From Escherichia coli (lineage in GTDB: Bacteria; Pseudomonadota; Gammaproteobacteria; Enterobacterales; Enterobacteriaceae): a DNA stretch of 47,767 bases. The notes beneath the pieces are model-generated. The model made no database searches. It saw only the letters and a list, made by a program, of their open reading frames with translations, and had not been told where the DNA came from. Below are positions 1 through 47,767 of the stretch, piece after piece. Both the position numbers and the translations under genes were made by a program. Location: NCBI GenBank assembly GCA_024546615.1, contig GCA_024546615.1_5040.1; one strand, written 5' to 3'. Within the stretch, counting starts at the first letter, position 1. Every line of letters starts with the position of its first letter.

Positions 1-35
1 GACATACCCCGAACGAGTTTTAACGGGGTATGTGG
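1..35. repeat. Right end of repeat copy B (continues from 47502-47767 across the window junction); contains hairpin ATACCCCG-N12-CGGGGTAT (4-31)
   Basis: Bases 1-35 match 15476-15510 with one mismatch; 8-bp inverted repeat read directly. Confidence 0.8.
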
Positions 36-94
36 CAATGACGGGACAGTCATGTTAAAATCGTGGCATTAGAGACAATAGCGTGGGGGCTATC

Positions 95-535
95 ATGACA
101 AGACCTCTGACTGAGAAACAGGAAGCATTCTGCCGCGCGTTTGTGGAAACGGGTAACGCAAGTGAGGCATATCGTCGCTCGTATGATGCGAAGAACATGG
201 GGCAGAACACCATCGCCGTGAAAGCATCGGAAATGCTCAACAAGGATAATATTTCGGTAAGACTGCGACAGTTGCGCGAGGTTCACCAGAAGCGCCACAA
301 TGTGACGGTTGATTCGCTCGTTGCAGAACTGGAAGAAATTAAAAACGTCGCACTGTCTGCCGAGACGCCGCAATCATCCGCAGCTGTGGCGGCAGTTCTC
401 GGTAAAGCGAAACTGATGGGACTGGATAAGCAACTGGTTCAGTTGTCCGGCGGTCTGGATAATGTGAATACAAATATCAATATTACCGCCGAAGATGTGA
501 AAGTATTTAAAAAGGCGTTTAACGATGAATTTTAA
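95..535 (+). CDS. Terminase small subunit
   Basis: N-terminal LTEKQEAFCRAFVETGNASEAYRRSY motif typical of terS; RBS GGGGGC before ATG 95 (track ORF starts at GTG 83); directly upstream of terL with overlapping stop/start. Confidence 0.8.
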   Translation: MTRPLTEKQEAFCRAFVETGNASEAYRRSYDAKNMGQNTIAVKASEMLNKDNISVRLRQLREVHQKRHNVTVDSLVAELEEIKNVALSAETPQSSAAVAAVLGKAKLMGLDKQLVQLSGGLDNVNTNINITAEDVKVFKKAFNDEF

Positions 536-1973
536 TTCTCCAAAAGAATTGAAATTACTACGCCTCGCACTTGAGGAAGATTTTACTTTATTTGCCCGTT
601 TCTTCTTCAAAGTTTTAAAAGGGACTAAATTTGTATTCAGTGAGCACCATCATGTAATTTGTGATGCGTTGATGGATGTATTTTACGGTCGCACCACTCA
701 TTTAATAATTAACATGCCGCCCCGTTATTCAAAAACCGAACTGGCTGTTAAATTATTTTCCGCATGGTGTTACGTTAAAAATCCAAAGTGTGAATTTATT
801 CACCTGTCGTATGCTGATATTCTCGCACTGGATAACTCCGAATCAATTAAATCAGTTTTGAAGTCTGAAGAGTTTCAAAAACTGTGGCCTCATGTGACCA
901 TTAAGGCGAACAAGGATTCGAAGAAAGCGTGGGGTACTGAGCAGGGCGGGGTATTTTACGCGACGGCTGCGGGCGGTCCTATCACGGGTTTTGGTGCGGG
1001 TAAGCTGGACGACTTTGAGAACGGTAACGGATTCGGTGGTGCAATCATCATCGATGACCCGTTGAAGCCAGATGATGCGTATTCTGACCCAAAACGTAAC
1101 GGTGTTAACCGTCGATGGGATGAGACCATCAAATCGCGTTTTAACTCCACGAAGACGCCCTGCATCGTCATCATGCAGCGTCTCCACGAAGAGGACTTCT
1201 GCGGAACACTGCTGAAGGATGAGGAATATAATTTCCGTCACCTGGTACTCCCCGCCATTGTTGATGAGGGTTTACCGACAGAGCGCGCATTGTGGCCACA
1301 GAAACACTCTCTGGACGCTCTCAAAGCGATGCAGAAGAAAAACTCGTACATGTTTTCCGGTCAGATGCAGCAACGCCCCTCACCGCTCGGAGGCGGCATT
1401 CTGAAGGGGTCATGGTTCGGACGCTACACCGTTGTGCCAAAGCTGAAATACAGGGCGATATTCATCGATACGGCACAGAAAGCCAAAGAGCACAATGACT
1501 ACCAGGTTGCTGAACTGTGGGGGCTTGGTGAAGATGGATACCTGTATCTCCTCGACGTCATGCGTGACAAGTTCGAAGCGTATGAGCTTGAGGTAAAAAT
1601 CCCTGACTTCTGGAACAAGCATCGCAACGACAAAAACGGTCGTTTGCGTTATATGGCTGTCGAGGATAAATCATCCGGTACAGAACTTATCCAGAAGATT
1701 CGCCGCAAAATTAAGCCCGTGATACCTGTGCGGGAGATACCACGTGGACCGGCGGCAAATAAATTAACCCGTGTGATGGACGTACAGGGTTACATTGAGT
1801 CAGGATATGTTAAGATACCTGAAGATGCCCCATGGGTTCATGACTTCGTTACGGAGTGTGAAGCGTTTACTGCTGATGACACACACGCTCATGATGACCA
1901 GATTGACCCAATGTGTGACGCAATTAGTCAAATGCTCCACAATGGCAAAGCAACCGTTTCGGAGATTTTATAA
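525..1973 (+). CDS. Terminase large subunit (ATPase plus C-terminal nuclease)
   Basis: 482 aa; P-loop-like PPRYSKTE, acidic IIIDDP, C-terminal DDTHAHDDQID nuclease-type motif; position after terS. Confidence 0.8.
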   Translation: MNFNSPKELKLLRLALEEDFTLFARFFFKVLKGTKFVFSEHHHVICDALMDVFYGRTTHLIINMPPRYSKTELAVKLFSAWCYVKNPKCEFIHLSYADILALDNSESIKSVLKSEEFQKLWPHVTIKANKDSKKAWGTEQGGVFYATAAGGPITGFGAGKLDDFENGNGFGGAIIIDDPLKPDDAYSDPKRNGVNRRWDETIKSRFNSTKTPCIVIMQRLHEEDFCGTLLKDEEYNFRHLVLPAIVDEGLPTERALWPQKHSLDALKAMQKKNSYMFSGQMQQRPSPLGGGILKGSWFGRYTVVPKLKYRAIFIDTAQKAKEHNDYQVAELWGLGEDGYLYLLDVMRDKFEAYELEVKIPDFWNKHRNDKNGRLRYMAVEDKSSGTELIQKIRRKIKPVIPVREIPRGPAANKLTRVMDVQGYIESGYVKIPEDAPWVHDFVTECEAFTADDTHAHDDQIDPMCDAISQMLHNGKATVSEIL

Positions 1974-1975
1974 AC

Positions 1976-3388
1976 ATGGCTAAGGCTGCTAAAACAAACC
2001 TTCATCTCATGCCAGCCCGGACTACCGATGGGCTGGTAAACGTTGTGTCCGGCTTAGGAACATGGAAAGCGAAACGCTCCCACAACATGTTCCAGTATGC
2101 TGCGCTGAATAACTGGCAACAACTTGACGCGGCTTACCAGACGAACTGGCTGGCTCGTCAGATTGTGGAAATACCCGCAGAGGATATGTGTCGTGAGTGG
2201 CGCACCATCAAGTGCAAGGAAGCTGATGACATCCGTATCGAAGAGGACCGCCTGATGGTCCCTGCCACCGTCCAGGAGGCTCTCACATGGGCACGTCTGT
2301 ACGGTGGTGGTGGTATTCTCATGCTGACCGGTCAGGACTTGTCAAAGCCGCTCGACGTGCGCCGTATTCGTAAAGGTGATTTGAAGCGTTGTATCGTGTT
2401 TGACCGTCATGACATGTCACCGCTCACTATGAACACCTGGGACATTCTGGCACCCAACTACATGATGCCGGAGTATTACACCATCACCGGCGGTGGGCAG
2501 CAAATCCACTGGACCCATTTTGCGCGTTTCAATGGTAAGCGTATCCCACGTCGCCAGATGGTCCAGACTCAGGGGTGGGGCGACAGTGAGTTACGCGTGT
2601 GCCTCGATGACATCATGGACATGGTTGCGTCGAAGGACGGCATTGCAGAACTGATGCAGGAAGCTAACGTCGATGTGGTTAAACGTGAAGGGCTGTCCGA
2701 TGAGTTAGCCAGTGACCAGGATGACGCAATTGTGTCGCGTTACACCCTGTTCAGTCAGATGAAATCACTGGTGCAGATGGCCCTGCTGGACGGTGATGAA
2801 TCGTATGAACGCAAGACGCTCGACCTGGGCGGTGTTGCACCGGTGCTTGAGACGTTCATGACGTGGATCAGTGGTGCAGCTGACATTCCTGTTACGCGCC
2901 TGTTCGGTACTTCAGCCAAAGGTTTAAACGCCACGGGTGAAGGTGACATGAACAACTACAATAACTCCATCCGCGCCAAACAGTTAACACAGGTTGACCC
3001 TGGGCTGCGCCAGCTTGATGAGGTGCTGGTGCGTAGCGCACTGGGTTACTGGCCTGACGACTTTAACTATGAGTGGCGACCACTCGCGCAACCTAACGAA
3101 TTACAGATTGCACAGGCCGCCAAAATCCGCGCTGATAAGGATATGCTGTATCTTGCCGAGGGGATAGTGAAGCCGTCACAAATCATGCGCAATCTCGAAT
3201 CATCTGAAGAATATCAGTTTGAAGATGGTGAGATAGATAAACAAGCTTCAGTTGAGTTGGATTACATCGCGTCTCCGCCCGATGACGAACCGAAACTCAC
3301 GGAACAACAGGACGCATTCTGGATACGTTATAACCAGTACGCGACTGATGGCTTGTCTCACGATGAGATAATGGCAAAACTATCCTAA
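1976..3388 (+). CDS. Portal protein (putative)
   Basis: 470 aa ORF immediately after terL; size and position typical; no motif check possible. Confidence 0.6.
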   Translation: MAKAAKTNLHLMPARTTDGLVNVVSGLGTWKAKRSHNMFQYAALNNWQQLDAAYQTNWLARQIVEIPAEDMCREWRTIKCKEADDIRIEEDRLMVPATVQEALTWARLYGGGGILMLTGQDLSKPLDVRRIRKGDLKRCIVFDRHDMSPLTMNTWDILAPNYMMPEYYTITGGGQQIHWTHFARFNGKRIPRRQMVQTQGWGDSELRVCLDDIMDMVASKDGIAELMQEANVDVVKREGLSDELASDQDDAIVSRYTLFSQMKSLVQMALLDGDESYERKTLDLGGVAPVLETFMTWISGAADIPVTRLFGTSAKGLNATGEGDMNNYNNSIRAKQLTQVDPGLRQLDEVLVRSALGYWPDDFNYEWRPLAQPNELQIAQAAKIRADKDMLYLAEGIVKPSQIMRNLESSEEYQFEDGEIDKQASVELDYIASPPDDEPKLTEQQDAFWIRYNQYATDGLSHDEIMAKLS

Positions 3389-4000
3389 TCTACCCGAGAT
3401 GTACCTTGCATACAGTCTCGAAGCGGTACATCTCGGGTATTTTTTGAAAAAGTAGAAGTATGCTTCTTGGTCGAATTTATTACCTTTCGAACGATTTATT
3501 TCTCTCGGCAATAGGCAGAGATTTTCCGAAGTATGTAACCCTCTGACATCCACGCCGCGCAACGGAATGATGTGGTCTACTTCGAGATTACCGCCAAGTA
3601 GCTTCGCGTATCGGTAAAGTTGCGAATAGACTTTTTCCACATCTTTACCGATTGAGGCCTGTGTTAAGTTTGCTCTTCTTTTGACCACTCTGGTTGCGAA
3701 CTTATCCTTGTTGGAAAGATAATGCCTTTTTGATTTATCAGCATACTTCTTGGGATTTTTTCTTTGCCAATCAATCACCCTTTCAATAATGACGTGTTTG
3801 TTTTGTTTGTAATACTCTTCTCTATATCGTGAAACTTTTTCTACGTTCTCGGATTGCCATTTCTTGTTGTATTGGGAAGTATGTGATTGATTCTGCTCAT
3901 TCCACTTTCTCTTGTACTCTTTTCTCATCTCTTTCCATTCTGAAATTCTAAGAGCATATTCGCTGTCTGTTTCAGTTTCTTTTTGCTTTGGTTTAGTCAT
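3380..4000 (-). CDS. HNH homing endonuclease
   Basis: C-terminal LEVDHIIPL...NLCLLPREINRSKGNKF HNH motif; basic N-terminus; RBS AGGTGG; inserted antisense between portal and head genes. Confidence 0.8.
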   Translation of the reverse strand: MTKPKQKETETDSEYALRISEWKEMRKEYKRKWNEQNQSHTSQYNKKWQSENVEKVSRYREEYYKQNKHVIIERVIDWQRKNPKKYADKSKRHYLSNKDKFATRVVKRRANLTQASIGKDVEKVYSQLYRYAKLLGGNLEVDHIIPLRGVDVRGLHTSENLCLLPREINRSKGNKFDQEAYFYFFKKYPRCTASRLYARYISGRLG

Positions 4001-4062
4001 GCTGTGCCACCTGTGATAATGTCGAAGTTAAAAAAAATCCCGACTTCCGCCGGGACATGTGG

Positions 4063-4629
4063 TTATGCTTTCCGATACCCCGCATCATACAGAATCTTAA
4101 CCGCACCGATTGACACGCCGGACAGCCGAACCATCTCATCAATCGCGCGTTCCGCTTCGGTGCGGAGTGGGCGCAGACGACCCGGTGCAAAACATGCAGA
4201 CCGTCCAGCACCTTTATCGTCCCAGTAAACGACCGCTACATCATTTCCGTCACTTGTGGTTTTATGTGCGATGACCTCAACAATTTCACCTTCCGCCGGA
4301 AGAATACCGTCGAAGTCAGTCTCTATGTCGTATGTACCAATGGTGAATTCCACATCAATACCAACCGGCGGCAAACCTGTTCCATCCCAGCCGACTGCCT
4401 CGTACTGTTCACGTGTGACAATTGCTGTTGCATGATTACACACCTGAGGTAAGTGACCAAGTAGCTTGTGACTTACGTGACTATCCATCCACTCATCATC
4501 TTCGTCTTTCTCCGGCTTATGGACGAAACCCCATACACTTCCTTCCTCTTCCTGTGCGATGAATTTAACACCCTCCGGCCAACCGCCACGCTTTGGTAAT
4601 TCCTGACGCAATAGTTCAAGTAATGTCAT
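4063..4629 (-). CDS. Acidic hypothetical protein (188 aa)
   Basis: About 34 D/E versus about 19 K/R; ATGA stop/start overlap with next gene; member of minus-strand operon driven by promoter at 5390-5418. Confidence 0.5.
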   Translation of the reverse strand: MTLLELLRQELPKRGGWPEGVKFIAQEEEGSVWGFVHKPEKDEDDEWMDSHVSHKLLGHLPQVCNHATAIVTREQYEAVGWDGTGLPPVGIDVEFTIGTYDIETDFDGILPAEGEIVEVIAHKTTSDGNDVAVVYWDDKGAGRSACFAPGRLRPLRTEAERAIDEMVRLSGVSIGAVKILYDAGYRKA

Positions 4630-4883
4630 TTTGTCTCTCCTGTTGCTTTAGCGATGGCTGCGCTGGCAAGCGACATTTCAGACTCATAGTGCTCATTCCA
4701 GTTTTGTTTTTGACCAGCCCGAAGCATTCTCCGCAACGCTTCCAGTAGTTCCGGAGCGGCGCAGAACAGTCTGGCGTCAGATTCGGTTTCTACTTGACCA
4801 ACAACCGTTACCCATTTTTCTGTTTCATCGGCAATGGTATATTCGCCAATGCTATCTTGCGTGTATACGAGCTTACGTGTCAT
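4626..4883 (-). CDS. Small acidic protein, paralog of 5056-5352
   Basis: Shares ELLEAL and C-terminal AAIAKATGETK with 5056-5352; duplicated DNA segment at gene 3' ends; RBS AGGAGA; start trimmed to MTRK. Confidence 0.5.
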   Translation of the reverse strand: MTRKLVYTQDSIGEYTIADETEKWVTVVGQVETESDARLFCAAPELLEALRRMLRAGQKQNWNEHYESEMSLASAAIAKATGETK

Positions 4884-5059
4884 CTCTCTTCTCCTGTTGC
4901 TTTTTGGATGCAAATAGCATCGAAACCACTATAGTTTTTATTGAAAATTGCACTTATGTTTTCAGCTGCCTTTTCACATGCATCATGATTAGAAAACTCA
5001 GCCGTTGTTACCGCTGGTCCTTGATATGACGCAACAATGATAAACAGAATCCATGTCAT
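4880..5059 (-). CDS. Small protein with hydrophobic N-terminus (about 59 aa)
   Basis: MTWILFIIVASYQG... read from minus strand; ATGA overlaps with neighbours; not in ORF track (below cutoff). Confidence 0.3.
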   Translation of the reverse strand: MTWILFIIVASYQGPAVTTAEFSNHDACEKAAENISAIFNKNYSGFDAICIQKATGEER

Positions 5060-5352
5060 TTTGTCTCTCCTGTTGCTTTAGCAATGGCTGCTTCAGCTTT
5101 CGAAGTGTTGACGTAAATACATGCGCGAGCTTGCAAATCCTGCAACGCTTCCAGTAGTTCTGAATTGATTTGGTATACGTCCGTTGCTAGCTCAACAATG
5201 TCAATGGTCGCGGAACCATCGCGTCCTTGTTCATCTTCACCGTATACTTCGAACTCACCGTTTAAAAAGTCTTCCGAACCGGATTCATACTGTGAAAGTT
5301 CGTATAAAAAATACATTGCATTGTTACCGTAGGTCAGTTCTCGTTTACCCAT
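5056..5352 (-). CDS. Small very acidic protein (98 aa)
   Basis: About 20 D/E versus 7 K/R; first gene after promoter 5390-5418; RBS AGGAGA; start trimmed from track ORF to MGKRELT. Confidence 0.5.
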   Translation of the reverse strand: MGKRELTYGNNAMYFLYELSQYESGSEDFLNGEFEVYGEDEQGRDGSATIDIVELATDVYQINSELLEALQDLQARACIYVNTSKAEAAIAKATGETK

Positions 5353-5389
5353 CTCTCTTCTCCTGTGATAATATTTAACTAACACGTAC

Positions 5390-5418
5390 ACTCTATACCA
5401 CACTGACGGAGTCGTCAA
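5390..5418 (-). promoter_or_regulatory. Sigma70-like promoter TTGACG-17-TAGAGT overlapping palindrome TGACGGAGTCGTCA
   Basis: -35 is rc of 5413-5418, -10 is rc of 5390-5395, spacer 17; drives minus-strand acidic gene operon. Confidence 0.55.
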
Positions 5419-5420
5419 GC

Positions 5421-6206
5421 ATGTCACGACAAACAGAGCTGAATTATTATCGCCAGTTGAAACAGGTTGCCCGGCTTGTTCGTGAGGATGTGGACGCCAA
5501 CATCGTACCACTGGTGAAACAGCTTGCGCCGGAGTACACCGCTGACGGCTGGAGCGATACTATCACCTCGGCAATTAACCAGTTGCTTACACGGTGGCTT
5601 GGTGCGTTTGCTCGTCGTCAGGCTGAAACCATTGCGTCACAGTTTGTACAGACTGCGGCAAAGGATAACGCCCGTACATTCGCTATCAATCTGTACGGCG
5701 GTGATACACAGTTGCAGGAATATCTCAGCGCCGCATCGTATCAGAACGCTAAACTTATTCAGTCTATCCCGGCTCAGTATCTGGAGCAGGTGCAGAACAT
5801 TGTCATGACCAACATGCGTAACGGTATGCGCCCCAGCTACATTGAGCAGGCACTTGTTAAGCAATTTGGTATCACGGAACGTCGCGCTAAACTTATCGCC
5901 CGGGACCAGACCAGTAAAATACAGGGCGACATGAACCGCATTCGTCAGACGAACAGCGGTATTGAGTATTTCAAATGGGTAACGTCACAGGATGAGCGTG
6001 TGCGTCACAGTCATGTTGAAGTTGCAAAGCGTGATGTGGGATTCGGTGAAGGTGTATTCCGCTGGGATGATTTACCGGTTGTCGATGGTGTACCAACATT
6101 TCCCGGTCAGCCAATAAATTGCCGCTGTGTGGCAAGACCAGTTACAGCGGCACAGGTGGAGCGTAACAAAAAGGCCGGTAAAACCGACCCAAATGTTAAG
6201 CGTTAA
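5421..6206 (+). CDS. Head morphogenesis protein, Mu F / SPP1 gp7-like
   Basis: C-terminal motif ERRAKLIARDQT...YFKWVTSQDERVRHSH...NCRC typical of Phage_Mu_F family. Confidence 0.8.
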   Translation: MSRQTELNYYRQLKQVARLVREDVDANIVPLVKQLAPEYTADGWSDTITSAINQLLTRWLGAFARRQAETIASQFVQTAAKDNARTFAINLYGGDTQLQEYLSAASYQNAKLIQSIPAQYLEQVQNIVMTNMRNGMRPSYIEQALVKQFGITERRAKLIARDQTSKIQGDMNRIRQTNSGIEYFKWVTSQDERVRHSHVEVAKRDVGFGEGVFRWDDLPVVDGVPTFPGQPINCRCVARPVTAAQVERNKKAGKTDPNVKR

Positions 6207-6355
6207 TCCGTTACTTTTACAGAAGCTGTGACAAGAATCGCAACGAAGAGAAACCATCCCCATCCTTCTTTACCATTGAAAGCCAACCAAGCAGAGCACA
6301 CTATTGCAAAAAGTGTCGGTAATTTTATCAACGCAACAATAATTATGTCTTTCAT
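6203..6355 (-). CDS. Small membrane protein (about 50 aa)
   Basis: MKDIIIVALIKLPTLFAIVCSAWLAF...; RBS GAGGTGGG; below track cutoff. Confidence 0.3.
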   Translation of the reverse strand: MKDIIIVALIKLPTLFAIVCSAWLAFNGKEGWGWFLFVAILVTASVKVTD

Positions 6356-6510
6356 TTCCCACCTCGCACAATGCGGCACATATCGTTATAGATGACCGGG
6401 TGTTTGCGACAACCGCATAGATTATTGTTGTGACAAGCTATCAAACTGATGTCTTTTCCGGCATACCTTTTAAACCACCAACGACGCCACAGAAACCACC
6501 TGAGTACAGT
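6356..6510 (-). CDS. Small Cys/Trp-rich protein (about 51 aa)
   Basis: RBS GGAAGGG then ATG on minus strand; MTVLRWFLWRRWWFKRY... Confidence 0.25.
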
Positions 6511-6616
6511 CATTTTCCCTTCCACGTTTCAATTAAACTTTCAATACCCAGGAACAGTAAGTAACCGAATACCAACGTTCCGAACCAGTGGTCGGCAATG
6601 AAGTTGAGTACGTCAA

Positions 6617-6805
6617 TCATTTCCCACGTCCTCTGAACACACGGTTTATCACTTCCCACAGTCCGGCAAATACAGCAACCGGACCAAATGCAACAATTGC
6701 CCACGCCTGCCACTTATATTCCAGTTCCATAGGCAGCGTGTTGATTGTTACTATAATTACCCACCCTGCAAGCAGAATAATCAGTACACCTTTAACAATA
6801 CCCAT
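6617..6805 (-). CDS. Small two-TM membrane protein with basic C-terminus (holin-like topology)
   Basis: 62 aa, two hydrophobic segments, C-terminal RVFRGRGK. Confidence 0.35.
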   Translation of the reverse strand: MGIVKGVLIILLAGWVIIVTINTLPMELEYKWQAWAIVAFGPVAVFAGLWEVINRVFRGRGK

Positions 6806-7002
6806 TAACCCAACACCTTATTAACAAGTTGATTCATCTCGACCCAGCGCTGAGATACTGACCCATCCTCTTTGGTTGCGGTGAATGTCACAATATCTTC
6901 GAGGGAGTTCATTTTGAAGTTTGTCACGGTGATGACGCCGTCCACATCGATAAATTTGTCATTGTTGCGGAGCATTACCGCCTTGATTGGTTTACAATTC
7001 AT
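6805..7002 (-). CDS. Hypothetical protein (65 aa)
   Basis: Tightly packed minus-strand ORF with overlapping stop/start. Confidence 0.4.
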   Translation of the reverse strand: MNCKPIKAVMLRNNDKFIDVDGVITVTNFKMNSLEDIVTFTATKEDGSVSQRWVEMNQLVNKVLG

Positions 7003-7190
7003 TTTCCATACGCCTCACGTAATGTAGCGTTAGCGAGCGCCCAATCTTCATGCTTGCGTGCAATCTGTTGTGCGGCCTTTAACAGTTCTTTATCGACAAT
7101 GCGCGCCTCTGATGCAGGGCGGTTGTAGCCTGGAAGTAATGTGTTATCCAATGGCAAGCTCCCATGCGGCTTTATTGTTGAGATATGCAC
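6999..7190 (-). CDS. Hypothetical protein (63 aa)
   Basis: Minus-strand ORF, ATGA-type overlap with neighbour. Confidence 0.4.
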   Translation of the reverse strand: MHISTIKPHGSLPLDNTLLPGYNRPASEARIVDKELLKAAQQIARKHEDWALANATLREAYGK

Positions 7191-7350
7191 ACGTGAGTCC
7201 AGATTTTTCCGTGATTATGAATATTCTACAACCAACATCGTCGATAATATGTCCGTATTTGTACTCCGATGATGTTGGTTTGAATTCGTAACACTTGCCA
7301 TTCGTTAAGTAATCACAATTAGTCGGTACGTTGTTTGTAAATACTTTCAT
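7144..7350 (-). CDS. Hypothetical protein (68 aa)
   Basis: Minus-strand ORF in small-gene block. Confidence 0.35.
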   Translation of the reverse strand: MKVFTNNVPTNCDYLTNGKCYEFKPTSSEYKYGHIIDDVGCRIFIITEKSGLTCAYLNNKAAWELAIG

Positions 7351-7468
7351 CTCTCAAACCCTCTCTGCTGTTGATAAACTGAGTATACGTCATCCCTGAC
7401 GAACCCGTCAACATAAATATTTAACCCAAATCACAACGCCGACACAAAGTAGGAGGTAGTCCATAGTG

Positions 7469-7669
7469 TCACTCCTGCGGCGGCTCGGGTAACGGTTGCC
7501 AGTGGGTTACATATTTACCGTAGTGATTCCAGAACGACTTTCTCCCGTCGTCAGGAACAATGTAGTAGTCGTGCTGAACTGCGTTATTCAACGTTTCATA
7601 CACCAGGAACTCTTTATCGGTACTACCGTTACCCGGCAACATCTCACTACACTTAATCCAGTTTGCCAT
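7469..7669 (-). CDS. DUF551-like protein (paralog of 40954-41157)
   Basis: MANWIKCSEMLPGNG...W...PLPEPP matches MSEWIKCSEQMPEPG...W..MPEAP of 40954-41157. Confidence 0.55.
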   Translation of the reverse strand: MANWIKCSEMLPGNGSTDKEFLVYETLNNAVQHDYYIVPDDGRKSFWNHYGKYVTHWQPLPEPPQE

Positions 7670-7847
7670 ACAATGTCCCCACTCGTTTTAAATCGCGCCG
7701 TGCGTGACAGCTATAAGTACCATCGTCCCACTGCACATAGTAGCGCGGTGGCTCATCAGTCATTACGTTTGCGACAACACCCGTAACGACACCGTTGGGG
7801 AACAACTTCACAAGTGTTCCGGTTGGATAACGTGGAATGGTTGTCAT
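7653..7847 (-). CDS. Hypothetical protein (64 aa)
   Basis: Minus-strand ORF upstream of DUF551-like gene. Confidence 0.4.
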   Translation of the reverse strand: MTTIPRYPTGTLVKLFPNGVVTGVVANVMTDEPPRYYVQWDDGTYSCHARRDLKRVGTLYGKLD

Positions 7848-7974
7848 AATTACTCACCCTCATACAGCGGTTTCAGTTGATACCCGAACATGACAGCGTT
7901 GTTATGCGCCACACTGCCCGCGCGGACCAGATATGTCGTACCGCGGTTGGTTGTCACTTCGTATGCGTATGGTT

Positions 7975-8340
7975 TCATTTGTCACCCTCCGACAGTTCAT
8001 CAATCAGACGCTCCAGATACCAGCGGGCCTTTTTCACATCTTCCAGACCGTTCTTCTCTTCGTAGCGCCACAGGTATTTAACAACGTTTGCCACACATAC
8101 CGCCTCGATACCAGTTTTACCAACCGTGGCGGCTTCGATAGCATCGATACACTCAATACCACCTTGTGTGTAGTGTGACGGATGATTGACCATGTCATTG
8201 ACTGCTACGGGTTCACGTTGGGCGATGATTTTTGATGTTTCCTCATGACTATTATATTGACAAACATAGTCACTGTTTACATTTTTAAACCTATCACCCA
8301 GTGAATAACCCTCGGAGCAATAATGCCTATCGGAGTACAC
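7975..8340 (-). CDS. Hypothetical protein (121 aa)
   Basis: First gene of minus-strand block downstream of promoter at 8462-8490. Confidence 0.5.
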   Translation of the reverse strand: MYSDRHYCSEGYSLGDRFKNVNSDYVCQYNSHEETSKIIAQREPVAVNDMVNHPSHYTQGGIECIDAIEAATVGKTGIEAVCVANVVKYLWRYEEKNGLEDVKKARWYLERLIDELSEGDK

Positions 8341-8443
8341 GTCACGATATAGTGCCCAATCCGGCGCACCTTCGAAGTCCTTTTCGCTACCTTTAATGTA
8401 TCACCATGTGGTCATGTTGTATCTCCTATGAAATATATGTATT

Positions 8444-9586
8444 ATGTGTTTAACGATTATCACTATGGCATACTCTGACGGACTCGTCAACATGCAAATC
8501 ACCGTAACACACAATGACCGTAAAAGTTTTGCACTGAACTCCCAACGTGTTTACACGGATGAGGGATTCCTGCGTGTGCCGGGTAAAGCCGCTCGTACCG
8601 GTATTCAGGAGTATCTTGCTTTGGAACTGGGACTAAAAGACCGCGCACCGAATGACATTATCCGTGTATACCGTCCCGCCGAAGAAGTGTTTAACGATGC
8701 GTCGCTTCAGAGCTATCTCGGCGCAGATGTCACGAATAACCATCCTCCCACATTTGTCAACGCTTCCACGTACCGTAATACCTCCGTTGGTGTTGTAACG
8801 AGTATCGGTCGTCAGGACGGCGATTTTGTCATTGTGGATATGGTCATTAAGGATAAAGACGCGATTAAGGCTGTCGAAACCGGTAAGTGTGAGTTGTCAG
8901 CCGGTTACACGGCGGTGTATGATGATACACCAGGGACAACGCCGGAAGGTGAACCGTATGACTTCCGACAGACCCAGATTAAAATTAACCACGTTGCAAT
9001 TGTTGACCGTGCTCGTGCGGGTGCAATGGCGCGTATCTTCGATAATATGGAGAAAAAACCCATGTATCAAATCACCACTGACACCGGGGTAAAAGTCGAT
9101 GTGGCGGATGCTGTGGTAGTAGACGCGTTCAAACGCTTAGAACAGCGTGTCAGTGACGCAGAAGCCGCCAAAGAAACCGTACAGGCTCAACTCGACGCAG
9201 CACTGGAACAGGTTGCCGACCTGACCACCAAATGCAGCGATGAAGCCCTGAAAGCACGCGTGGAAGCAATTGCACGTGTTACCACCTCAGCACGTAAAGT
9301 TGCTGGCGATGAATTCACCTGTGACAGCGTGGACCCGGTTGCAATCAAACGTGCCGCTCTTGCTGTTAAACGTCCGTCTGTTGACTGGGCTGACAAATCT
9401 GCCGCCTATGTTGAAGCCGCTTTCGATATGGCCGTGGAAGAACCAGTGAAACCTGTGGTAGACTCACAACTTGAGCAACTGGCTAAAGATGGTGCTAAAG
9501 ACATCAAACAGCCGGTAGCCGACGCAAAACCTGTACTGTCCCGCGCACAAGAAGCACTGCTGCGTCAGACTGGCAAACTTAAATAA
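8444..9586 (+). CDS. Putative prohead protease/scaffold (DUF2213-like N-domain plus coiled-coil C-domain)
   Basis: Position before decoration-like and capsid genes; Ala/Glu-rich helical C-terminal half; true start uncertain (ATG 8444, 8465 or 8492). Confidence 0.55.
   Translation: MCLTIITMAYSDGLVNMQITVTHNDRKSFALNSQRVYTDEGFLRVPGKAARTGIQEYLALELGLKDRAPNDIIRVYRPAEEVFNDASLQSYLGADVTNNHPPTFVNASTYRNTSVGVVTSIGRQDGDFVIVDMVIKDKDAIKAVETGKCELSAGYTAVYDDTPGTTPEGEPYDFRQTQIKINHVAIVDRARAGAMARIFDNMEKKPMYQITTDTGVKVDVADAVVVDAFKRLEQRVSDAEAAKETVQAQLDAALEQVADLTTKCSDEALKARVEAIARVTTSARKVAGDEFTCDSVDPVAIKRAALAVKRPSVDWADKSAAYVEAAFDMAVEEPVKPVVDSQLEQLAKDGAKDIKQPVADAKPVLSRAQEALLRQTGKLK
8462..8490 (-). promoter_or_regulatory. 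Sigma70-like promoter TTGACG-17-CATAGT overlapping palindrome TGACGGACTCGTCAA (8476-8490)
   Basis: Spacing read directly; faces minus-strand small-gene block. Confidence 0.5.
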
Positions 9587-9597
9587 GGGTGACATAG

Positions 9598-10086
9598 ATG
9601 GCTATTACTGCAACCAGCTACGGTCTGAATCACGACGCAGCCTTTACCGGGATGGTCGCCGACGGACAAGTAGCAAATATCGTTTCTAAAATCAACGATG
9701 ACACCGCAACCGTCGCATACGGTAAAGGTGTTGTGCGTAGTGGTGAGAAAGGTTTTAAGGCTGCAACAGCCTCATCCACCGCTGATGACTTCGTGGGCGT
9801 ACTGGTCCGTGAACTGAACCGCTCTTACGCTGATGGTGCAACTTTCGGTGCTCCGGTTGACCGTCCGGCATCCGTACTCACCGCTGGCGTAATTTGGGTA
9901 ACCGTAGCGGAGGCTGTTGCCGTTGGTGACGCTGCATTCCTGCGTGTTGGTGCGACTCAGACCGGTGATTTCGCTAAAGCAGCGGGTTCTGCAGCAACTC
10001 TGTCGGTTGCAATTCCGGGCGCTAAATTTCTCACTGCCGCAACCGCCGGTGGTCTGGCTAAACTGTCTCTGGTTGTTGGGGGTTAA
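9598..10086 (+). CDS. Head decoration / DUF2190-like structural protein
   Basis: 162 aa Ala/Gly/Val-rich protein between scaffold and capsid; RBS AGGGTGA. Confidence 0.5.
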   Translation: MAITATSYGLNHDAAFTGMVADGQVANIVSKINDDTATVAYGKGVVRSGEKGFKAATASSTADDFVGVLVRELNRSYADGATFGAPVDRPASVLTAGVIWVTVAEAVAVGDAAFLRVGATQTGDFAKAAGSAATLSVAIPGAKFLTAATAGGLAKLSLVVGG

Positions 10087-10088
10087 TA

Positions 10089-11123
10089 ATGGATAAGTTA
10101 AACAGCGTTGTACTTGACGCACAGACTATCGCGGGTAACCCGTGGGTCAAACAGTATCTGGACGGTCAGAACGCTATCAACGTTCCGGCTGAATTCCGTG
10201 ATGCTGACGGTGGTATCGCGTTCTACATCTCTCAGCTGGCACAGGTTGAGCAGACCGTTTACGCGACTCCATATGCAGATATTACCTATCTGCAGGATAT
10301 TCCGGTTGTGTCCGGCATCCCGGAACATGCGAACCATTGGGTGTACCGCTCATATGATGGCGTCACGGTTGGGAAATTCATCGGCGCAAACGCTATGGAC
10401 CTGCCACACGTCGCCCAGTCTGCAAAACTCCACACTGTACCGCTGAACTACGGTGGTATCGAGTGTCACTACAGCATCGACGAGCTGCGTACCACTGCGT
10501 CTCAGAACATGCCGATTGACACCATGCAGCAACAGTTGGCGTATCGTGGCTATGAAGAACACAGTCAGAAAGTGGCTTACTTCGGTGACTCACAACTGGG
10601 AATGGCCGGTCTGTTTAATAACAGCAACGTTACAGCGACCAGTGCAACTGTTGACTACACCACTGCCACCGGTCAGGAGCTGTTCAACATGCTCAACGAC
10701 CCACTGTTCGACGTCATCAAACTGTCCAAAAACTTCCACCTGCCTAACACCGTTCGCGTATTCCCGGACCTGTGGAAGCGCATGAACAGCACGCTAATGA
10801 CTGGTTACTCCGACACCACCGTAATGGAGTTTTTCAAAACCAACAACGCGTACACTCTGATGACCGGTCAGGAAATTGACATTCAGGTTCGTTTCCAGCT
10901 GACCGCTGCGGAGCTGGCTGCGGGCGGTGTGTCCAACGGTTCGAAAGACCGCGTGCTCATTTACGAGAAGAACGACCGCAACCTGGGTGTTGCTAAGCCG
11001 ATTCCGTTCCGTATGTTGGCACCACAGAACAAAGGTCTGGCCGTAACTGTACCGGCAGAGTATAAGATTTCAGGCACCGAAATTCGCTATCCTCTGAGCG
11101 CAATCTATCTCGACATGCTGTAA
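10089..11123 (+). CDS. Major capsid protein (lambda gpE-like fold presumed)
   Basis: 344 aa; position after scaffold/decoration genes; followed by strong intrinsic terminator. Confidence 0.7.
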   Translation: MDKLNSVVLDAQTIAGNPWVKQYLDGQNAINVPAEFRDADGGIAFYISQLAQVEQTVYATPYADITYLQDIPVVSGIPEHANHWVYRSYDGVTVGKFIGANAMDLPHVAQSAKLHTVPLNYGGIECHYSIDELRTTASQNMPIDTMQQQLAYRGYEEHSQKVAYFGDSQLGMAGLFNNSNVTATSATVDYTTATGQELFNMLNDPLFDVIKLSKNFHLPNTVRVFPDLWKRMNSTLMTGYSDTTVMEFFKTNNAYTLMTGQEIDIQVRFQLTAAELAAGGVSNGSKDRVLIYEKNDRNLGVAKPIPFRMLAPQNKGLAVTVPAEYKISGTEIRYPLSAIYLDML

Positions 11124-11146
11124 TACCTACCCTCAGCGACATCCCA

Positions 11147-11172
11147 AGCCCTCTTCGGAGGGCTTTTCTTTT
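11147..11172 (+). terminator. Rho-independent terminator after capsid gene
   Basis: Hairpin AGCCCTC-TTCG-GAGGGCT followed by TTTCTTTT. Confidence 0.7.
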
Positions 11173-11219
11173 GTCTCCTCTTGGGTTATAGTTACCACCG
11201 TCTTAAGAGGAGGAATTCC

Positions 11220-12800
11220 ATGTTCGTAGAAAGAGCAAAAAAAATACATAAAGGGAAATACGACTATTCCAAAGTGGAATATGTAAATAATAAAACACCC
11301 GTGACGATAGTTTGTCCGGTGCACGGTGATTTCGTTCAAATACCGCAGGGACACCTGAACTGCGAAATAGCGTGTCCAAAATGTAGAATCGACGATGTTT
11401 ATGACCGAATGATACAGCGGGCACGGGAGATTCATGGTGACAGATACTCATACGTCCGGGAATCATTCGTTTCCGTAGTCAAGAAAATGTCTATAATTTG
11501 TCCTGTACACGGGGTGTATCGGATGACACTGAACAACCATGTTCACAATGGTGCGGAATGTAAACCATGCGCACTGGCGAAACGTGGAGAATCACAACGG
11601 AAGACACTTGACAGTTTTGTGGAAGACGCGAAAAAAGTTCATGGTGACAGATACGATTATTCCAAAGTTATTTACGAGGGCAACAAAAAGAAAATAACCA
11701 TCACTTGTGCAAAACATGGTGACTTCAAACAGGAACCATATTCACATCTTTCGGGAAGAGGTTGTCCAAAATGCGGTCTCGAATCCAGAGCAAGCAAAAG
11801 TATGAGTACTCTTGAAAGATTCATTCACAAAAGCAGAGCTATACACGGTGACAAGTATGATTATTCTAAAGCGGTGTATAAAGGTAGTGACCAAAAACTA
11901 ACCATAATTTGTCCGGTGCACGGTGAATTTTCCCAATACGCAAATAACCACTCTACTCTTGGTCATCAATGCCCGACGTGTTCAAAAGCGGGTGTGTCCC
12001 GAGGTGAATTTGAAGTCTTCAACTTCGTCCGTTCCATCTGTCCCGATGCGGTACAATCCGACCGTACAACCATTGGACCGCTGGAACTTGATGTTGTAGT
12101 GCCGTCGCGCAATCTGGCAATTGAATTTAACGGTCTGTACTGGCACGATGAGCGCACGAAAGACAAGAAGTATCACATCGCCAAGCGTCACCGCGTGGAA
12201 GCCGCAGGATACCGTCTGATAAGTATCCGTGAGGATGTCTGGAATGAGCGCCGTGAGCAGGTAGAAAATATCATTCGCAACGCGCTCGGCGTGACATCCG
12301 ACAAAGTGTTTGCCCGTAAATGTGACATCGTGGAAGTTTCGACGTCTGAAGCGAAGGTATTCATGGAGAAACACCACGTGCAGGGTTTCCGGGGTGCGAC
12401 CGTTCATTATGGTTTGCAACATGATGACACCTTAGTTGCTGTGATCAGTCTGACAAACTGGCAGAAAAAGAACGAATGGGAACTGGTACGATATGCAACC
12501 GCGTGTAATGTCCCGGGTGGACTGTCCCGCTTGTGGAAACATGCTACCACGGTTAACAGCATCGTCCGCGCCTATTCATACGTTGACCGGGATTTGTTCA
12601 GCGGTTCCAGTTACGCTAATGCCGGTTTCATACTTTCAGCCACAACAGTAGGATTCAGGATCGTAAATGGTTGCACAACCGAATCGCGTGAGAAGTGGAA
12701 CCGCGCACCAGACGGAATGACACAGACGCAATGGTACGAATCAGAAGGTGTATCACGCATCTACGATTCTGGACAGGACAAGCTGTTATGGGTAAAATGA
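11220..12800 (+). CDS. Homing-endonuclease-like protein: four tandem zinc-ribbon modules, Vsr/DUF559-like nuclease core, unknown C-domain
   Basis: Four repeats of ...HGDxYDYSKV.Y...K.TI.CP.HG.F.Q.P..HL.G.GCPKCG; then ELDVVVP...LAIEFNGLYWHDE resembling Vsr FVDGCFWH motif; RBS AGGAGG; inserted after capsid terminator. Confidence 0.6.
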   Translation: MFVERAKKIHKGKYDYSKVEYVNNKTPVTIVCPVHGDFVQIPQGHLNCEIACPKCRIDDVYDRMIQRAREIHGDRYSYVRESFVSVVKKMSIICPVHGVYRMTLNNHVHNGAECKPCALAKRGESQRKTLDSFVEDAKKVHGDRYDYSKVIYEGNKKKITITCAKHGDFKQEPYSHLSGRGCPKCGLESRASKSMSTLERFIHKSRAIHGDKYDYSKAVYKGSDQKLTIICPVHGEFSQYANNHSTLGHQCPTCSKAGVSRGEFEVFNFVRSICPDAVQSDRTTIGPLELDVVVPSRNLAIEFNGLYWHDERTKDKKYHIAKRHRVEAAGYRLISIREDVWNERREQVENIIRNALGVTSDKVFARKCDIVEVSTSEAKVFMEKHHVQGFRGATVHYGLQHDDTLVAVISLTNWQKKNEWELVRYATACNVPGGLSRLWKHATTVNSIVRAYSYVDRDLFSGSSYANAGFILSATTVGFRIVNGCTTESREKWNRAPDGMTQTQWYESEGVSRIYDSGQDKLLWVK

Positions 12801-12832
12801 CAACGGGTAAGTATTGCAACTAAAGGTGATTT

Positions 12833-13590
<758 letters not shown>

Positions 13591-13599
13591 GGTAATTGA

Positions 13600-14226
13600 A
13601 TGTCGGTAACAACTTACGAAGTTCTTTCTGCTAATACAGTTAGCGAACTCGTTGCGCTCGTCAATGCTGCAACAGGTAAAACGCCACTTGGTGAGATATT
13701 CATACAAGGTGGTGCGCCTCGACAGGTGGTTGTCACAGGTGAGCCGGTAAGCGGGTACATCTCTGACGATTATCAAGCAGTTGTTGGTGTAGACCCTCAG
13801 GGTCTGGCTGACGCTGTGACGGCTGTCATGACTGATGACATTCAGCCATTGGGTGCTCCAATCATCCGCAACAATACAATGATTCAAATGATGGGAACCG
13901 TGACCCCTTCAAGTGGCGGCTCTGTGGCGTGGGATAATATTACCGGGAAACCTGCTGTTATCGCCGCAGGTGCGAACGCCGCCGCAGCACGTACCGCAAT
14001 TGGCGCGGGTACTTCAAGTCTGGTCATTGGCACAACAGCATCAACGGCAATGGCTGGTAATAAGTTCACACAAGGGTCAGCGGTAACCAATGTCGGCTCG
14101 CAGACGGTATCGGGAGAGGATGCAACCTCCGTGGCCACCTCGGCAACCACGGCTGTTAACGTGGTTGCGACAAAATTAAATGACCTGCTTACCCAGCTGC
14201 GCGCCTCCGGCATTATCGCATCGTGA
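13600..14226 (+). CDS. Hypothetical structural protein (208 aa, Ala/Thr/Gly/Ser-rich C-terminus)
   Basis: RBS GAGGT; low-complexity C-terminal half. Confidence 0.4.
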   Translation: MSVTTYEVLSANTVSELVALVNAATGKTPLGEIFIQGGAPRQVVVTGEPVSGYISDDYQAVVGVDPQGLADAVTAVMTDDIQPLGAPIIRNNTMIQMMGTVTPSSGGSVAWDNITGKPAVIAAGANAAAARTAIGAGTSSLVIGTTASTAMAGNKFTQGSAVTNVGSQTVSGEDATSVATSATTAVNVVATKLNDLLTQLRASGIIAS

Positions 14227-14227
14227 G

Positions 14228-14677
14228 TTAACTTCCGGTACTCCCAAAACCACCCTGACGGTCAGTTTTCTGTTGGGGTGGTTCATTGATTTGCTTAAAC
14301 GTCACTTGTTCGACCGGAATCAACATCCCCTGTGCAATCCGGTCACCGTGATTAACCCAGAACACACCTTCACAATGGTCAACATCCTGCGTCAACTTGA
14401 CCATCAATTCACCGGTGTAGTCACTGTCAATGACGCCGGTGCAATTTGACAGACGGACATCACTGTTAAATCCGTGACCACTGCGTGAGTAAATCATCAA
14501 AGCGTACCCAACTGGTATATCAAATTTAAGCCCTGTAGGAATGATTACGGGCTCACCGTTGCGAACTGGTACTGGTTCATCAAGTACAGCATAAATATCG
14601 AAGCACGCGCTTCCTGACGTTGCATACGTTGGAATACGTGCGCCAGGGCGTGACAGGTAAATGTTCATCTCACTCAT
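14228..14677 (-). CDS. dut: dUTP diphosphatase (dUTPase)
   Basis: Motifs SRSGHG, GVIDSDYTGE and C-terminal GGFGSTG; track ORF trimmed to MSEMNIY start with RBS GGAGAG. Confidence 0.8.
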   Translation of the reverse strand: MSEMNIYLSRPGARIPTYATSGSACFDIYAVLDEPVPVRNGEPVIIPTGLKFDIPVGYALMIYSRSGHGFNSDVRLSNCTGVIDSDYTGELMVKLTQDVDHCEGVFWVNHGDRIAQGMLIPVEQVTFKQINEPPQQKTDRQGGFGSTGS

Positions 14678-14756
14678 TTCTTCAACTCTCCAGCCGTATT
14701 GTGCGCGGTTAAGCGCGATAAATTTATCTTTCGTTGTGAATAAAACTGTTCCAGAT

Positions 14757-15155
14757 TTATGCTTTACTGCCCACATATTTAATCACCATATATCCTGGTC
14801 TGGCGGAAAGTGAGACCTTGTGTCCGTATATCCACGCGGTTTTGTATACGTATGTTAACTGTGCGGTGCGCAATTTAATGTCCGAATATGTTGCTTTAGT
14901 TCTCCAGTTCCATGTGAACTCATCGCCCGGTTTTGCTCTTTCAAGGGCGTCAAGGAGGATGATACGCTCATACGACCTTACCCCACGTGATACGCGTCTC
15001 CTGGTTTTGGGCTTCCCTCGTGCCAGACTTCGTTTATCTGGTTTTCCACTTTTTGTAATTCGTATCAGTCTCTGTGATGGCTGTGCGACATCTTGAGGGA
15101 CACTCTCTTCTGGAACAGAATTTATTTTTTTTAAAATATAAGCTGCAAATGACAT
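14757..15155 (-). CDS. Basic hypothetical protein (132 aa)
   Basis: Lys/Arg-rich; first gene downstream of promoter at 15187-15215; RBS AGAGAGG. Confidence 0.5.
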   Translation of the reverse strand: MSFAAYILKKINSVPEESVPQDVAQPSQRLIRITKSGKPDKRSLARGKPKTRRRVSRGVRSYERIILLDALERAKPGDEFTWNWRTKATYSDIKLRTAQLTYVYKTAWIYGHKVSLSARPGYMVIKYVGSKA

Positions 15156-15186
15156 GGTGTTATTCCTCTCTGTAATTTACAAAATG

Positions 15187-15215
15187 AGTATATCAGTGGC
15201 TGACGCATTCGTCAA
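15187..15215 (-). promoter_or_regulatory. Sigma70-like promoter TTGACG-17-TATACT overlapping palindrome CTGACGCATTCGTCAA (15200-15215)
   Basis: Spacing read directly; at left boundary of repeat copy A. Confidence 0.55.
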
Positions 15216-15510
15216 TACCTCATTTACCCCGAAATACCCGAGGCATCGGGGTGGCGAATTTACTTTCACAATCATAGGTTTACGCGCATAACCGAAAACC
15301 ACGTACATTCTTCCCCTCTTCCCTCTTATAAACCCTATAATATATACATTATGTATTATACTACATTTATACTATATATTATATACTCTCTATTACTACT
15401 AATTACTATTTTATAAGGGTATAAGGGTAATAAGTAATAAGTAACAGAAAACTAAAGAGTTTTTTATACCCCGATGACATACCCCGAACGAGTTTCAACG
15501 GGGTATGTGG
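15211..15510. repeat. Repeat copy A (~300 bp, about 93% identical to 47502-47767 plus 1-35): hairpins, AT-rich TATA-rich core, TAAGGGTA/ATAAGTA short direct repeats
   Basis: Direct by-eye alignment of the two copies; hairpin CCCCGA-N13-TCGGGG near 15228-15252 and ATACCCCG-N12-CGGGGTAT at 15479-15506. Confidence 0.85.
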
Positions 15511-15559
15511 ATACCGGTGCAACGTTGTGTGATAATGTCTTGACAAATGAGGGCACACC

Positions 15560-16063
15560 ATGTCAGTCAATATTACAGAATTGCAAAAAGCTAAAGGTAT
15601 CATCCGCGACAGGCTCGGGCGATTTGTTAAAGCCAGTAATCGCGTCGTTACTGTTGGGATACATGAGGACGCTGGTGAACATCCTGACTCTGGTATGACG
15701 AATGCGCAGCTTGGTGCATTGCTGAATTACGGTAACCCGAGTAATAAATTGTATGGTAATCCCGCACCTATCCCTCCTCGTCCCTGGCTCGTCCCCGGAG
15801 TGGAGAGTGGTAAACAGGATATCGTGGACACCATCGCTCACGGTGTAGCTAATGATTTGCCGCTTGAACAGGTACTGGAGCAAGTAGGTGCATTTGCGGC
15901 TGGTGCGGTACAACAATACATGACTGATTTACATCAACCGCCAAACAGCGCGTACACTATTGCTCAAAAGGGTTCCAGCAATCCGCTTATTGACACGGGC
16001 GCTTTACGCGCGAGCGTGACATACAAGGTCAGTAACGAAAAACCTGATGAGGGTATCTTATGA
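15560..16063 (+). CDS. Tail completion / HK97 gp10-like virion morphogenesis protein
   Basis: C-terminal PLIDTGALRASVTYKV motif typical of gp10-like family; RBS GAGGG; first gene after repeat copy A. Confidence 0.5.
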   Translation: MSVNITELQKAKGIIRDRLGRFVKASNRVVTVGIHEDAGEHPDSGMTNAQLGALLNYGNPSNKLYGNPAPIPPRPWLVPGVESGKQDIVDTIAHGVANDLPLEQVLEQVGAFAAGAVQQYMTDLHQPPNSAYTIAQKGSSNPLIDTGALRASVTYKVSNEKPDEGIL

Positions 16064-16413
16064 GTCTGTCAATGCGTGGTCATATTGACAACGTGTTTAA
16101 ATCTGTACCGGCGACACACGTGGGTAAATCTGGCTCATACGTGGACGGTATCTGGACCCCCGTGACATCCGGACCGGTTGCATTCACGGTGAACATTCAA
16201 CCACTGAGCGACAAGGAAATTGATTTTATGCGTCAGGGCGGTCAGCGCATCGTTGACCCGCGCAAAATATACGTCAACAATGGTGACCTTGACTCAATCG
16301 CGCTCGATGGTGAATGGGTATTCCTGGGTCAGCGCTGGAAAGTCATTCGCACTGACAATCGCCCGTGGCGTAAATACTGTAAGGTAATTGTGGACCGCTA
16401 TGACCAACAATGA
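16060..16413 (+). CDS. Hypothetical tail-associated protein (117 aa)
   Basis: ATGA overlap with upstream gene; RBS GAGGG. Confidence 0.45.
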   Translation: MSLSMRGHIDNVFKSVPATHVGKSGSYVDGIWTPVTSGPVAFTVNIQPLSDKEIDFMRQGGQRIVDPRKIYVNNGDLDSIALDGEWVFLGQRWKVIRTDNRPWRKYCKVIVDRYDQQ

Positions 16414-16924
16414 AATCTTTGCGGCTCTCAGGCCGCATATACTCAACGTGACGGGCGTCAGCGAGTGTATCCTTGCCGACCCCAACGGACCGTCTCCGGA
16501 CGGCCCATACGCGTCTGTGCGTCCACGTCAAAGTATCCGTGAGCGCGGTCAGGCGAACATCATCATGACCGACGGTGCAAATGATACTATCGTGTACGAA
16601 GTCCGCGCGCAGATTGTCGCATCCTGTGAAATTAATTTCTTCCGTGGTGAAGCAATGCGGTACGCCGAAATGCTGAAGGAATGCCACAAGCGCCCGGACG
16701 TGTGCTGGTCCCTGTGGCAAAAGGGGATTGGCTGGGGTGGCACTGAACCGGTTAACAACCTGACAGCGCTGCAGGCGAGCAACTTTGAACAGCGTGCGCA
16801 GATCATCGTTAAACTGCTTTACGAAGCGGTGAATACGGTGACAGTGAATAACATTCTGCACGTTCCGGTTAATGTGTGGGACGAGTACAACAGAGTATTA
16901 CTTTCTGATGAAATTTCGATATAA
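16400..16924 (+). CDS. Hypothetical tail-associated protein
   Basis: Track ORF begins at TTG 16388; first ATG at 16400. Confidence 0.45.
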   Translation: MTNNEIFAALRPHILNVTGVSECILADPNGPSPDGPYASVRPRQSIRERGQANIIMTDGANDTIVYEVRAQIVASCEINFFRGEAMRYAEMLKECHKRPDVCWSLWQKGIGWGGTEPVNNLTALQASNFEQRAQIIVKLLYEAVNTVTVNNILHVPVNVWDEYNRVLLSDEISI

Positions 16925-16964
16925 TGGTCAACGTGTGCACACTGTAACTTACGAGGACTCGTAA

Positions 16965-18101
16965 ATGTCTTTTCCAGTTGAACAAATCATCCCAATCACG
17001 ACCCGGATTTCTCCGGCGGGATTGGGTACAGCAAACTTCGCTTCCGCGATGTTGTTTGCTAAAAACTCCGAACTCCCGAGCGGTTTCACCAAAGACACGG
17101 TTCGTACCTACTATTCCACCTCTTCTCTCGCCGCTGACTTTGCCCCCACGACCGAGACGTACCAGGCCGGTGCCAAGTTCCTCGGCTCCACCCCCGCGGT
17201 ACCGAAACTTACCGTGTGGGCCACCGCTGACGATGATGCGGATATCAAAGCGACGCTGGCTAAGGCGTTCGATAAGCATTACTGGTACTGGACGCTTTTC
17301 ACCAAAGACGTGCTGGCAACAGAGGCAAACGTATTGTCGATTGCATCCTGGTGTGAAGAGAACAGTGTCATGTTCCCGAACAGCCAGACCGGTGAGGCTG
17401 TGGCTAAAATTCGCAACCCTGACGCCAGCGATGACATCTGTTCACAGCTGAACACGCTGGGCTATCGTCACGCGTTTACCGTTGCTCATGCAACCGACCC
17501 GTATGCGGCCTATGCGCTCATCAAGCATTCTGCCTCAGTCAATTACAGCGCTGATAACAGCACTATTGACACTGAGTTTAAAAAATCTCCGGGTGTTGCT
17601 GCCGAAGACCTGTCCGACACCGAACAGAATGCGATGGTCACCAAACGTTGCGCATTCTACAGCGTGCTGGACCTGCAAGGTAGCACCGACAGCGGTCGCT
17701 GGCTGCAAACGTGGTCGCACAGTACCTACGGCGAGTCTATTTCCGATATCGTCGATTTGGACGCATTTGTGAACTCTCTGCGTGTGGAACTGTACAACAC
17801 TATCGTTAACCAGACCACCAAACTTCCGCAGACTCCGGTCGGTCAGGAAGCGCTCATCGGTGCGGCTAAACGTGTCGGTAAACAGTACATCCGTAACCGT
17901 TATCTCGGTCCGCGCAAATACACCAGTCCTGACACCGGTCTGGAAGCGTACACCGATGGCTTCGAAGTGCTGACCAAAGCGACGGATATTCTCGACCTGT
18001 CCGATTCTGACCGCGCGGCGCGTAAGTCTGCACCGATTAACATGCGCGTGTTCAAAGCTGGTAGTGTCCGTATCTGTGACGTCACAGTCGACGTTTATTA
18101 A
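16965..18101 (+). CDS. Putative tail sheath-like protein
   Basis: 378 aa gene immediately before a 138-aa tube-like gene, chaperone and tape measure; assignment by gene order and size only. Confidence 0.4.
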   Translation: MSFPVEQIIPITTRISPAGLGTANFASAMLFAKNSELPSGFTKDTVRTYYSTSSLAADFAPTTETYQAGAKFLGSTPAVPKLTVWATADDDADIKATLAKAFDKHYWYWTLFTKDVLATEANVLSIASWCEENSVMFPNSQTGEAVAKIRNPDASDDICSQLNTLGYRHAFTVAHATDPYAAYALIKHSASVNYSADNSTIDTEFKKSPGVAAEDLSDTEQNAMVTKRCAFYSVLDLQGSTDSGRWLQTWSHSTYGESISDIVDLDAFVNSLRVELYNTIVNQTTKLPQTPVGQEALIGAAKRVGKQYIRNRYLGPRKYTSPDTGLEAYTDGFEVLTKATDILDLSDSDRAARKSAPINMRVFKAGSVRICDVTVDVY

Positions 18102-18114
18102 TGGAGAATGACCG

Positions 18115-18531
18115 ATGTCATTAGAAAACTTTTCCACAAGTAACACGGTCATCACAATTAATGGCCGAATCATTACTGATTTTGGCGAGTCTGACCCGCC
18201 GTACACCGACGAGCCGATTGACGCATCCACTGCATTACGCCGTGGTCTGGGTGGTAACGCTATTCGTCTGGACCGCATCAACCCGGGTCGTCGTGTCACG
18301 CTGAACCTCAACCCCGGCTCGGCTGACTCCGCGTATATCAACGGGCTGTTTCTGAGCAAGGCCAACATTGAATTGACCTATACTCAGATTGGTACACTTG
18401 ATGCCGCCGTCGGTGCGGAAGGTGTGATTGTGAACGATGGTCCGCGTGGGCGTGGTGGTCAGACGATTACCGATGACCAGTGGATTTTTGAGTTCAATTC
18501 ATGGACTGCGACAAAGGGTCCGGCAAGCTAA
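18115..18531 (+). CDS. Putative tail tube protein
   Basis: 138 aa; follows sheath-like gene; RBS GGAGA. Confidence 0.45.
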   Translation: MSLENFSTSNTVITINGRIITDFGESDPPYTDEPIDASTALRRGLGGNAIRLDRINPGRRVTLNLNPGSADSAYINGLFLSKANIELTYTQIGTLDAAVGAEGVIVNDGPRGRGGQTITDDQWIFEFNSWTATKGPAS

Positions 18532-18536
18532 ATGAA

Positions 18537-18569
18537 AGGGGCCTGATGGCCCCTTAATTATTTTCTTTT
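18537..18569. terminator. Bidirectional intrinsic terminator
   Basis: Hairpin AGGGGCC-TGAT-GGCCCCT followed by T-rich tract; sits between convergent genes. Confidence 0.6.
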
Positions 18570-18806
18570 ACTCCGAATGTGAAAGTCTGCTTTACCCATC
18601 ATATCTTTACGCCAGCAAACGCCGGTACCCATATACGCCGGGTCGTCACTTTCCGCATAACCAAATTCATTTTCATGATATGTGCAAATCGTGTCGGTCT
18701 GCCCGTCATAAATCTGGAATTGCTCACCTTGTTCAGCGTGGGCGCTGTTGCAGTAAATTGTTACAGCCATGATGACTGCTAACTGAATTTTAAATTTGTG
18801 AATCAT
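18558..18806 (-). CDS. Small secreted protein (moron candidate) with signal peptide
   Basis: MIHKFKIQLAVIMAVTIYCNSAHA then EQ...; Cys-containing mature part; own promoter and terminator; antisense to tail genes. Confidence 0.5.
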   Translation of the reverse strand: MIHKFKIQLAVIMAVTIYCNSAHAEQGEQFQIYDGQTDTICTYHENEFGYAESDDPAYMGTGVCWRKDMMGKADFHIRSKRK

Positions 18807-18836
18807 TTTGTACTCTCCTGTTGTTCTGTTGGGGTA

Positions 18837-18865
18837 ACTATAGCTCATCTTGACGAGTCCGTCAA
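18837..18865 (-). promoter_or_regulatory. Sigma70-like promoter TTGACG-17-TATAGT overlapping palindrome TTGACGAGTCCGTCAA (18850-18865)
   Basis: Spacing read directly; drives secreted moron gene. Confidence 0.55.
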
Positions 18866-18925
18866 TAATTGATTGATGATTTCGCCAAGTGTACACTGTA
18901 ACGACTAACAACCGGAGAAATAACA

Positions 18926-19300
18926 ATGTCACTTGTTAAAACTTTTACCGCAGGCGATATCACAGTGAACGCCGCGATGCCTTCCGCAATTGAGCAGGAC
19001 GAACTGCTATCCCTGGTGAGCGCACAGTTTATCGCACACGCCGCTAACGTTTACAAAAACGGTGGTGAACTCGGTGTTAAAGATGTAACGCTGTTGCTCA
19101 CCGCTGTACCGCACCATATCAAGCAACGTATTGTCGAGGTGCTCCTGAGCAAAGCGATGGTAGCGGGTACCAACACGAAAATTACAGTGAATGATTTCCC
19201 CGGTAAAATGATGACGCTGAATACTCTGCTGGCTGAATTGTTTCTGTGGATTTACGCTGATTTTTTCGATTACGTGCAAAACGCAAACAAAGACGAGTAA
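18926..19300 (+). CDS. Tail assembly chaperone (gpG/gpE-like)
   Basis: 124 aa gene between tube and tape measure; slippery heptamer near 3' end. Confidence 0.55.
   Translation: MSLVKTFTAGDITVNAAMPSAIEQDELLSLVSAQFIAHAANVYKNGGELGVKDVTLLLTAVPHHIKQRIVEVLLSKAMVAGTNTKITVNDFPGKMMTLNTLLAELFLWIYADFFDYVQNANKDE
19261..19267 (+). promoter_or_regulatory. Putative -1 programmed ribosomal frameshift slippery site T_TTT_TTC
   Basis: Heptamer in X_XXY_YYZ register of chaperone frame; -1 frame is open from 19261 to 19521. Confidence 0.45.
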
Positions 19301-19521
19301 GGGGCACCGGTCGACCCAGCCCGGTCAACTGGTACTTCATGCGGGTTTGCACGGGTATCGAAGGAGTGTGTCCACCTCTTTGTACATGGGCGCAGTTAAA
19401 AGATGGTACAATATCGCTTGCTGAAGTCGAACAATTTCACTTTGCGATGGATGAATTGCAGGGTAAGTATATTGAGGCGATAAACAATGCAAGAAATTCC
19501 CCTAAACAACGGCGCGGCTAA
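19261..19521 (+). CDS. Frameshift extension of tail assembly chaperone (gpGT/E+E'-like product)
   Basis: -1 frame open for 86 codons from the slippery site; contains track ORF 19339-19521. Confidence 0.4.
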   Translation, partial: FFRLRAKRKQRRVRGTGRPSPVNWYFMRVCTGIEGVCPPLCTWAQLKDGTISLAEVEQFHFAMDELQGKYIEAINNARNSPKQRRG

Positions 19522-19783
19522 CGCCCATCAGACCTTCACGGTCAAGCTGGGCGACAACGTTCTCGACTTTGCGCTGGATTACATCAGCTATACCGACAAG
19601 CCCGCGTGGACAATGACTGTTTCACAGGATGGTATCAACTACATCACCGGTGCAATGCTTGTTCCAAACGCTGAGGTCAGCAAAGCATACCGCGCCGGAC
19701 TGGGTCGCTTCTTCTTTGTGGGCGATGAGGTAACCATCGACAACCTCGGCGTTGATAACCATCTTCTGTGGGTGCCTGAATAA
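19487..19783 (+). CDS. Hypothetical protein (98 aa)
   Basis: ORF between chaperone extension and tape measure; stop overlaps tape measure start. Confidence 0.4.
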   Translation: MQEIPLNNGAANAHQTFTVKLGDNVLDFALDYISYTDKPAWTMTVSQDGINYITGAMLVPNAEVSKAYRAGLGRFFFVGDEVTIDNLGVDNHLLWVPE

Positions 19784-21120
19784 TGGCTAATGTGATTACG
19801 CAGTTTCTGGTCGGTCTCGGCATCTCTTACGATGGTAAAGGTGCTGAACAGGCTGAAAAAGATATCGACAACCTCGGCAAATCGGCGGAGCAAGCCGGTA
19901 GTCGGATGGACGATGTTGGCAAGTCCCTCGACCAGGGTGTTAAAACTGGTGTAGAAAATTCAAAATCGCGCATCATGAGTCTGGTTGCCACATTTAAAGG
20001 TGCCGGACTTGCTATGTCCGGTGTTGCCGCAGGTGTCGGCGCAGCGTGGGCGTTTGAGTCGAAGAAAGCACAACAGGCTTACGACCTGAACAACCAGCTT
20101 GCAACCAGTCAGTTCGGACCGACTGAGGTTTACGGACTTGGCGCACTGGCTGAACAGCGTGGCGGCGACCGGCAAGCAACGACAAACAGTCTTTTAAATA
20201 TCGAGCGTGGAATTAACCGCATTCAGACCGGTGACGCCGGGATGATTCAGCAACTGGCGGTTGCAGGAATTCGTGTTGATAACCCCACAGGGCGTACACG
20301 CGAGGGTATTTACAGTGACATCGCCGGGCAGTTCCAGCGCCTCGATACGACACGTCAGAGCAACGTAGCGGATATTTTAGGTCTCGACCCGGCTACCGTC
20401 AGAGTATGGCAGGAGTTCGGCGCTACAACGCTGGAAGTGTCAAAAGCCCGCGCCGCTGAACTGGGTTACACCGAGAAGCATAATGCGGCACTGGATGCAA
20501 TCAATCAGACCATAATTGACACTCAACAGAAAATGGAAGGACTGGGTAACACTATTGCAGATGTTCTCGCACCCAGCATCAAAACCTTGTCCGACAGTTT
20601 CCTGTCTGCTGCCACTGGTTTTACAAACTGGCTGAAAGCACACCCCGATTTACCGACAGATATCATAAGTGGCAACTGGTACGATAAGTATATTGTTGGT
20701 AGTGCCAATGATACGGCAGAGTGGATCAAGGAGAAAACAGGCTTCGACACTCGGAACATTGGGAGGTCTTTTAGCGCTGAGAATAATCCACCAAAACCAG
20801 ATTACGACTATACCCGGAAGCCGGAAGATAAACCGTATCAATCATTCGTGTGGCAGCAACCAGCGAAAGATAAAAGTATAACCAACGACGGTTCGTATGG
20901 CGCTGAAGCGAGTCCGATGACCGATAACTACGCTCAGCAAAGTCGGCAGATGAGTCAGATTATGGAATCCATAAACCGTCCGATTCAGCTTAACGGCAAT
21001 TTCACCACACAGGGTGACGTGATACTGGACGGTAACGCAATTGGCCGCTACACCGTGAATCATCTCGAGACACAGGTGTATCCACAGGCGATTGACCAGA
21101 CCCGGCAAAGGAGTTATTGA
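19783..21120 (+). CDS. Tail tape measure protein (short, 445 aa)
   Basis: Position after chaperone pair; helical Ala/Gln-rich sequence with hydrophobic segment. Confidence 0.5.
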   Translation: MANVITQFLVGLGISYDGKGAEQAEKDIDNLGKSAEQAGSRMDDVGKSLDQGVKTGVENSKSRIMSLVATFKGAGLAMSGVAAGVGAAWAFESKKAQQAYDLNNQLATSQFGPTEVYGLGALAEQRGGDRQATTNSLLNIERGINRIQTGDAGMIQQLAVAGIRVDNPTGRTREGIYSDIAGQFQRLDTTRQSNVADILGLDPATVRVWQEFGATTLEVSKARAAELGYTEKHNAALDAINQTIIDTQQKMEGLGNTIADVLAPSIKTLSDSFLSAATGFTNWLKAHPDLPTDIISGNWYDKYIVGSANDTAEWIKEKTGFDTRNIGRSFSAENNPPKPDYDYTRKPEDKPYQSFVWQQPAKDKSITNDGSYGAEASPMTDNYAQQSRQMSQIMESINRPIQLNGNFTTQGDVILDGNAIGRYTVNHLETQVYPQAIDQTRQRSY

Positions 21121-21122
21121 CA

Positions 21123-22547
21123 ATGGATTTGCGCCAGTATGAAATACTCATTGATACAAAGAATTTCATTACACAGTCGTACCCGATGCTTCGGTGCTCG
21201 TTCGATGTGACAACGTATACCGGTGACAGCCTGAGTACCTGTGAGTTTCGCTTGTGGAACCTTGCGCCCACAACGAAGATTGAACCGAATCAGACCGTTG
21301 TTTTTCGCGCCGGGTATCAGTCGCGCATCGGTCAGATTTTTACCGGGTTTGTCACCAACGTTTTCACCATTCGTGACGGTACTGACATCATCACCCGTGT
21401 GACGTGTCGCAGCGGCAGTAACGTGCTCGACGGTGGGACAACGAGTGCGAGTTTCGGTAAGAGCGTGACATTATTTGACGTCTTGACCAGTCTCGCACAG
21501 GACTGGTCGAAACCGTTATATCTTGTCAATAGTGTGGACAAATTTACCTCCATTGTCATGGCTGGGGGCTATAACGTCAGCTCCGATATCAGTAAGGAAC
21601 TTGACATTCTGGCCAAAGCATACGGCTTCGAATGGCATCTGTACGCCGGACAGGTGTTCGTCGGATTTCCATCTGATGAACGTAAAGCCACGCCCATCAA
21701 AATCAGTTCCGCCACCGGGATGATTGACGCACCCACGCTTCACGGCGGCATTGATGGCGTATTCTGTGACGTTAAAATGCGTCTTGACCCCCGTATGACA
21801 CCCGCATCAGTGCTTAATATTGAATCTAAATGGCCTAAATTCGATTTCGGCGCGGTAGAATTCCAGTCAACCGTTGACGCTAAACTGGAAGGTGACTGGA
21901 ACGTTCAGACCATTCAACATACCGGCGACACACACGGTCCCGACTGGTACACGTTTGTCAAAGCTGTGCGCGCCGGGTCAATGGATACCACCACGACAAA
22001 TACTGATGTTGGTAATCGCCTCATTTACGGTCGTGTTGGCGTGCAGGGTGAGGACGCCAGTCAGCAGCAGGATTTCCGTACCGAGGTGCGTAAACTTGGG
22101 CAAAGTCTGGGTATCAGTCCAAACTGGATCATGGCTGTAATCTCTGCGGAGTCTAACTTCAATCCGCAATCAAAGAACAGTAAATCTGGCGCAGTGGGTC
22201 TGATTCAGTTTACTAATGCTGGTTGGACGAGTGCGTTTCAGAGTAAGTATGGTCGTAATAAAAATATCATACTGTCAATGACTGCAGCCGAACAGGTCAG
22301 AGGTCCTATTACTGATTATCTCAATCAGTACAAAGGGCGTTACAAAACGATGGGCGATGTGTACATGGCTGTATTTAGTCCGGCATTCATCGGTAAACCT
22401 TCCACTACCGTGATGTACACGTCACCGTCCAGAGCGTACAATCAGAACGCAGGGCTTGACACGGACCATAAAGGTTACATTACCGTCGGTGACGTGTGGC
22501 GGCGTGTTGAGGAACGATTCAGACAAGGTAAGGCGTACATGTTATGA
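21123..22547 (+). CDS. Tail protein with C-terminal lytic transglycosylase (SLT) domain
   Basis: C-terminal AVISAESNFNPQS...GAVGLIQF motif; RBS AAAGGAG; track ORF starts at TTG 21117. Confidence 0.6.
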   Translation: MDLRQYEILIDTKNFITQSYPMLRCSFDVTTYTGDSLSTCEFRLWNLAPTTKIEPNQTVVFRAGYQSRIGQIFTGFVTNVFTIRDGTDIITRVTCRSGSNVLDGGTTSASFGKSVTLFDVLTSLAQDWSKPLYLVNSVDKFTSIVMAGGYNVSSDISKELDILAKAYGFEWHLYAGQVFVGFPSDERKATPIKISSATGMIDAPTLHGGIDGVFCDVKMRLDPRMTPASVLNIESKWPKFDFGAVEFQSTVDAKLEGDWNVQTIQHTGDTHGPDWYTFVKAVRAGSMDTTTTNTDVGNRLIYGRVGVQGEDASQQQDFRTEVRKLGQSLGISPNWIMAVISAESNFNPQSKNSKSGAVGLIQFTNAGWTSAFQSKYGRNKNIILSMTAAEQVRGPITDYLNQYKGRYKTMGDVYMAVFSPAFIGKPSTTVMYTSPSRAYNQNAGLDTDHKGYITVGDVWRRVEERFRQGKAYML

Positions 22548-23194
22548 GTTTAATTAACCTTCTGGTAAAGCGCGGCCCACAGCTTGGGTCGCTTCAGTTC
22601 GATGCCGTCCTGTCTGATGACCTTGATGCCAGCGTGGATATCGTGCAGTACCCCATTGAGACAGGTACGCCAATTGCAGACCACATTATCTATCAGCCTA
22701 TTCGTTACACGATGACAGGTGCGGTATCGAACAACCCGTTGAAAGTTAGTATCACCGATTTCACCGGGGTATTGACAAATCTCGTCGATGATAATCCGTT
22801 CATTGCAGCGGGTGCCGGTCTGTTCGCGGGGTGGTTAAGCGGCTCGAATGAAACTCGCTCCAGTACGACACTGAACACTTTGCTTGATTTCATGTACTCC
22901 GGGCAGGTATTCACAGTGGATACGGGTGAAATCACGCTGAATAATATGGTCATTCAGCGTATCGGGCGCTCTAAAGACCCGGAGAATGAGAACGGACTGA
23001 TATTTGTTGCTGAACTACAGCAGATTGTCACGCTTGACCGCGTGGCGAACGGTTCACAACCGGCACAATATCAGCTGAACAGTAACGACGTTTCCAGCAC
23101 ATCCATATCAGGACTGATTGAGCGTGGTTACATCAATGTGAAAACAGCTGCAACGAATGTTGCTGACCAGGTTACGACACTTTTGGATTTGTAA
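22544..23194 (+). CDS. Putative baseplate/tail assembly protein (216 aa)
   Basis: Stop/start overlap with upstream gene; position in baseplate module. Confidence 0.45.
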   Translation: MSLINLLVKRGPQLGSLQFDAVLSDDLDASVDIVQYPIETGTPIADHIIYQPIRYTMTGAVSNNPLKVSITDFTGVLTNLVDDNPFIAAGAGLFAGWLSGSNETRSSTTLNTLLDFMYSGQVFTVDTGEITLNNMVIQRIGRSKDPENENGLIFVAELQQIVTLDRVANGSQPAQYQLNSNDVSSTSISGLIERGYINVKTAATNVADQVTTLLDL

Positions 23195-23220
23195 AAAAAA
23201 ATCCCGCCACGGAGGGCGGG
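23193..23220 (-). terminator. Minus-strand intrinsic terminator (A9 tract then CCCGCC-ACGGAG-GGCGGG)
   Basis: On minus strand reads hairpin followed by U9; on plus strand the hairpin lacks a U tract. Confidence 0.5.
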
Positions 23221-23229
23221 TGAACGCTA

Positions 23230-23745
23230 CAGAGAGATGATACAGCAGGCTGGGTAGTTCAGGTAAAGGCTGTCCCTTAACTCAACTATCTCGCTATCAT
23301 TGTCATGTTTCGCAACGTTACGTTGATAACTTCGGCTTAACCCTGCCGCTGGGAGATACAGGAATCACCTCCTGTCGGGATGTTTAAGGTTGTGGTGGTT
23401 GGAATCGAACCAACTCCCATCGGTGCGCTGCCGATTGCAATACGCGCGGTATTCCGCTACATGACTAGTATTTTCACAGATACCTATTTGCTAGCTCGCC
23501 ATTGAGCTTCACCACAACGGAAAGAGCACTGAGACACGCGTCCGTGTCGCCTGCGCAATGGGTTCGAGTTCCGCTGATATGCGCCAATGCTCTTACCTGT
23601 TATGTGGTCGAACCGCCACGGTGACCAACCGCATTCGTGCATGCCTGGCTACACATTTCGGCTACCCGCTGATGCGAAGGAATAGGACACCCCGGACCGC
23701 TAAAGACACATGTGCTATATGCCTGTGAATAAATAATTACATTGT
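23230..23745 (-). ncRNA. Candidate minus-strand non-coding transcript with tRNA-like T-arm/acceptor module
   Basis: No credible ORF; inverted repeats GTTGTGGTG (23390-23398) and CACCACAAC (23509-23517); T-loop-like GTTGG-TTCGATT-CCAAC on minus strand; upstream TTGACA-type promoter, downstream terminator. Confidence 0.25.
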
Positions 23746-23796
23746 TTGACGTGAGTGTCAATAGTATACTTGACATTATTTTCACAGGAGGGCGAC

Positions 23797-24471
23797 ATGA
23801 CCGACATTAACCAGCGCCGCTCGTTTTTACAGAACGTCACCAATGACACGTTTTTCGAGAACATGAAGGACGTGTACACATGTATCCCGGGTTACGTGCT
23901 GACGTTCGACCCAGACACACAGCGCGCACAAATTCAACTGGGAATTACCCGGACTGATGATGTCGCTAAAACTACGTTCGACCCACCGCCCATCGTGGAT
24001 GTTCCTGTAAGTTTTCCGGGTGACGACTTCGTACTGGAATTTGCCGTCAATCCGGGTTGTGAAGGTATGGTACATTTCAGTCAACGTTGCATTGATGGAT
24101 GGAAGCAGACTGGCGGTATTGCTGCTAATCCCGTTAAACGCTTTCACCACAAACAGGACGCAATGTTCGTACCGGGTATCCGTTCACTTGACAACCTGAT
24201 TGCAAGTTTTTCCAACGATGGGATACGCCTGCGTAATGCCGACGCGTCACAGCACGTCTGGTTAAAGGGTGATGGTTCATGCATAATGGCTAATAGGAAC
24301 GGCAACGTTCAACTTCTTGCAAACGGCACGGTGAGTATCAACGGCGTGACCATTGATAAAGACGGGAATATCACCGCTCTGAATTCTCTGGTGCTAGATG
24401 GCAAAGAACTCAACGGTCACACTCATGGCGGCGTTGCTTCCGGTGGTGCTAATACGGGGCCGAATAACTGA
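23797..24471 (+). CDS. Baseplate spike / gpV-like protein
   Basis: Position before gpW-like and gpJ-like genes; RBS AGGAGGG; track ORF trimmed to MTDINQ start. Confidence 0.5.
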   Translation: MTDINQRRSFLQNVTNDTFFENMKDVYTCIPGYVLTFDPDTQRAQIQLGITRTDDVAKTTFDPPPIVDVPVSFPGDDFVLEFAVNPGCEGMVHFSQRCIDGWKQTGGIAANPVKRFHHKQDAMFVPGIRSLDNLIASFSNDGIRLRNADASQHVWLKGDGSCIMANRNGNVQLLANGTVSINGVTIDKDGNITALNSLVLDGKELNGHTHGGVASGGANTGPNN

Positions 24472-24818
24472 TGACAGTACGCAAATTAGATGAAGACGGT
24501 GACATCGTTACCCAGGGTTCGATGTTCATCACTGAACAACTGGAAATAGAACAGACGATACGTACTCGTCTGCGCCTGTTTCTGGGTGAGTATTTCCGGG
24601 ATGTGACTGACGGCACACCGTGGTTTCAGGAGATACTCAACAAACAAACTTCTATGGATGTCCGCGAAGCGCGTCTTCGTGAACGCATCGCTGGTACTCC
24701 TGGTGTCCAGCAGTTAACCAGTTTTAGTACGAACTTTGACATCGACAACAAAACTTATACGGTCACCGCCAGCGTGTTGACCTCCTACGGATTATTAACG
24801 GTGACCGAGAATGGCTGA
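24471..24818 (+). CDS. Baseplate protein gpW / gp25-like
   Basis: 115 aa, size and position of P2 gpW; precedes J-like gene. Confidence 0.55.
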   Translation: MTVRKLDEDGDIVTQGSMFITEQLEIEQTIRTRLRLFLGEYFRDVTDGTPWFQEILNKQTSMDVREARLRERIAGTPGVQQLTSFSTNFDIDNKTYTVTASVLTSYGLLTVTENG

Positions 24819-26019
24819 ATTAACCAGTACCGGCTATAGTGTAAAATCACAGAATGACTGGTTCGACGAAGAAAAACAGTTATATCTGGATATTGACAGT
24901 AACTGGAATCTTGACCCGTCCACTCCTGATGGGTTGAAGATAGCACATGATGCTGAAATCTTCTCCGCGCTCGATGAGGTGTTGCAACAGGCGTACAACT
25001 CCAAAGACCCGAACAAAGCCAGCGGCTATGACCTCGATGTGATTTGCGCGCTGACGGGTACTGTACGGAGTGAAGGTACCGCATCTACTGTTACAGGGTT
25101 CGTGCTAACGGGTACCCCTGGTACTCAGGTTCCTGCAGGCACACGCTTTGAATCGTCTGTGACGGGTTATCGATTCACACTCGACCAGACGTGGACGCTG
25201 GATAGTTCAGGCACAGCAACGGTCAATATCACCTGTACCACGGTTGGCGAAATCGAAGCGGACGCTAATACCATCACAACCATTGTGGACACGGTTGCTG
25301 GATTGGTGTCAGTTAACAACCCTACTCCCGCAACACCCGGTACAGCTGCTGAATCGGATGGGTCGTTACGCCTTAAACGAGCAACGGCTGTAGGTCTGCC
25401 GGGTAGTAACCAGGTTGATTCAATGCTGGGTCAACTGTTCAATGTGGATGGTGTACGTCGAGTGCGTGTCTATGAGAATGACGAGTCCACAACCGACAGC
25501 AACGGTCAACCCGGCCACAGTATTGCACCCATCGTCGATGGTGGTACGGATGATGACGTAGCAATGGCTATCTACCTTAAAAAGAATCCGGGTGTCACAC
25601 TTTATCAGGCTGGAACACCAGTAACGGTAACTGTCACATCGCCTACTTACCCGACAATGTCCAAAGATATTAAATTCAGTCGTCCCGTATATGTGGACAT
25701 GGTGGTAGCTATTGAAATCAAAGATGACGGTACGCTACCGTCCCAGGCAACCCTTGAACCACTCATTCAAGATGCCATCATGGAATACGCTGCAGGTGGT
25801 CTGATTCCGACGGAGTACGGTTTTAAGCCGGACGGGTTCGATATCGGTGAAACAGTCCCGTACAGTTCACTTTACACGCCCATTAACAAAGTTATTGGTT
25901 CATATGGTAACAGTTACGTTAACAGCATGACGTTGAATGGCGGCACAGCGAATGTTACCATTGAGTTTAACGAATTATCCCGCTGGACAACATCAAACAT
26001 CACGGTGACCATCGTATGA
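24811..26019 (+). CDS. Baseplate J-like protein
   Basis: 402 aa; position and general resemblance to Baseplate_J proteins. Confidence 0.55.
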   Translation: MAELTSTGYSVKSQNDWFDEEKQLYLDIDSNWNLDPSTPDGLKIAHDAEIFSALDEVLQQAYNSKDPNKASGYDLDVICALTGTVRSEGTASTVTGFVLTGTPGTQVPAGTRFESSVTGYRFTLDQTWTLDSSGTATVNITCTTVGEIEADANTITTIVDTVAGLVSVNNPTPATPGTAAESDGSLRLKRATAVGLPGSNQVDSMLGQLFNVDGVRRVRVYENDESTTDSNGQPGHSIAPIVDGGTDDDVAMAIYLKKNPGVTLYQAGTPVTVTVTSPTYPTMSKDIKFSRPVYVDMVVAIEIKDDGTLPSQATLEPLIQDAIMEYAAGGLIPTEYGFKPDGFDIGETVPYSSLYTPINKVIGSYGNSYVNSMTLNGGTANVTIEFNELSRWTTSNITVTIV

Positions 26020-27650
26020 CCATTATCAAACGCGCAGACCTGGGTCGGCCTTTAACGTGGGACGAACTGGATGATAACTTTCAGCAGGTTGATGATTTGA
26101 CAGCCGCCGCATCGGCGGCTGTATCAAGTGCTGCTGCTTCAGCTACAGCCGCTGCCGGTAGCGCTGCGAATTCACTTAATAGTGCGAATAGTGCTGCTGC
26201 TTCTGCAGCTAACGCATCTGCAGCACTTGTGAGCGCTGTTAAGCGTACCATCACTTTCACGACCGGTGGTACTTTAAATAGTAATCTTGACCGTATCAGT
26301 GACGGTACTTATCTGTATTACTGGACTGGGTCTTACCCCGTAACTGTACCTGCTAATTCCACTGTGGATGGTACCGGTGGAATCGCCGTAGGATACTGGG
26401 CGGTTGATAACGACCTTTTACTTCGAGAATCGTTAAGTTCAGACGAAGGAACTACCAATGTCGCAAAGCTGGGTAATAAACCTCTTGTCGCGATCAGTTA
26501 TTACAAAAATCAGGGGCTGTCCGACCAGGATGCTGTACAGGCTGCTTTCGATGAATCCAGCAACATCACTTTTGATGTCAATGTAACTCTAACCAGCGCG
26601 ATAGCGTTTGATCGTTCGGAGCCGTGCACTGTTATTTTTTCCCCAGGAATTACAGTCACGAACACCAATTTCCTGCCTAGAATGATAACTCATCCGAACC
26701 ATAAAATATCAGGCACTACGTTCAGAACAAAACAATATAGCGCTGTGAATTCTGATGGGACATCGGTAACGCACCAGGCTATGGCTGTTGAAATGGCTGT
26801 CCATGACACGCTGTCCAGCGGGCCGAGCTATGAACCATTTGTTGCTCTCATGGCGGGCATTGAGTCTTTTAACTGTGAGCGGCAGAAATTGTGGGCAATG
26901 AACCTGTTAACTAACGCCCATAATCTGCAACCCGGAGACGAGGTTTACGGGGTTGAGATTGATTGCAATATTGATGGTGACGTGGGTAACGGTACTTATG
27001 TTGGCTGTTACATCGCTGGGATTGGAGATCTATCCACATCATCTGGGGCTGATGGTATTCGCGTTCAGCGTCTACGTAACGGAGTCGATAAGTGGAATTG
27101 TGGTATCAGAATTTTTGATTCGGTAACGGGGCTTAGCATTACGGATGCCGCAACCTACTCTATTTTTGCTTCAGGTGATGCCCCTATAGTACGCAGAAAA
27201 ACGACGCAGAATGGTAGCTGGTCATATATACATCAGATTTCGGCATCTGTAACGCCGTGGGGTGTGGATGATTATGGCGATACATATTCCCGTCGTTTGT
27301 ATCTGGGTACTGGAGATGGGAAGTCTAAAAACAGGGTCAACCTGGACGGTGGGGTAAAATTCTACACCACTAACGCCGCCGTTTCTTGGGGCGCTATCCC
27401 TGTAAATGGTTACGTGGACAAAGATGTAACGACACTGTTTGGCATTTCCATCGCTGACTGGACGAACTACACACTGGATGTAACGCCGTTTGGATACTCG
27501 GGAGCCATGCCAGTTGTAGCGGTACAGGTTTATATTAGCAGCGATAAAACGCAGGCTCACGTGCGCATAATTAACATTAGCGGCTCGGCTTTGTCCGCGT
27601 GCAATGTTGGATTGAATGCAAAGTTGTGCGGACACTCATCGACAAACTAA
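26016..27650 (+). CDS. Tail fibre / tailspike-like protein
   Basis: N-terminal Ala/Ser-rich tract AAASAAVSSAAASATAAAGSAANSLNSANSAAASAANASAAL typical of tail-fibre N-termini; follows J-like gene. Confidence 0.5.
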   Translation: MTIIKRADLGRPLTWDELDDNFQQVDDLTAAASAAVSSAAASATAAAGSAANSLNSANSAAASAANASAALVSAVKRTITFTTGGTLNSNLDRISDGTYLYYWTGSYPVTVPANSTVDGTGGIAVGYWAVDNDLLLRESLSSDEGTTNVAKLGNKPLVAISYYKNQGLSDQDAVQAAFDESSNITFDVNVTLTSAIAFDRSEPCTVIFSPGITVTNTNFLPRMITHPNHKISGTTFRTKQYSAVNSDGTSVTHQAMAVEMAVHDTLSSGPSYEPFVALMAGIESFNCERQKLWAMNLLTNAHNLQPGDEVYGVEIDCNIDGDVGNGTYVGCYIAGIGDLSTSSGADGIRVQRLRNGVDKWNCGIRIFDSVTGLSITDAATYSIFASGDAPIVRRKTTQNGSWSYIHQISASVTPWGVDDYGDTYSRRLYLGTGDGKSKNRVNLDGGVKFYTTNAAVSWGAIPVNGYVDKDVTTLFGISIADWTNYTLDVTPFGYSGAMPVVAVQVYISSDKTQAHVRIINISGSALSACNVGLNAKLCGHSSTN

Positions 27651-27668
27651 CACAACAGGAAAATAATT

Positions 27669-27899
27669 ATGGCGGGTGAAATGAATCAACTGACAGAAAA
27701 AGAACAGATTGTGTTGTCCTTAATGAATTTACTGGGGATGGATACGAATCTGACAGCGCAGGCGATGGAGTTTATTGGTAACAGCGTTCTCAACTATCAA
27801 CTTGTCATCAGATATTTTAGTGCCAGTGATTTAACTGATGATGCGTCTAAATTGACTGAGGCAATAGATAAAGCTACTGCCGCAAAAGTGCTATTCTAA
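27669..27899 (+). CDS. Hypothetical protein (76 aa)
   Basis: RBS AGGAAA; between fibre genes. Confidence 0.35.
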   Translation: MAGEMNQLTEKEQIVLSLMNLLGMDTNLTAQAMEFIGNSVLNYQLVIRYFSASDLTDDASKLTEAIDKATAAKVLF

Positions 27900-27944
27900 A
27901 ATTCACTCGAGGTATGGTTATATGAATTATCAACGGTACTCAGT

Positions 27945-28664
27945 GTGATGAACTTCTTCTTCTCCACATCCTACTTCGTACCGCTGACAATTGTCAGCGG
28001 CTACGTCACAACTGAGTCAGATGCTCCGAATCGCATCTACGCTCAATATCGCAACAAGCCAAAGGCCGCCGCGTGGTATAACATCGCGCGTAGCCTGGCT
28101 ACGCAGATTGCAGATGCGGCCACAGCTGTCCGCATCATGTACGCGATCGATGCGGCGCAAGGTGCACAACTTGACATTATTGGGCGCATTGTGGTGGTAC
28201 CTCGTGACTTTATGGGTGAAGTCACAATGGAAACGGCGATGTGCGCCAGTGATGTCAATGGTCCGGCTGAATTCGGTGACACCTCTGCAATGTGTAGTGC
28301 GCCATCTGTTGACCAGTCGATGGCAATGTCGGACACATTGTATCGTCTCGCAATTAAGTCCAAGATTTTAAAAAATAACTCGTATTCCACGATTGAAGAT
28401 ATTCTCGCCGGAATGAACTTCCTGTTACCCAATGCACAGGTTACCCGCCTGGTTGATGGTGAGGATATGAGTTTCTCTGTGGAATTCTACGGAAAAATCA
28501 CAGAGCTTGAACGGTGGGCGCTTCTCAATGCTTCTTTCGTTCCGAAGCCACAGGGTGTAAAATTCAATGGTTTCCTCGAGGCTTATGATTACGTACAGGC
28601 AGGTGACTCATCAACACAATTTGGTGACTCATTGGCACAAGCGACCGGATTTATAGGAGTTTAA
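27945..28664 (+). CDS. Putative baseplate/tail fibre-associated protein (239 aa)
   Basis: ORF possibly translationally coupled to 8-codon leader ORF (27923-27949); family not recognised. Confidence 0.4.
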   Translation: MMNFFFSTSYFVPLTIVSGYVTTESDAPNRIYAQYRNKPKAAAWYNIARSLATQIADAATAVRIMYAIDAAQGAQLDIIGRIVVVPRDFMGEVTMETAMCASDVNGPAEFGDTSAMCSAPSVDQSMAMSDTLYRLAIKSKILKNNSYSTIEDILAGMNFLLPNAQVTRLVDGEDMSFSVEFYGKITELERWALLNASFVPKPQGVKFNGFLEAYDYVQAGDSSTQFGDSLAQATGFIGV

Positions 28665-28667
28665 ATA

Positions 28668-29351
28668 ATGGCTTTAGACCGCAGCAACCGCTACCCGGGA
28701 CGGTTCGAGAATCCCACAAGTGCATCACCCCAGGGCGCATTTAAAAACCGCACATCACCAACAGCACAAGATGGCTCTTACTTTGAAGCGGACTGGGCTA
28801 ATGACTGGGATGGTTTTTTCGGGCGATTACTAACCCTCGCAGGGGTTTCTCCCAATGGTAACGTGGACACAGCTTCGTCCAGTCAATACTATGACGCACT
28901 GAAATCTCTGTTTCTTCAACGTACTGACCCATTCGGAGATATCAATTCGGATGGCACGGTGGAAACGGCTCTCGCAAATCTTGGTTTGGGAACAGCAGCA
29001 AAAAGGAATGCTGATGCAAGGCTAATTAATGGCATTCCGGACATGTCTTCATTTCGCGGGGATATGATAGGGAATGGCTATATTAAAATCCCAATTATCG
29101 GCGCTAGCGGAGGACCGCAGACATTTATTTTGCAGTGGGGTGTGCATTCGACTTCTCCGGGAAGCAATGCCGCCTATAACCTGAATATTGCTTTTCCCAC
29201 CAGCCTACTATGGGCCTCTGGGGGGCGCGGCGCCCCAGGGTCAAATGCACCAATGAATGTCGGACCTGAAGGGGCGCAACAAATTAGAATTCAAAACTAT
29301 GCACCTGGCGGCGTAAACGAAAATTGTTTCTGGATTGCGATTGGTTATTGA
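28668..29351 (+). CDS. Tail fibre protein (distal/receptor-binding candidate)
   Basis: GASGGPQTFILQWG resembles the conserved LIIQWG motif of side tail fibre C-domains; immediately precedes Tfa chaperone; RBS AGGAG. Confidence 0.5.
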   Translation: MALDRSNRYPGRFENPTSASPQGAFKNRTSPTAQDGSYFEADWANDWDGFFGRLLTLAGVSPNGNVDTASSSQYYDALKSLFLQRTDPFGDINSDGTVETALANLGLGTAAKRNADARLINGIPDMSSFRGDMIGNGYIKIPIIGASGGPQTFILQWGVHSTSPGSNAAYNLNIAFPTSLLWASGGRGAPGSNAPMNVGPEGAQQIRIQNYAPGGVNENCFWIAIGY

Positions 29352-29361
29352 GGGGATAAAG

Positions 29362-29781
29362 ATGAAAAATGTTTATAAGTTTCATAATGGTTTATTTTAT
29401 CCGCCAGAGGTGGAATATGAGGCAATACCTGCTGGCGCGGTAGACGTATCAGAGGGTGAGTACAGAAAAGCATTGGGCCGCGCCCCTGGCGCCACATTTT
29501 CTGTCGATGACTCCGGAATTGTTACTGTCATTCCTGTTCCAGAACCGACGCGAGAACAATATATTGCTCAGGCTGAGACGCATAAACAGTTCTTGCTGGA
29601 GGAGGCGAGGCAGAAGATTTACGTTTGGCAAACTAAGCTCCTGATGGGGCGCAAGCTCACTGAGACAGAATCAGTCAATCTAAATTCCTGGATGGATTAT
29701 ATTGAAGCTCTAACCGAGATTGACACTAGTACAGCGCCGGATATCAGTTGGCCCACATCTCCGGGGGAATCGGCCAGTTAA
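29362..29781 (+). CDS. Tail fibre assembly protein (Tfa)
   Basis: C-terminal LNSWMDYIEALTEIDTSTAPDISWPTSP matches Tfa signature ...W..Y...L..(I/V)D.S.APDI.WP; RBS GAGGGG. Confidence 0.7.
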   Translation: MKNVYKFHNGLFYPPEVEYEAIPAGAVDVSEGEYRKALGRAPGATFSVDDSGIVTVIPVPEPTREQYIAQAETHKQFLLEEARQKIYVWQTKLLMGRKLTETESVNLNSWMDYIEALTEIDTSTAPDISWPTSPGESAS

Positions 29782-29782
29782 C

Positions 29783-30167
29783 ATGCTCAGGGTCGGTTGT
29801 TACATCAGCCGACTTAACCTCGTTTTTATAAACCATCCACGCTGACAGCTTAGCTTTGTTGGCGTCGCTGATTTCACCCAGCATCAACTCTGTCCGCCAG
29901 TCTCTGACTATGATAACTGGGACGGTAGTCAGTGGGTAACAGACTCAGATGTCCAGCATGTTGCAGCCGTCACAGTCGCTGAACTGTACGCACAGCACCT
30001 CATTGATACAGCAATGCAGTCCGTTAGCGTCATTCAGCTAAAGCTACAAGCTGGCAGACGCGGAAAAGACGAAACTGAATAATGTTCTGGATTACATCGA
30101 TGCGGTGAATACTGTAGACAAGTCCAGCGCACCAGACATCACCTGGCCGACCCCCGCCAGTAATTAA
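29783..30167 (+). pseudogene. Decayed second tail-fibre-assembly gene (in-frame TGA at 29843-29845 plus frameshift near 30042-30082)
   Basis: Frame A encodes ...DYDNWDGSQWV...AELYAQHLIDTAMQSV...; frame B ends ...KLNNVLDYIDAVNTVDKSSAPDITWPTPASN with Tfa signature. Confidence 0.55.
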
Positions 30168-30427
30168 CGAAAAACCTGACATCCTTTCCACCACTGTTGC
30201 CACCGGGACACCCTGTCCCGGTCGTACATTAACACCTTCCCGTTATCACGCATGACATCGGCTGCAATGTTTGGATCACCACCCGTGGTTTTCAGTTCCC
30301 CACTCACTGTCATTAAATCATTCGCCGGGGGTGGACACAGTTGCGTCGTAGACGTCGAGCAACCCACTGTTACGCACACACTCAGCAATACCAGGGTCTT
30401 TGATACGGTCGCGATAAACTGTGACAT
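30164..30427 (-). CDS. o-spanin (Rz1-like outer-membrane lipoprotein), overlapping i-spanin gene in another frame
   Basis: MSQFIATVSKTLVLLSVCVTVGCS signal/lipobox-like then CPPPAN proline-rich region; starts inside i-spanin gene and extends beyond it. Confidence 0.5.
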   Translation of the reverse strand: MSQFIATVSKTLVLLSVCVTVGCSTSTTQLCPPPANDLMTVSGELKTTGGDPNIAADVMRDNGKVLMYDRDRVSRWQQWWKGCQVFR

Positions 30428-30656
30428 ATTTAACAACCTCTTTATCTCGTAATTCATTGCGCTCCCGCTGTGCTTCCAGCAGTGCTATATCTTTGTCGTT
30501 CAGTTCAGTCTGGAGGTTGTCACGCTTTTTGACGAGGGTTTTATACTCTTCAAAGTCATCCAGCTTGACCGCATTTTTACCCGAAAAATAACCCATAGCA
30601 TACACTGCAACCATTATGCTACCGATTACCCCGGCGAGTATCACGTTGCGCATCAT
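30318..30656 (-). CDS. i-spanin (Rz-like)
   Basis: N-terminal TM (VILAGVIGSIMVAVYAMG) then charged coiled-coil region; ATGA overlap with endolysin stop. Confidence 0.55.
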   Translation of the reverse strand: MMRNVILAGVIGSIMVAVYAMGYFSGKNAVKLDDFEEYKTLVKKRDNLQTELNDKDIALLEAQRERNELRDKEVVKYVTVYRDRIKDPGIAECVRNSGLLDVYDATVSTPGE

Positions 30657-31216
30657 TTCTCCCCCAGTGTATACAGGCACAAATACTCCTCCTGTTCCCG
30701 GCGAATTGGCTGTCCGGAACAGTTGTTACTTTTAATGCGGCAGTCTTTACCGCCATCGAATACCCAACGTGGGATCTGTTTGCACGCATTCTTCCAGTCG
30801 CCTTTTTGCAGCAACTTAAAGAATGTTGACCCCTTACATTTGGTAGGTCCGATATTGTATGGACAGAACGATGCGATGCCGACCTGTTGCACCGGGTTCA
30901 GTTTTACCGGAATATTCTCACGTACCCACTGTAACGACTTCTGTGCTTCTTTATCGTTCAGAAGGTCACACTGCTTTTCGGTAAGTCGCATACCCTTTGT
31001 CACCGGCTTACCATCGATGCGCGTCACACCCCGGCAGATGGTCCAGATACCTCTACCGTCCTGGTACGCAGTGGTGCGATTACCTTCTTTCTCGTTCAGA
31101 AATTGATTAAACAGGTCCGTTTGTGTGACCACTCCGCCCCCTAATGCAAATACTGCGAGGAGTGCCGTCATTTGCTTACTTAAAGGATTTTTCATTTTGT
31201 TACACTCGTTGTACAA
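30653..31216 (-). CDS. Endolysin, T4-lysozyme-like glycoside hydrolase with N-terminal SAR-like hydrophobic segment
   Basis: EGNRTTAYQDGRGIWTICRGVT catalytic-region motif; N-terminal MTALLAVFALGGGVV; true start may be ATG 31195. Confidence 0.75.
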   Translation of the reverse strand: MYNECNKMKNPLSKQMTALLAVFALGGGVVTQTDLFNQFLNEKEGNRTTAYQDGRGIWTICRGVTRIDGKPVTKGMRLTEKQCDLLNDKEAQKSLQWVRENIPVKLNPVQQVGIASFCPYNIGPTKCKGSTFFKLLQKGDWKNACKQIPRWVFDGGKDCRIKSNNCSGQPIRREQEEYLCLYTLGEK

Positions 31217-31268
31217 TTAAGCTTAATCCTAACATACAAAGGCGACAAAATGTACAAGACTAAACCAC

Positions 31269-31333
31269 GTAAAGCAGGTGACGCGGGCGGTGCATGTATT
31301 AAGCCCCGTGGTAAAGCAGGTGACGCGGGCGGT
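31269..31333. repeat. Two 23-bp direct repeats GTAAAGCAGGTGACGCGGGCGGT with 42-bp period
   Basis: Exact repeat at 31269-31291 and 31311-31333; lies within small ORF 31250-31360. Confidence 0.8.
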
Positions 31334-31363
31334 TCCAAAGTAAAACGCCGGACCAAATAAACA

Positions 31364-31774
31364 ATGTACACCTTCCTGATTGCCTCACTAATCGTCAGAC
31401 CCCGGAGAGCCTCGTTTCTCTTCGTGCTGGTGGCAACTCTCTTTCAGGAGTTATGTGGTAATCTGGATGGTTCGATTTATTTTTTCCTCGCCGCATTTTG
31501 TGATTTCATCGTAGCCGGTGTTCTGTACCATTTCGGAACATCCCGGAAGTCTCTCGACATGATGCTTATCAGCATTGTTTCCATGTCGATTAATCTGACA
31601 GGCTGGCTCCTGTGGTTTTTCTATCAACCGCTCGATGTCTATGTGGCAATGTTCACGGTGCTATACTGTGCGGCAATCCTCACGATACTGAAAAAGGATA
31701 GTGACGATGCTGGAGGTATTGCGGTTCATATCGACAACTCTGGTCATCATCCTTATGCTGGCGCAGGTCGTTGA
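31364..31774 (+). CDS. Multi-pass membrane protein (136 aa)
   Basis: Four hydrophobic segments; divergent from lysis genes. Confidence 0.45.
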   Translation: MYTFLIASLIVRPRRASFLFVLVATLFQELCGNLDGSIYFFLAAFCDFIVAGVLYHFGTSRKSLDMMLISIVSMSINLTGWLLWFFYQPLDVYVAMFTVLYCAAILTILKKDSDDAGGIAVHIDNSGHHPYAGAGR

Positions 31775-32082
31775 GTGGTACATCAAAGCGAGAAAACATT
31801 ATGAGCTTTACCGGAAACACACAGGTCGGAACGGCAGTGGCAAGCGGGACGACTGTGACGGGTCTAATGACTAAGTATAACATCACCCCGGAAACTATCG
31901 GTATCTTCGCAACACTAGTGGGTATCGTACTTTCTCTGGTGATGATTTACGGCCACATAAAGCGTATCAGAAATGAATCGGCGGAACGCAAGGAAAAGGA
32001 AGCCATTGCAAGAATTGAAAAGGAAAAGGCAGAGATTGAACTTGCTGAAATGCGCCGAAGGATGAACAACCCGGCGCAGTGA
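31771..32082 (+). CDS. Membrane protein with single TM and charged coiled-coil C-terminus (holin candidate)
   Basis: TM IGIFATLVGIVLSLVMIY then ERKEKEAIARIEKEKAEIELAEMRRR. Confidence 0.4.
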   Translation: MSGTSKRENIMSFTGNTQVGTAVASGTTVTGLMTKYNITPETIGIFATLVGIVLSLVMIYGHIKRIRNESAERKEKEAIARIEKEKAEIELAEMRRRMNNPAQ

Positions 32083-32100
32083 TGCGCCGGTATTCTTGTT
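32071..32100. terminator. Bidirectional terminator hairpin CCGGCGCA-GTGA-TGCGCCGG plus T-rich tail
   Basis: Between convergent genes ending at 32082 (+) and 32099 (-). Confidence 0.55.
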
Positions 32101-32314
32101 ACCACTCCGCAATTAGTACCGGATTAATCATATCTGCGCGGCGATTACCGGTATCGGCCCAATCACCTGTTTCTGATTTTTTAAAATAATTCAGAGCATT
32201 TTCTTTAGAACCCACAATTGATTTCACCAATGCAGTGTAACCCCCGACGCCATCGAAGAAAAAATAACAGATTACCCCATCGATTTTGTCCACTGCTTCA
32301 TAAGCTTGTTTCAT
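32099..32314 (-). CDS. Hypothetical protein (72 aa)
   Basis: RBS AGAGAGGG and ATG downstream of promoter 32347-32375; track ORF trimmed to MKQAYEA. Confidence 0.45.
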   Translation of the reverse strand: MKQAYEAVDKIDGVICYFFFDGVGGYTALVKSIVGSKENALNYFKKSETGDWADTGNRRADMINPVLIAEW

Positions 32315-32346
32315 CTTGTCTACCCTCTCTGTTGTTGATATGAATA

Positions 32347-32375
32347 ACTCTAAACTACTTTGACGCACTCGTCAA
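32347..32375 (-). promoter_or_regulatory. Sigma70-like promoter TTGACG-17-TAGAGT overlapping palindrome TTGACGCACTCGTCAA (32360-32375), embedded in 3' end of upstream gene
   Basis: Spacing read directly. Confidence 0.5.
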
Positions 32376-32948
32376 CGGTAAAACTAACTTTTCTGCTTCC
32401 TGAATGTACCAGTCGTAATTCAGTGCTCCCCAGTCGAAGTCTTTAGCGTCGGCACACTCTGTCACCTTCCATCCTGCACACATACTTGTTTCGCGCACTG
32501 CATCGTGCTTACTGCGACTCTTCGTGTGGATACGCTCGTCCCACGGTGTACCAATGCTGTCGAGGTCGCCCGGTTGACCTGTAATCTCACGCATTACCGC
32601 ATTGTACACATCGTCCTTGACACCATTCTTACGCTTCCATGTACCTGGTGTACCAGTGGGCGGTAACAGCTTGACCAGTGACCCACCGTTACGCGAGATA
32701 AATACACGTGTGGTATTCTGCATCTCCTGTTCAGCGCCCCACTCAGGCCAACGCATCACCAGACGTGCCGAACGAGGTACTTTGGCGCGCAGCATGAAGT
32801 CGAACGGGTCACGGTGCTGCGTGATGAACGTGCGGATGTCAGTGTCAAACAGAAGTGCGGCTTCAGCGGCGCGGGCAACAATCATCGCCGATGGGTCTTG
32901 ATGCCACTGGTATTTGTACTCGTAACACCCTTTTCTTTTAATTTTCAC
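32355..32948 (-). CDS. Hypothetical protein (197 aa) sharing GTPWDERIH motif with 37785-38834
   Basis: Motif DSIGTPWDERIHTKS versus DSTGTPWDERIHSTS in the 349-aa protein. Confidence 0.45.
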   Translation of the reverse strand: MKIKRKGCYEYKYQWHQDPSAMIVARAAEAALLFDTDIRTFITQHRDPFDFMLRAKVPRSARLVMRWPEWGAEQEMQNTTRVFISRNGGSLVKLLPPTGTPGTWKRKNGVKDDVYNAVMREITGQPGDLDSIGTPWDERIHTKSRSKHDAVRETSMCAGWKVTECADAKDFDWGALNYDWYIQEAEKLVLPLTSASK

Positions 32949-33828
32949 GGGTTGCCTCCAGCATTTCTAAAATTCGATTGTCCCATTTCAACCATTCGGT
33001 ACAACCATCAAAACCAGATAGTCCAGCATTAACGAAAGAAGAATGAGTTAGTTTTTCGATAAATTCCATTTTTCCACCTATGCCAGATAAAACTCGGAGT
33101 AACTGAAAATCAAATGGCGTACTTCTTTTCAATTTCCTCAAGCGATATTTATAATTATTGCTGATACCGACCTTCATATATTCCCCACCTTTGGAAGCAA
33201 GTACATAAAGGGAAGCCATCTGGTTACGTTTAAATCCACTCTTAGAACAGTCTTGACATCCTTGTCCACCGGATACGTGATCTATAGCCAATTTTTCAAA
33301 ACTACCGTGAACAGGGCAAATTATCTTTATTTTATGATGATTACCTTTATATTGAGATTCCGAATAATCATACTTATCCCCATGTACTGCGCGGGCTTTC
33401 TCAATCCATTCTTCGGTGTTATAAAGAGGAAGTCGTCCTTTTCCAGGACCTCCTGCGCATTTCGCGCACCCGTGGCCTTTTAGATGATTGCCGGCTAATT
33501 GGAGGAATTCCCCATGCTCTCGACAAATGATTATTATTTCTGAATGTCGTTTTTTATACTTAACCTTCGAATAATCATACTTATCTCCATGTACTGCACG
33601 GGCTTTCTCAATCCATTCTTCAGTGCTGGATTTTTTTGTCCCACCACAAACTGGGCAGCCGGAACCAGAACAGTGAGACGTGGGTTCTTGTCGGAAATCT
33701 CCATGCAATCGACAAACAATGGTCACTTTATGTTTTGAAGTACGATACTCGACCTTCGAATAATCATACTTATCTCCGTGTACCGCACGGGCTTTCTCAA
33801 TCCATTCTTCTGTGTTCAATCTTCTCAT
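32938..33828 (-). CDS. Homing-endonuclease-like protein: three tandem zinc-ribbon modules plus C-terminal T5orf172 (GIY-YIG-like) domain
   Basis: Three repeats of EEWIEKARAVHGDKYDYS...; C-terminal YVLASKGGEYMKVGISNNYKYRLRKL...GCTEWLKW; contains three ~55-bp DNA direct repeats. Confidence 0.6.
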   Translation of the reverse strand: MRRLNTEEWIEKARAVHGDKYDYSKVEYRTSKHKVTIVCRLHGDFRQEPTSHCSGSGCPVCGGTKKSSTEEWIEKARAVHGDKYDYSKVKYKKRHSEIIIICREHGEFLQLAGNHLKGHGCAKCAGGPGKGRLPLYNTEEWIEKARAVHGDKYDYSESQYKGNHHKIKIICPVHGSFEKLAIDHVSGGQGCQDCSKSGFKRNQMASLYVLASKGGEYMKVGISNNYKYRLRKLKRSTPFDFQLLRVLSGIGGKMEFIEKLTHSSFVNAGLSGFDGCTEWLKWDNRILEMLEATREN

Positions 33829-35348
33829 TCTATTACCATTATGTAATTATTCACATCTCGCTGATAGAGAGATTTCACAATATCAGTCTCCAGATTCAAC
33901 ATTGTTGTTTTTTCCCAAGACTTACATATGGATTCCACCAAAATTTCATATTTGTTTTCATAAAAAATGACGATTCCGTCAGTATTAGTTTGCGGTACGA
34001 TTAATCCGGGTACACGAGTTACAAGTTGGTCTACCAACATTGCCAAACAGAGTTGACCTGTAATAGTAATACTCAGGAGACACTTATGGTCACAAAATGG
34101 GCTAAATTTACTCCCCATGTTCCCAAATGTACCATTAAGAGCAAGTTTCAATGCCGCATCAACTGTTTTATCTCCCGCTCGTTTTGCATCACGACGACGA
34201 ATGAACAGTTGTTCATATACGTCGCAAAAAGTTTCACTAAGGTGTTCCGGATAGTACCTATTCTTTATACTAATGGAAGGGTACATACTTGTACAGTCTT
34301 TGTTTTGTAAATTGTGTGTTTGGGTAGAATGCACAACGTAGTTCGGAATACTACTGTGAATACCTCCCAATCCGAACGAATATTCGACACCATCAACTGT
34401 GACGGTCATATCACTAAACACACCTTTTGTGGTCAGTAATTCGTCCTGTTGTTTCTTCGTGAGTACAACCCCACGAATGCGTTCCAGAATTTGATTGAAC
34501 TCCGGTCGTTCGAATTTGATATAAGGGGGTATGCAATCTGCAAGTGCAATACGTTCACGAATGGTTACTCCGGAGCAATCTACCCCGGCCTTTTCCAGCT
34601 CGTGAACGAATATATCTTTGCCGATTTTAGTGTCGGCGTGGTTCATGAAGTTACGTCCGTATTGCTTTGTCAGTTCCTCACGGAAATGGATTTTGTCGAG
34701 TGAACGTACAAAGAATTTCAGCGTCTCTCGCACGTCGTGTTTGTTATATACGATGAGGATATCTTTCTGCGCATCGTTCAGCACCATTCCGACCGGGAAT
34801 GGCAGGTCTTTTACGTTGGGGGACTGCATGCCCACTTCCAACGCCTTCAGACTGGTGCGCCGGGCTTTATTATCAAAGTGATGAATTTTGTACAGGTCAA
34901 TCTGCTCGAAAATCTGGTCGCGGTCCCATACAATTTCGGGCCACTGACCTTCGGGTTTAATTTGTGATTGTGCTTTTGTGTAAATCTGTTCCAGTGTACA
35001 GCCTGGTGTATTGACCACGTAGTGCAACACCGGATAGTCGAATGCCAGGTTATTAAATCCAATCCCACGGGCCTTACTACATCCCAGGTTGAACACAAAT
35101 TCGATTAATTGCGGTTGCTCGTTTTTGCGGTCACTAATCTCGAAGATTAACTCCATACCCGTCGCAGCGTGAATAAATGAGGCAGTGAAGATATTCGGAT
35201 ACGTCTCGATGTCCCATCCCCAGTCCCGCGGGTCCAGTGGTGCAACGCTGGAGAACGCCGAATCAGCCCCACAGTGAGGGCAATTGTGGAGGTCAGCGGG
35301 ATAATTTTTACCGCAAGTTGCATCCTCGCATTTTGATAAATAGTGCAT
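33825..35348 (-). CDS. Compact family-B DNA polymerase with 3'-5' exonuclease motifs and N-terminal zinc finger
   Basis: Exo I WDIETY, Exo II FNNLAFDYPVL, Exo III YNKHDVRE; motif A DCTSMYPSI, motif B KLALNGTFG, motif C TNTDG; N-terminal C-x4-C-x11-C-x2-C. Confidence 0.7.
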   Translation of the reverse strand: MHYLSKCEDATCGKNYPADLHNCPHCGADSAFSSVAPLDPRDWGWDIETYPNIFTASFIHAATGMELIFEISDRKNEQPQLIEFVFNLGCSKARGIGFNNLAFDYPVLHYVVNTPGCTLEQIYTKAQSQIKPEGQWPEIVWDRDQIFEQIDLYKIHHFDNKARRTSLKALEVGMQSPNVKDLPFPVGMVLNDAQKDILIVYNKHDVRETLKFFVRSLDKIHFREELTKQYGRNFMNHADTKIGKDIFVHELEKAGVDCSGVTIRERIALADCIPPYIKFERPEFNQILERIRGVVLTKKQQDELLTTKGVFSDMTVTVDGVEYSFGLGGIHSSIPNYVVHSTQTHNLQNKDCTSMYPSISIKNRYYPEHLSETFCDVYEQLFIRRRDAKRAGDKTVDAALKLALNGTFGNMGSKFSPFCDHKCLLSITITGQLCLAMLVDQLVTRVPGLIVPQTNTDGIVIFYENKYEILVESICKSWEKTTMLNLETDIVKSLYQRDVNNYIMVIE

Positions 35349-35365
35349 CTCTGTTCCTCTCTGTA

Positions 35366-35392
35366 AGAAAAGCCCCGTGAGGGGCTTAATTG
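35366..35392 (-). terminator. Hairpin AAGCCCC-TCAC-GGGGCTT plus U-rich tail on minus strand, upstream of polymerase RBS (terminator/attenuator)
   Basis: Read directly; followed on minus strand by RBS AGAGAGGAACAGAG and polymerase ATG. Confidence 0.45.
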
Positions 35393-35527
35393 TTAACCTT
35401 TCGTATACTTATTTAAACCATTCTGGTTAATGTATTCCCGGCGTTGCTCCTGCACCTGTTTGATAGCCTTTTCCAGTTCGGCTAGCTTTTCATCAAACTG
35501 TTTCAGTCGCTGGTCATGTTCGGTCAT
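35393..35527 (-). CDS. Small coiled-coil protein (44 aa)
   Basis: MTEHDQRLKQFDEKLAELEKAIKQVQEQRREY...; RBS AGAGAGGTG; below track cutoff. Confidence 0.3.
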   Translation of the reverse strand: MTEHDQRLKQFDEKLAELEKAIKQVQEQRREYINQNGLNKYTKG

Positions 35528-35575
35528 GATGCACCTCTCTGTTAAATTACCCCGGCTTGCACCGGGGCGTTGTGG

Positions 35576-36388
35576 TTATGCTACTTTCTGACAGTGTTGC
35601 GCGATTAACTCTTCGCTCCAGCCGGGCATGCCGAGCAATTGTGCTTTGGTGTACACCGTGCCGTTGTAGCTGTACTTCTCTTCAACAACCGGCGGAGGTG
35701 TTACCAGCAGGTCAGTTGCTGGCGGCGGTGTTGCAGGTGCTGGGGCAGCCGGGGCTGGGGTTGATGCTACCTGAGCGGGTGCGCCAGCACCGAACACGCT
35801 TGCTGCATCCGGACCGCTGCCTTCACGAACAATCGCTTCGCCAGGACGTGACAGTTCGAGCAGGTTTGGGTTCAGATACACGCCCGGAGTTTTGGACGGC
35901 TTATTACCCTTCGCTACGATGTTCACGCGGACATAATCGCCGAGCTTAATAGCGTTTACGTCCTGAATCGCATCGAGCGGATTATATTTGCCAACATGAT
36001 AACAGTTGTACGGGATGCGGGTGTTCAGGTGTAATACCCAGTGACCGCGTTTGTATTCGTCGCTGTTTGGCGCGTGACCGGCTTTGTTTGGGATGTCGCT
36101 GTCACCGTCGATTACTTTCCAGGAAAAGTCCGGGCGACGAGTGGTAGCAACATCATAACCGTTCTCAGCGTCCAGTGCCGCCATAACAATTTGTTTACCC
36201 CATTCGGTATCTTTCCAGTCTGCTTCGCCAGTTTTAGGGATTGCGATACCGATGTAAATTTCTTTAACCGGCTGACCATCTTTACCAATAACCGGCTGCT
36301 TTGTGACATCATCAGTGCGTACATTTTGTTTCAGCGGGTGACCGTGAATCAGGCGAGCAACAGGGGTAACGAAAGTAAATTGAGCCAT
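35576..36388 (-). CDS. ssDNA-binding protein, DUF2815-like
   Basis: Pattern resembles DUF2815 phage SSBs; Pro/Ala-rich linker and conserved C-terminal tail; adjacent to Cas4-like nuclease. Confidence 0.55.
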   Translation of the reverse strand: MAQFTFVTPVARLIHGHPLKQNVRTDDVTKQPVIGKDGQPVKEIYIGIAIPKTGEADWKDTEWGKQIVMAALDAENGYDVATTRRPDFSWKVIDGDSDIPNKAGHAPNSDEYKRGHWVLHLNTRIPYNCYHVGKYNPLDAIQDVNAIKLGDYVRVNIVAKGNKPSKTPGVYLNPNLLELSRPGEAIVREGSGPDAASVFGAGAPAQVASTPAPAAPAPATPPPATDLLVTPPPVVEEKYSYNGTVYTKAQLLGMPGWSEELIAQHCQKVA

Positions 36389-36442
36389 CTTGTAAATCCT
36401 CTCTGCTAAGTGTGGGAGACCCTCTGTCTCCCGGTGATTTGA

Positions 36443-36471
36443 ATACTACGTTAGTTTGACGAGTGCGTCAA
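36443..36471 (-). promoter_or_regulatory. Sigma70-like promoter TTGACG-17-TAGTAT overlapping palindrome TTGACGAGTGCGTCAA (36456-36471); 5'-UTR hairpin GGGAGAC/GTCTCCC at 36414-36432
   Basis: Spacing and hairpin read directly. Confidence 0.5.
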
Positions 36472-36474
36472 CAG

Positions 36475-37602
36475 TTATTTTCGGGAAAATACATTTTTAA
36501 TTGCACGTTCATCGACCTGTTCCAGTTTGACACCCGTGACAGGTGTTTCAGCGTACTGCTCCACTACGGACGGATCGATACCCTTTTTGACACACTGTGC
36601 GGGTGTGTCCAGTTCCTGCGGCTTACGCACATCAACACCCTGCAACTCCGCCATGAATATAACCTGGTCCACCGGAACATCTTTCTTCCAGCGCTTGCGA
36701 CCATACGTGGTTTTAGCGCTGTAGAATGTCACGTGTTGCCCCTGTTTAATCTCGTGTAGGGCTTGTTCTTCCAGACCGCTGAGACGCATTTTAATCATCT
36801 CCTGTGCACGCTGCAGAAGTCGCAGTTCGACACCCAACGCATGACCGGACAAGTTGTGCGTCTGCAGCGATGTCACGTAATCGATACCGGCGTAACTCTG
36901 TTGCTTCAGTGTGTCACAGTGCGCACGTGCGCTACAGTCGAGACAGTGTGGTCCGGGTGTACACAGTGGGGCGGCGTCCAGTACGCGGGGCATCGTCTCG
37001 TTCACCTGCTGTCGGTATGCGCACAGTTCATCGTATGTGAGCGCCCATTTGCGCACTGTACCCTCACTGGTGAATCCGCGAGGCTGCACGATGACCAGTT
37101 CGATAATGTCCGGCGGTGTCTGGAATTGCTCGCAAATGCTGAATGCTTCAATTAACAGCTGCCAGTTTTCAAACGGGTCAACAATGCGGTGACCGAATTT
37201 AGCGTCCCAGACGCGTAACACCTTCGCTTCCGGTACATATACCCACGCATCGGGGATACAGTACCAGTCGCTGTAACCTGGTACAGGACACACTTCCTCA
37301 ACGTGAAGGTCATGTAGTCGCTCATGACTGTTACAGTAACCCCATACCTCGTTAAAATACTCGCGGGCTGCGTCAAACAGTTCGTCCGTGATAACAATGC
37401 CATCCTTTGACAGACTACCTACCAGGTCACTGAATGGCTCATTTTTGAATAACTTCTGAGCCACTTCGTGTGCTGCCCGGCCCTCAAGCCGGGATTGTGA
37501 CGGTTCGACGTCCAGTGGTGGATAAGCCTGCTGCGCCCGGAATGACCCATTACAGGTCATCCATTGTCCGGCATCAGATACTTTGGGTAGTTGTGTGGTC
37601 AT
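36475..37602 (-). CDS. Cas4/RecB-family PD-(D/E)XK nuclease (DUF2800-like) with Cys4 cluster
   Basis: N-terminal Cys (MTCNG) plus C-terminal C-x2-C-x5-C (CLDCSARAHC); VWDAKFG resembling motif III. Confidence 0.6.
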   Translation of the reverse strand: MTTQLPKVSDAGQWMTCNGSFRAQQAYPPLDVEPSQSRLEGRAAHEVAQKLFKNEPFSDLVGSLSKDGIVITDELFDAAREYFNEVWGYCNSHERLHDLHVEEVCPVPGYSDWYCIPDAWVYVPEAKVLRVWDAKFGHRIVDPFENWQLLIEAFSICEQFQTPPDIIELVIVQPRGFTSEGTVRKWALTYDELCAYRQQVNETMPRVLDAAPLCTPGPHCLDCSARAHCDTLKQQSYAGIDYVTSLQTHNLSGHALGVELRLLQRAQEMIKMRLSGLEEQALHEIKQGQHVTFYSAKTTYGRKRWKKDVPVDQVIFMAELQGVDVRKPQELDTPAQCVKKGIDPSVVEQYAETPVTGVKLEQVDERAIKNVFSRK

Positions 37603-37781
37603 TTCAACACCTTTGATTTCACGGTGTATTCATATTTTCTGTTATTACTCTTATTCTTTTCAGAAGCGATATTGACAGCCTCTTTCTTATCAACATAAAC
37701 ATCAACCACTTCTGGTTCGAATTTACGTCCAAACGGTGATTGATATTCTTTCATTAAAATATAAACTTTAGCCCCTTGCAT
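37599..37781 (-). CDS. Hypothetical protein (60 aa)
   Basis: RBS GGGGGAGTGAGA; ATGA overlap with downstream gene. Confidence 0.45.
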   Translation of the reverse strand: MQGAKVYILMKEYQSPFGRKFEPEVVDVYVDKKEAVNIASEKNKSNNRKYEYTVKSKVLK

Positions 37782-37784
37782 CTC

Positions 37785-38834
37785 TCACTCCCCCAAATGC
37801 GCTTTAACACGTGCCACGAACGGACCGATTTTATCCGGGTGGGCGTTCAGTTCCTGTACCGACGACATGCCATCCTGCGCCAGTAGCATATTCACCGTTA
37901 CCACATCAATCTTGCCGTGACGCTCGGTCAGGAAGGTCATGAGGCGCGGGAAGTCCCATATGGTGTGGTCTACCATACGCTCTAACGCTGGAGAGACAGT
38001 GCCCGACGGTGGGAAAGGAACGCCGTCATCGAATTGCGGCACAGGTGGTGCAACAACTACCGGCGGCGGTACAGGCAGTGGCGGAATACCCGCAACGGTT
38101 TGCTCGGTTACCACACCTGCGTCAGTGTGGAAGTCGTCACCCGGAGGTGTTACAGCTGGTTCGACGTCGTCGCTTTCCCCAACACCAACACCACCGTTGC
38201 CGCCAGAGCCGGGTCGGCGGTCTGTATCCCAGGATTCATCGCCCGGCGGTGTTACGGGTGGTTCTAGCATCTTGTTAGAAGCTTCGATGAGTTCGTCGAC
38301 TTCTTCTCGTGTGGGTTCACCAATTTCCACGGGTTCCAGGGCTTTAACTTCTTCATCAGTCATTACTGGTGTTTGAGTATGCGACTCAGCTTTCACCGAC
38401 TCAACAAATGCTGCCCACTCTTCTTCATCCATATCCTTCGGCTTACGACGCAAACGCCACGTACCGTCCACATTGAGCGCTTTGCTGGTAGAGTGGATAC
38501 GCTCATCCCACGGTGTACCGGTTGAGTCGGTAGTGGGTGGGTCGATATCCGGTTTAACTGGTACGCACAATTCAACCATTTCGCGAGTTACTTCAATACT
38601 TCTCCCGTCACGGGGAGCCAGTGACTCAACCTGTTGAGCGGTCGTGTCGATTTCCGGCTCATCCATCATTTGTGGCGCGGGTTGTTGCAGTGCTTCAGTG
38701 CCGATAACCAGTGGGGTTACGGTCACATCGACCGGGTAACCATCTTTTTTGCTGGCAATTTCGATAAGCGCTTTACCGAATTGAAACAATGCGATGGTAT
38801 CATCGTTCGGGATGGTCAGTGTGATGTTACTCAT
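37785..38834 (-). CDS. Acidic, proline-rich hypothetical protein (349 aa)
   Basis: First gene of leftward replication block; low-complexity Pro/Glu/Asp-rich regions; shares GTPWDERIH motif with 32355-32948. Confidence 0.5.
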   Translation of the reverse strand: MSNITLTIPNDDTIALFQFGKALIEIASKKDGYPVDVTVTPLVIGTEALQQPAPQMMDEPEIDTTAQQVESLAPRDGRSIEVTREMVELCVPVKPDIDPPTTDSTGTPWDERIHSTSKALNVDGTWRLRRKPKDMDEEEWAAFVESVKAESHTQTPVMTDEEVKALEPVEIGEPTREEVDELIEASNKMLEPPVTPPGDESWDTDRRPGSGGNGGVGVGESDDVEPAVTPPGDDFHTDAGVVTEQTVAGIPPLPVPPPVVVAPPVPQFDDGVPFPPSGTVSPALERMVDHTIWDFPRLMTFLTERHGKIDVVTVNMLLAQDGMSSVQELNAHPDKIGPFVARVKAHLGE

Positions 38835-38868
38835 GTCTCTCTGTTCTCCGTTGTTGTCGATGTGGTGA

Positions 38869-38897
38869 ACTCTATATCACCATGACGCAGCCGTCAA
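38869..38897 (-). promoter_or_regulatory. Sigma70-like promoter TTGACG-17-TAGAGT overlapping palindrome ATGACGCAGCCGTCAA (38882-38897)
   Basis: Spacing read directly. Confidence 0.5.
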
Positions 38898-38911
38898 TAC
38901 TAATTTTAAAT

Positions 38912-38954
38912 TTGACACGGGGTGGGTGGTGCGACATAATGACGCCATCGTCAA
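38912..38954 (+). promoter_or_regulatory. Sigma70-like promoter TTGACA-17-CATAAT with palindrome ATGACGCCATCGTCAA (38939-38954) overlapping -10/+1
   Basis: Near-consensus hexamers; palindrome in operator-like position. Confidence 0.55.
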
Positions 38955-38974
38955 TATTTGAGAAGGAGTGAGAG

Positions 38975-39151
38975 ATGAGCCAAATTAAACGCAAAGTAAC
39001 ACATCGTGTTTGCCCTTTATGTGGGTATGTAATGACTCAACTGGAAATAGACAGACTTCGTTTTCCGGTTGAGTGCCCCAGATGTGGCGAACACAACACA
39101 AACGAGTTTCAACCTCTCAAATGGGAGTCCGACAACAGTGACACAAATTAA
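38975..39151 (+). CDS. Small zinc-ribbon protein (58 aa, C-x2-C ... C-x2-C)
   Basis: RBS GAAGGAG; VCPLCG and ECPRCG pairs; below track cutoff. Confidence 0.45.
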   Translation: MSQIKRKVTHRVCPLCGYVMTQLEIDRLRFPVECPRCGEHNTNEFQPLKWESDNSDTN

Positions 39152-39298
39152 ACAACTGCTCCGGCCTTCTTACGGCTGGTACAACTCGGTCAGTAAGAAG
39201 GACAAATGGTTCCTCGACGATGTGCAGATACCGATGTATGTGGCACGTAAACTAATCAGAAAAGCACGTATGGTTGAATCGAACAGCGTGCGCAAAGT

Positions 39299-40957
39299 GT
39301 GGGAGATGTGATGCAACTGCGCCCATATCAGTCCAGTCTTGTGACTGGGATCAATAATTATTGGTCAACAAACCCACGGGGTAAAGTGCTGGCGGTGCTT
39401 GCGACAGGTGGTGGGAAGACTGTTATTTTCTCATCTATTATCGCTGCCGAACAAGGTGCGACATGTGCCATTGCACACCGCCAGGAACTCGTCAGTCAGA
39501 TGAGTCTCACGCTTGCCAAAAACGGTATCTATCACCGCATTGTCGGTTCGAATAAAACCGTGAAAAACTGTGTGAAGATTCACATGGATGAATTAGGTAA
39601 GACATTTTACGACGCTGGAAGTAAACACGCGGTCGCCAGTGTGGACACAATCATCCGGCGTGGCGAGCAACTTGCCAACTGGTTACCGTCTGTTCGTCTG
39701 TGGGTTATCGATGAGGCACACCATGTACTTAAAGATAACAAATGGGGCAAAGCCGTGCAGATGTTCCCCAATGCTCGCGGGCTGGGGGTTACAGCTACAC
39801 CGTGTCGTGCGGATGGTAACGGTCTGGGAAGTCATGCAGATGGCGTGTTTGATACTATGTTCGAAGGCGTGGCAATGGGGGAACTCATACGAGATGGGTA
39901 TCTGACCGATTACAAAATTTTCGCACCTCCCAGTAGTTTCTCACGTGAACAAATTAAGGTGAGCGAGTCCACGGGGGATTTCAACCTGAACCAGATGAGG
40001 GAGGTCGTTAACGGCTCATCACTGGTGACACACGATGAGAAAACCATCACCGGTGATGTTGTTGCTCAATATCTGAAAATTGCCCGTGGTAAATCCGGCG
40101 TGACATTCACTGTCGACGTGGCGAGCGCTGAGGAAATCGCGGAACAGTATAATAAAGCAGGTGTCCCGGCAGCGGCAATAAGCTGTAACACTCCTGACCT
40201 TGAACGATTCGCAGCGGTGCGAAAATTTAAAAATAAAGAGATATTACAATTAGTTAACTCCGAGATTCTGACCGAGGGCTTCGATTGTCCCGGCATTGAG
40301 GTTGTTTCATTCGGTCGTCCAACCGAATCGTACAGTATGTATAGTCAAATGTTTGGCCGCGCCCTCAGACCATTACCAGGTAAAACCCACGCAATTATTA
40401 TTGACCATGTGGGTAACGTCATGCGCCACGGTTTACCGGATGCACCGCGTGAGTGGAGTCTTGACCGTCGGGAGCGTCGCACGGGTAAAAGTGAACCATC
40501 TACGGTGCGTGTGTGTACAGCTTGCGCGGCAGTGTATGAGCGGTTCCGTGACGCGTGTCCTGACTGTGGCGAACCTGTGCCAAAACCGGCGCAACGTAGT
40601 GGTCCCGAATTCGTAGACGGTGACCTGTACGAGCTTGACCCGGACGTACTGGCGCAGATGCGTAACGAGGTTGTGGGAGCACGTGAGACACCCGAGGCAA
40701 TGCGTGACAGACTGACTGGTCGCTACATGCCACAAGCTGGTGTCATAAGTGAGGTACGAAAACAAATAAAACGTCTTGACGCGCTCGTCAAACTGGACCA
40801 TACTCTTGCTCAGTGGGCCGGTTATCGCCGTGCGGAAGGTCTGAGCGACAGCGAAATATTTCGTAAATTTTACCTGACGTATGGTGTGTCATGGCTGGAG
40901 GCGCAGGCGCTCAAAGCGGCTGATGCGGATAAATTACGGGAGAGGATTGGATTGTGA
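39299..40957 (+). CDS. SF2 DEAD/DEAH-box helicase
   Basis: Walker A LATGGGKT, motif II VIDEAHH; RBS GGGAGA. Confidence 0.75.
   Translation: MGDVMQLRPYQSSLVTGINNYWSTNPRGKVLAVLATGGGKTVIFSSIIAAEQGATCAIAHRQELVSQMSLTLAKNGIYHRIVGSNKTVKNCVKIHMDELGKTFYDAGSKHAVASVDTIIRRGEQLANWLPSVRLWVIDEAHHVLKDNKWGKAVQMFPNARGLGVTATPCRADGNGLGSHADGVFDTMFEGVAMGELIRDGYLTDYKIFAPPSSFSREQIKVSESTGDFNLNQMREVVNGSSLVTHDEKTITGDVVAQYLKIARGKSGVTFTVDVASAEEIAEQYNKAGVPAAAISCNTPDLERFAAVRKFKNKEILQLVNSEILTEGFDCPGIEVVSFGRPTESYSMYSQMFGRALRPLPGKTHAIIIDHVGNVMRHGLPDAPREWSLDRRERRTGKSEPSTVRVCTACAAVYERFRDACPDCGEPVPKPAQRSGPEFVDGDLYELDPDVLAQMRNEVVGARETPEAMRDRLTGRYMPQAGVISEVRKQIKRLDALVKLDHTLAQWAGYRRAEGLSDSEIFRKFYLTYGVSWLEAQALKAADADKLRERIGL
40776..40804 (+). 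promoter_or_regulatory. Internal promoter TTGACG-17-CATACT with palindrome TTGACGCGCTCGTCAA inside helicase 3' coding region
   Basis: Spacing read directly. Confidence 0.4.
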
Positions 40958-41157
40958 GTGAGTGGATTAAGTGTAGTGAGCAGATGCCTGAACCTGGTGT
41001 TCCGGTGTTAGTAGTCAGTATGATTGGTAACGCCGTTCAAAACAATGTGTACGAATGGGACGGTCGAACATGGAGCGATTTTCGAAACGATTATGGCGAA
41101 TATGAACCAGAAGTATTTACACACTGGATGTCAATGCCGGAGGCTCCGCGTCTATGA
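40954..41157 (+). CDS. DUF551-like protein
   Basis: MSEWIKCSEQMPEPG... paralogous to 7469-7669. Confidence 0.55.
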   Translation: MSEWIKCSEQMPEPGVPVLVVSMIGNAVQNNVYEWDGRTWSDFRNDYGEYEPEVFTHWMSMPEAPRL

Positions 41158-41627
41158 CACCAACACTTCTCGAATGGCAACGTAAACACGGTATCACGGC
41201 TGAGGCGCTGGCTGACCTTGTGACAATGGTGGGACTGGATGTCCCACGCTCAAGCAAAGGTACGCCTGAAGCGCGTGTACAGGATGAGGCGCGACTACTG
41301 GCAAGCAAAATGGGCTGGCGACTTTTTCGCAATAATGTGGGTGTTCTGAAAGATGAGCGGGGTGTACCGGTACGCTACGGCATCTGCAACGACTCCCCGG
41401 CGATGAACAAGCGTATCAAGTCGAGCGACCTCATCGGTATCCGCCCCGTGGTTATCACGCCCGATATGGTCGGGTCAACCATTGGACAGTTTGTGGCGCG
41501 TGAGGTAAAGAAAGCCGGGTGGAAGTATAAAGGTACGGAACACGAACAGGCACAGCTTGCATTTGGGACACTTATTATCGGGCTGGGCGGTGATTTTAAA
41601 TTTTGGTCAGGGGAGGGGGAGTTGTAA
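41154..41627 (+). CDS. VRR-NUC domain nuclease
   Basis: WRLFRNNVG...SDLIGIRP...REVKKAG pattern; typical neighbour of phage helicase/primase. Confidence 0.55.
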   Translation: MTPTLLEWQRKHGITAEALADLVTMVGLDVPRSSKGTPEARVQDEARLLASKMGWRLFRNNVGVLKDERGVPVRYGICNDSPAMNKRIKSSDLIGIRPVVITPDMVGSTIGQFVAREVKKAGWKYKGTEHEQAQLAFGTLIIGLGGDFKFWSGEGEL

Positions 41628-41631
41628 GGGA

Positions 41632-41660
41632 TTGACCACTCCGTCAACCTGTGCCATACT
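41632..41660 (+). promoter_or_regulatory. Sigma70-like promoter TTGACC-17-CATACT overlapping palindrome TTGACCACTCCGTCAA (41632-41647)
   Basis: Spacing read directly. Confidence 0.5.
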
Positions 41661-41689
41661 GCAACAAATCACCTAATGGAACCGAATTT

Positions 41690-41968
41690 ATGAGCAAAGA
41701 ATACATTTTAGAAGTAGCTTACACAATGGCGCAGCGCGACGGCTTTGGCACTCTTACCCGCGACGGCGTTGCGGCTGAGGCTGGCGTGGCGATGGGTTCA
41801 GTTAACCATCACTGGGTCAGGATGTCCGCACTTCGTGAAGCAGTGATGCAACGGGCAGTGGAAGAAGAAAACCTCGAATTGATTGGACAGGGAATGGCGC
41901 TGGGTGATAGCGTTGCCAAATCCGCACCACTGGAGCTACGCACCCGCGCACTGACCACCCTGCTTTAA
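41690..41968 (+). CDS. Small HTH protein, TetR-like N-terminal fold (candidate transcriptional regulator)
   Basis: TLTRDGVAAEAGVAMGSVNHHW resembles TetR-family HTH; track ORF trimmed to MSKEY start. Confidence 0.45.
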   Translation: MSKEYILEVAYTMAQRDGFGTLTRDGVAAEAGVAMGSVNHHWVRMSALREAVMQRAVEEENLELIGQGMALGDSVAKSAPLELRTRALTTLL

Positions 41969-41990
41969 TAACTAAAACAGAGAGACAGAG

Positions 41991-44348
41991 ATGACACATA
42001 TGAATCCCCCTGTGCAGGGGGCTGATTCCCTGCACTTTATCGTCTGCAAAACAGTACCTTCACAGAAGAAGCCGGGACGTACGGAGAAGATGCCATGTAA
42101 CGCTGCCGGTGATGTGGTCAGTCTGCACGTTGCGGACCGGATGTCTCACGCTCAGGCAGTTGCGGCGGCTTCCGCACTGGGTGAGTCATATCGTCCCGCG
42201 GTTATTCTTACGGGTGACGGACGTTTCTGCGTGGATATCGACGGCGCACTGCAGGACGACAACACCTGGTCGCCGCTTGCGCTGGAGTTATGCACCACTT
42301 TTGCCGGTTGTTACGTGGAAGTGAGCAACAGCGGTAAAGGCTTGCACATTTTTGGTTACAGCCCGTCCATCCCCGAACATGCCTGTAAAAATATTCCACT
42401 ACACATTGAACTGTACACCTCTGACCGTTTTATCTGCCTGGGGAGCAACGCACGAGGTGACATGATGTTCAACGCATCTGCGCCGCTCAACGCCACGGTT
42501 GCACGTTATTTCCCGCAGACCGAACAAGTTGCGGCGGTGGAGTGGACAACGACTCACGCTGAAGGTTCGTGTCCGATTGAGGATGATGTGAAACTCATCG
42601 AAAAAGCCTGTTCCAGTAAAGGCGGTGTCGCGGCTGTTTTCGGTGGTAAAGCAACATTCAAAGACCTGTGGACGCGCAACGTTGAGGTACTGAGTGATGC
42701 GTATCCGGATGAGGACCGTGAATATGACGGGTCAAGCGCTGATGCAGCATTAGCCCAGCATCTGGCGTTCTGGTGCGGCGGTAACTGTCAACGTATTGAG
42801 CGTCTGATGCGTCTCAGTGCCCTTGTCAGACCAAAATGGGACAGCCATAAGAGTTACCTTCAACGCACCATCCTGGGCGCTTGCGCACGTCAGACGACTT
42901 ATTACAGCGTCGGTGCACCAATTGAACTGGTAACTCCCGCGCAGGTTGTCGAGACGGGTGCGCCGGTTATCCGCAGTGGGTATCAGTTCATTGGAGGCTC
43001 ACAGCTTGTTGACCACTTCAAAGGCTGCGTGTATGTGGCAGACAGTCACCGCATTCTCACACCTAACGGTCAGATGCTGAAGTCCGAGCAGTTTAACGCG
43101 ATGTACGGTGGTTATGTGTTTGCACTGGATGACGGTAACGAAAAGACCACCAAAAAGGCTTTTGAAGCGTTCACCGAGAATCAGTGCATCATGTTCCCGA
43201 AGGTTGATCGCTCGACATTTCGTCCGGATTTGCCACAGGGTGCAATCATTGAGGAGGATGGTCTGCGTCACGTCAATACGTACATACCGGTGACGGTGGC
43301 GAGCGCCCCCGGCGATGTGACACCTTTCCTCACTCATCTGGCCAAACTGTTACCCGTCGAGCGCGACCGTGACATTCTGTTGTCCTACATGGCAGCGTGT
43401 GTACAGTACAAGGGTGTAAAATTTAAATGGGCACCATTGTTACAGGGTGTTGAAGGTAACGGTAAAACACTGTTCACACTGTGCGTAATGGAAGCGGTCG
43501 GGTCACGTTACAGCCACATGCCGCCAGCGCAGGAAATTGGTGAGAAGTTCAACGCCTGGTTGTTCGATAAAATATTTATCGGCGTGGAGGATATTTATGT
43601 CCCGGAGCAAAAACTCGAACTGATTGAGACGCTCAAGCCGATGATTACCGGCGAGTACCTCGCCAAGCGTGCGATGCAACAGGACCAGGTAATGCACCGC
43701 CTGTGTGCTAACTTCATGTTTAACAGTAACCACAAGAACGCCGTGCGCAAGACCGCTAATGACCGCCGGTTCGCCATTTTCTACACCGCGCAGCAGGAGC
43801 ATATGGACATTGTGCGCGATGGTATGGGTGGCGACTACTTCCCCAACCTGTATGACTGGCTCAAACGTGGCGGTGGATTTGCAGCCGTAACGCATTATCT
43901 GGAGAACTACGCCATTCCCACACAACTTAACCCGGCGACACATTGTCAGCGTGCCCCGGAAACAAGTAGTACCCACGAGGCTGTGACAGCATCACTCGGC
44001 AGTGTCGAGCAGGAAATTATGGAAGCAATCGACGAGGGTCGCACGGGCTTCGCGGGGGGCTGGGTGAGTAGTAAAGCACTGGATAATCTGTTACGCCAGA
44101 TGCGCGCTGACCGCGCTGTGCCGGTGGGTAAACGTCGCGACATGATGCGCCAACTGGGTTACGACTGGCACCCGGCGCTTAAAGACGGGCGTGTGAATAA
44201 CGTAATAATGATTGATGGTGGTAAACCGCGTCTCTACATCAAGATTGGACATATTCATGCTAACCTCACAAATGCGGCGGACGTGGCGCGCCATTACGCA
44301 GCAGCACAGGGTGATACAAGTGCGTTAGCCTTTGCAGAAACTAAATAA
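41991..44348 (+). CDS. Primase-helicase (P4 alpha/D5-like, SF3 helicase C-domain)
   Basis: 785 aa; Walker A GVEGNGKT, Walker B FIGVEDIYV; N-terminal primase-like domain; RBS AGAGAGACAGAG. Confidence 0.7.
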   Translation: MTHMNPPVQGADSLHFIVCKTVPSQKKPGRTEKMPCNAAGDVVSLHVADRMSHAQAVAAASALGESYRPAVILTGDGRFCVDIDGALQDDNTWSPLALELCTTFAGCYVEVSNSGKGLHIFGYSPSIPEHACKNIPLHIELYTSDRFICLGSNARGDMMFNASAPLNATVARYFPQTEQVAAVEWTTTHAEGSCPIEDDVKLIEKACSSKGGVAAVFGGKATFKDLWTRNVEVLSDAYPDEDREYDGSSADAALAQHLAFWCGGNCQRIERLMRLSALVRPKWDSHKSYLQRTILGACARQTTYYSVGAPIELVTPAQVVETGAPVIRSGYQFIGGSQLVDHFKGCVYVADSHRILTPNGQMLKSEQFNAMYGGYVFALDDGNEKTTKKAFEAFTENQCIMFPKVDRSTFRPDLPQGAIIEEDGLRHVNTYIPVTVASAPGDVTPFLTHLAKLLPVERDRDILLSYMAACVQYKGVKFKWAPLLQGVEGNGKTLFTLCVMEAVGSRYSHMPPAQEIGEKFNAWLFDKIFIGVEDIYVPEQKLELIETLKPMITGEYLAKRAMQQDQVMHRLCANFMFNSNHKNAVRKTANDRRFAIFYTAQQEHMDIVRDGMGGDYFPNLYDWLKRGGGFAAVTHYLENYAIPTQLNPATHCQRAPETSSTHEAVTASLGSVEQEIMEAIDEGRTGFAGGWVSSKALDNLLRQMRADRAVPVGKRRDMMRQLGYDWHPALKDGRVNNVIMIDGGKPRLYIKIGHIHANLTNAADVARHYAAAQGDTSALAFAETK

Positions 44349-44370
44349 GCCCTTCGGGGCTTTTTTTTTT
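44347..44370 (+). terminator. Intrinsic terminator GCCC-TTCG-GGGC plus T10
   Basis: Read directly. Confidence 0.75.
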
Positions 44371-44380
44371 GCAATTAGTA

Positions 44381-44409
44381 TTGACGGACTCGTCAATAGG
44401 GCGTATATT
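44381..44409 (+). promoter_or_regulatory. Near-consensus sigma70 promoter TTGACG-17-TATATT with palindrome TTGACGGACTCGTCAA (44381-44396)
   Basis: Read directly; preceded by conserved GCAATTAGT. Confidence 0.65.
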
Positions 44410-44458
44410 TAATCACATGAAAGGCGGAACTGTTCCACCCCACGGGGAGAATAAGAAA

Positions 44459-44584
44459 ATGAATTATCAACCACTCAAAAATAAATGTCGTGCTGCGGTC
44501 ATTCGAAAAGCATGGCGTGACGCACCAGAAGGAAAAGCCAAAGTGGCAATGCTTACTTGGGCGGACAAGTTGTGGAATAGTTGA
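44459..44584 (+). CDS. Small basic protein (41 aa)
   Basis: RBS GGGGAGA 8 nt before ATG; flanked by promoter and terminator. Confidence 0.35.
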   Translation: MNYQPLKNKCRAAVIRKAWRDAPEGKAKVAMLTWADKLWNS

Positions 44585-44590
44585 CAATGA

Positions 44591-44616
44591 CAGCCCCTGA
44601 ATGGGGCTTTTTTTTT
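44591..44616 (+). terminator. Intrinsic terminator AGCCCC-TGAAT-GGGGCT plus T9
   Basis: Read directly. Confidence 0.75.
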
Positions 44617-44626
44617 GCAATTAGTG

Positions 44627-44655
44627 TTGACGAGTCCGTCAAGGTAGGTTATCTT
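44627..44655 (+). promoter_or_regulatory. Sigma70-like promoter TTGACG-17-TATCTT with palindrome TTGACGAGTCCGTCAA (44627-44642)
   Basis: Read directly; same GCAATTAGT upstream context as 44381. Confidence 0.6.
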
Positions 44656-44689
44656 TAACTCATCGGAACAACAACAGAGAGGAATACAA

Positions 44690-44881
44690 ATGCGTAAGTT
44701 TCAAAAGAAGACGATAAAAGAATTTCAAATGTTTCTTGAAGAGATGGGACTTTCTATTTACGGCCCACACATGGTCGGAAATACACAATATCACGGGTGT
44801 ATGGATTACTCAGCGGAAGAAATCGTTAAACGTAGAAAGTTATTTGATAAAAACCAGATTGATATCTCAGAGGATTACTAA
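44690..44881 (+). CDS. Hypothetical protein (63 aa)
   Basis: RBS AGAGGAA. Confidence 0.45.
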   Translation: MRKFQKKTIKEFQMFLEEMGLSIYGPHMVGNTQYHGCMDYSAEEIVKRRKLFDKNQIDISEDY

Positions 44882-44885
44882 CCAA

Positions 44886-45059
44886 ATGAAAAACATTATC
44901 AGTCATCACAAACTATCTGACATGTTGGGTAATATGACCGAGGTTCAGGCACTGACCATGCTGTCACGTATGCGTACACAGGCTGACCGGGAAGGGCTAT
45001 GTGTCACTCGTCTCATTGTTGGAGGTAAGGTACGGGAGATGTGGATATGGAAACACTAA
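44886..45059 (+). CDS. Hypothetical protein (57 aa)
   Basis: First ATG of track ORF 44736-45059 after upstream stop; weak RBS. Confidence 0.3.
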   Translation: MKNIISHHKLSDMLGNMTEVQALTMLSRMRTQADREGLCVTRLIVGGKVREMWIWKH

Positions 45060-45262
45060 GTTACTGCCAGTTGATGGAGCGCTGTTTGGCAGCTGAGGCG
45101 CGGGTGGTGGAACTGGAGAAATATAAAGCTGCATTTATAACGTGGCAAGACAAAACAGAATGGGTGCAGAAGGATTCACGCTTTGATATTTTGTTACCCT
45201 GGGGCAAGCATCGAGCGGACGTACTGAAAGAGTACATTGAATTGCTGGAGCGTAAACCATGA
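45041..45262 (+). CDS. Hypothetical protein (73 aa)
   Basis: Overlapping start/stop arrangement in operon. Confidence 0.4.
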   Translation: MDMETLSYCQLMERCLAAEARVVELEKYKAAFITWQDKTEWVQKDSRFDILLPWGKHRADVLKEYIELLERKP

Positions 45263-45555
45263 TTAAATATTTACCACTTGTAGCGCTCCTGGTGGGCGCT
45301 CAGGCTCACGCGGGTGTGATTGCAGTGAGTGATGAAGCACAGGTCGCTAACATGCTCTTTAACGGATGCAGCGCTCAACGTGCACAAATGGGCGTGCAGG
45401 AAATTATTAAACAGGCTAACCCGGGCGATAATCCTGCGGTGACTGACCTTATCATTAAAGGTTACAAGTTCGGCATTGATTACCCGAATGTCGGATGCAA
45501 CCAGTTCTTTACAGTTGTTATCGACCAGTTAGTTAACGCCAGGAGCAAAGCGTAA
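45259..45555 (+). CDS. Secreted/periplasmic protein with signal peptide (98 aa)
   Basis: MIKYLPLVALLVGAQAHA then GVIAV...; two Cys. Confidence 0.5.
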   Translation: MIKYLPLVALLVGAQAHAGVIAVSDEAQVANMLFNGCSAQRAQMGVQEIIKQANPGDNPAVTDLIIKGYKFGIDYPNVGCNQFFTVVIDQLVNARSKA

Positions 45556-45656
45556 TGACTATTCTGACGGAAGAGAAATTACTGGCCGATGTGAGTGCGG
45601 GGATGAGTGGTCACGCCATTGCGAGAAAGTATGGTATGACCCCCCGGCAATATTAA
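45555..45656 (+). CDS. HTH-containing N-terminal segment (33 codons) ending at stop just after a C6 tract; likely 5' part of the downstream gene
   Basis: RBS AGGAG; ...AGMSGHAIARKYGMTP then stop; the +1 frame continues as GNINRRIKRLGARGL... into the 45706 ORF. Confidence 0.4.
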   Translation: MTILTEEKLLADVSAGMSGHAIARKYGMTPRQY

Positions 45657-45705
45657 CCGCCGCATCAAACGTCTCGGTGCGCGCGGTCTTGGTCACGGTG
45701 GTGAT

Positions 45706-46680
45706 GTGTCCCGCTTTGTGCCGGACGGTTACAAGGTAAAAGGTACATCGTCACTAGTGAAGGAGGATGGGACTGTAGCGCTGCAATGGGTTAAAACCGA
45801 TGTGGACGCCGAGCGCCAGTTGAAAATGATGCAGGAAGCGATTGCGGCGCTTACAGCGGATATTAAGCCGGTTAAATTACCCGGGTTTACCGGACACCCC
45901 ACCTCGGAGAATCTTTGTAACCTGTACACTGTAAGTGATTTTCATCTGGGGATGCTGGCGTGCCTGGAAGAGTCCGGTGAGGACTGGGATATCAAAATAG
46001 CGGAGGACATGTTTGTTAAGTGGTTCAGCGCTGCCGTTGAGATATCACCGTGGTCACATACAGCCGTAGTGTCACTACTGGGCGACCTGATGCACAGTGA
46101 CTCGCTGGCCCCGGTAACTCCGGCGAGTGGGCATGTGCTGGATGCAGACAGCCGGTATTTTAAAATGATCCAGGTAACAATGCGAATGGTGCGCCGGGCG
46201 ATTGAAATTGTCGCGCTGAAACACCCGCAGGTGCACATCGTTGTATCACAAGGTAACCACGACGAGACAGGTATGTTATGGCTCACCAGCGCGCTTGAGA
46301 TGATGTACGGACACGATGACCGTGTGACTGTGGACACATCGCCGGACGTGTTCAAAATGTTCCGCCACGGCGACACGGTACTCTTTTTCCACCATGGTCA
46401 CAAGGTGCGATTTGCCAGCATTGAGCCGGTAATGATTTCCCGGTTCCGCCGCGACTATGGTGAGACAAGTTACGCATACGCCCACGTGGGTCATCTGCAT
46501 CACCAGAAAATTGTCGAGAGTAATTGTATGGTGGTCGAACAACACCGCACGCTGGCGGCTAAAGATGCGTATGCGGCCCGGGGAGGATGGTTCAGTGGGC
46601 GCAGCGCCAATGTCATTACATATCACAAGCAATACGGTGAAGTCAGTCGTCAGTCAATCAGTCCGGAGATGTTGAAATGA
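45706..46680 (+). CDS. Calcineurin-like metallophosphoesterase
   Basis: Motifs DFHLG, LLGDLMHSD, GNHDE, FHHGH, GHLHH; track start is GTG; reading frame is open upstream to 45640. Confidence 0.6.
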   Translation: MSRFVPDGYKVKGTSSLVKEDGTVALQWVKTDVDAERQLKMMQEAIAALTADIKPVKLPGFTGHPTSENLCNLYTVSDFHLGMLACLEESGEDWDIKIAEDMFVKWFSAAVEISPWSHTAVVSLLGDLMHSDSLAPVTPASGHVLDADSRYFKMIQVTMRMVRRAIEIVALKHPQVHIVVSQGNHDETGMLWLTSALEMMYGHDDRVTVDTSPDVFKMFRHGDTVLFFHHGHKVRFASIEPVMISRFRRDYGETSYAYAHVGHLHHQKIVESNCMVVEQHRTLAAKDAYAARGGWFSGRSANVITYHKQYGEVSRQSISPEMLK

Positions 46681-46840
46681 TTAGTTATGATTTCGATGCG
46701 GGTTGTATCTGGTTTCGCGTGTTCGGTAAAGGGATTTTAATTATTGACCGGTCTATTCATCCTCCGCTGTTTAGTGTGAGGACCGGAAGGAAAAAGGAAT
46801 TCAGAATAGGGAAATACGGAATACAGTTAATCAGGTAAAT

Positions 46841-46871
46841 AAAAGGCCCGCATTTAGCGGGCTTTGTTTTT
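46841..46871. terminator. Bidirectional terminator GCCCGC-ATTTA-GCGGGC flanked by A- and T-tracts
   Basis: Between convergent genes ending at 46680 (+) and 46873 (-). Confidence 0.65.
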
Positions 46872-46872
46872 A

Positions 46873-47451
46873 TTATCTCCCACAGTTGCGACATTTGCCA
46901 TTCGCCACATAACGTTCTGCAATAATATTACAGTGCTTGCAAGGCTCATACGGAATATACCAGCGTTTGCCATCAGCGATAGCTTGCTGGCGCGGCGATT
47001 TAATTTTAATGATGCCGACGTGGATTCCTGCTTCACTCAGTAACAGGGCGTTTTTCATCGTCTCTAACTGTTCATTCAAAACGGAAATATTGTGCTCAAT
47101 CATTGCGATGTTCTCACGCAGTGCATCGGCTTCACCAGTAGTGCTAACAACGGCTGATTTTGGTTTTTTCCATTCCCCTGTCATGCGCTGCTCGGTTAAG
47201 CAGAAGACACATTTGCCAGCAGTGTTACGGACACCCGGATGTCCACATTCACTGTTCGGTTTCTTCTGCACCCTCCACGAACGACCATCGTTAAGACCGT
47301 CGAGAACTTTCTGATAGAGTTCATTACGTGCAGGAAGACCCATGTTTTTCGCTTTCACAAAATTATAGTGGTCATCAAGTGTACAAATACTGCACAATTC
47401 TGTTTCTTTAAATTTTGTATCGCCGTGACAATTATCTCTGAGATGAATCAT
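46873..47451 (-). CDS. Cys-pair-rich (zinc-finger-like) hypothetical protein (192 aa)
   Basis: Three C-x2-C pairs; RBS AGGAGAGAAAC; first gene downstream of promoter at repeat B boundary. Confidence 0.5.
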   Translation of the reverse strand: MIHLRDNCHGDTKFKETELCSICTLDDHYNFVKAKNMGLPARNELYQKVLDGLNDGRSWRVQKKPNSECGHPGVRNTAGKCVFCLTEQRMTGEWKKPKSAVVSTTGEADALRENIAMIEHNISVLNEQLETMKNALLLSEAGIHVGIIKIKSPRQQAIADGKRWYIPYEPCKHCNIIAERYVANGKCRNCGR

Positions 47452-47476
47452 GTTTCTCTCCTTCTGTAGAGTATAT

Positions 47477-47506
47477 ACTATAAAACAATAGAGAATTACG
47501 GGTCAA
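47477..47506 (-). promoter_or_regulatory. Sigma70-like promoter TTGACC-18-TATAGT at left boundary of repeat copy B (half palindrome only)
   Basis: Read directly. Confidence 0.45.
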
Positions 47507-47767
47507 TACCTCATTTTACCCCGAAATACCCGAGGCATCGGGGTAGCGAATTTACTTTCACAATCAGCAGCTTACGCGCATAACCGAAAACCCCGTACAT
47601 TCCTCCCCTCTTCCCTCTTATAAACCCTATAATATATACATTATGTATTATACTACATTTATACTATATATTATATACTCTCTATTACTACTAATTACTA
47701 TTTATTAGGGGTATAGGGGTAATAAGTAGTATAGTACTGAAAGGTAAAGAGTTTTTTATACCCCGAT
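47502..47767. repeat. Repeat copy B (continues into 1-35), about 93% identical to 15211-15510
   Basis: Direct alignment by eye; same hairpins and AT-rich core as copy A. Confidence 0.85.

Follow-up and report, generated by a model that had tools for sequence, protein, structure and literature searches.

The GTPWDERIH block that occurs in two replication proteins of a Jedunavirus-like Klebsiella phage forms the best-conserved portion of a mobile protein module that is small (~49 aa) and built from three elements; this module is undescribed and widespread, and it occurs circularly permuted in the two proteins. There are exactly two GTPWDERIH occurrences within the window, i.e., the whole stretch of 47,767 nucleotides that was analyzed. 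One lies in a 197-aa protein (GTG start; 32355..32948, minus strand), the C-terminal or thumb fragment of a family-B-like DNA polymerase, and the other in an acidic, Pro-rich and mostly disordered protein of 349 aa (37785..38834, minus strand; phrog_11133, E=2.7e-90), referred to here as the accessory protein. The initial annotation had placed near-identical blocks in these two open reading frames, DSIGTPWDERIHTKS and DSTGTPWDERIHSTS, respectively, which we confirm. The 9-aa cores map to 32526..32552 in the polymerase (GGTACACCGTGGGACGAGCGTATCCAC) and 38493..38519 in the accessory gene (GGTACACCGTGGGATGAGCGTATCCAC), both on the minus strand, and a loose six-frame scan combined with HMM scans returned no third copy within the window. 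The description of one carrier as globular and the other as an acidic, Pro-rich, low-complexity protein also holds, with an AF2 mean pLDDT of 90 for the 197-aa protein versus a pLDDT of 52, a pI of 4.3 and 11.5% Pro for the 349-aa protein.

Judged from composition, an identical 9-mer common to this pair of proteins is expected ~5e-7 times, and one shared between any two proteins of the ~16,000-aa proteome ~1e-3 times. At the family level, profile-profile comparison with hhalign matches the cores with 98% probability (E=7e-14, element A).

A three-element module in circularly permuted order

The module consists of element A with the consensus LDxxGxPWDERIH(S/T)xxK, element B with (D)GxW(R/K)x(R/K)(R/K), and element C, an amphipathic helix with the consensus Dxx(W/Y/F)xxV(M/V)xE(L/I). 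The accessory protein carries it at residues 103–151 (38382..38528, minus strand) in the order A-B-C, as DSTGTPWDERIHSTSK / ALNVDGTWRLRRKPKD / MDEEEWAAFVESVKAES. According to alignments and the permuted match, the polymerase thumb carries it at residues 99–147 (32508..32654, minus strand) in the order B-C-A, as GTPGTWKRKNG / VKDDVYNAVMREI / TGQPGDL-DSIGTPWDERIHTKSRSK. The contexts of the two blocks had been regarded as unrelated, a view that we do not share: once the circular permutation is taken into account, the similarity covers ~49 aa, and the modules are homologous.

Several comparisons carry this assignment. When the polymerase C fragment of the window was compared by phmmer with six distant accessory proteins, two domains in swapped order were obtained in all six cases, with E-values for the B-C domain down to 6e-7 and 2.7e-6. 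A second hhalign alignment, again in swapped order, covers B-C (P=6.5e-4), and permuting the polymerase alignment in silico brings 46 columns into one alignment (E=2.2e-17) versus 20 columns in the native order. For the pair encoded in the window itself, the B-C similarity is weak (domain E-values of 13 and 340), and the significance comes from the family-level comparisons. Tandem modules were found in two proteins (P0247 and P0291); these are the intermediates expected for permutation by duplication. By sequence comparison, then, the accessory and polymerase modules are circularly permuted homologous domains. DSSP strings and alignments further point to a common predicted fold and to adjacent ends of the polymerase insertion. 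Permutation would open the A/B hairpin and bring the new ends together, as insertion into a loop needs, while the old ends would be joined via a loop of variable length; among aligned relatives, the polymerase segment that joins C to A has a hypervariable length. The module is a clean natural case of domain insertion via circular permutation.

The initial annotation interpreted the block as a short linear motif. The part of this interpretation that stands is a strong constraint at the protein level, together with the position of the accessory copy, which lies between acidic, Pro-rich disordered linkers in the manner of a docking element. The block does not qualify as a classical short linear motif, since it is the core of a ~49-aa module of three elements that is predicted to be folded in the thumb insertion of the polymerase (pLDDT 93–97, ~95 overall), and disorder flanks the accessory copy only. 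The AF2 model of the accessory module has a hairpin (118–120/126–128) and a helix (137–151) at pLDDT 48–64, and the protein has an ordered C-terminal domain (residues 290–349). The low confidence of the accessory module may reflect a shallow alignment of close relatives, instead of folding on binding. A Foldseek search of the PDB with this low-confidence model gave nothing meaningful.

Conservation of the block in orthologues had been anticipated, and it is found in 120 of 120 accessory orthologues that are otherwise 54–90% identical, as well as in polymerase relatives at 35–50% identity. Across 134 diverse module instances the residues W, D, R, I, H, G and W are unchanged, and the invariant positions include W109, R112 and H114 in the accessory protein and W136, R139 and H141 in the polymerase fragment. 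An exhaustive phmmer search with accessory residues 96–152 identified 977 clusters (50% identity) that carry the module at E<=1e-3, two top hits, P0219 and P0276, being discarded as spurious repeat proteins, and the hosts of the carriers span alpha-, beta- and gamma-proteobacteria. A profile search of a 5.8-billion-protein index with the 45-aa module alignment returned 24 candidates, none of them usable; the word index is unsuited to so short a query. The module could form the basis for a new domain model of roughly a thousand protein clusters, and its defined, invariant 49 aa offer a concrete handle for experiments.

No description of the module was found in Pfam, NCBIfam, the PDB or the searched literature, and literature searches with the motif strings or the Jedunavirus polymerase gave nothing relevant. 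The sole PDB sequence match to the module profile is the N-terminal Mago-Y14-binding motif of PYM (1rk8 chain C, 'ATKRPDGTWRKARRVKD', E=0.033). This motif is a small β-hairpin used for protein binding, and it aligns with element B and its flanks; the match covers 17 residues of a eukaryotic protein at a borderline score, and the likeness is an analogy at most. A PYM Mago-binding domain (PF09282) was rejected, as it is unlisted in Pfam scans up to E=10 and the 17-residue PDB match is its only trace.

The gene cassette and its split polymerase

The accessory gene is the first of a cassette on the minus strand in which it is followed by genes for a DUF2800 PD-(D/E)XK exonuclease (375 aa; 36475..37602; PF10926 E=1.5e-20, phrog_69), a gp2.5-like SSB or single-strand annealing protein (270 aa; 35576..36388; phrog_7011 E=4.6e-101) and the polymerase. 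An SF2 helicase of 552 aa with ResIII and Helicase_C domains (39299..40957, plus strand; phrog_16) is transcribed divergently from the cassette, and among the phages examined it is always present together with the accessory protein. The slot next to the exonuclease and the SSB, divergent from the helicase, is occupied in more than 20 distant phages, with polymerases of either the PolB-like or the PolA-like type. Helicase, primase, SSB and polymerase are all phage-encoded; among the replication genes checked in the window, none was recognized as coding for a sliding clamp. The window encodes a large primase, and a protein-primed (terminal protein) mode of replication was rejected on this ground.

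The duf2800-gp2.5-pol arrangement has been described as a phage replication/recombination module (PMC8093625), in which DUF2800 is an AdnA/RecB-like resection nuclease (bioRxiv 10.64898/2026.07.14.737667). It is among the commonest phage replication-recombination modules and also occurs in Klebsiella therapy candidates. The gene order of the cassette in the window is the same; however, the published descriptions that we examined are silent on an accessory gene upstream and on the WDERIH module, and the polymerase here is of the PolB-like type, with a homing-endonuclease gene splitting it.

A full-length profile match and the conserved slot upstream of the DUF2800 exonuclease place the accessory protein in the phrog_11133 family. 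It has no Pfam or NCBIfam match, and the PHROG scan gave no function. A RecT-like or recombinase identity, which is the GenBank label of some relatives, was rejected: neither the window protein nor the relatives so labelled match a RecT, Erf, Rad52 or Sak profile, with Pfam, NCBIfam and the functionally annotated PHROGs giving no hit for either. A role as an initiator with an internal origin was likewise discarded, the gene being free of iterons and containing only a 29-nt coding repeat. Elsewhere, the gene is annotated as hypothetical or mislabelled as RecT-like, RNase E/G or pyruvate dehydrogenase.

The N-terminal polymerase fragment (507 aa; 33825..35348, minus strand; phrog_1252 E=8.8e-164) contains exonuclease motifs and polymerase motifs A–C, which read in translation as DIETYP, FDYPVL, YNKHDV, DCTSMYPS, KLALNGTFG and TNTDG, and has weak sequence matches to Pol II and archaeal PolB. 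The gene is split by a homing-endonuclease-like gene with a T5orf172/MUG113 domain and three TEEWIEKARAVHGDKYDYS repeats (296 aa; 32938..33828, minus strand; Pfam and PHROG matches), which overlaps the stop of the N fragment by an ATGA and the start of the C fragment by 11 nt. A group I intron was rejected as the cause of the split, as Rfam gave no match and the endonuclease ORF occupies the entire gap, its start and stop overlapping the flanking fragments. The alignment of unsplit relatives continues through the junction, and phrog_1252 spans both fragments; the 197-aa ORF is the thumb of a family B DNA polymerase and continues the polypeptide with the Exo I–III and Pol motifs. It has structural similarity to PolB thumbs, and a Foldseek search of the PDB with the C fragment gave no match. 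In alignments, the module insertion is missing from the minimal polymerases of RS10pmA, BcepB1A, P0190/191 and P0198-204.

Proposed role of the module

We propose that the permuted module works as a self-contained domain for docking or contact and positions its carrier at one conserved component of the replication-recombination apparatus at the fork, a functional reading on which our judgement is evenly divided; the module probably anchors both proteins at the replication fork. The polymerase bears the module in cis, permuted to B-C-A and inserted in a loop of the thumb domain, and the accessory protein would present it in trans on flexible tethers. The N- and C-terminal domains of the accessory protein would then recruit other factors, the putative N-terminal cargo in one relative (P0356) being a 3'-5' exonuclease fused to an otherwise complete accessory protein at the same gene position. 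The target would be a shared protein of the cassette, i.e., the gp2.5-like SSB, the DUF2800 resection nuclease or the SF2 helicase, or DNA itself; the last option is weakened because the module is not strongly basic, with net charges of about −3 (accessory protein) and +1 (polymerase). A C-terminal 'GW(T/S)(D/E)' mini-domain of the SSB was rejected as the obligatory partner, as it is missing in PhiXhv-7, P106B and RHph, which have the accessory protein. Should the partner prove to be a component of the replisome or of recombination, the module would reveal the way in which these phages couple resection and annealing to DNA synthesis.

A precedent for such an insertion is found in T7 gp5, where the thumb insertion (thioredoxin-binding domain, TBD) is a docking platform for thioredoxin and for the tails of gp2.5 and gp4. 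Like the TBD, the insertion described here is lineage-specific and located in a thumb loop of a phage polymerase, and the cassette includes a gp2.5-type SSB; in contrast, the T7 enzyme belongs to family A, there is no sequence similarity, and docking by the present insertion is putative. Furthermore, the TBD is neither common to a second protein nor a permuted copy of a free-standing module. Interactions of the gp2.5 tail are cited in the literature (PMC5686142).

The presence of the same sequence in a polymerase and another replication protein is also a feature of clamp-binding peptides (QL[SD]LF, the PIP box and T4 gp45-binding tails), which let the polymerase and other replication proteins reach one hub. 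Those, however, are linear motifs of 5–10 residues at termini or in disordered regions, whereas the module comprises ~49 aa, is folded in the polymerase according to the model, is permuted, and has no sequence match to them; a β-clamp-binding motif (QL[SD]LF-like pentapeptide or QxxL[x]F) is absent from its conserved columns.

A bolder version of the docking model, which we consider unlikely, has the module as a new autonomous fork-targeting mini-domain that switches one site between the polymerase in cis and a nuclease-delivering acidic scaffold in trans. The candidate site would be the SSB/annealing filament, the resection nuclease, the helicase or the primer-template junction, and competition of the two proteins via identical handles would coordinate recombination-dependent replication. 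A weaker version would see an unrecognized processivity or coupling insertion of PolB thumbs, derived from capture of the permuted domain of a neighboring gene.

Two other assignments of the partner appear improbable to us. In the first, the accessory module would dock on the surface of the polymerase thumb that the cis insertion covers, and a trans-acting polymerase-binding peptide would have been captured into the polymerase; a third binding partner would not be involved. Consistent with this, polymerases of the same family occur with the insertion (CP-T1, Pondi, P106B, Jedunavirus) and without it (RS10pmA, BcepB1A, RHph), the accessory protein being present in both groups, and the polymerase model packs the module against the thumb with high confidence, versus low confidence for the free module. 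The accessory protein is, however, also found beside an unrelated PolA-type polymerase (Stenotrophomonas B2, L049, L051-53, PhiXhv-7), and the Jedunaviruses conserve both the cis and the trans copy, so that the thumb site would already be occupied.

The second assignment, which takes up one of the kinds of common partner named in the initial annotation and which we likewise doubt, is binding to a conserved host protein (SSB, β clamp, DnaB or RecBCD), with the accessory protein as hijacker or inhibitor and the polymerase using the same handle. The module is almost invariant across very different proteobacterial hosts, as for a highly conserved host target, and the accessory protein resembles some DNA-mimic nuclease inhibitors in its acidity and disorder; against this, the module matches no known clamp- or SSB-binding motif, and the phages bring their own set of replication enzymes.

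Constraint at the protein and DNA levels

That the two copies are a DNA-level repeat, i.e., the result of recent gene conversion or a recombination site without meaning for the protein, is highly improbable and already largely refuted: the 27-nt cores are identical at 26 positions and use the same codon at 7 of 8 degenerate sites (P ~0.005 given the codon usage of the window), but the similarity extends beyond these 27 nt in permuted order, and the Ser codons just upstream of the cores differ (AGC versus TCA).

The initial annotation had named a shared DNA repeat free of functional constraint as the finding that would speak against its motif, and our data do not bear this out. Concerted evolution is absent among 40 genomes, with 2.5 differences within versus 2.7 across genomes (p=0.08), and distant phages encode the same amino acids of the motif with other codons. 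At synonymous sites, the motif is no better conserved than the remaining conserved blocks of the gene. Since synonymous sites diverge and the copies do not evolve in concert, the constraint acts on the protein, as purifying selection. A metagenomic ORF (P0194) joins the N-terminal part of an accessory protein to the C-terminal part of a polymerase exactly at the repeat, which would fit a recombination site; the coverage of this chimeric contig is 0.15, however, and it is probably an assembly artefact. A near-identical stretch of 27 nt can yield such chimeric contigs in metagenome assemblies.

Accessory protein and its conserved core

The window is 87–92% identical at the nucleotide level to Jedunavirus-type Klebsiella myophages, with RCIP0081, KpV79 and JD001 as best matches, and carries a replication-recombination cassette running from 38834 down to 32355 on the minus strand. 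The first gene (37785–38834) encodes a 349-residue accessory protein (phrog_11133), listed alongside a 60-residue ORF; the other members are a DUF2800 PD-(D/E)XK exonuclease, a gp2.5-like SSB/annealing protein and a family-B-like DNA polymerase split into pieces of 507 and 197 residues by a homing-endonuclease gene. An SF2 helicase gene is divergent from the cassette, and a large primase follows it.

The sequence GTPWDERIH is present in the accessory protein (38493–38519) and in the C-terminal polymerase fragment (32526–32552); a six-frame translation of the window shows no further copy. For this protein pair, ~5e-7 identical 9-mers are expected by chance, and when the two families are compared profile to profile, the probability is 98% (E = 7e-14). 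The accessory protein (pI 4.3, 11.5% Pro) is predicted by AF2 to be mostly disordered; order is predicted for a helical domain at the C-terminus and, weakly, for a hairpin plus helix at the motif. The motif is kept in 120 of the 120 orthologues among the matches listed, and no other stretch of these proteins, otherwise 54–90% identical, is as well conserved as the ~33 residues surrounding it. With a 40-residue query, tblastn matched the block in phages infecting Vibrio, Burkholderia, Stenotrophomonas, Proteus, Rhizobium, Xanthomonas and Aeromonas, among other hosts, and exhaustive phmmer with a 57-residue query returned 977 clusters (50% identity, E ≤ 1e-3), a typical member having ~273 residues with the block at ~40% of its length. 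The block has the consensus LDxxGLPWDERIHSxSKxxNADGTWRxRRKPxD..EW..YVE.V.AEL, in which the residues W, D, R, I, H, G and W do not vary.

The initial annotation had noted the shared core, which is confirmed here, and had interpreted it as a short linear motif for a common partner. Conservation at the protein level bears out part of this interpretation; the unit spans ~49 residues, however, and does not fit the definition of a short linear motif. The sequence comparisons instead point to a widespread, circularly permuted module, of which no description was found in Pfam, NCBIfam, the PDB or the literature searched. The only PDB sequence match is the Mago-binding hairpin of PYM (1rk8 chain C, E = 0.033, 17 residues), whose N-terminal peptide ATKRPDGTWRKARRVKD resembles module element B, (S)K..N.DGTWR.RRKPKD. 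The likeness is likely due to convergence on a basic β-hairpin, and the match is best read as analogous rather than as a sign of membership in the family. In its putative function the module comes closest to the thumb insertion of T7 gp5 and to hub-binding peptides shared between proteins, e.g., clamp-binding motifs; neither has a sequence relationship to the module.

Accessory relatives carry various GenBank labels ('recombinase', 'RecT-like ssDNA annealing protein', 'ribonuclease E/G family protein', 'pyruvate dehydrogenase E1 component'), and profile searches bear out none of them. The linkers are highly length-variable among orthologues (257–385 residues), and the window gene contains a 29-nt direct repeat (38134–38264; 83% identity, 102 nt apart) encoding the duplicated peptide EP(P/A)VTPPGD(E/D).

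Circular permutation of the module

The two proteins carry homologous copies of the module in permuted order, and the module is under strong constraint. The similarity reaches beyond the core, and phmmer with the window polymerase fragment recovers two domains in 6/6 distant accessory proteins (domain E-values as low as 6e-7): residues 124–148 (element A, PWDERIH..K) align with the accessory motif, and residues 98–129 (element B and helix C, GTWKRKNGVKDDVYNAVMREI) align directly downstream of it, e.g., with DGIWKRRKGVSDELFDEVMLEL. A second hhalign alignment has the same swapped order (P = 6.5e-4), and permuting the polymerase alignment in silico yields a single alignment of 46 columns (E = 2.2e-17); the native order gives 20. 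Tandem modules in some proteins (P0247, P0291) suggest permutation by duplication as a possible route. DSSP strings of the AF2 models are compatible with pairing of the A-tail strand to the B strand in both proteins; together with the alignments, they suggest that opening of this hairpin would create adjacent termini fit for insertion into a thumb loop. In the models, the module is folded in the polymerase thumb, and in the accessory protein acidic, disordered linkers flank it.

In an alignment of 86 split C-terminal fragments and several unsplit polymerases, WDERIHTKNKSKYE is conserved down to 35–50% identity, within a ~45–50-residue insertion (G.PGxWKRKNG..D..Y.AV..E...WDERIHTKNKS) between two thumb strands. 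The whole insertion is absent from the minimal relatives RS10pmA, BcepB1A, P0190/191 and P0198–204, and the core varies to HDERIH in CP-T1 and Pondi and to YDERIH in some relatives. The junction between helix C and element A (window residues 122–130, nt ~32559–32585) is length-hypervariable, with 0 to ~45 extra residues (seen in P0129, P0131–P0135, P0137, P0141, P0142, P0173 and P0175), and is where the original ends of the permuted module would be connected.

The polymerase is interrupted after motif C (32938–35348, minus strand) by a 296-residue T5orf172/MUG113-type homing-endonuclease gene containing three TEEWIEKARAVHGDKYDYS repeats; no group I intron was detected at the split, and the gene is unsplit in some relatives (ZCEC13, CP-T1). 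The ORFs overlap (ATGA at 33825–33828; GTG start at 32948 within the endonuclease ORF), an arrangement suggestive of coupled translation and of a polymerase made of two subunits.

Gene neighbourhood and proposed role

The accessory gene occupies the same slot in more than 20 distant phages, divergent from the SF2 helicase and immediately upstream of the DUF2800 exonuclease, its stop often overlapping or abutting the exonuclease start; the gp2.5-like SSB follows, and a polymerase comes later. This polymerase is PolB-like, with or without the module in cis, or of the unrelated PolA type. It is the set of helicase, exonuclease and SSB that the accessory protein accompanies, rather than any single polymerase family; in PhiXhv-7 all these genes are kept but dispersed. 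In P0356 (locus L061, 8001–9314) an Rv2179c-like 3'-5' exonuclease domain is N-terminal to a complete accessory protein, and the fusion occupies the usual slot upstream of the DUF2800 exonuclease; P0343 is listed as another such fusion. The accessory gene is unmentioned in the cassette descriptions of PMC8093625, PMC5686142 and bioRxiv 10.64898/2026.07.14.737667.

We give about even weight to the module being a mini-domain for docking or contact, which would recruit its carrier to a single conserved element at the fork, either a cassette protein or DNA; the accessory protein would then act as a flexible scaffold carrying other cargo domains. Docking of the accessory module in trans onto the polymerase thumb is improbable, being weakened by the cassettes with a PolA-type polymerase, and a conserved host protein as the target appears equally doubtful.

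The divergent promoter region that separates the accessory gene from the helicase operon contains an 18-nt element (ATGACGCAGCCGTCAATA and variants) three times (38882–39049), spaced 57 and 93 nt; a role as operator sites or as iterons of an origin is possible. The typical tail of T7-type SSBs is acidic, whereas the window's gp2.5-like SSB ends in a Pro-rich linker and a small conserved unit, Y.YNG..YT..QLL..PGW(S/T)EE.IA (35576–35720). The same ending is found in loci L003, L004, L005, L048–L057, L061, L065 and L066; the unit is present in two copies in RS10pmA and absent in PhiXhv-7, P106B and RHph.

Codon usage of the two cores

The 27-nt cores are identical at 26 of 27 positions, and seven of eight degenerate codons agree (P ~0.005 given window codon usage), which remains a mild anomaly. 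In 40 related genomes with both copies, however, within-genome copies are no closer to each other than cross-genome copies (2.5 versus 2.7 differences; permutation p = 0.08), the Ser codon directly upstream of the core is AGC in one copy and TCA in the other, distant phages keep the residues with different codons, and synonymous sites are as conserved in the motif as in the gene's other conserved blocks. All four observations speak against an explanation at the DNA level and for constraint on the protein; that the copies are a meaningless DNA repeat is largely refuted and barely credible.

In a metagenomic 149-residue ORF, P0194, the N-terminal part of the accessory protein is fused to the C-terminal part of the polymerase exactly at the 27-nt core. 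Its source, a 766-bp contig (L063; ENA ERZ15184840 NODE_259583), has a coverage of 0.15, which makes P0194 a probable assembly chimera arising from the repeat, the alternative being a real deletion recombinant of ~6 kb.

Follow-up and report, generated by a model that had tools for sequence, protein, structure and literature searches.

During homing by I-TevI and the Seg endonucleases of phage T4, the flanks of the insert are co-converted and the cleavage site is often distant from the insert. Genes left in pieces by homing endonuclease genes (HEGs) are already known in kind (Barth et al. 2023; gp43 of the T4-like phage 25). According to Edgell et al. (2010, PMC2988022), who summarise Petrov et al. 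(2010), the pieces of the phage 25 gp43 polymerase co-purify and are active; in the T4-like case, the HEG is an uncertain cause of the gene 43 split. For nrdA of Aeh1 (2007, cited in PMC2988022 and PMC10448857), two polypeptides are described, which reassemble. The T5orf172 protein Odn of phage ICP1 has in vitro nuclease activity, which is lost in the E180A variant (Barth et al. 2021, PMC8263062); by motif order, this glutamate is equivalent to that of the HEG described here. As Barth et al. (2023, PMC10448857) stated explicitly, homing has not been demonstrated experimentally for any T5orf172 HEG.

Here we analysed an HEG in a stretch of 47,767 nucleotides (the window), which belongs to Jedunavirus and represents a JD001-like Klebsiella phage. 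The sequence comparisons make it likely that a free-standing HEG of the T5orf172 branch (GIY-YIG superfamily) inserted itself into the gene for the family-B DNA polymerase of a Jedunavirus, resulting in a gene in pieces. Literature searches did not return a published description of a split Jedunavirus polymerase.

The split polymerase gene and its junctions

The initial annotation had placed the endonuclease gene next to the polymerase gene, abutting it and overlapping its 3′ end. This proved to be wrong, as the HEG lies inside the gene: the ORF upstream (polN) encodes only the N-terminal 507 aa, and an ORF omitted from that annotation (polC) encodes the C-terminal 197 aa (Table 1). In relatives such as Escherichia phage ZCEC13, the polymerase is encoded by a single uninterrupted gene of 704 aa, equal to the two pieces together (507 + 197). 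The related suggestion of a location typical of homing endonucleases was correct. The polN product contains motifs A, B and C, the exonuclease motifs and a KxY-type strand (...YQRDVNNYI); the partner strand of the KxY hairpin (KIKRKG...) is encoded by polC, together with what remains of the C-terminal region. In the alignment with ZCEC13, the intact sequence reads ...RDVNNYI-QVGTDG-KIKRKG..., and the six codons of QVGTDG were exchanged for a foreign tail that ends polN (MVIE and a stop codon), the HEG and a start codon. The polymerase is thus broken at the conserved KxY hairpin. The sequence matches of the intact polymerase homologue in the PDB were family-B polymerases only. GenBank records list two separate 'DNA polymerase' genes for the split polymerase.

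Table 1. Features of the split polymerase locus (positions in the window; aa numbers within modules and domain refer to the 296-aa HEG product)
Feature	Position	Strand	Description
polN	33825..35348	(-)	family-B DNA polymerase, N-terminal 507 aa; PHROG 1252, E = 8.8e-164, positions 23-507 of 663
Insert-linked polN stretch	33829..34748	(-)	putative co-conversion tract, ~0.8-0.9 kb; low GC, 34-41%; haplotype follows insert type
ATGA overlap	33825..33828	(-)	polN TGA (33827-33825) overlaps HEG ATG (33828-33826); sequence read directly
HEG, type 'A3'	32938..33828	(-)	296-aa ATG ORF; three zinc modules and T5orf172 domain
Zinc module 1	33625..33813	(-)	aa 6-68; repeat copy 1 = first 20 codons, 33754-33813
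Zinc module 2	33418..33624	(-)	aa 69-137; repeat copy 2, 33565-33624
Zinc module 3	33235..33417	(-)	aa 138-198; repeat copy 3, 33358-33417
T5orf172 nuclease domain (GIY-YIG superfamily)	32941..33243	(-)	aa 196-296
Last 112 nt of HEG	32938..33049	(-)	99% identical to 3′ end of type-B gene of phages pKp383 and KpV79
GGAGG Shine-Dalgarno	32955..32959	(-)	6 nt upstream of polC GTG (32948-32946), within HEG coding sequence
polC	32355..32948	(-)	C-terminal 197 aa; PHROG 15833, E = 1.3e-89; PHROG 1252, positions 512-654

The left junction, ATAATGGTAATAGAATGA, was common to insert types A, B, B2 and HNH-a (the insert types of related phages are described below). Direct reading of the sequence identified no strong Shine-Dalgarno motif upstream of the HEG start codon. 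The start region of polC is carried by the last 112 nt of the HEG, and the polC start codon is overlapped by 4-14 nt by every insert type. In the proposed arrangement, polN, HEG and polC would be translationally chained, first by the ATGA stop-start overlap and then by the GGAGG and GTG that the 3′ end of the HEG provides. The promoter/terminator scan returned no promoter-like site on the coding strand within the insert; its counts were near shuffle expectation, so we conclude no more from it than probable co-transcription.

Apparently split phage genes can be spliced, as in the tape-measure and terminase genes of ICP1 (Barth et al. 2023), and polN and polC share a reading frame according to the ORF coordinates. 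An intron-encoded endonuclease, with group I (or II) splicing restoring the polymerase mRNA, is nevertheless highly improbable. The ORF takes up the entire length of the insert and shares 4 nt with polN and 11 nt with polC, which leaves no room for a ribozyme core, and Rfam (at E ≤ 10) reported no intron family in 32000-35600. Moreover, the six insert types have only the junctions in common, with no shared non-coding core, and each of them provides polC with its own start codon at the same position. Ligation of the polymerase halves after translation, by an intein or by the split inteins of a fractured gene, would have a precedent in fractured genes whose split-intein halves are separated by a free-standing HEG (Dassa 2009, PMC2677866). 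Its probability here is negligible: the frame of the HEG differs from that of the polymerase, Pfam identified no Hint/intein domain in any of the three ORFs, and polN and polC together have the intact length, leaving no intein-sized residues over. On these three counts (frame, length and domain content), the intein and split-intein reading is refuted by the sequence.

In comparison to a divergent locus that is also split (L017), the Ka/Ks values were 0.13 for polC and 0.06 for the polN tail; for the HEG, the value was 0.03 in comparison to JYSS3 (Ks = 0.19). The HEG and both polymerase pieces are thus under purifying selection, which is very strong for the HEG. The polymerase would survive the insertion owing to the location of the break, at the turn of the conserved KxY hairpin. 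The split polymerase is present in many viable isolates, and phage viability suggests that an active enzyme is formed from the two polypeptides.

Zinc modules, DNA repeats and the nuclease domain

The initial annotation had described three modules of zinc-ribbon type, for which near-identical DNA repeats code. Both repeat search and self-blastn confirmed this layout, and the repeat coordinates given there were right to within a few bases. Every module opens with TEEWIEKARAVHGDKYDYS and contains a C-x2-H...C-x2-C set (C39/H42/C58/C61, C102/H105/C121/C124 and C171/H174/C191/C194) that is unvarying in homologues. In the AF2 model, each module starts with a helix, continues with a beta-hairpin and closes with a short helix (pLDDT 80-91); the underlying alignment for the 296-aa protein comprised 7 sequences only. 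The Pfam scores of the modules were just below cut-off (DUF4379, 22.2 versus 24.5; DUF723, 20.3 versus 20.9; CapR, 15.6 versus 24.2), and homologues pass. PF05265 is precomputed on a protein 99% identical to the HEG product (P0001); among the 120 matches listed, PF05265 was found on nearly all and PF14311 on most.

The C-terminal domain of T5orf172/GIY-YIG type, which had been proposed from its sequence pattern, scored above the Pfam curated cut-offs at aa 207-287, both for T5orf172 (21.8 bits, cut-off 20) and for MUG113 (24.9 bits, cut-off 22.3). PHROGs 681, 559 and 4605 were strong matches to the 296-aa protein, with E = 6e-67 for PHROG 681, 'endonuclease'. The T5orf172 match in types B and B2 was stronger than in type A, and B2 also touches PF01541 (GIY-YIG). 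The predicted fold of the domain (AF2 model) is the GIY-YIG alpha/beta fold and matches GIY-YIG nucleases. In seven T5orf172 homologues of 39-99% identity, Y208, R229 and E278 were unvarying, as were K219, N224 and E258; E278 is located in the GCTEW motif. The assignment of Y208, R229 and E278 to catalytic positions of I-TevI or Odn follows motif order and not residue-level structural superposition. A PDB sequence search with the endonuclease returned chance matches only, and most other phage homologues have only 25-45% identity. These sequence features suggest that the HEG product is an active nuclease. GenBank labels the gene 'type 2 secretion system protein', 'HNH endonuclease' or 'hypothetical', and the 276-aa insert ORF of JD001 is unannotated. 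The near-identity of the final 112 nt to the otherwise unrelated type-B gene points to a recombination breakpoint within the nuclease domain.

Repeat search delimited three direct copies of one family (33349-33427, 33556-33634 and 33745-33823), which are 80-89% identical over 79 nt and spaced by 207 and 189 nt. Tandem Repeats Finder reported nothing on the repeats, because the copies are dispersed ~200 nt apart and not head-to-tail. An assembly or sequencing artefact, or chance similarity, can be dismissed almost entirely, as the 60-nt cores are 91.7% identical (self-blastn, E = 5e-19) and the three-repeat gene recurs independently in a number of phage genomes from GenBank and contigs from IMG/VR; one orthologue, 79% identical, has three repeats of its own. 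The first 20 codons of the modules had 88-95% nucleotide identity, versus 47-50% across the remainder, and synonymous changes at codons for identical residues were found at 11 of 58 positions in the former and 31 of 49 in the latter (Fisher p = 4e-6). Copies inside one genome were alike at 52-56 of 57 nt, and orthologous copies across genomes at 48-51 of 57. Judged by these patterns, the repeats evolve in concert, and intragenic gene conversion would keep the 60-nt repeats alike. The same recombination would delete modules: the proposal that the repeats promote copy-number variation is borne out by natural type A alleles with three, two or one modules, which differ by exact repeat-to-repeat deletions of 189 and 396 nt. 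The A2 allele (FZ14, RCIP0081) is an exact fusion of repeats 1 and 2, and A1 (RCIP0093) of repeats 1 and 3.

Occupancy of the site and its flanks in related phages

Relatives have either no insert at this polymerase codon or one of a set of nuclease genes, which numbers at least six and comes from three families. The six insert types are T5orf172 A, B and B2, HNH_3+AP2 (HNH-a), HNH_3 (HNH-b) and a canonical GIY-YIG. Twenty-two distinct GenBank phages carry one of them at this codon, and others are intact, with ZCEC13 and 1611E-K2-1 as representatives of intact allele types; in IMG/VR, 59 of 80 loci were intact and 21 occupied. All sampled intact alleles (33/33) were open across the site. No decayed HEGs or HEG-less split alleles were found in about 100 loci, the gaps at the split site being 12-51 nt or at least 601 nt.

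Over the final ~600-780 nt of polN, identity to the window varied with the occupant of the site, with 92-99% in A-type phages, 80-87% in B-type phages, 67-92% in the HNH and B2 types (with the minimum in the ~300 nt beside the site) and 51-71% in empty (ZCEC13) and GIY-type alleles. The remainder of the polymerase gene was mostly ~82-96% identical to the window in all of these groups. At one metagenomic IMG/VR locus (L033), the first 600 nt of polN were 87-95% identical to the window, a ~1.8-kb block from polN nt 600 to the last base of the HEG was 98-100% identical, and identity returned to 89-92% from the polC start on. This block argues for recent lateral transfer of the HEG together with its flank. 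Such inheritance of the flank (co-conversion) is a signature from comparison, as distinct from homing observed directly. In principle, ordinary recombination between diverged phages could also produce the flank haplotypes without any nuclease, if its boundary lay at the insert.

In the favoured explanation of invasion by a free-standing HEG, the three CapR/DUF723/DUF4379-like modules, arranged as beads on a string, would recognise an extended stretch of DNA in polymerase alleles lacking the insert, and the T5orf172 domain would cut there. The cleavage site was not located computationally; the flank data predict it at the insertion point or up to about 0.9 kb upstream of it in polN. During co-infection, the break would be repaired from the HEG-carrying genome, copying the HEG and up to ~0.9 kb of upstream polymerase sequence.

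We also considered a descendant of an HEG that is now kept for the benefit of the phage, as a domesticated nuclease or DNA-binding protein that might exclude co-infecting relatives, attack satellites (as ICP1 Odn does), act as a CapR-like repressor or couple the polC start. The low Ka/Ks of the HEG (0.03 over Ks = 0.19), the intact ORF in every A-type genome seen, the missing HEG-less split alleles and the polC ribosome-binding site within the HEG are all in line with this, and co-opted T5orf172 and CapR domains have precedents (PMC8263062, PMC10448857). Such a Ka/Ks, and a split that is never seen with a decayed HEG or with none in about 100 loci, exceed what a purely selfish element needs and fit a gene that also benefits the phage. 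Against this stand the variable presence of the gene among close relatives, the substitution of unrelated HNH and GIY-YIG genes at the codon, the recent lateral movement with its flank at L033 and the tolerated module-deletion alleles. Domestication is therefore unlikely as the main explanation, and it does not mutually exclude homing.

A further reading, which we regard as tentative, is that the turn of the KxY hairpin is a contested landing pad on which three nuclease families repeatedly displace one another, the module number (three, two or one) serving as a fast-evolving dial by which the nuclease is retargeted to alleles of its rivals. On this view, the HEG would serve competition between phages, positively maintained (as its Ka/Ks suggests) and not a neutral parasite. 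An upstream polymerase haplotype of its own would arrive with each occupant, possibly as immunity to its own cut, and the occupant would be hard to lose because its 3′ end holds the translation start of polC, an essential fragment.

Implications and comparison with known systems

The locus constitutes a natural experiment: at a single codon of an essential gene there is either no insert or one of six different nuclease genes, one of which has three, two or one DNA-binding modules. This series could test how zinc-finger arrays of the CapR/DUF723 type read DNA, whether T5orf172 genes really home, and how a family-B polymerase tolerates a break in the palm hairpin. As Jedunaviruses are therapy candidates against Klebsiella, mobile nucleases that reshuffle replication genes in co-infection matter for cocktail design.

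The HEG resembles ICP1 gp174 and its relatives, the CapR/DUF723/DUF4379 T5orf172 HEGs (Barth, Dunham & Seed 2023, PMC10448857), in its N-terminal array of related zinc-finger modules with a C-terminal T5orf172 domain, in nucleotide-level repeats of the DNA-binding region, in domain swapping between HEGs and in its position in or beside essential genes, at boundaries of genetic exchange. An in-frame 228 bp deletion by repeat recombination in gp174 is comparable to the module deletions observed here. In contrast to these HEGs, the present gene belongs to a Klebsiella Jedunavirus, is located inside the polymerase ORF, which it splits, and has a full series of three-, two- and one-module alleles with explicit concerted repeat evolution. 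ICP1 Odn (gp88) shares the T5orf172 catalytic domain, in which Arg and Glu are conserved, but has a RepA_N DNA-binding domain and is an anti-satellite weapon, not a gene insert (PMC8263062).

In Aeromonas phage 25, seg43(25) of gene 43 (PolB) is likewise a free-standing HEG of GIY-YIG class associated with a family-B polymerase in two cistrons; the phage family and polymerase lineage are different here, and the nuclease is T5orf172 instead of Seg-type. In Aeh1 nrdA, a free-standing HEG also lies in a conserved critical region of an essential gene, but with an HNH nuclease, another host gene and one known occupant. I-TevI and the T4 Seg endonucleases have the same modular 'beads on a string' organisation. 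Unlike in these, the DNA-binding modules here are of a different kind and there is no intron; the nuclease is C-terminal, whereas that of I-TevI is N-terminal, and the second motif is K-V-G in place of the Y-I-G of canonical GIY-YIG HEGs.

Position of the endonuclease gene

In the initial annotation, the homing endonuclease gene (HEG) overlapped the 3' end of a family-B DNA polymerase gene. This placement was wrong and the HEG lies inside that gene: the PHROG 1252 profile extends across the two ORFs flanking it (polN and polC), and the polymerase gene of Escherichia phage ZCEC13, a member of the same genus as the window, is uninterrupted (704 aa). The window belongs to a Jedunavirus (JD001-like Klebsiella myovirus), whose closest GenBank relatives are approximately 90-93% identical over the polymerase/HEG region. 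The comparison with related polymerase loci, proposed in the same annotation, revealed split and intact alleles at one codon. When the two were aligned, the intact ZCEC13 polymerase read ...YQRDVNNYI-QVGTDG-KIKRKG... at the break, and the window read ...YQRDVNNYI-MVIE-stop, followed by the 296-aa ORF and then (GTG)M-KIKRKG.... Family-B polymerases were the sole PDB sequence relatives of the intact polymerase, and the break corresponds to the turn of a hairpin aligning with S. solfataricus PolB1 'KKNYFGVYQDGKVDIKGM'. Among 33 intact relatives (to approximately 47% identity), conservation around the break was highest in the flanking RDVN(N/S)Y and KR(K/I)GAY. Judged by their junctions, polN, the HEG and polC appear to be three chained cistrons.

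Features of the split polymerase locus in window coordinates
Feature	Position	Strand or orientation	Basis or remark
polN, 507 aa	33825..35348	(-)	PHROG 1252 DNA-polymerase profile positions 23-507
HEG ORF, 296 aa	32938..33828	(-)	ORF call
polC, 197 aa	32355..32948	(-)	PHROG 1252 profile positions 512-654
ATGA overlap, polN TGA / HEG ATG	33828-33825	(-)	sequence
GGAGG, 6 nt before polC GTG (32948)	32959-32955	(-)	in the HEG's last codons
Repeat copy	33349-33427	direct, one family of three	repeat search
Repeat copy	33556-33634	direct, one family of three	repeat search
Repeat copy	33745-33823	direct, one family of three	repeat search

An intron was rejected, as no Rfam intron family was detected in 32000-35600 (E <= 10) and the HEG ORF takes up the whole insert. 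An intein was also rejected: the HEG frame differs from the polymerase frame, no Hint domain was found with Pfam, and no residues are left over, because the two polymerase pieces (507 + 197 aa) add up to the intact length. A 79%-identical HEG orthologue was present on a metagenomic contig (L017), where it occupies the corresponding site in a less closely related polymerase (polC 73.5% aa identity). Both polymerase pieces were under purifying selection between the window and this contig (Ka/Ks 0.06 and 0.13), and together these observations indicate that the HEG-split arrangement is old and functional.

GenBank annotations of the HEG and split polymerase were inconsistent, and those of the insert are misleading. 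JYSS3 (L001 2062-2952) and JustaPhage list it as a 'type 2 secretion system protein'; T5orf172 genes were labelled 'HNH endonuclease' in pKp383 (L002 2061-2897) and BUCT791; and in JD001 (L009 1864-2694) just 192 nt of an intact 276-aa T5orf172 ORF are annotated. Convergent ORFs downstream of the polymerase region flank a perfect 8-bp hairpin, rich in GC (CCGGCGCA-loop-TGCGCCGG, 32071-32090), which has a terminator-like score on both strands and a chance-level Rfam match to CRISPR-DR16.

The endonuclease, its repeats and module number

The initial reading of the protein and its repeats, unlike that of its relation to the polymerase, was upheld together with the coordinates. The ORF contains three DNA repeats and three protein modules (aa 6-68, 69-137 and 138-198), each with a C-x2-H...C-x2-C set invariant across homologues, and its C-terminal third scored above the Pfam curated cut-offs for both MUG113 and T5orf172. 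The whole protein matched PHROG 681 'endonuclease' (6e-67). Among its predicted-fold matches, further GIY-YIG proteins were scattered over ranks 5-19 with unrelated proteins between them; these were the AtGRXS16 N-domain (5.3), UPF0213 (5.1), I-TevI (4.7), PD-T4-3 (4.6), UvrC-N (4.3), Eco29kI (3.9) and T4 EndoII (3.8). Residues Y208, K219, R229, E258 and E278 were invariant in homologues of 39-99% identity, and comparison with JYSS3 gave Ka = 0.006 and Ks = 0.19 (ratio 0.03). The family is very large, with 733 phage records (tblastn) and >7,900 proteins at E <= 1e-10. Within this family, the T5orf172 protein Odn of ICP1 has shown DNA cleavage in vitro, and the activity is lost in its E180A mutant (PMC8263062).

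The window encodes a further zinc-ribbon endonuclease, the first of the initial annotation, as a 539-aa ORF (11181-12800, +); the major head protein gene (10089-11123, PHROG 264) directly precedes it. Its DUF723-type modules, four in number, are related to those of the HEG (37-50% aa identity), and its C-terminal region is different, with matches to PHROG 559 and 3339 'homing endonuclease' and a weak one to the Pfam MTES_1575 REase.

Each DNA repeat codes for a module's first 20 residues (TEEWIEKARAVHGDKYDYS-). The 79-nt copies are 80-89% identical, with spacings of 207 and 189 nt, and their 60-nt cores reached 91.7% identity in self-blastn (E = 5e-19). Tandem Repeats Finder gave no output, because the copies are spread out and do not adjoin one another head-to-tail. 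The repeats and the HEG are real, non-random features. Codons 1-20 of the modules showed 88-95% nt identity, with synonymous changes in 11 of 58 identical-residue codons, versus 47-50% and 31 of 49 in the remainder (Fisher p = 4e-6). Copies matched each other better within a genome (52-54/57 in the window, 55-56/57 in L017) than orthologous copies did across the two genomes (48-51/57). These patterns are the mark of concerted evolution of the repeats through intragenic gene conversion. The proposal that they promote copy-number variation was borne out by natural alleles that are exact repeat-to-repeat fusions: A2 joins repeats 1 and 2 (189-nt deletion), and A1 joins repeats 1 and 3 (396-nt deletion).

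Occupants of the polymerase site and its flanks

The locus was taken from 15 GenBank relatives, and inserts were typed and then counted with a concatenated query. A scan with polC added 80 IMG/VR loci, 21 occupied and 59 intact.

Occupants of the polymerase site
Type	Content	GenBank phages	IMG/VR loci
A3	T5orf172 + EEWIEKA modules, 3 modules	window, JYSS3, JustaPhage, KLPPOU148, SCNJ1-Y	3
A2	as A3, 2 modules, 233 aa	FZ14, RCIP0081; RCIP0033 probably (match span only)	
A1	as A3, 1 module, 164 aa	RCIP0093	
B	T5orf172 with three different DUF4379 modules	pKp383, KpV79, RCIP0055	3
B2	third T5orf172 type	JD001 (not annotated), BUCT791	1
HNH-a	HNH_3 + AP2	BUCT_49532, RCIP0045	
HNH-b	HNH_3	KpVB3, cmc20193, RCIP0030, RCIP0091, RCIP0047	6
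HNH-b-like			4
GIY	canonical GIY-YIG	KpTDp1, KpTRp1	
GIY-like			4

In all six insert types (A, B, B2, HNH-a, HNH-b and GIY), the split falls at one shared codon, and each insert has a 4-14-nt overlap with the start codon of polC. The left junction ATAATGGTAATAGAATGA (polN tail MVIE*) was identical in A, B, B2 and HNH-a; HNH-b and GIY inserts each had their own. Among the loci fetched, the polymerase gene was intact in ZCEC13, PEAT2, 1611E-K2-1 and LAPP1, and match spans indicate that it is probably intact in VLCpiM12a, RCIP0108 and CWW26. No insert of 51-601 nt occurred among the 80 IMG/VR loci, and therefore no HEG-less split alleles or decayed remnants were seen there. The site is a hot spot with multiple occupants. 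The GIY-like loci (L067, L076, L091 and L092) hold canonical GIY-YIG genes with 42-48% identity to the KpTDp1 gene. The phages concerned are far more distant (polC identity just 49-65%), and HEG use of the site therefore reaches well beyond Jedunavirus. RCIP0045 has another endonuclease gene (L012 342-833; 163 aa; PHROG 3322 and 1035, endonuclease VII/HNH-like), which sits directly upstream of polN and overlaps its start; with the HNH-a insert, this places nuclease genes at both polN ends. An annotated 'HNH homing endonuclease' approximately 2 kb upstream of the FZ14 polymerase gene (L005 1-327) is another sign that mobile nuclease genes are abundant in the replication module of this phage group.

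Identity to the window over the last ~600-780 nt of polN followed the occupant: 92-99% in A-type phages, 80-87% in B-type, 67-92% in HNH and B2 (67-79% in the ~300 nt beside the site) and 51-71% in empty (ZCEC13) and GIY-type alleles. The remaining polymerase gene was mostly ~82-96% identical throughout, empty alleles included. The polN-tail GC content was 34-44% in A-type phages versus 47-53% in the empty allele. The 60 nt directly 5' of the site were 41-46% identical between the window and PEAT2, 1611E-K2-1 and LAPP1 (ZCEC13, 59%); 3' of the site, distant intact alleles were ~72-83% identical over the first 120 nt and mostly 80-97% beyond. Protein identity to the three distant alleles was ~40-80% for the bulk of polN and 86-98% for polC, a pattern that fits long-range exchange involving the polymerase gene's 3' part, or everything downstream. 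PEAT2 represents a different genus and LAPP1 is an Acinetobacter phage; in all three alleles the identity switches exactly at the insertion site.

An IMG/VR locus (L033) was 87-95% identical to the window over the first 600 nt of polN, 98-100% from there to the HEG's last base (~1.8 kb) and 89-92% exactly from the polC start. Such a block is what recent gene conversion carrying the HEG and an upstream tract would leave, and its asymmetry suggests that the cut may fall either at the insertion point or upstream of it in polN, the customary arrangement among T4 endonucleases of the free-standing kind (Edgell et al. 2010, PMC2988022). Over ~780 nt the type A and B genes could not be aligned, but their last 112 nt (32938-33049) were 99% identical, the mark of HEG-to-HEG recombination with a breakpoint within the nuclease domain.

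Comparison with known systems

It is likely that a free-standing T5orf172 HEG broke the family-B polymerase into two pieces at a hot spot with multiple occupants. We infer that the HEG product has nuclease activity on a target site and homes, and that polN and polC assemble. No paper describing the split Jedunavirus polymerase was found in the literature searched; the interest of the locus lies in an unusually complete natural allele series rather than a new principle. The T5orf172 HEGs of Barth, Dunham & Seed 2023 (PMC10448857) carry repeated CapR/DUF723/DUF4379 zinc-finger domains as 'beads on a string'. Their nucleotide repeats are recombination substrates (ICP1 gp174 has a 228-bp in-frame deletion), their domains are swapped, and they occur within or close to essential genes as well as at genetic-exchange boundaries. 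Comparable splits are the essential gene nrdA of Aeh1, interrupted by the HEG mobE, and the PolB gene of Aeromonas phage 25, interrupted by the HEG seg43(25) (PMC2988022).

Follow-up and report, generated by a model that had tools for sequence, protein, structure and literature searches.

Organization of the replication module

The window, that is, the whole 47.8-kb stretch of DNA analysed, very probably represents a complete genome of a Jedunavirus-type myophage, and the region described here the replication module standard for that genus; no terminal repeats were found when the window ends were examined. A 9-kb query matched 72 records with about 90% nucleotide identity over 80–90% of its length, the genes lying in the same order and direction in them, and about 70 deposited Jedunavirus genomes have a module about 90% identical to this one, a genome-scale similarity and synteny that place the window in the genus. 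A sequence-only reading made earlier had described the region as a divergently transcribed phage replication cassette with a leftward and a rightward block; the description holds, all the ORFs it listed are present at the coordinates it gave, and the cassette itself is already known and ordinary for Jedunavirus.

The module would be transcribed both ways from a control region of about 140 bp. The bidirectional palindrome–promoter region placed earlier at 38869–38954 is recovered there, as judged from promoter-like sites and palindromes: it contains a pair of sigma70-like promoters facing away from each other, and the palindrome TGACG-N4-CGTCA occurs in it twice. The leftward promoter, TTGACG-17-TAGAGT (38869..38897, minus strand), has the palindrome TGACGcagcCGTCA (38883–38896) lying over its −35 hexamer, and promoters are annotated at the equivalent position in the KpV79 record. 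The rightward promoter predicted from the sequence, TTGACA-17-CATAAT (38912..38953, plus strand), is near-consensus with 11 of 12 matches, and the second palindrome, TGACGccatCGTCA (38940–38953), directly follows it in an operator-like position. An internal leftward promoter-like site, TTGACG-17-TAGTAT (36443..36471, minus strand), the −35 hexamer of which lies within the palindrome TGACGagtgCGTCA, also has its equivalent annotated as a promoter in KpV79.

The leftward block (all genes on the minus strand) begins with a gene coding for an acidic, Pro-rich 349-aa protein of unknown function (37785..38834; phrog_11133, E 3e-90), followed by a 60-aa ORF of unknown function (37599..37781) which gave no Pfam or PHROG matches. 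The next gene codes for a 375-aa DUF2800 exonuclease of the PD-(D/E)XK, Cas4-like fold class (36475..37602; PF10926, E 1.5e-20; PF12705, E 2e-5), which also matches the phrog_69 exonuclease, so the Cas4-like nuclease proposed earlier is present as a DUF2800 and PDDEXK_1 protein. It is followed by a gene for a 270-aa gp2.5-like single-stranded (ss) DNA-binding/annealing protein (SSB) with a Pro/Ala-rich linker (35576..36388; phrog_7011, E 5e-101). Of the label "DUF2815-like SSB" the SSB part stands on this PHROG match and the DUF2815 part does not, as no Pfam match was found even at E ≤ 10; a sequence search against the PDB likewise gave no match, and "DUF2815 protein" is the name given to one relative in GenBank. 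A small 44-aa ORF (35393..35527), where relatives have a 38–41-aa gene annotated, separates the SSB gene from the polymerase gene.

The rightward block (plus strand) starts with two small overlapping ORFs (38975..39311), one coding for a 58-aa zinc-ribbon protein (38975–39151) and the other, of up to 80 aa, ending at the helicase start. The predicted SF2 helicase was recognised as such and is RadD-like, with a C-terminal Cys4 finger (39299..40957; ResIII, E 3e-18; Helicase_C, E 2e-11; NCBIfam RadD, E 6e-41); its translation likely begins in fact at position 39311, with an ATG that is coupled to the stop codon upstream (TGATG). A 67-aa ORF of unknown function (40954..41157; phrog_924, E 2e-13) precedes the gene for a 157-aa putative PD-(D/E)xK nuclease, possibly VRR-NUC-like (41154..41627; phrog_93 endonuclease, E 1e-19). 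Its earlier naming as VRR-NUC is a motif-level guess, favoured by weak matches of 4 out of 53 distant relatives to PF08774 (VRR_NUC; E ≥ 6.5e-4), the window protein itself having no Pfam, NCBIfam or PDB match. Residues D92, E117, K119 and Q134 are invariant; the AF2 model built from 28 close homologs reached a pLDDT of 47, and the profile of the 53 relatives gave only spurious S19 matches in the PDB. The following 105-aa protein has a TetR-type HTH (41651..41968; PF00440, E 3e-6; NCBIfam TetR, E 3e-8) and is a candidate for binding to the palindromes.

The block ends with a 785-aa AEP primase-polymerase with an NrS-1 helix-bundle domain fused to an SF3/D5-like helicase (DUF5906; 41991..44348), in agreement with the D5-type primase-helicase suggested earlier. 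Both the helix-bundle and the D5/P4-type NTPase domains were found (PF22763, E 3e-20; PF19263, E 9e-16), along with phrog_1829 (E 5e-180) and PDB matches to the NrS-1 primase (6k9a, 6a9w, 6k9c) and a 797-aa "DNA primase" chain (7ola).

A family-B polymerase encoded by two ORFs

Downstream of the 44-aa ORF, the leftward strand carries in succession a 507-aa ORF (33825..35348), a 296-aa endonuclease gene (32938..33828) and a 197-aa ORF (32355..32948). The first matches the PHROG profile phrog_1252 over positions 23–507 of 663 (E 9e-164) and aligns to residues 1–505 of the intact polymerase of E. coli phage ZCEC13, in which an uninterrupted gene codes for 704 aa (507 + 197). The third matches positions 512–654 of the same profile as well as phrog_15833 (E 1e-89) and shares 91% identity with ZCEC13 residues 510–704. 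The 507-aa ORF is the front 72% of a 704-residue family-B polymerase, cut by a homing-endonuclease gene into two separately translated pieces, hereafter pol-N and pol-C. Because the profile continues in the next-but-one ORF, the left boundary of 33825 drawn by the sequence-only reading omits the endonuclease gene and the C-terminal part of the polymerase (32355–33828).

Pol-N comprises the Zn ribbon, 3′–5′ exonuclease, palm, fingers and the KxY strand and ends in ...YQRDVNNYIMVIE before its stop codon, while pol-C is the thumb. Pol-C starts with GTG within the end of the endonuclease gene, which it overlaps by 11 nt, and has its own GGAGG Shine-Dalgarno sequence 6 nt upstream. At the junction ZCEC13 reads YQRDVNNYIQVGTDGKIKRKG, whereas the window reads ...NYIMVIE and a stop, plus (M)KIKRKG, so that four codons (GTDG) are lost, IE and M are gained and the junction is not seamless; silent changes flank it. 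The break interrupts a hairpin, in the loop that leads from the strand bearing the KxY motif to the first strand of the thumb.

All three exonuclease motifs and the polymerase motifs A, B and C attributed earlier to the 507-aa ORF are indeed there and are invariant in 40 homologs: Exo I (DxE; D46/E48), Exo II (Nx2-3F/YD; N99/D104), Exo III (Yx3D; Y201/D205), motif A (D351), motif B (K401) and motif C, which reads N-T-D-G. The N-terminal Cys4 zinc finger was also correctly recognised, its ribbon (C7, C12, C23, C26) being conserved. DVTSxYPS (D351), KLALNGxYG (K401), NTDG (D456) and NNYI align to the motifs of Pol II, KOD and Sso PolB and correspond to the family-B consensus for A (DxxSLYPS), B (KxxxNSxYG), C (DTD) and KxY, with the sole deviation of the first Asp of motif C, which is replaced by an invariant Asn (N454). 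In the profile alignment to KOD, NNYI falls on KKKYA and GKIKRKG on GKITTRG.

The AF2 model of an intact homolog (pLDDT 89.7) has the three-dimensional PolB fold, and its top Foldseek matches are archaeal PolBs (E about 5e-15). Neither pol-N nor pol-C matched Pfam DNA_pol_B or DNA_pol_B_exo1 at E ≤ 0.01, the NCBIfam search of the two fragments returned weak Pol II matches without a family-level one, and an intact homolog gave a PF10108 (PolB-exo) match below the cut-off (E 0.002). Neither closer structural similarity to protein-primed (phi29-type) PolBs or piPolBs nor TPR1/TPR2 insertions were found. The polymerase is a divergent family-B lineage recognised by PHROG 1252; the profile searches and structure prediction proposed earlier as a check returned this polymerase profile and a PolB fold.

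Compared to known archaeal and bacterial PolBs (KOD/9°N/Tgo, E. coli Pol II, RB69 gp43), with which it shares about 12–17% identity, the window polymerase has no N-terminal domain, the Cys4 ribbon standing directly before Exo I, and has short fingers, with about 50 residues from motif A to motif B; it also differs in motif C (N-T-D-G instead of D-T-D) and in having no Pfam DNA_pol_B match. Its 704 aa put it near the archaeal PolBs and E. coli Pol II in length; it is really reduced only in the fingers, which are short, and by the absence of the N-terminal domain.

The endonuclease gene and the origin of the split

The 296-aa protein contains three treble-clef Zn-finger repeats at its N-terminus (EEWIEKARAVHGDKYDYS...) and a T5orf172/MUG113 (GIY-YIG-clan) nuclease domain at its C-terminus, both Pfam scores being above the cut-offs, and matches the phrog_681 endonuclease (E 6e-67); it combines the nuclease domain and DNA-binding module of a free-standing homing endonuclease. 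The gene has a GC content of 40%, and its ATG overlaps the pol-N stop by 4 nt (ATGA). A palindrome copy inside pol-N (33968–33981) was considered as its promoter and rejected, having no acceptable −10 element.

The insert is polymorphic among close relatives at one precise site. The polymerase genes of ZCEC13, SBP, KpV52, HHU1 and PEAT2 are intact, those of ZCEC13, SBP and PEAT2 having no endonuclease gene, and the junction is identical in the split alleles of JYSS3, FZ14, KpV79, pKp383, KpVB3 and JD001. Other inserts at the same site in relatives include a 233-aa two-repeat version, a 278-aa T5orf172 allele and an unrelated 181-aa HNH-AP2 gene, and JD001 has a decayed remnant. The uninterrupted ZCEC13-type sequence, ...AACAACTATATTCAGGTTGGTACGGACGGTAAAATCAAG..., is the putative endonuclease target.

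Taken as a whole, these observations are in all probability best explained by a polymerase split by a homing endonuclease. A free-standing T5orf172/GIY-YIG-type endonuclease gene would have invaded the 704-residue PolB gene, which would therefore be expressed as two polypeptides, pol-N and pol-C being made separately. We infer that the two would reassociate non-covalently into an active polymerase, as gp43A/B of phage 25 do, and that the endonuclease would cut uninterrupted alleles in co-infecting relatives and spread by repair. Such repair, dragging flanking polymerase sequence along, would explain the low-GC (39%), highly divergent 700-bp tract that split alleles share upstream of the insert. 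Over codons 271–505, synonymous sites are saturated, with a pS of 0.82 compared to 0.31 upstream, and the GC content is 39% compared to 48–53% elsewhere in the polymerase gene. All 27 phage records with the core allele at ≥ 87% appear split, as seen in those opened or sized, and the next best match is an intact allele at 67%. On sequence grounds, the linkage of the tract to the insert fits co-conversion.

The tract could also have arisen by recombination unrelated to the endonuclease, as mosaicism extends over the entire polymerase gene in the genus, with an identity between the window and SBP of 28–88% over residues 41–520 and of 95–100% in the thumb. The endonuclease may, on the other hand, have brought with it some 700 bp of low-GC polymerase sequence of foreign origin, in which motifs A, B and C are encoded; split-allele phages would then run on a chimeric two-subunit PolB with a xenologous catalytic core and a native thumb. 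The peptide DSxGTPWDERIH is conserved and common to pol-C and the acidic 349-aa protein, which carries DSTGTPWDERIH. Both proteins could use it to dock on one shared partner in the replisome, and as a docking motif it would be new; no mention of PWDERIH turned up in literature searches. The joint reading, in which the insert arrived with a foreign core and, separately, this peptide is a docking motif, is rather doubtful.

Group I introns holding endonuclease ORFs are frequent in phage polymerase genes, for instance in SPO1 and related phages, and the insert lies at a conserved catalytic-core site, as would be expected if it were a self-splicing intron or an intein and the polymerase were restored at the RNA or protein level. 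This is nevertheless very unlikely. Rfam covariance models run over 32200–34200 found no ribozyme at the gathering threshold or even at E ≤ 10, and the endonuclease ORF occupies the whole gap, overlapping both polymerase ORFs, so that a ribozyme core would have no non-coding sequence in which to lie. Pol-N ends in a TGA stop and the endonuclease is in a different frame, so the insert is not an intein, which would be an in-frame insertion without stop codons. Pol-C begins at its own GTG with a strong Shine-Dalgarno sequence, and the loss and gain of codons at the junction would not be left by seamless splicing.

It is hardly more credible that the split PolB gene no longer functions, leaving replication of the genome to the NrS-1-like primase-polymerase/helicase alone. 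In phage NrS-1 the primase-polymerase is the replicative polymerase, so PolB here need not be the only one, and the 785-aa protein is related to that self-sufficient enzyme, matching its helix-bundle domain and SF3 helicase region (PF22763; 6k9a, 6k9c). Unlike the NrS-1 enzyme, it sits alongside a dedicated PolB and so is probably a primase-helicase rather than the sole replicase. Both halves of the polymerase are under purifying selection (dN/dS 0.04–0.10 for pol-N and pol-C; 0.09 for pol-C), the catalytic residues are invariant, and seven independently isolated split alleles contain no stops or frameshifts and keep the pol-C Shine-Dalgarno sequence and start codon.

The view of the sequence-only reading that the 507-aa ORF, having every exonuclease motif and motifs A, B and C, is a complete compact polymerase much shorter than typical family-B enzymes, with the 197-aa ORF as an unrelated accessory gene, retains practically no credence: by sequence comparison it is already refuted by the profile, which pol-N leaves at 507 of 663 and pol-C resumes at 512–654, and by the ZCEC13 alignment, the two ORFs being colinear with the intact 700–724-aa polymerases of ZCEC13, SBP, HHU1 and thousands of metagenomic homologs, and the 507-aa protein alone would have no thumb. 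The compactness deduced from ORF length is an artefact of the mobile endonuclease gene. The main value of the split-polymerase reading is this correction, since ORF length alone was misleading, and polymerase phylogenies or pangenomes built from such split ORFs would be misled in the same way.

Comparison with related phages and split genes

The closest comparison is with other Jedunavirus phages, namely Klebsiella phages JD001, KpV79, JYSS3 and FZ14 and E. coli phage ZCEC13, which share with the window the DUF2800 exonuclease, gp2.5-like SSB, polymerase, helicase, TetR-like protein and primase. The differences are at the allele level only: the window endonuclease is the 296-aa three-repeat form shared with JYSS3, and downstream of pol-C the DUF2493 gene of relatives gives way to another small gene. 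Many relatives are already annotated in GenBank with two DNA polymerase genes and an endonuclease in between; literature searches on Jedunavirus found no discussion of a split polymerase. The genus offers, at a single site, a natural series that includes intact alleles, at least three different endonuclease inserts and one that has decayed, and this series could be used to study the homing-endonuclease life cycle, co-conversion in an essential gene and a PolB with its thumb in trans.

There are precedents for an essential replication enzyme being divided between two cistrons, the break point of which is occupied by a free-standing homing endonuclease gene. The nrdA gene of phage Aeh1, split by mobE, reportedly consists of two such cistrons, the products of which co-purify and are active. 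Gene 43 of Aeromonas phages 25 and 44RR is split in the same way into 43A and 43B, and gp43A/B of the T4-related phage 25 co-purify and are active (PMC2988022). The window differs from these systems in the polymerase lineage, its PolB being a minimal phage enzyme that lacks the N-terminal domain, and in the endonuclease family, which is T5orf172 or HNH-AP2 in Jedunavirus instead of seg/mob; pol-N and pol-C are predicted here from their genes, whereas activity is on record for gp43A/B of phage 25 and is reported for the Aeh1 fragments. Unlike those split systems, Jedunavirus has several unrelated endonucleases at one site, with intact alleles coexisting in the genus.

The two parts of the polymerase gene

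The 507-aa length of the family-B DNA polymerase is an artefact: a homing endonuclease has split the gene. Its ORF (33825-35348, minus strand, hereafter pol-N) has no Pfam match and aligns with PHROG 1252 'DNA polymerase' at an E-value of 9e-164, confirming the polymerase assignment and covering only positions 23-507 of 663. Positions 512-654 are covered by a second ORF of 197 aa (32355-32948, minus strand, pol-C), which also matches PHROG 15833 'DNA polymerase' and follows pol-N on the same strand after a 296-aa endonuclease ORF (32938-33828). In ZCEC13, an E. coli phage of the same genus, the polymerase gene is uninterrupted and codes for 704 aa, exactly 507 + 197, so the compact polymerase proposed in the sequence-only reading is only a part of the enzyme.

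In the alignment across the junction, ZCEC13 reads ...YQRDVNNYIQVGTDGKIKRKGAYEY... and the window ...YQRDVNNYIMVIE-stop, followed by (M)KIKRKGCYEY... The stop codon of pol-N is overlapped by the endonuclease ATG (ATGA), the last 11 nt of the endonuclease gene overlap pol-C, and pol-C starts with GTG located 6 nt after GGAGG. An intron or intein was rejected, as Rfam gave no match in the entire window at gathering thresholds and nothing intron-like in 32200-34200 at E ≤ 10, the endonuclease ORF occupies the entire gap between the polymerase parts, pol-N terminates with its own stop, and the three ORFs do not share one reading frame; it follows that the enzyme is produced as two separate polypeptides. 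The split is already present in GenBank as two 'DNA polymerase' CDSs on either side of the endonuclease gene, and the literature search found no paper discussing a split Jedunavirus polymerase.

The endonuclease and the divergent polymerase tract

The endonuclease matches MUG113 and T5orf172 (GIY-YIG clan) above cut-offs as well as PHROG 681 'endonuclease', and its N-terminal half consists of a treble-clef zinc-finger unit repeated three-fold. Inserts at the identical junction are found in several related phages: FZ14 has the same gene with two zinc-finger repeats (233 aa), KpV79 and pKp383 share a T5orf172 allele of 278 aa whose DNA-binding half differs and whose last 40 residues are identical (38% identity overall), KpVB3 carries an unrelated 181-aa HNH-AP2 gene, and JD001 retains a decayed remnant. 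The polymerase gene is intact in ZCEC13, CWW26, KsaM-C1, SBP, KpV52, HHU1 and PEAT2.

A second free-standing homing-endonuclease-like gene (11181-12800, plus strand, 539 aa) lies directly 3' of the major capsid gene (10089-11123). It has DUF723/treble-clef zinc-finger repeats in common with the polymerase-site endonuclease at about 40-50% identity and differs from it in the C-terminal nuclease region (PHROG 559/3339, weak MTES_1575 match).

The split alleles have in common a distinctive tract at polymerase nt 811-1521, with a GC content of 39%, close to that of the endonuclease gene (40%), versus 48% for the first 810 nt and 53% for pol-C. Its synonymous sites are saturated relative to ZCEC13 (pS 0.82, compared to 0.31 upstream). 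In the phage database, the core allele is found at ≥87% protein identity in 27 records, and all of those inspected, or whose size could be gauged, are split; the next-best core allele (67%) is intact, with a third class following at 45%. The pattern fits co-conversion, or flanking sequence imported with the endonuclease gene. Recombination independent of the endonuclease is also a possible source of the tract because the entire gene is mosaic within the genus, with residues 41-520 being 28-88% identical and the thumb 95-100% identical between the window and SBP.

Comparison of 33825-35348 with two further loci (L001 and L007) likewise showed that, inside a single genus, the polymerase gene is a three-way mosaic. 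Residues 271-507, the catalytic core, fall into at least three allele classes (~100%, 58-67% and 45% protein identity), while the thumb and flanking genes stay at 90-100%.

The replication module and its control region

By DNA similarity, the window is assigned to a Jedunavirus myophage. It is a whole contig of 47,767 bp, filed at NCBI under 'Escherichia coli', its proteins being labelled hypothetical, and has the appearance of a complete lytic genome assembled inside a bacterial isolate's data, with no terminal repeat present at its ends. The polymerase region matches 74 phage records and the remaining 9 kb of the module 72 records, with ~90% identity and the same gene order; the region is a standard Jedunavirus replication module, already deposited.

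ORF calling recovered at the same coordinates all the ORFs named in the sequence-only reading, and most of their functions were upheld. The module includes a DUF2800/PD-(D/E)XK exonuclease (36475-37602, profile match), an SF2 helicase, as proposed, of RadD-like type (39299-40957, profile match), and a protein read as a D5-type primase-helicase (41991-44348) that indeed combines an NrS-1-type primase-polymerase helix-bundle domain with a DUF5906/SF3 helicase and matches NrS-1 PDB chains. The putative DUF2815-like single-stranded DNA-binding protein (SSB, 35576-36388) is an SSB, gp2.5-like according to PHROG, and has no match to Pfam DUF2815. The gene labelled VRR-NUC (41154-41627) matches PHROG 93 'endonuclease'; the VRR-NUC label is tentative, based on invariant residues D92/E117/K119/Q134 and on weak PF08774 matches in 4 of 53 distant relatives. 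Genes not listed previously code for a TetR-type HTH protein (41651-41968), a zinc-ribbon protein of 58 aa (38975-39151) and an acidic protein of 349 aa whose function is unknown (37785-38834).

The peptide DSxGTPWDERIH(T/S)xS is common to pol-C (32526-32543, minus strand) and this acidic protein (38493-38510, minus strand), the product of the first leftward gene, which are otherwise unrelated. It is conserved in both across relatives, near-invariant in polymerase homologs, had no mention in the literature searched, and may be a docking motif. Downstream of pol-C there is a small gene of ~71-89 aa (32099-32368, minus strand, likely ATG 32313; PHROG 25318) that has a palindromic promoter to itself (32347-32375), the position of the gene being occupied in relatives by a 113-aa DUF2493 gene.

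The promoter scan located a rightward promoter TTGACA-17-CATAAT (38912-38940) and a leftward promoter TTGACG-17-TAGAGT (38897-38869), each accompanied by one copy of the palindrome TGACG-N4-CGTCA. The window contains 13 copies of this 14-nt palindrome versus 0.08 expected by chance (5404, 7397, 8476, 15201, 18851, 32361, 33968, 36457, 38883, 38940, 40777, 44382 and 44628). In 10 or 11 cases the palindrome provides the -35 region for an intergenic site that resembles a promoter, has the form tTGACGnnnnCGTCA-N8-TAnAnT and is aimed at downstream genes. For the rightward early-type promoter, the copy at 38940-38953 lies directly past the -10, an operator-like position. Since relatives also keep the sites and the KpV79 annotation has promoters overlapping them, the bidirectional palindrome-promoter region noticed earlier is sound, and the pattern points to one class of promoters or operators used across the phage, with a dimeric regulator binding them. 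Just 3' of the primase-helicase gene, the right-hand end of the module is marked by two terminator hairpins with T-runs (44349-44395 and 44600-44641, plus strand), each immediately followed by a ttagtaTTGACGnnnnCGTCA promoter-like site.

Fold and function of the split polymerase

For an intact homolog (P0001), which has 704 aa and shares 96% identity with ZCEC13, the AlphaFold model (mean pLDDT 89.7, pTM 0.81) was compared with the PDB using Foldseek, and the top matches were all family-B polymerases, including 9°N, KOD and Tgo (E ~5e-15), in agreement with the proposed family. Of the motifs reported earlier, Exo I-III, A and B show no variation among 40 homologs; motif C (33969-33980 in pol-N) is present as N-T-D-G instead of the canonical D-T-D, its first residue being Asn (N454 of intact homologs) in 40/40. 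The polymerase family is large, with 6,155 database matches and 953 phage records, and includes Seurat-like, NP1-like, PaMx42-like and crAss-like phages.

In the profile-to-PDB alignment, NNYI falls on the KxY motif of KOD (KKKYA) and GKIKRKG on KOD GKITTRG, and in the model the break lies in a loop, residues 506-509, that joins strands 500-505 and 510-513. On this evidence, pol-N holds the zinc ribbon, exonuclease, palm, fingers and KxY strand, and pol-C the thumb; going by the domain limits of KOD, the break is at the palm-thumb boundary.

The split enzyme is probably functional, as suggested by dN/dS values against ZCEC13 of 0.04 (codons 1-270) and 0.09 (pol-C), with similar values against KpV79, and by seven split alleles containing no stops or frameshifts. 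In the T4-related phage 25, co-purification and polymerase activity are documented for the split proteins gp43A and gp43B (PMC2988022); by analogy, pol-N and pol-C would reassemble in this phage. Compared with Pol II and archaeal PolBs, the 704-aa phage enzyme is near in size; it is without their N-terminal domain and its fingers are short.

Follow-up and report, generated by a model that had tools for sequence, protein, structure and literature searches.

The window analysed here, a stretch of 47,767 nt comprising a complete Jedunavirus-type Klebsiella myophage, carries the same 16-bp palindrome at promoter after promoter, and it raises the question of which protein reads this sequence. A first-pass annotation had singled out a small TetR-like protein, here called mini-TetR, whose gene lies directly downstream of one such promoter. 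We examined the palindromes, the protein and the distribution of both among related phages.

The genome-wide set of palindromes that this annotation had implied was borne out by our counts: TTGACG-N4-CGTCAA is present in 14 copies, against about 0.2 expected. In the window, TTGACGNNNNCGTCAA occurred 14 times with at most one mismatch (shuffle mean, 0.2) and TGACG-N4-CGTCA occurred 13 times exactly (0.04 expected), and the observed counts were reached by none of 100 shuffles. As summarized in Table 1, nearly every copy constitutes the −35 hexamer and the upstream spacer of a near-consensus sigma-70 promoter, and 13 of about 15 such promoters have the palindrome at this position, with a fourteenth (38912) bearing it over −10/+1. 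Twelve palindromes share the fixed arrangement TTGACG-N4-CGTCA-N7-TAnnnT, and a thirteenth (7396–7411) has a spacer of 18 nt rather than 17 nt. A palindrome of this −35 type is made up of the −35 hexamer and the first 10 bp of the spacer, with its centre at about −27.5. The right half-site corresponds to no sigma-70 element, and across 45 sites from six genomes, a set pre-filtered by similarity to the palindrome pattern, its bases were found as C in 39, G in 45, T in 38, C in 45 and A in 45.

Two sites are placed differently. At the zinc-ribbon/helicase promoter, ATGACGCCATCGTCAA (38939–38954) takes in the final 2 nt of the −10 hexamer together with the transcription start region, a −10/+1 position that recurs in phiPLPE, upstream of its mini-TetR gene, and in contig L021. 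The variant palindrome at 23746–23761, which is conserved in AAM22 and PEi21, is followed on the plus strand by 12 nt and then by an extended −10 (TGaCATTAT), so that its centre lies near −32.5. The palindrome can thus sit at the −35, across −10/+1 or 12 nt in front of an extended −10, and these three placements argue that it is an autonomous operator. No late promoter was identified with confidence, and no tRNA was found in 23190–23750.

Table 1. Predicted promoters, palindromes and key genes in the window, with the genes that each promoter is predicted to serve
Feature	Coordinates	Strand	Remarks
Palindromic promoter TTGACGactcCGTCAG-N7-TAGAGT	5403..5418	-	Minus-strand small-gene cluster; abuts head gene start codon at 5421
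Palindromic promoter TTGACGggttCGTCAG	7396..7411	-	−10 TATACT, 18-nt spacer
Palindromic promoter TTGACGagtcCGTCAG-N7-CATAGT	8475..8490	-	Abuts prohead protease gene start
Palindromic promoter TTGACGaatgCGTCAG-N7-TATACT	15200..15215	-	Minus-strand cluster from 15155 down to 14228
Palindromic promoter TTGACGgactCGTCAA-N7-TATAGT	18850..18865	-	
Variant palindrome TTGACGTGAGTGTCAA	23746..23761	.	Upstream of baseplate operon
Palindromic promoter TTGACGagtgCGTCAA-N7-TAGAGT	32360..32375	-	At DNA polymerase gene end
Palindromic promoter TTGACGcactCGTCAA-N7-TAGTAT	36456..36471	-	SSB-like and DNA polymerase genes
Palindromic promoter TTGACGgctgCGTCAT-N7-TAGAGT	38882..38897	-	Gene 37785–38834 and exonuclease operon
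Non-palindromic promoter TTGACA-17-CATAAT	38912..38954	+	Zinc-ribbon/helicase operon
Palindromic promoter TTGACGcgctCGTCAA-N7-CATACT	40776..40791	+	Inside helicase gene 3′ end; DUF551 and nuclease genes
Mini-TetR/primase operon promoter	41632..41660	+	TTGACC-17-CATACT
Mini-TetR gene	41690..41968	+	ATG start, 92 aa, PF00440 27.7 bits, PHROG 8723, model pLDDT 97.5
Primase-polymerase/helicase gene (NrS-1-like HBD and DUF5906)	41991..44348	+	Pfam
Palindromic promoter TTGACGgactCGTCAA-N7-TATATT	44381..44396	+	Immediately after terminator 44347–44362
Palindromic promoter TTGACGagtcCGTCAA-N7-TATCTT	44627..44642	+	Immediately after terminator 44592–44608; palindrome also written TTGACGAGTCCGTCAA

Other functions of the palindromes were considered and rejected. 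Two sites had been flagged as terminator-like, but the stems are only 6 bp, a T-run is mostly absent, and the distance from each copy to the −10 hexamer downstream is fixed. A role as bidirectional −35 elements was discarded, a usable −10 being rare on the opposite strand. Sites of the FNR/CRP type (TTGA-N6-TCAA) are 2 bp shorter than the phage palindrome, and this difference in geometry ruled them out.

The promoter in front of mini-TetR is itself palindromic, as the first-pass annotation had stated: TTGACCACTCCGTCAA occupies 41632–41647, at the start of the promoter, whose −35 (TTGACC, 41632–41637) is separated by 17 nt from a −10 (CATACT, 41655–41660) preceded by TG. The left half of this site departs from the consensus, with C in place of G. 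The combination of TTGACC and CATACT is found upstream of the homologue also in JD001, AAM22 and metagenome contig L016, the TTGACC left half is common to CP-T1 and L017, and the CATACT −10 is common to PEi21, which there has TTGACA. A palindromic promoter lay directly upstream of the homologue in all four metagenome contigs that had been picked blind to DNA motifs. The gene proved to be a real open reading frame, with a product of 92 aa rather than the roughly 93 first given; an alternative GTG start at 41651 is upstream of the predicted −10 and was not used by the annotators of relatives (JD001 gp45 is 279 nt). The primase-polymerase/helicase gene begins 22 nt past the mini-TetR stop codon, the two genes are presumably cotranscribed, and their operon ends at the terminator at 44347–44362. 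In many phages, genes for a nuclease, a helicase and a primase lie in tight synteny with the mini-TetR gene.

Among 65 open reading frames of the window, mini-TetR carries the only transcription-factor-type Pfam domain. Residues 6 to 52 match all 47 profile positions of TetR_N (PF00440) at 27.7 bits, where the gathering threshold is 24 (E value, 2.3e-6), and TLTRDGVAAEAGVAMGSVNHHW, which the first reading had quoted as a TetR-like helix-turn-helix (HTH), falls inside this match. That reading had been staked on a DNA-binding fold, which is what structure prediction returned: the AlphaFold2 model is confident (pLDDT, 97.5; pTM, 0.89), and the matches listed by a Foldseek search against the PDB were all TetR-family chains, with high rmsd and target-relative TM-scores of 0.23 to 0.37. 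The best PDB sequence match was 3t6n (E value, 4e-5), and the PDB sequence alignments were restricted to the DNA-binding domain, i.e., the first 50 to 70 residues. Of the seven helices in the model, helices 1 to 3 form a TetR-type DNA-binding domain, helix 4 comes next, and the last three (residues 62 to 70, 74 to 77 and 81 to 91) make up a short C-terminal stub. The C-terminal effector/dimerization domain of TetR proteins (helices 4 to 9/10 in a total of about 190 to 220 aa) is absent from the 92-aa protein, and with it the canonical dimerization helices alpha8 and alpha10. As the modelled protein has no pocket-forming effector core, no inducer is expected, and control by a ligand is unlikely. 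The net charge, counted from sequence, is slightly negative.

Mini-TetR belongs to a large phage family, in which single-module forms of 92 to 110 aa coexist with tandem-fused two-HTH forms of about 165 aa. Nearly all of 138 homologues measured 92 to 93 aa, and most were on phage-sized contigs. Residues 1 to 91 match the PHROG 8723 profile (E value, 9.7e-38), which is labelled "unknown function" and is also matched by phiPLPE gp14, the PY6 homologue and the tandem protein P0158. The tandem fusions account for about a quarter of the family clusters and were modelled with a pTM of 0.84; their existence implies a pair of reading heads in each working unit. A fold search with the tandem form gave matches to TetR DNA-binding domains only and no solved two-HTH analogue.

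Gene and palindrome were then compared across 14 phage genomes, whose lineages are related and amount to about six independent positives and six independent negatives, and the palindrome was enriched only where a mini-TetR of this type was present. Sites with at most one mismatch numbered 11 in JD001, 12 in CWW26, 13 in AAM22, 9 in CP-T1, 7 in PEi21, 4 in phiPLPE and 3 in SppYZU01, all of which encode mini-TetR, compared with 0 in Aeromonas 56 and 1 in PY100, which have a related virion module and no mini-TetR by HMM search. Although its replication module is entirely different, phiPLPE has kept both the gene and the palindrome. By BLAST and HMM searches, mini-TetR was the sole non-structural protein common to all palindrome-bearing lineages. 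The homologue of PY6, 32% identical and with a different recognition helix, is accompanied by another palindrome, GTAGCGC-N4-GCGCTAC, present in five copies inside TTGACA-17-TACACT promoters. In a breadth sample of individual GenBank phages and homologue-encoding contigs (8 looked up, most of them under 7 kb), no enriched palindrome was found in Stenotrophomonas B2, CKB-S1, Alteromonas R9Y2 or the high-GC contigs L018 and L022 despite a homologue; thus, not every member of the family goes with a genome-wide regulon. A rule derived after the fact for the recognition helix (G/S at position 39 and N/S/T at position 42 for pairing with the TTGACG palindrome) fits nine lineages and fails for P0139, so that it is suggestive only.

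The first-pass annotation had listed three other candidate binders, which we disfavour because of the wrong phyletic pattern and the lack of a DNA-binding Pfam domain: the zinc-ribbon protein (38975–39151) and the basic protein (14757–15155) are not conserved beyond close relatives, and the Cys-rich protein (46873–47451) is missing in CP-T1 and was undetected in phiPLPE. We consider it probable, on evidence that is correlative throughout, that mini-TetR is a ligand-independent dimeric shut-off repressor that acts at TTGACG-N4-CGTCAA in early and middle promoters and in its own. In this model, a mini-TetR dimer would bind the 16-bp palindrome; near-consensus sigma-70 promoters should fire unaided on infection, and operator occupancy should therefore exclude the host RNA polymerase. 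Mini-TetR would be made together with the primase from one palindromic promoter, would then accumulate, and would turn off the early and middle units, namely the replication genes and the minus-strand small-gene clusters. Its own promoter, with the conservedly weaker left half-site (TTGACC), would be silenced last. The binding, the dimerization, repression as the sign and the timing are the parts of the model that we infer. Shutting off nearly all strong promoters offers no obvious gain to a virulent phage, and this counts against the model, as do the missing alpha8 and alpha10 helices, the slightly negative net charge and the homologues found without an enriched palindrome; the minus-strand small-gene clusters sit antisense among plus-strand virion genes, and the gain may be that antisense interference with late read-through transcription is relieved.

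The alternative that survives best, though we hold it to be unlikely, is that another factor reads the palindrome, be it a TetR-family protein of the host whose specificity resembles that of RutR or a phage protein that escaped recognition, and that mini-TetR only regulates the primase operon locally or serves the replication module as an origin-associated DNA-binding accessory. Between the phage sites and the RutR consensus, 11 to 12 of 14 positions agree, within the range of genuine ChIP targets (9 to 13 of 14), but half-site position 3, which is G in the phage and C in the RutR box, matters for RutR binding, and the palindrome tracks the phage gene and not the host, the hosts being Klebsiella, Pantoea, Edwardsiella, Vibrio cholerae, Iodobacter and Shewanella. 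A replication role would accord with the synteny to nuclease, helicase and primase genes, which holds even in phages without the palindrome regulon; however, phiPLPE retains gene and palindromes without the primase/helicase module, and PY100 and Aeromonas 56 lack gene and palindrome alike. A DNA binder could hide among the many small open reading frames of the window that have no detectable domain, yet no other non-structural frame shows this phyletic pattern.

A different sign of regulation, which we think quite improbable, would make mini-TetR bind the palindrome mainly as an activator or two-way switch, turning on late plus-strand extended −10 promoters (no −35, palindrome near −32.5) and turning off the early promoters back-to-back with them. 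Three divergent junctions of phiPLPE fit this arrangement, with the palindrome, 12 nt and then TGnTAnAAT on the plus strand, and at the baseplate-operon site of the window, PEi21 and AAM22, 12 nt again separate the palindrome from a −10-like hexamer, the hexamer being TG-extended in the first two and not clearly so in AAM22. The plus-strand virion genes are, moreover, otherwise devoid of canonical promoters. Nevertheless, these −10 assignments are consensus matches only, and most plus-strand genes of the window begin 1 to 3 nt downstream of the palindrome, too close to accommodate an extended −10 promoter. We also know of no precedent for TetR-type activation from a centre at −32.5.

Least probable is that nothing dedicated binds, the right half-site being intrinsic to the promoter or inherited (as a copied cassette or a spacer sensed by RNA polymerase) and mini-TetR being unrelated to it: the left half is indeed simply a good −35 hexamer, the two terminator-promoter cassettes are evident duplicates, and the central N4 is non-random (AGTC preferred), as in copies of one ancestral sequence, but CGTCA persists between varying N4 and N7 segments in genera with mini-TetR proteins only 34 to 49% identical to that of the window, the palindrome is also seen apart from the −35 (three lineages have it over −10/+1, and other copies precede extended −10 elements by 12 nt), the promoters of related phages without the gene have no palindrome, and no sigma-70 contact is known for −25 to −21.

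A repressor of the kind that we favour would combine features of several known systems. Phage P1 C1 and gp71 of mycobacteriophage L5, with its "stoperators," use many copies of a single short site, spread throughout the genome, that overlap or follow promoters, and the proposed binding by mini-TetR would likewise have one small phage protein serve many scattered promoter-linked sites. Both are, however, repressors that confer immunity in temperate phages, their sites are asymmetric and their folds are unrelated, whereas here the site is a perfect dyad and the phage group is regarded as virulent. The p4 protein of phi29 is a small dimer at inverted repeats of host-sigma promoters that represses early transcription via the −35 and can activate late transcription. 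In the proposed role, mini-TetR would resemble it as a small phage protein at inverted repeats overlapping the −35; p4 differs in its unrelated fold, its few sites, its need for the nucleoid protein p6 and its Gram-positive host. Lambda CI/Cro offers dyad operators over −35 or −10 and a weaker operator at its own promoter with graded autoregulation, as would apply here, but it acts in a single control region rather than on a genome-wide set, it has another HTH class, and mini-TetR gives no hint of cooperative tetramerization.

A precedent for the proposed binding exists among TetR-family proteins: Escherichia coli RutR binds its 16-bp box, TTGACCAnnTGGTCAA, via two successive major grooves (PMC2475637, PMC2952853). 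RutR and mini-TetR share the PF00440 three-helix HTH, and the box has the outer TTGAC/GTCAA arms and the length of the phage site but differs in the inner half-site bases (CA/TG, compared with CG in the phage palindrome). TetR, QacR and RutR have about 190 to 220 residues, in contrast to 92 in mini-TetR, and they alone have an effector core and an alpha8/alpha10 interface. TetR-family repressors target one efflux or catabolic operon, whereas mini-TetR is proposed to act on more than a dozen promoters in the phage genome that encodes it.

The annotations of the relatives JD001 and CWW26 show neither an integrase nor partition genes nor a classical repressor. Temperate behaviour has been reported for CP-T1, which carries the same gene and palindrome system and no known lysogeny genes (PMC3391216). 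Since CP-T1 has no known integrase, partition system or classical repressor, mini-TetR could be the missing basis of its temperate or pseudolysogenic behaviour. A broader proposition, which we put forward only tentatively and judge unlikely as a whole, is that mini-TetR and its operators form a hitherto unrecognized, ligand-independent whole-genome transcription switch of the phiPLPE/CP-T1/Jedunavirus phages, by which nearly all sigma-70 promoters would be silenced by one single-domain TetR dimer of roughly 90 aa per chain, late extended −10 promoters would perhaps be licensed at back-to-back junctions, the behaviour of CP-T1 would find its basis, and the tandem and PY6 variants would represent re-targeting.

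A literature search returned nothing relevant on Jedunavirus or JD001 promoters, the palindrome motif or truncated phage TetR proteins, and nothing was found in the searchable literature on the timing of transcription in Jedunaviruses and their relatives. Existing annotations call the gene no more than "TetR family regulator" or "hypothetical." A genome-wide repressor of the promoters of its own phage is thus a plausible role for mini-TetR and an apparently undescribed one. Should the model be wrong, the palindrome regulon would still need a binder. If it is true, mini-TetR would be a TetR scaffold of minimal size that needs no inducer, comes with a defined 16-bp operator and has re-targeted variants in nature, possibly useful as an orthogonal repressor part, and it would also be a testable candidate for the unexplained lysogeny-like behaviour of CP-T1. 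Jedunaviruses and their relatives are common candidates for Klebsiella therapy, and mini-TetR supplied in trans should abort infection, which would provide a handle to block or synchronize these phages. The promoter architecture of the whole phage group would then be explained.

When every 5-mer dyad in the window was counted de novo, TGACG-N4-CGTCA ranked first, with 13 copies versus 0.04 expected, and TTGACGN4CGTCAA with at most one mismatch occurred 14 times, versus 0.2 in shuffles. Twelve copies share the fixed form TTGACG-N4-CGTCA(A/G/T)-N7-TAnnnT, where the palindrome makes up the -35 hexamer and the first 10 bp of the 17-bp spacer and is centred at about -27.5; the thirteenth (7396-7411) has an 18-nt spacer. 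In a plain sigma-70 scan of the window, the palindrome was present in 13 of the roughly 15 near-consensus promoters. Those lacking it at -35 were the promoters at 47506 (P47506) and 38912 (P38912), the latter bearing ATGACGCCATCGTCAA over the end of its -10 and the start site instead. The palindromic promoters serve replication genes, accessory genes past the terminators at 44347 and 44592, and minus-strand clusters of small genes, and the same scan found no comparable promoters for plus-strand virion genes, several of which begin 1-3 nt past a palindrome. One cassette with such a promoter is duplicated, the central four bases of its palindrome being inverted between copies (GACT versus AGTC).

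Relative to promoter elements, the TTGACG dyad adopts three placements, the first being at -35. In the second it begins on the last two -10 bases, as in P38912 (CATAAT/GACGCCATCGTCAA), upstream of gp14 in Iodobacter phage phiPLPE (TACAAT/GACGCATACGGCAA) and in metagenome contig L021 (CATAAT/GACCGCCCCGTCAT). In the third it lies 12 nt upstream of a mostly TG-extended -10-like hexamer, at the window's baseplate operon, in phage PEi21 and at junctions in phiPLPE; AAM22 keeps the 12-nt spacing, with the TG unclear. Since the dyad keeps its sequence yet shifts its position, it behaves as an operator would, and not as a part of the RNA polymerase recognition surface would.

The first-pass annotation had proposed a small TetR-like protein, here mini-TetR, as regulator of this set. 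Its ORF, 41690-41968 (+), was confirmed, although the product is 92 aa and not about 93 aa. Its promoter also stood (TTGACC at 41632, a 17-nt spacer, CATACT at 41655-41660 and a TG before the -10), as did the overlap with a palindrome, TTGACCACTCCGTCAA filling 41632-41647. The claimed HTH was borne out by Pfam TetR_N, matched across its full 47-position profile with 27.7 bits (gathering score 24). The closest PDB sequence matches were TetR-family proteins, with alignment confined to the first 50-70 residues, and NCBIfam gave DNA-binding-domain matches only, all sub-threshold. AlphaFold2, using a 109-sequence alignment, predicted seven helices (pLDDT 97.5, pTM 0.89): 1-3 form the TetR DNA-binding domain, and helix 4 and a stub of three more follow. 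Foldseek retrieved TetR-family chains only, the remainder of the chain superposing poorly, and a solved protein of comparable size was not among its matches. Mini-TetR is a TetR superfamily member by its DNA-binding domain; it lacks the second defining feature of the family, an effector and dimerisation domain, and TetR helices 8 and 10 are absent from its 92 aa.

A word-indexed search returned 138 close relatives, nearly all of 92-93 aa and mostly from phage-sized contigs, and HMMER, run exhaustively against 1.84 billion cluster representatives, yielded 137 clusters at E ≤ 1e-10. By size the family splits into 108 proteins with a single module, none longer than 125 aa (about 90-120 aa in most), and 34 of about 165 aa in which two stretches match. 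In the latter an additional HTH module (helices 1-4) is fused in tandem, through a linker, to a complete mini-TetR module; the single-chain model is confident (pLDDT 94.9, pTM 0.84), and no solved structural analogue of it was found. These two-HTH fusions indicate a functional unit with two heads that read DNA, which would fit a homodimer for single-module mini-TetR. PHROG 8723 ("unknown function") takes in the window protein, phiPLPE gp14, the homologue in Pseudoalteromonas phage PY6 and one tandem member.

Sites of the form TTGACGN4CGTCAA (at most one mismatch) were counted per genome. The phage lineages are related to one another, and all the evidence tying the protein to the palindrome is correlative. 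Genomes with this type of mini-TetR had 11 (JD001), 12 (CWW26), 13 (Pantoea AAM22), 9 (Vibrio CP-T1), 7 (Edwardsiella PEi21), 4 (phiPLPE) and 3 (Shewanella SppYZU01). Those whose homologue has a divergent recognition helix had none (Stenotrophomonas B2, Alteromonas R9Y2, PY6) or two away from promoters (CKB-S1). Aeromonas 56 and Yersinia PY100, of the same virion-module group (Comeau et al. 2012, PMC3391216) and with no homologue by HMM, had 0 and 1. Among non-structural proteins, mini-TetR alone is shared by every palindrome-bearing lineage. SppYZU01 has only the replication block in common, and its few sites sit there. The most telling case is phiPLPE, in which a DnaD/DnaC/RecET module replaces the helicase-primase block while gp14 and the palindromes are retained. 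As a separate observation, helicase, nuclease, mini-TetR and a Cas4-like exonuclease co-travel in myo- and siphophages of many hosts, with the primase in most.

The homologue's own promoter contains the dyad in all seven of these mini-TetR phages (in phiPLPE, TTGCAG-17-TACAAT overlapped by ATGACGCATACGGCAA) and in 4/4 metagenome contigs picked without looking at the DNA (L011, L015, L016, L017). Its left half there is mostly TTGACC or TTGACA, not TTGACG, as would be expected if an autoregulated operator were the weakest. In PY6, whose helix reads SPPAVQHHF versus AMGSVNHHW, each of the five copies of a different dyad lies in the spacer of a TTGACA/TTGACT-17-TACACT promoter, overlapping the -10; the theme of a phage-specific dyad in standard promoters therefore persists, with a changed sequence. 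A helix-to-site rule derived in this analysis proved unreliable. Several homologue-bearing phages and high-GC contigs showed no dyad enrichment, so that in much of the family mini-TetR may have one or few targets.

When 65 small and medium window ORFs were compared with Pfam, TetR_N was the only transcription-factor-type domain; the other binders proposed earlier (ORFs at 38975, 14757 and 46873) carry none. Dimers of RutR, a TetR-family protein, bind their 16-bp box TTGACCAnnTGGTCAA via two adjacent major grooves (PMC2475637, PMC2952853), and by analogy offer a precedent for a TetR-type protein on a box of this length. Host RutR-like proteins may themselves be additional or alternative binders, since 11-12 of the 14 RutR consensus positions are matched in the phage sites. 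We rate lower the possibility that mini-TetR also assists late promoters with the "palindrome+12+TGn-10" layout. That mini-TetR binds the palindrome and represses is, judging from sequence comparison, moderately probable; the first-pass interpretation is supported by independent comparative evidence, though unproven.

Locations of features (window coordinates unless a genome or contig is named)
Feature	Location	Remarks
Replication block	~32-44 kb	polymerase, SSB-like protein, exonuclease, helicase, nuclease, primase
Small minus-strand gene clusters	3380-5418, 6200-8490, 14228-15215, 18558-18865	antisense among plus-strand virion genes
Duplicated cassette	44357-44412, 44603-44658	terminator tail, GCAATTAGT, palindromic promoter
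Non-coding direct repeat	15223-15475 (continuing into 15476-~15530), 47515-47767 (into 1-~45)	at least 253 nt, 92% identical; GC hairpin-like segment CCCCGAAATACCCGAGGCATCGGGG, very AT-rich TATA-repeat tract, GGGTATAAGGGTAA motifs
79-nt repeat, three copies	33349-33823	80-100% identical, ~200 nt apart; inside 296-aa ORF 32938-33828 (-)
Non-coding stretch (apparent)	23190-23745	~550 nt, between tail genes and baseplate operon; preceded by strong terminator-like hairpin CCCGCCACGGAGGGCGGG
phiPLPE gp14 mini-TetR	L012 (phiPLPE) 5114-5425	RefSeq hypothetical protein; HMM E 2e-22; PHROG 8723
Tandem-fused proteins	L005 38065-38565; L021 729-1235	family clusters P0140-P0272 (34 clusters)
PY6 dyad, five copies	L010 (PY6) 7107, 8014, 12382, 19992, 28188	18-bp GTAGCGC-N4-GCGCTAC

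Over most of its length the window shares about 90-92% identity with Klebsiella and Escherichia phages from the JD001/KpV52/SBP group (genus Jedunavirus), and the long direct repeat across its ends indicates an effectively complete, circularly permuted genome. Both repeat copies lie upstream of plus-strand virion blocks (TerS at 83, a neck gene at 15560) and may be a late promoter, origin or packaging site; contig L021 has a similar AT-rich segment with GGGTATAAAGGGTAAAGG at ~5150-5260. The ORF with the 79-nt repeats sits between 33825-35348 and 32355-32948, which together match DNA polymerase; because the CWW26 polymerase is a single 2.1-kb gene, that of the window looks interrupted by an inserted gene. 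The 'primase' (41991-44348) combines an NrS-1 polymerase-like helix-bundle with DUF5906 and may be a primase-polymerase, and the helicase (39299-40957) gave weak, sub-threshold zinc-ribbon matches at ~residues 400-431. The stretch at 23190-23745 looked tRNA-like by eye, and ARAGORN found no tRNA or tmRNA there.

The plus strand carries the virion genes, interrupted by the minus-strand clusters, which point head-on into them. A separate palindromic promoter serves each cluster, and this promoter stops 1-3 nt short of the next plus-strand start codon (e.g. 5418/5421, 8490/~8492), a layout also present in AAM22, PEi21, CP-T1 and phiPLPE.

Relatives of mini-TetR already bear the annotation "TetR family transcriptional regulator", and tetR-like genes in phiPLPE, CP-T1 and phage 138 have been described as co-opted cellular regulators in a study that mentions neither promoters nor palindromes (PMC3391216). 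In the available literature we found neither the dyad-bearing promoters nor the truncated family described. The closest functional analogues are the multi-operator phage repressors P1 C1 and L5 gp71, the phi29 p4 early/late switch and lambda-type graded autoregulation.

The near-consensus palindromic promoters would be active once the DNA enters the cell. Mini-TetR is the first cistron of the operon of P41632 (its own promoter), with the primase gene following after 22 nt and the terminator at 44347, so that the protein should appear alongside replication functions. A dimer lying over -35 to -20, or over the interval from -10 to +8, would keep RNA polymerase off the promoter, and mini-TetR would then shut off early and middle units step by step, its own last. 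Late silencing of the minus-strand clusters would do away with antisense transcription and with collisions between polymerases; we infer this rationale, together with the repressive sign and the timing. Since mini-TetR has no effector domain, such control would be purely by concentration.

Follow-up and report, generated by a model that had tools for sequence, protein, structure and literature searches.

A probable self-contained gene cassette downstream of the primase gene of a JD001-like Jedunavirus, and a promoter-embedded palindrome as putative operator of a small TetR-type protein

Introduction

Among known systems, the arrangement described here comes closest to morons and to the PeSL cassettes found in T4-like phages. 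As described in two papers (Arbiol et al. 2010, PMC2839356; Comeau et al. 2014, PMC4122927), a PeSL (promoter-early stem-loop) cassette is a compact element between genes in which a terminator with a GC-rich stem-loop is combined with an AT-rich stretch and a strong early promoter of the sigma70 type (PMC2839356). PeSL cassettes flank small ORFans that are present or absent between close relatives in a variable (hyperplastic) region, and the conserved composite is a plausible homology patch for insertion and excision as well as a means of expression and insulation. The locus examined here resembles them in all of these respects, with expression and insulation as predictions from its sequence. 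In T4-like phages, recombination between the copies gives rise to deletions, insertions and mini-circles. It differs in that it belongs to a 48-kb JD001-like myovirus and not to a T4-like phage, and in that there are only one or two terminator-promoter composites per genome (two in the window, one or two in each relative), while RB49 has many PeSLs. The multi-copy part is here the promoter core, with about 13 copies, and these promoters carry an embedded 16-bp palindrome, a putative operator, for which we found no counterpart in the PeSL descriptions consulted. In addition, most cargo at the post-primase locus is present without a second composite.

The moron concept (Hendrix/Juhala), which comes from lambdoid phages, is summarised in PMC2839356. 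As in a moron, one gene together with a promoter and a terminator of its own is situated between genes that are adjacent in the relative JD001. That summary does not regard the boundaries of morons as conserved sequences with a part in mobility. Here, by contrast, each boundary is a copy of a conserved regulatory module of the phage, and such a module also stands beside the gene at a second locus.

Two well known phage regulators are relevant for the palindrome. The operators of the P1 C1 repressor are scattered over the genome, and lambda Cro turns down early promoters. The likeness is that a single small protein of the phage could act on many promoters across the genome if these have in common an operator overlapping the promoter core; the difference is that the candidate here is a 92-aa TetR-type helix-turn-helix (HTH) protein and that the -35 hexamer forms part of the putative operator, in a constant register.

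The post-primase locus

The window, i.e. the whole 47,767-nucleotide stretch that was analysed, is a complete Jedunavirus genome of about 47.8 kb from a JD001-like myophage of Klebsiella/E. coli. The features of the locus are the following:

41991..44348, + strand: primase / DUF5906 gene, 785 aa; its transcript is predicted to end at terminator 1
44347-44409: unit 1, consisting of a GC hairpin, T-tract, linker GCAATTAGT, palindrome TTGACG-N4-CGTCAA and -10
44347..44370, + strand: terminator 1, hairpin AAGCCC-UUCG-GGGCUU (44347-44362), then T10 (44361-44370)
44371..44380, + strand: linker 1, GCAATTAGTA, AT-rich; the GCAATTAGT portion is 44371-44379
44381..44396: palindrome 1, TTGACGGACTCGTCAA, putative operator made up of the -35 hexamer (44381-44386) and, in the spacer, a mirrored half-site
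44404..44409, + strand: promoter 1 -10, TATATT, 17 bp past TTGACG
44410..44458, + strand: leader type B, aatcacatgaaaggcgg, hairpin GGCGGAA-CUG-UUCCACC (44423-44439), Shine-Dalgarno GGGGAG (44444-44449)
44459..44584, + strand: 41-codon cargo gene (MNYQPLKNKCRAAVIRKAWRDAPEGKAKVAMLTWADKLWNS)
44592-44655: unit 2, with the same order of elements (GC hairpin, T-tract, linker GCAATTAGT, palindrome TTGACG-N4-CGTCAA, -10)
44592..44616, + strand: terminator 2, hairpin AGCCCC-UGAAU-GGGGCU (44592-44608), then T9 (44608-44616)
44617..44626, + strand: linker 2, GCAATTAGTG; the GCAATTAGT portion is 44617-44625
44627..44642: palindrome 2, TTGACGAGTCCGTCAA, -35 hexamer and putative operator
44650..44655, + strand: promoter 2 -10, TATCTT, 17 bp past TTGACG
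44656..44689, + strand: leader type A (taactCATCGGAACAACAACAGAGAGGaatacaa), CA-rich; leader and Shine-Dalgarno are common to several palindromic promoters
44690..44881, + strand: second cargo gene, 63 aa, PHROG 35106, between leader A and the 57-aa gene and without its own promoter
44886..45059, + strand: conserved 57-aa gene (MKNIISHHKLSD...), PHROG 23856, present in 35 relatives; right-hand anchor of the variable locus

The primase gene product matched Pfam NrS1-1_pol-like_HBD and DUF5906 and PHROG 1829 (DNA primase). Units 1 and 2 bracket the 41-codon ORF, and all elements of the original prediction (hairpin, T-run, GCAATTAGT, palindrome and a -10 hexamer at 17 bp) were confirmed at their predicted positions; a pattern scan independently recovered both terminators and both promoters. 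The terminators have 6-bp stems with four (terminator 1) and five (terminator 2) GC pairs followed by T-runs, as is typical of intrinsic terminators, and as RNA the hairpins fold with -10.7 kcal/mol (z = -2.2 against shuffles) and -12.0 kcal/mol (z = -2.8), respectively. The 5' arm of the first hairpin overlaps the primase stop codon (44346-44348), and this hairpin is found 3' of the primase gene in most relatives, while in the PEAT2-like loci L034 and L035 the primase operon closes with a near-twin of the second hairpin, AGCCCCTAAATGGGGCT. Promoters 1 and 2 match sigma70-type hexamers at 10 and 9 of 12 positions, and a Shine-Dalgarno sequence with an ATG follows 50 and 35 nt downstream, respectively. 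The sequence thus supports the view that each unit is an intrinsic terminator abutting a sigma70-type promoter, both of which are presumably active.

The two units were initially described as near-identical, which is true only of their core. They form a direct repeat with 246-bp spacing and 75% identity over 56 nt according to the repeat finder, or about 82% over a 40-nt core by our own count; the 16-mer of palindrome 2 is the exact reverse complement of that of palindrome 1. The hairpins and the -10 hexamers differ, and the sequence from the -10 onward, leaders included, is unrelated. Linker 1 is kept 3' of the primase gene from Klebsiella phages through Pantoea phage AAM22. Relative to promoter 1, linker and T-tract extend from about -55 to -36, where the linker is possibly an UP element or a recombination patch. 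The linker GCAATTAGT alone is not enriched in the window (10 matches against 11.4 expected), and elsewhere, as at 32109, it occurs outside any unit context.

The 41-codon gene and probable mobility at the locus

The small ORF between the units had been noticed for its good ribosome binding site, and indeed GGGGAG is situated 9 nt upstream of its ATG and the protein is conserved in unrelated phages. Its homologues are 74-98% identical and form only 8 clusters. A tblastn search with the 41-aa protein found matches in Bas81, gmqsjt-1, 9NA, EcoPhCCP1 and FENT2 and none in any other deposited Jedunavirus; homologues outside the metagenomic relatives treated below occur in 9NA-like siphoviruses. No match to this protein was found in Pfam, PHROG or NCBIfam. 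As initially proposed, it may be a highly expressed early gene that the units insulate. The leader hairpin folds in each homologue of the gene. Leader B is similar to the 9NA leader, and it also precedes the gene in a group of near-identical metagenomic relatives (L070-L074).

The interval between the primase gene and the 57-aa gene is 94-1615 bp long in the 35 relatives, being empty in 12 and filled with cargo in 23. In JD001, which lacks the 63-aa gene, one unit without cargo leads straight into the 57-aa gene, directly abutted by a leader A identical to that of the window; compared with it, the window has an extra 246 bp which comprise promoter, leader, ORF and terminator. A single unit with different cargo is present in 1611E-K2-1 and ZCEC13, and two units around other cargo in LPKP33 and L016. 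The proposed search for the same unit in related genomes yielded both single and double units, but tandem units with two promoters occupy this locus in only 3 of the 35 relatives, and most cargo, the 63-aa gene included, is found behind a single unit without a second one. Recombination between units is therefore not the sole route of insertion. The 61 units that we catalogued combine hairpin, linker, N4, -10 and leader types in a mosaic manner.

In L070-L074 a match to window positions 44365-44582 is present at a different locus, between the equivalents of window 37785 and 37599, and it is likewise preceded by a hairpin, T-run, linker and palindrome. The identity of these copies with the cassette is 85-88%, whereas that of their flanks with the window is as high as 96%, therefore no recent transfer event was captured. 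The idea that the duplicated unit is a mobile regulatory cassette finds good support in the comparison of relatives but has to be modified: the locus is variable and a module does occur at two loci, but what the two loci demonstrably share in sequence is promoter, leader and gene (44365-44582) and not the terminator-promoter unit as such, the hairpins of which differ.

These observations can also be read as an ordinary moron, a 9NA-like promoter-gene-terminator segment inserted once by illegitimate recombination, in which case the likeness of the units would reflect the common appearance of early promoters and the units would not be vehicles of mobility. The homologues in 9NA and Bas81 do have their own promoter (TTGACG-17-TATAGT or TAGTAT) and leader hairpin without the palindrome, and both the scarcity of second units and the difference between the two hairpins would fit a single insertion. 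However, in the window the gene is preceded by the complete palindrome and linker of Jedunavirus type and not by the 9NA spacer, close relatives have the module at a second locus, where it also adjoins a hairpin, T-run, linker and palindrome, and the parts of the module are shuffled among loci and phages. We consider a single insertion of this kind unlikely.

The genome-wide palindrome

TTGACG-N4-CGTCAA had been taken as a feature of the cassette. It is present in both units, but it is not specific to them: with at most one mismatch there are 14 sites in the window against 0.18 expected, a number reached in 0 of 100 shuffles. Apart from the two in the units, the sites are:

5403..5418, - strand: palindromic promoter TTGACGACTCCGTCAG, -10 TAGAGT
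7396..7411, - strand: palindromic promoter TTGACGGGTTCGTCAG, -10 TATACT at 18 bp
8475..8490, - strand: palindromic promoter TTGACGAGTCCGTCAG, -10 CATAGT
15200..15215, - strand: palindromic promoter TTGACGAATGCGTCAG, -10 TATACT
18850..18865, - strand: palindromic promoter TTGACGGACTCGTCAA, -10 TATAGT
23746..23761, - strand: palindromic site TTGACACTCACGTCAA, weak -10 AATTAT, no start codon within about 57 nt
32360..32375, - strand: palindromic promoter TTGACGAGTGCGTCAA, -10 TAGAGT
36456..36471, - strand: palindromic promoter TTGACGCACTCGTCAA, -10 TAGTAT
38882..38897, - strand: palindromic promoter TTGACGGCTGCGTCAT, -10 TAGAGT, preceded by AATTAGTA as in the units
38939..38954: palindrome ATGACGCCATCGTCAA, covering the -10 and start site of another promoter; an operator position and not a -35
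40776..40791, + strand: palindromic promoter TTGACGCGCTCGTCAA, -10 CATACT, within the 3' end of the helicase gene
41632..41660, + strand: promoter of the mini-TetR/primase unit, variant palindrome TTGACCACTCCGTCAA, -10 CATACT

The exact -35/spacer register facing a gene is kept at 12 of the 14 sites, and a -10-like hexamer (at least 4 of 6 positions) follows the TTGAC -35 by 17-18 bp at 12 of 14. Of 13 aligned sites, 11 have a Shine-Dalgarno sequence and ATG within about 25-60 nt downstream. Across the 13 promoters TTGAC and, in the spacer, CGTCA never vary (2 bits per position), and N4 is nearly free. TGACG-N4-CGTCA also ranks first in a de novo count of palindromes, with 13 copies in the window and 10 each in ZCEC13, JD001 and Pantoea AAM22, as does TTGAC-N6-GTCAA with 6 copies in Vibrio CP-T1, so that it leads the count in relatives from Klebsiella, Escherichia, Pantoea and Vibrio. 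The 40776 palindrome has orthologous sites in ZCEC13, AAM22 and CP-T1, and the TTGACC variant at 41632 is kept in ZCEC13, JD001 and AAM22. The palindrome at 38939, conserved in ZCEC13, overlies a + strand promoter with TTGACA at 38912-38917, a 17-bp spacer and CATAAT at 38935-38940; since it covers the -10 and start of this other promoter, the palindrome is separable from -35 function. Its genome-wide and phylogenetically conserved presence in about 13 promoters, together with a mirrored half in the spacer, a stretch in which RNA polymerase has no sequence requirement, indicates that the palindrome is most likely an operator.

The best candidate for its binding protein is encoded just upstream of the primase gene:

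41690..41968, + strand: mini-TetR, 92-aa TetR_N helix-turn-helix protein, candidate binder of the palindrome

This protein is a TetR-type HTH protein by its match to Pfam TetR_N (PF00440; 27.4 bits, cutoff 24), and nearly all of its 29 phmmer matches in the PDB, the top ones included, are TetR-family HTHs aligned to residues 3-67. NCBIfam TetR models match only at the HTH and far below their cutoffs. The usual C-terminal TetR dimerisation and ligand core of about 150 aa is missing, only about 40 residues following the HTH, and the AlphaFold model is mediocre (pLDDT 75, below 50 at the HTH turn). There are 138 clusters of homologues; all of the 120 listed are 92-93 aa long, and most of the longer contigs which carry them are about 48 kb. 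Mini-TetR is present in all genomes found to carry the motif, and PY100 and Aeromonas phage 56, which have an entirely different replication module, have neither. The phage phiPLPE has a distant TetR-like gene but only one palindrome, and in the relative L040 a divergent HTH is paired with an altered palindrome, TTGAC(T/A)CATGAGTCA, in 2 copies. Judging from such pairing, and from the placement of the palindrome across -35 and spacer, mini-TetR is likely to be the repressor acting at the palindromes, and it is possibly autoregulated through the palindromic promoter at 41632. Common ancestry, however, confounds this pairing of protein and motif, and neither transcript nor footprint or binding data on a Jedunavirus turned up in the literature searched.

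It is known that the E. coli TetR-family protein RutR binds as a dimer to a 16-bp palindrome, box TTGACCAnnTGGTCAA (PMC2475637), with outer bases TTGAC-N6-GTCAA identical to those of the phage sites. The palindrome could thus be served by a host factor such as RutR or another regulator, by a different phage protein, or it could merely tune the strength of sigma70 promoters. By our own comparison the outer TTGAC...GTCAA and the key positions 4 and 13 match the RutR box, typical sites agreeing at about 10 of the 14 specified positions and the 41632 site at 12; furthermore, mini-TetR is tied to the sites by inference, and the proteome scan lists 25 of 41 Pfam families, which makes another DNA-binding protein possible. 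Against this, the inner positions 6 and 11 of the typical site do not, again by our comparison, fit the RutR consensus (G and C where RutR has C and G; the inner bases are G...C in the phage and CA...TG in RutR), the motif is kept in Klebsiella, Pantoea and Vibrio phages, which argues for a phage-borne partner, five invariant spacer bases that mirror the -35 exactly are left unexplained by the needs of sigma70, and the 38939 site is away from any -35. RutR itself has about 200 aa with a ligand domain, whereas mini-TetR is a minimal HTH without specific similarity to it beyond the family. A binder other than mini-TetR, or none, is in our opinion quite unlikely.

Proposed model

We consider it probable, taking the account as a whole, that the window carries downstream of the primase gene a self-contained gene cassette which is operator-controlled by mini-TetR and which arose by recombination. 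Terminator 1 (UUCG loop and U10) would end the helicase-to-primase transcript, and its T-tract and GCAATTAGT cover roughly -55 to -36 of the promoter that follows. Host sigma70 RNA polymerase would then start at TTGACG, 17 bp, TATATT and transcribe the hairpin leader and the 41-codon gene up to terminator 2, and the second, nearly identical promoter would restart transcription into the 63-aa cargo gene and the conserved downstream genes. In about 13 promoters the -35 forms the left half of the 16-bp palindrome TTGACG-N4-CGTCA(A/G), the mirrored half of which lies in the spacer, and a dimeric protein bound there would occlude both and jointly repress the early-gene set; if this is mini-TetR, transcribed from such a promoter itself, it would also be autoregulated. 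The cassette may have been born by recombination in which promoter, leader and 41-aa gene moved as a module and the terminator, T-tract, linker and palindrome provided the homology for insertion and excision, much as PeSL cassettes do in T4-like phages. Sequence and comparison show directly the anatomy of the cassette, the motif across the genome and its conservation, the variability of the locus and the presence of the cassette at two loci; the activity of promoters and terminators, the identity and action of the repressor, the UP element and the mechanism of recombination are inferences.

If the palindrome is the mini-TetR operator, most early transcription in this phage group would run through one small repressor, a simple model of regulation in a genus that is widely isolated with Klebsiella phage therapy in view, and a horizontally acquired gene could have the right timing immediately if it came with an operator-bearing promoter or was inserted behind one. 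The PeSL idea of regulatory cassettes as recombination linkers would be extended beyond T4-like phages, the post-primase locus would be a place to seek host-specific accessory or anti-defence genes, and the 16-mer and the 92-aa protein could serve as a compact synthetic repressor/operator pair. It is very speculative to go further and propose that mini-TetR with its approximately 13 promoter-embedded operators forms a decentralised, P1 C1-like circuit of genome-wide repression, able to hold a silent carrier or pseudolysogenic state, and we give this little credence. If true, it would explain why CP-T1 behaves as a temperate phage without known lysogeny genes, a puzzle raised in PMC3391216; Jedunaviruses, treated as strictly lytic therapy candidates, would carry a latent immunity-like switch, and new genes would join the circuit automatically on arriving with, or recombining at, an operator-bearing promoter.

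A simple local tandem duplication without significance, with the 41-codon ORF as a chance spacer ORF, would account for the direct repeat at 246-bp spacing, but it is extremely improbable and effectively refuted, given that the hairpins, -10 hexamers and leaders differ between the units, that the inter-unit sequence has no counterpart in single-unit relatives, and that the 41-aa protein is conserved in several unrelated phages and its segment is present at a second locus.

The two units and the gene between them

By megablast the region belongs to the genus Jedunavirus, the approximately 48 kb JD001-like myophages of Klebsiella and Escherichia, with Escherichia phage ZCEC13 and Klebsiella phage 1611E-K2-1 as nearest records (approximately 91-92% identity over the aligning parts). 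All elements of the two predicted terminator-promoter units and of the small ORF between them were found where the original prediction had placed them:

44347-44362: unit 1 hairpin AAGCCC-TTCG-GGGCTT, overlapping the primase stop codon, then T10
44371-44379: unit 1 linker GCAATTAGT
44381-44396: unit 1 palindrome TTGACGGACTCGTCAA
44404-44409: unit 1 -10 hexamer TATATT, 17 bp on
44592-44608: unit 2 hairpin AGCCCC-TGAAT-GGGGCT, then T9
44617-44625: unit 2 linker GCAATTAGT
44627-44642: unit 2 palindrome TTGACGAGTCCGTCAA
44650-44655: unit 2 -10 hexamer TATCTT

Both terminators and both promoters (2/2 each) were called independently by a consensus scan, and the hairpin energies are -10.7 kcal/mol (z = -2.2) for unit 1 and -12.0 kcal/mol (z = -2.8) for unit 2. 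The units had been described as near-identical, a term that has to be qualified: they are 75% identical over 56 nt (approximately 82%, by our own count, across a 40-nt core) and differ in hairpins, -10 hexamers and leaders. Their 16-mers are exact reverse complements of one another. As an independent motif GCAATTAGT was rejected: alone it is not enriched in the window, and a copy at 32109 lies outside any unit context.

The 41-codon ORF (44459-44584) has GGGGAG 9 nt upstream of its ATG. A longer in-frame ORF from ATG 44417 was rejected, this ATG lying approximately 8 nt past the -10 and, in the homologues of 9NA and Bas81, being either out of frame or missing, and a minus-strand ORF (44393-44620, 75 aa) was taken as spurious.

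A small gene at two loci

Comparison argues for a genuine 41-codon gene that has changed its position. Only eight homologue clusters (74-98% identity) were present among 5.8 billion proteins. Deposited phages with the gene are Bas81, gmqsjt-1, Salmonella phage 9NA (gp36), EcoPhCCP1 and FENT2, and among deposited phages no Jedunavirus other than the window has it. The 9NA and Bas81 copies possess their own TTGACG-17-TATAGT or TAGTAT promoter, in which the palindrome is absent, and a leader hairpin at the position matching that of the window leader. A 98%-identical copy of the protein, P0001, is carried by five metagenomic contigs (L070-L074), whose flanks are up to 96% identical at the nucleotide level to the minus-strand replication region of the window (88-96% in L071, with more divergent patches in the others). 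Their equivalent of window 44365-44582 is 85-88% identical and falls between positions matching window 37785 and 37599, a place taken in the window by an unrelated 60-aa gene; the segment is preceded by a hairpin, a T-run, an AT-rich linker and TTGACGGACTCGTCAA, and followed by its own predicted terminator. Predicted promoter, leader and gene therefore form a module that occupies two different loci among close relatives, which favors the mobile cassette proposed originally.

The leader of this gene (type B, aatcacatgaagggcgg..., window 44410-44458) folds, as a single sequence, into a 5-8 bp hairpin approximately 13-32 nt past the -10 in every homologue (L070-L074, Bas81 as L004, 9NA as L005, and the loci L009:45474 and L051:3884), with differing stem sequences. 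RNAalifold gave a consensus energy of approximately 0, the hairpins being mis-registered by MAFFT. Stabilisation of the mRNA at its 5' end is a possible role of the hairpin.

The post-primase locus and its mosaic parts

The comparisons show the locus after the primase gene to be a small-gene hot spot. JD001 has a single unit there, approximately window unit 2 including its leader, which leads directly into a conserved 57-aa gene (MKNII...). Single units also occur in 1611E-K2-1 and ZCEC13, each with a different small gene, while in LPKP33 and the IMG/VR locus L016 two units flank other cargo. Compared with JD001, the window contains two insertions, a 246-bp module (predicted promoter, leader, 41-aa gene and terminator) and a promoterless 63-aa gene (44690-44881, PHROG 35106) that separates the leader from the 57-aa gene. 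In 35 relatives with both anchor genes the interval between them ranges from 94 to 1615 bp, being empty in 12 (94-97 bp) and filled with cargo of many lengths in 23. Only three of the 35, window included, have two palindromic promoters in it; palindromes were counted here, as overlapping T-run matches inflate the count of units. In more distant relatives a second unit often lies 1-2.8 kb downstream. Pfam, PHROG and NCBIfam searches gave no function for the 41-aa, 63-aa and 57-aa proteins, nor did they reproduce the label "anticodon nuclease activator" of the ZCEC13 cargo.

In the PEAT2-like locus L035 (3963-5188) genes for a 155-aa membrane-like protein and a 262-aa protein directly follow the primase gene with no terminator in between, and the terminator-promoter unit comes afterwards. 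The pair adds a larger kind of cargo to those of this hot spot.

The search of related genomes for the same unit, suggested in the original prediction, yielded 61 units of hairpin, T-run, linker and palindrome, whose parts are mosaically combined. The hairpin TCCCGGCGGAAGTCGGGA is found at the second locus of L072 (before the 41-aa cassette), in unit 2 of LPKP33 and L016, and in the window at 4029-4063 (35 nt, 97% identity to the terminator hairpin region); because of this last recurrence, terminator hairpins are common to unrelated loci. The terminator 2 hairpin of the window is similar to the one closing the primase operon in PEAT2-like phages.

A palindrome embedded in promoters throughout the genome

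With at most one mismatch TTGACG-N4-CGTCAA is present at 14 sites in the window, while 0.18 are expected. When every 5-mer palindrome with a spacer of 0-10 bp was counted without bias, TGACG-N4-CGTCA led by a wide margin in the window (13 copies, the next unrelated palindrome having 2) as well as in ZCEC13, JD001 and Pantoea phage AAM22 (10 each), and TTGAC-N6-GTCAA was first in Vibrio phage CP-T1 (6). With each of the 14 window sites oriented, 12 show a -10-like hexamer (at least 4/6 matches) 17-18 bp past a TTGAC -35 and face downstream genes, and 11 of 13 aligned sites have a Shine-Dalgarno sequence and ATG within approximately 25-60 nt downstream. These palindromic promoters lie upstream of replication genes and small-ORF clusters, not of long structural operons. 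Across the 13-site alignment TTGAC and the spacer CGTCA are invariant (2 bits each) and the central four bases nearly free. RNA polymerase needs no specific sequence at -25 to -21, yet the spacer there mirrors the -35 exactly, suggesting a binding protein with two-fold symmetry. One palindrome (38939-38954) is out of -35 register: it covers the -10 and start site of another promoter (TTGACA at 38912-38917, 17 bp, CATAAT), a classical operator position. Literature searches found no prior description of Jedunavirus, JD001 or KpV52 promoters.

The candidate binder is a 92-aa protein, which we call mini-TetR:

41690-41968 (+): mini-TetR ORF, just 5' of the primase gene and just 3' of one palindromic promoter

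It matches Pfam TetR_N (27.4 bits, curated cutoff 24), and almost all the 29 matches by sequence in PDB, top ones included, are TetR-family HTH regions. Among the 120 listed of its 138 homologue clusters the length is 92-93 aa and the longer contigs are mostly approximately 48 kb. In tblastn searches all Jedunaviruses had it, as did, at 28-52% identity, related phages of Pantoea, Shewanella, Vibrio (CP-T1, 138), Edwardsiella and Alteromonas. Five whole genomes with mini-TetR have 9-17 TGAC-N6-GTCA sites each, Yersinia phage PY100 and Aeromonas phage 56, without it, have 1-2, and phiPLPE, with a distant homologue only, has 1. The association goes in the same direction in 59 IMG/VR loci, where protein and motif occur together in 42, and the exact motif is absent from the only full-length loci without mini-TetR (L065 and L066). 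In locus L040 (IMGVR_UViG_3300034069_000566) the HTH of the TetR-like protein is strongly diverged (23% identity), and the palindrome is altered to TTGAC(T/A)CATGAGTCA, in two copies (TTGACTCATGAGTCAA and TTGACACATGAGTCAG); it is possible that protein and operator changed together.

All support for mini-TetR as binder is circumstantial, and its association with the motif is confounded by common descent. The protein is without the usual TetR dimerisation core, and its AlphaFold model (pLDDT 75, HTH turn below 50) is too weak to use. Other DNA-binding proteins are possible, because the whole-proteome Pfam scan (with a dummy alignment) gives 25 of its 41 families. E. coli RutR, a TetR-family protein, binds the 16-bp palindrome TTGACCAnnTGGTCAA, which shares length and outer bases with the phage palindrome (PMC2475637). 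The promoter of mini-TetR itself (41632-41647) has the left half-site TTGACC instead of TTGACG, conserved in the window, ZCEC13, JD001 and AAM22; this is compatible with separately tuned autoregulation and might set a different repression threshold. Literature searches on phage TetR repressors turned up no earlier description of such a system. For the wider phage group there is a single comparative paper (PMC3391216), which records the tetR-like gene, has no promoters or terminators in its text and leaves the temperate behaviour of CP-T1 without explanation.

Proposed working and known systems

The original interpretation was largely right, although incomplete. Terminator 1 would end the replication-gene transcript and the adjoining promoter, possibly aided by the T-tract and linker as a putative UP element, would give the 41-aa protein a short monocistronic transcript of its own, ended by terminator 2, after which transcription would resume at the second promoter toward the accessory genes downstream. 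Since the palindrome spans the -35 and spacer, repression is the expected effect, and both promoters would be shut off with other early promoters of this class once mini-TetR accumulates. Recombination involving conserved regulatory sequence is the best explanation of the cassette; exchange between units cannot be the sole route, since the second unit is absent for most cargo.

The closest described system is PeSL of T4-like phages. Its descriptions report cassettes of a stem-loop terminator and a strong early promoter that flank ORFans in hyperplastic regions, with recombination leading to indels and mini-circles (PMC2839356, PMC4122927). Anatomy and comparative pattern match, whereas the phage lineages differ, composite copies number only 1-2 per genome in the group of the window, and the palindrome embedded in the window promoters was not found in the parts consulted of the PeSL descriptions. 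The cassette also falls under the definition of a moron. We consider it PeSL-like or moron-like, built from a phage-wide putative promoter-operator module.

Other features of the window

The window ends join up, 47515-47767 plus 1-35 being a repeat of 15223-15510, and the window is therefore probably a complete genome. Neither Rfam (gathering thresholds) nor a tRNA scan gave matches over its whole length. The repeat (approximately 288 bp, AT-rich, copies 92-97% identical) has a partial third copy at 39091-39113, holds an iteron-like run, TATAAGGGTATAAGGGTAATAAGTAATAAGTAAC, and terminates in the hairpin GACATACCCCGAACGAGTTT(T/C)AACGGGGTATGTGG; plus-strand structural operons (terS; neck and tail genes) lie directly downstream of both full copies. 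Candidate roles of the repeat are late-promoter region, origin or pac region, and it may correspond to the "extended repeat sequences" recorded for phiPLPE, CP-T1 and 138 (PMC3391216).

The exonuclease gene (PHROG 704) is seemingly split into a 33-aa ORF with HTH-like sequence (45555-45656) and a 324-aa ORF (45706-46680), separated by 49 nt (45657-45705), while ZCEC13 has a single 380-aa "winged helix-turn-helix domain" gene there; this could be a frameshift, pseudogene or sequencing error. In the DNA polymerase region (32355-35348, minus strand) there are three ORFs, of 197, 296 and 507 aa, and three 79-nt direct repeats (33349-33823) lie in the middle one. The gene is a single 2115 bp in ZCEC13 and interrupted in JD001 too, which suggests an inserted element, e.g. 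an intein, intron or homing endonuclease. Following the major capsid gene, a 539-aa ORF (11181-12800) has internal DNA repeats and a ZCEC13 orthologue annotated "endonuclease-like protein". Among the 25 of 41 families listed in the proteome scan, DUF723 and DUF4379 zinc-finger matches have two members each.
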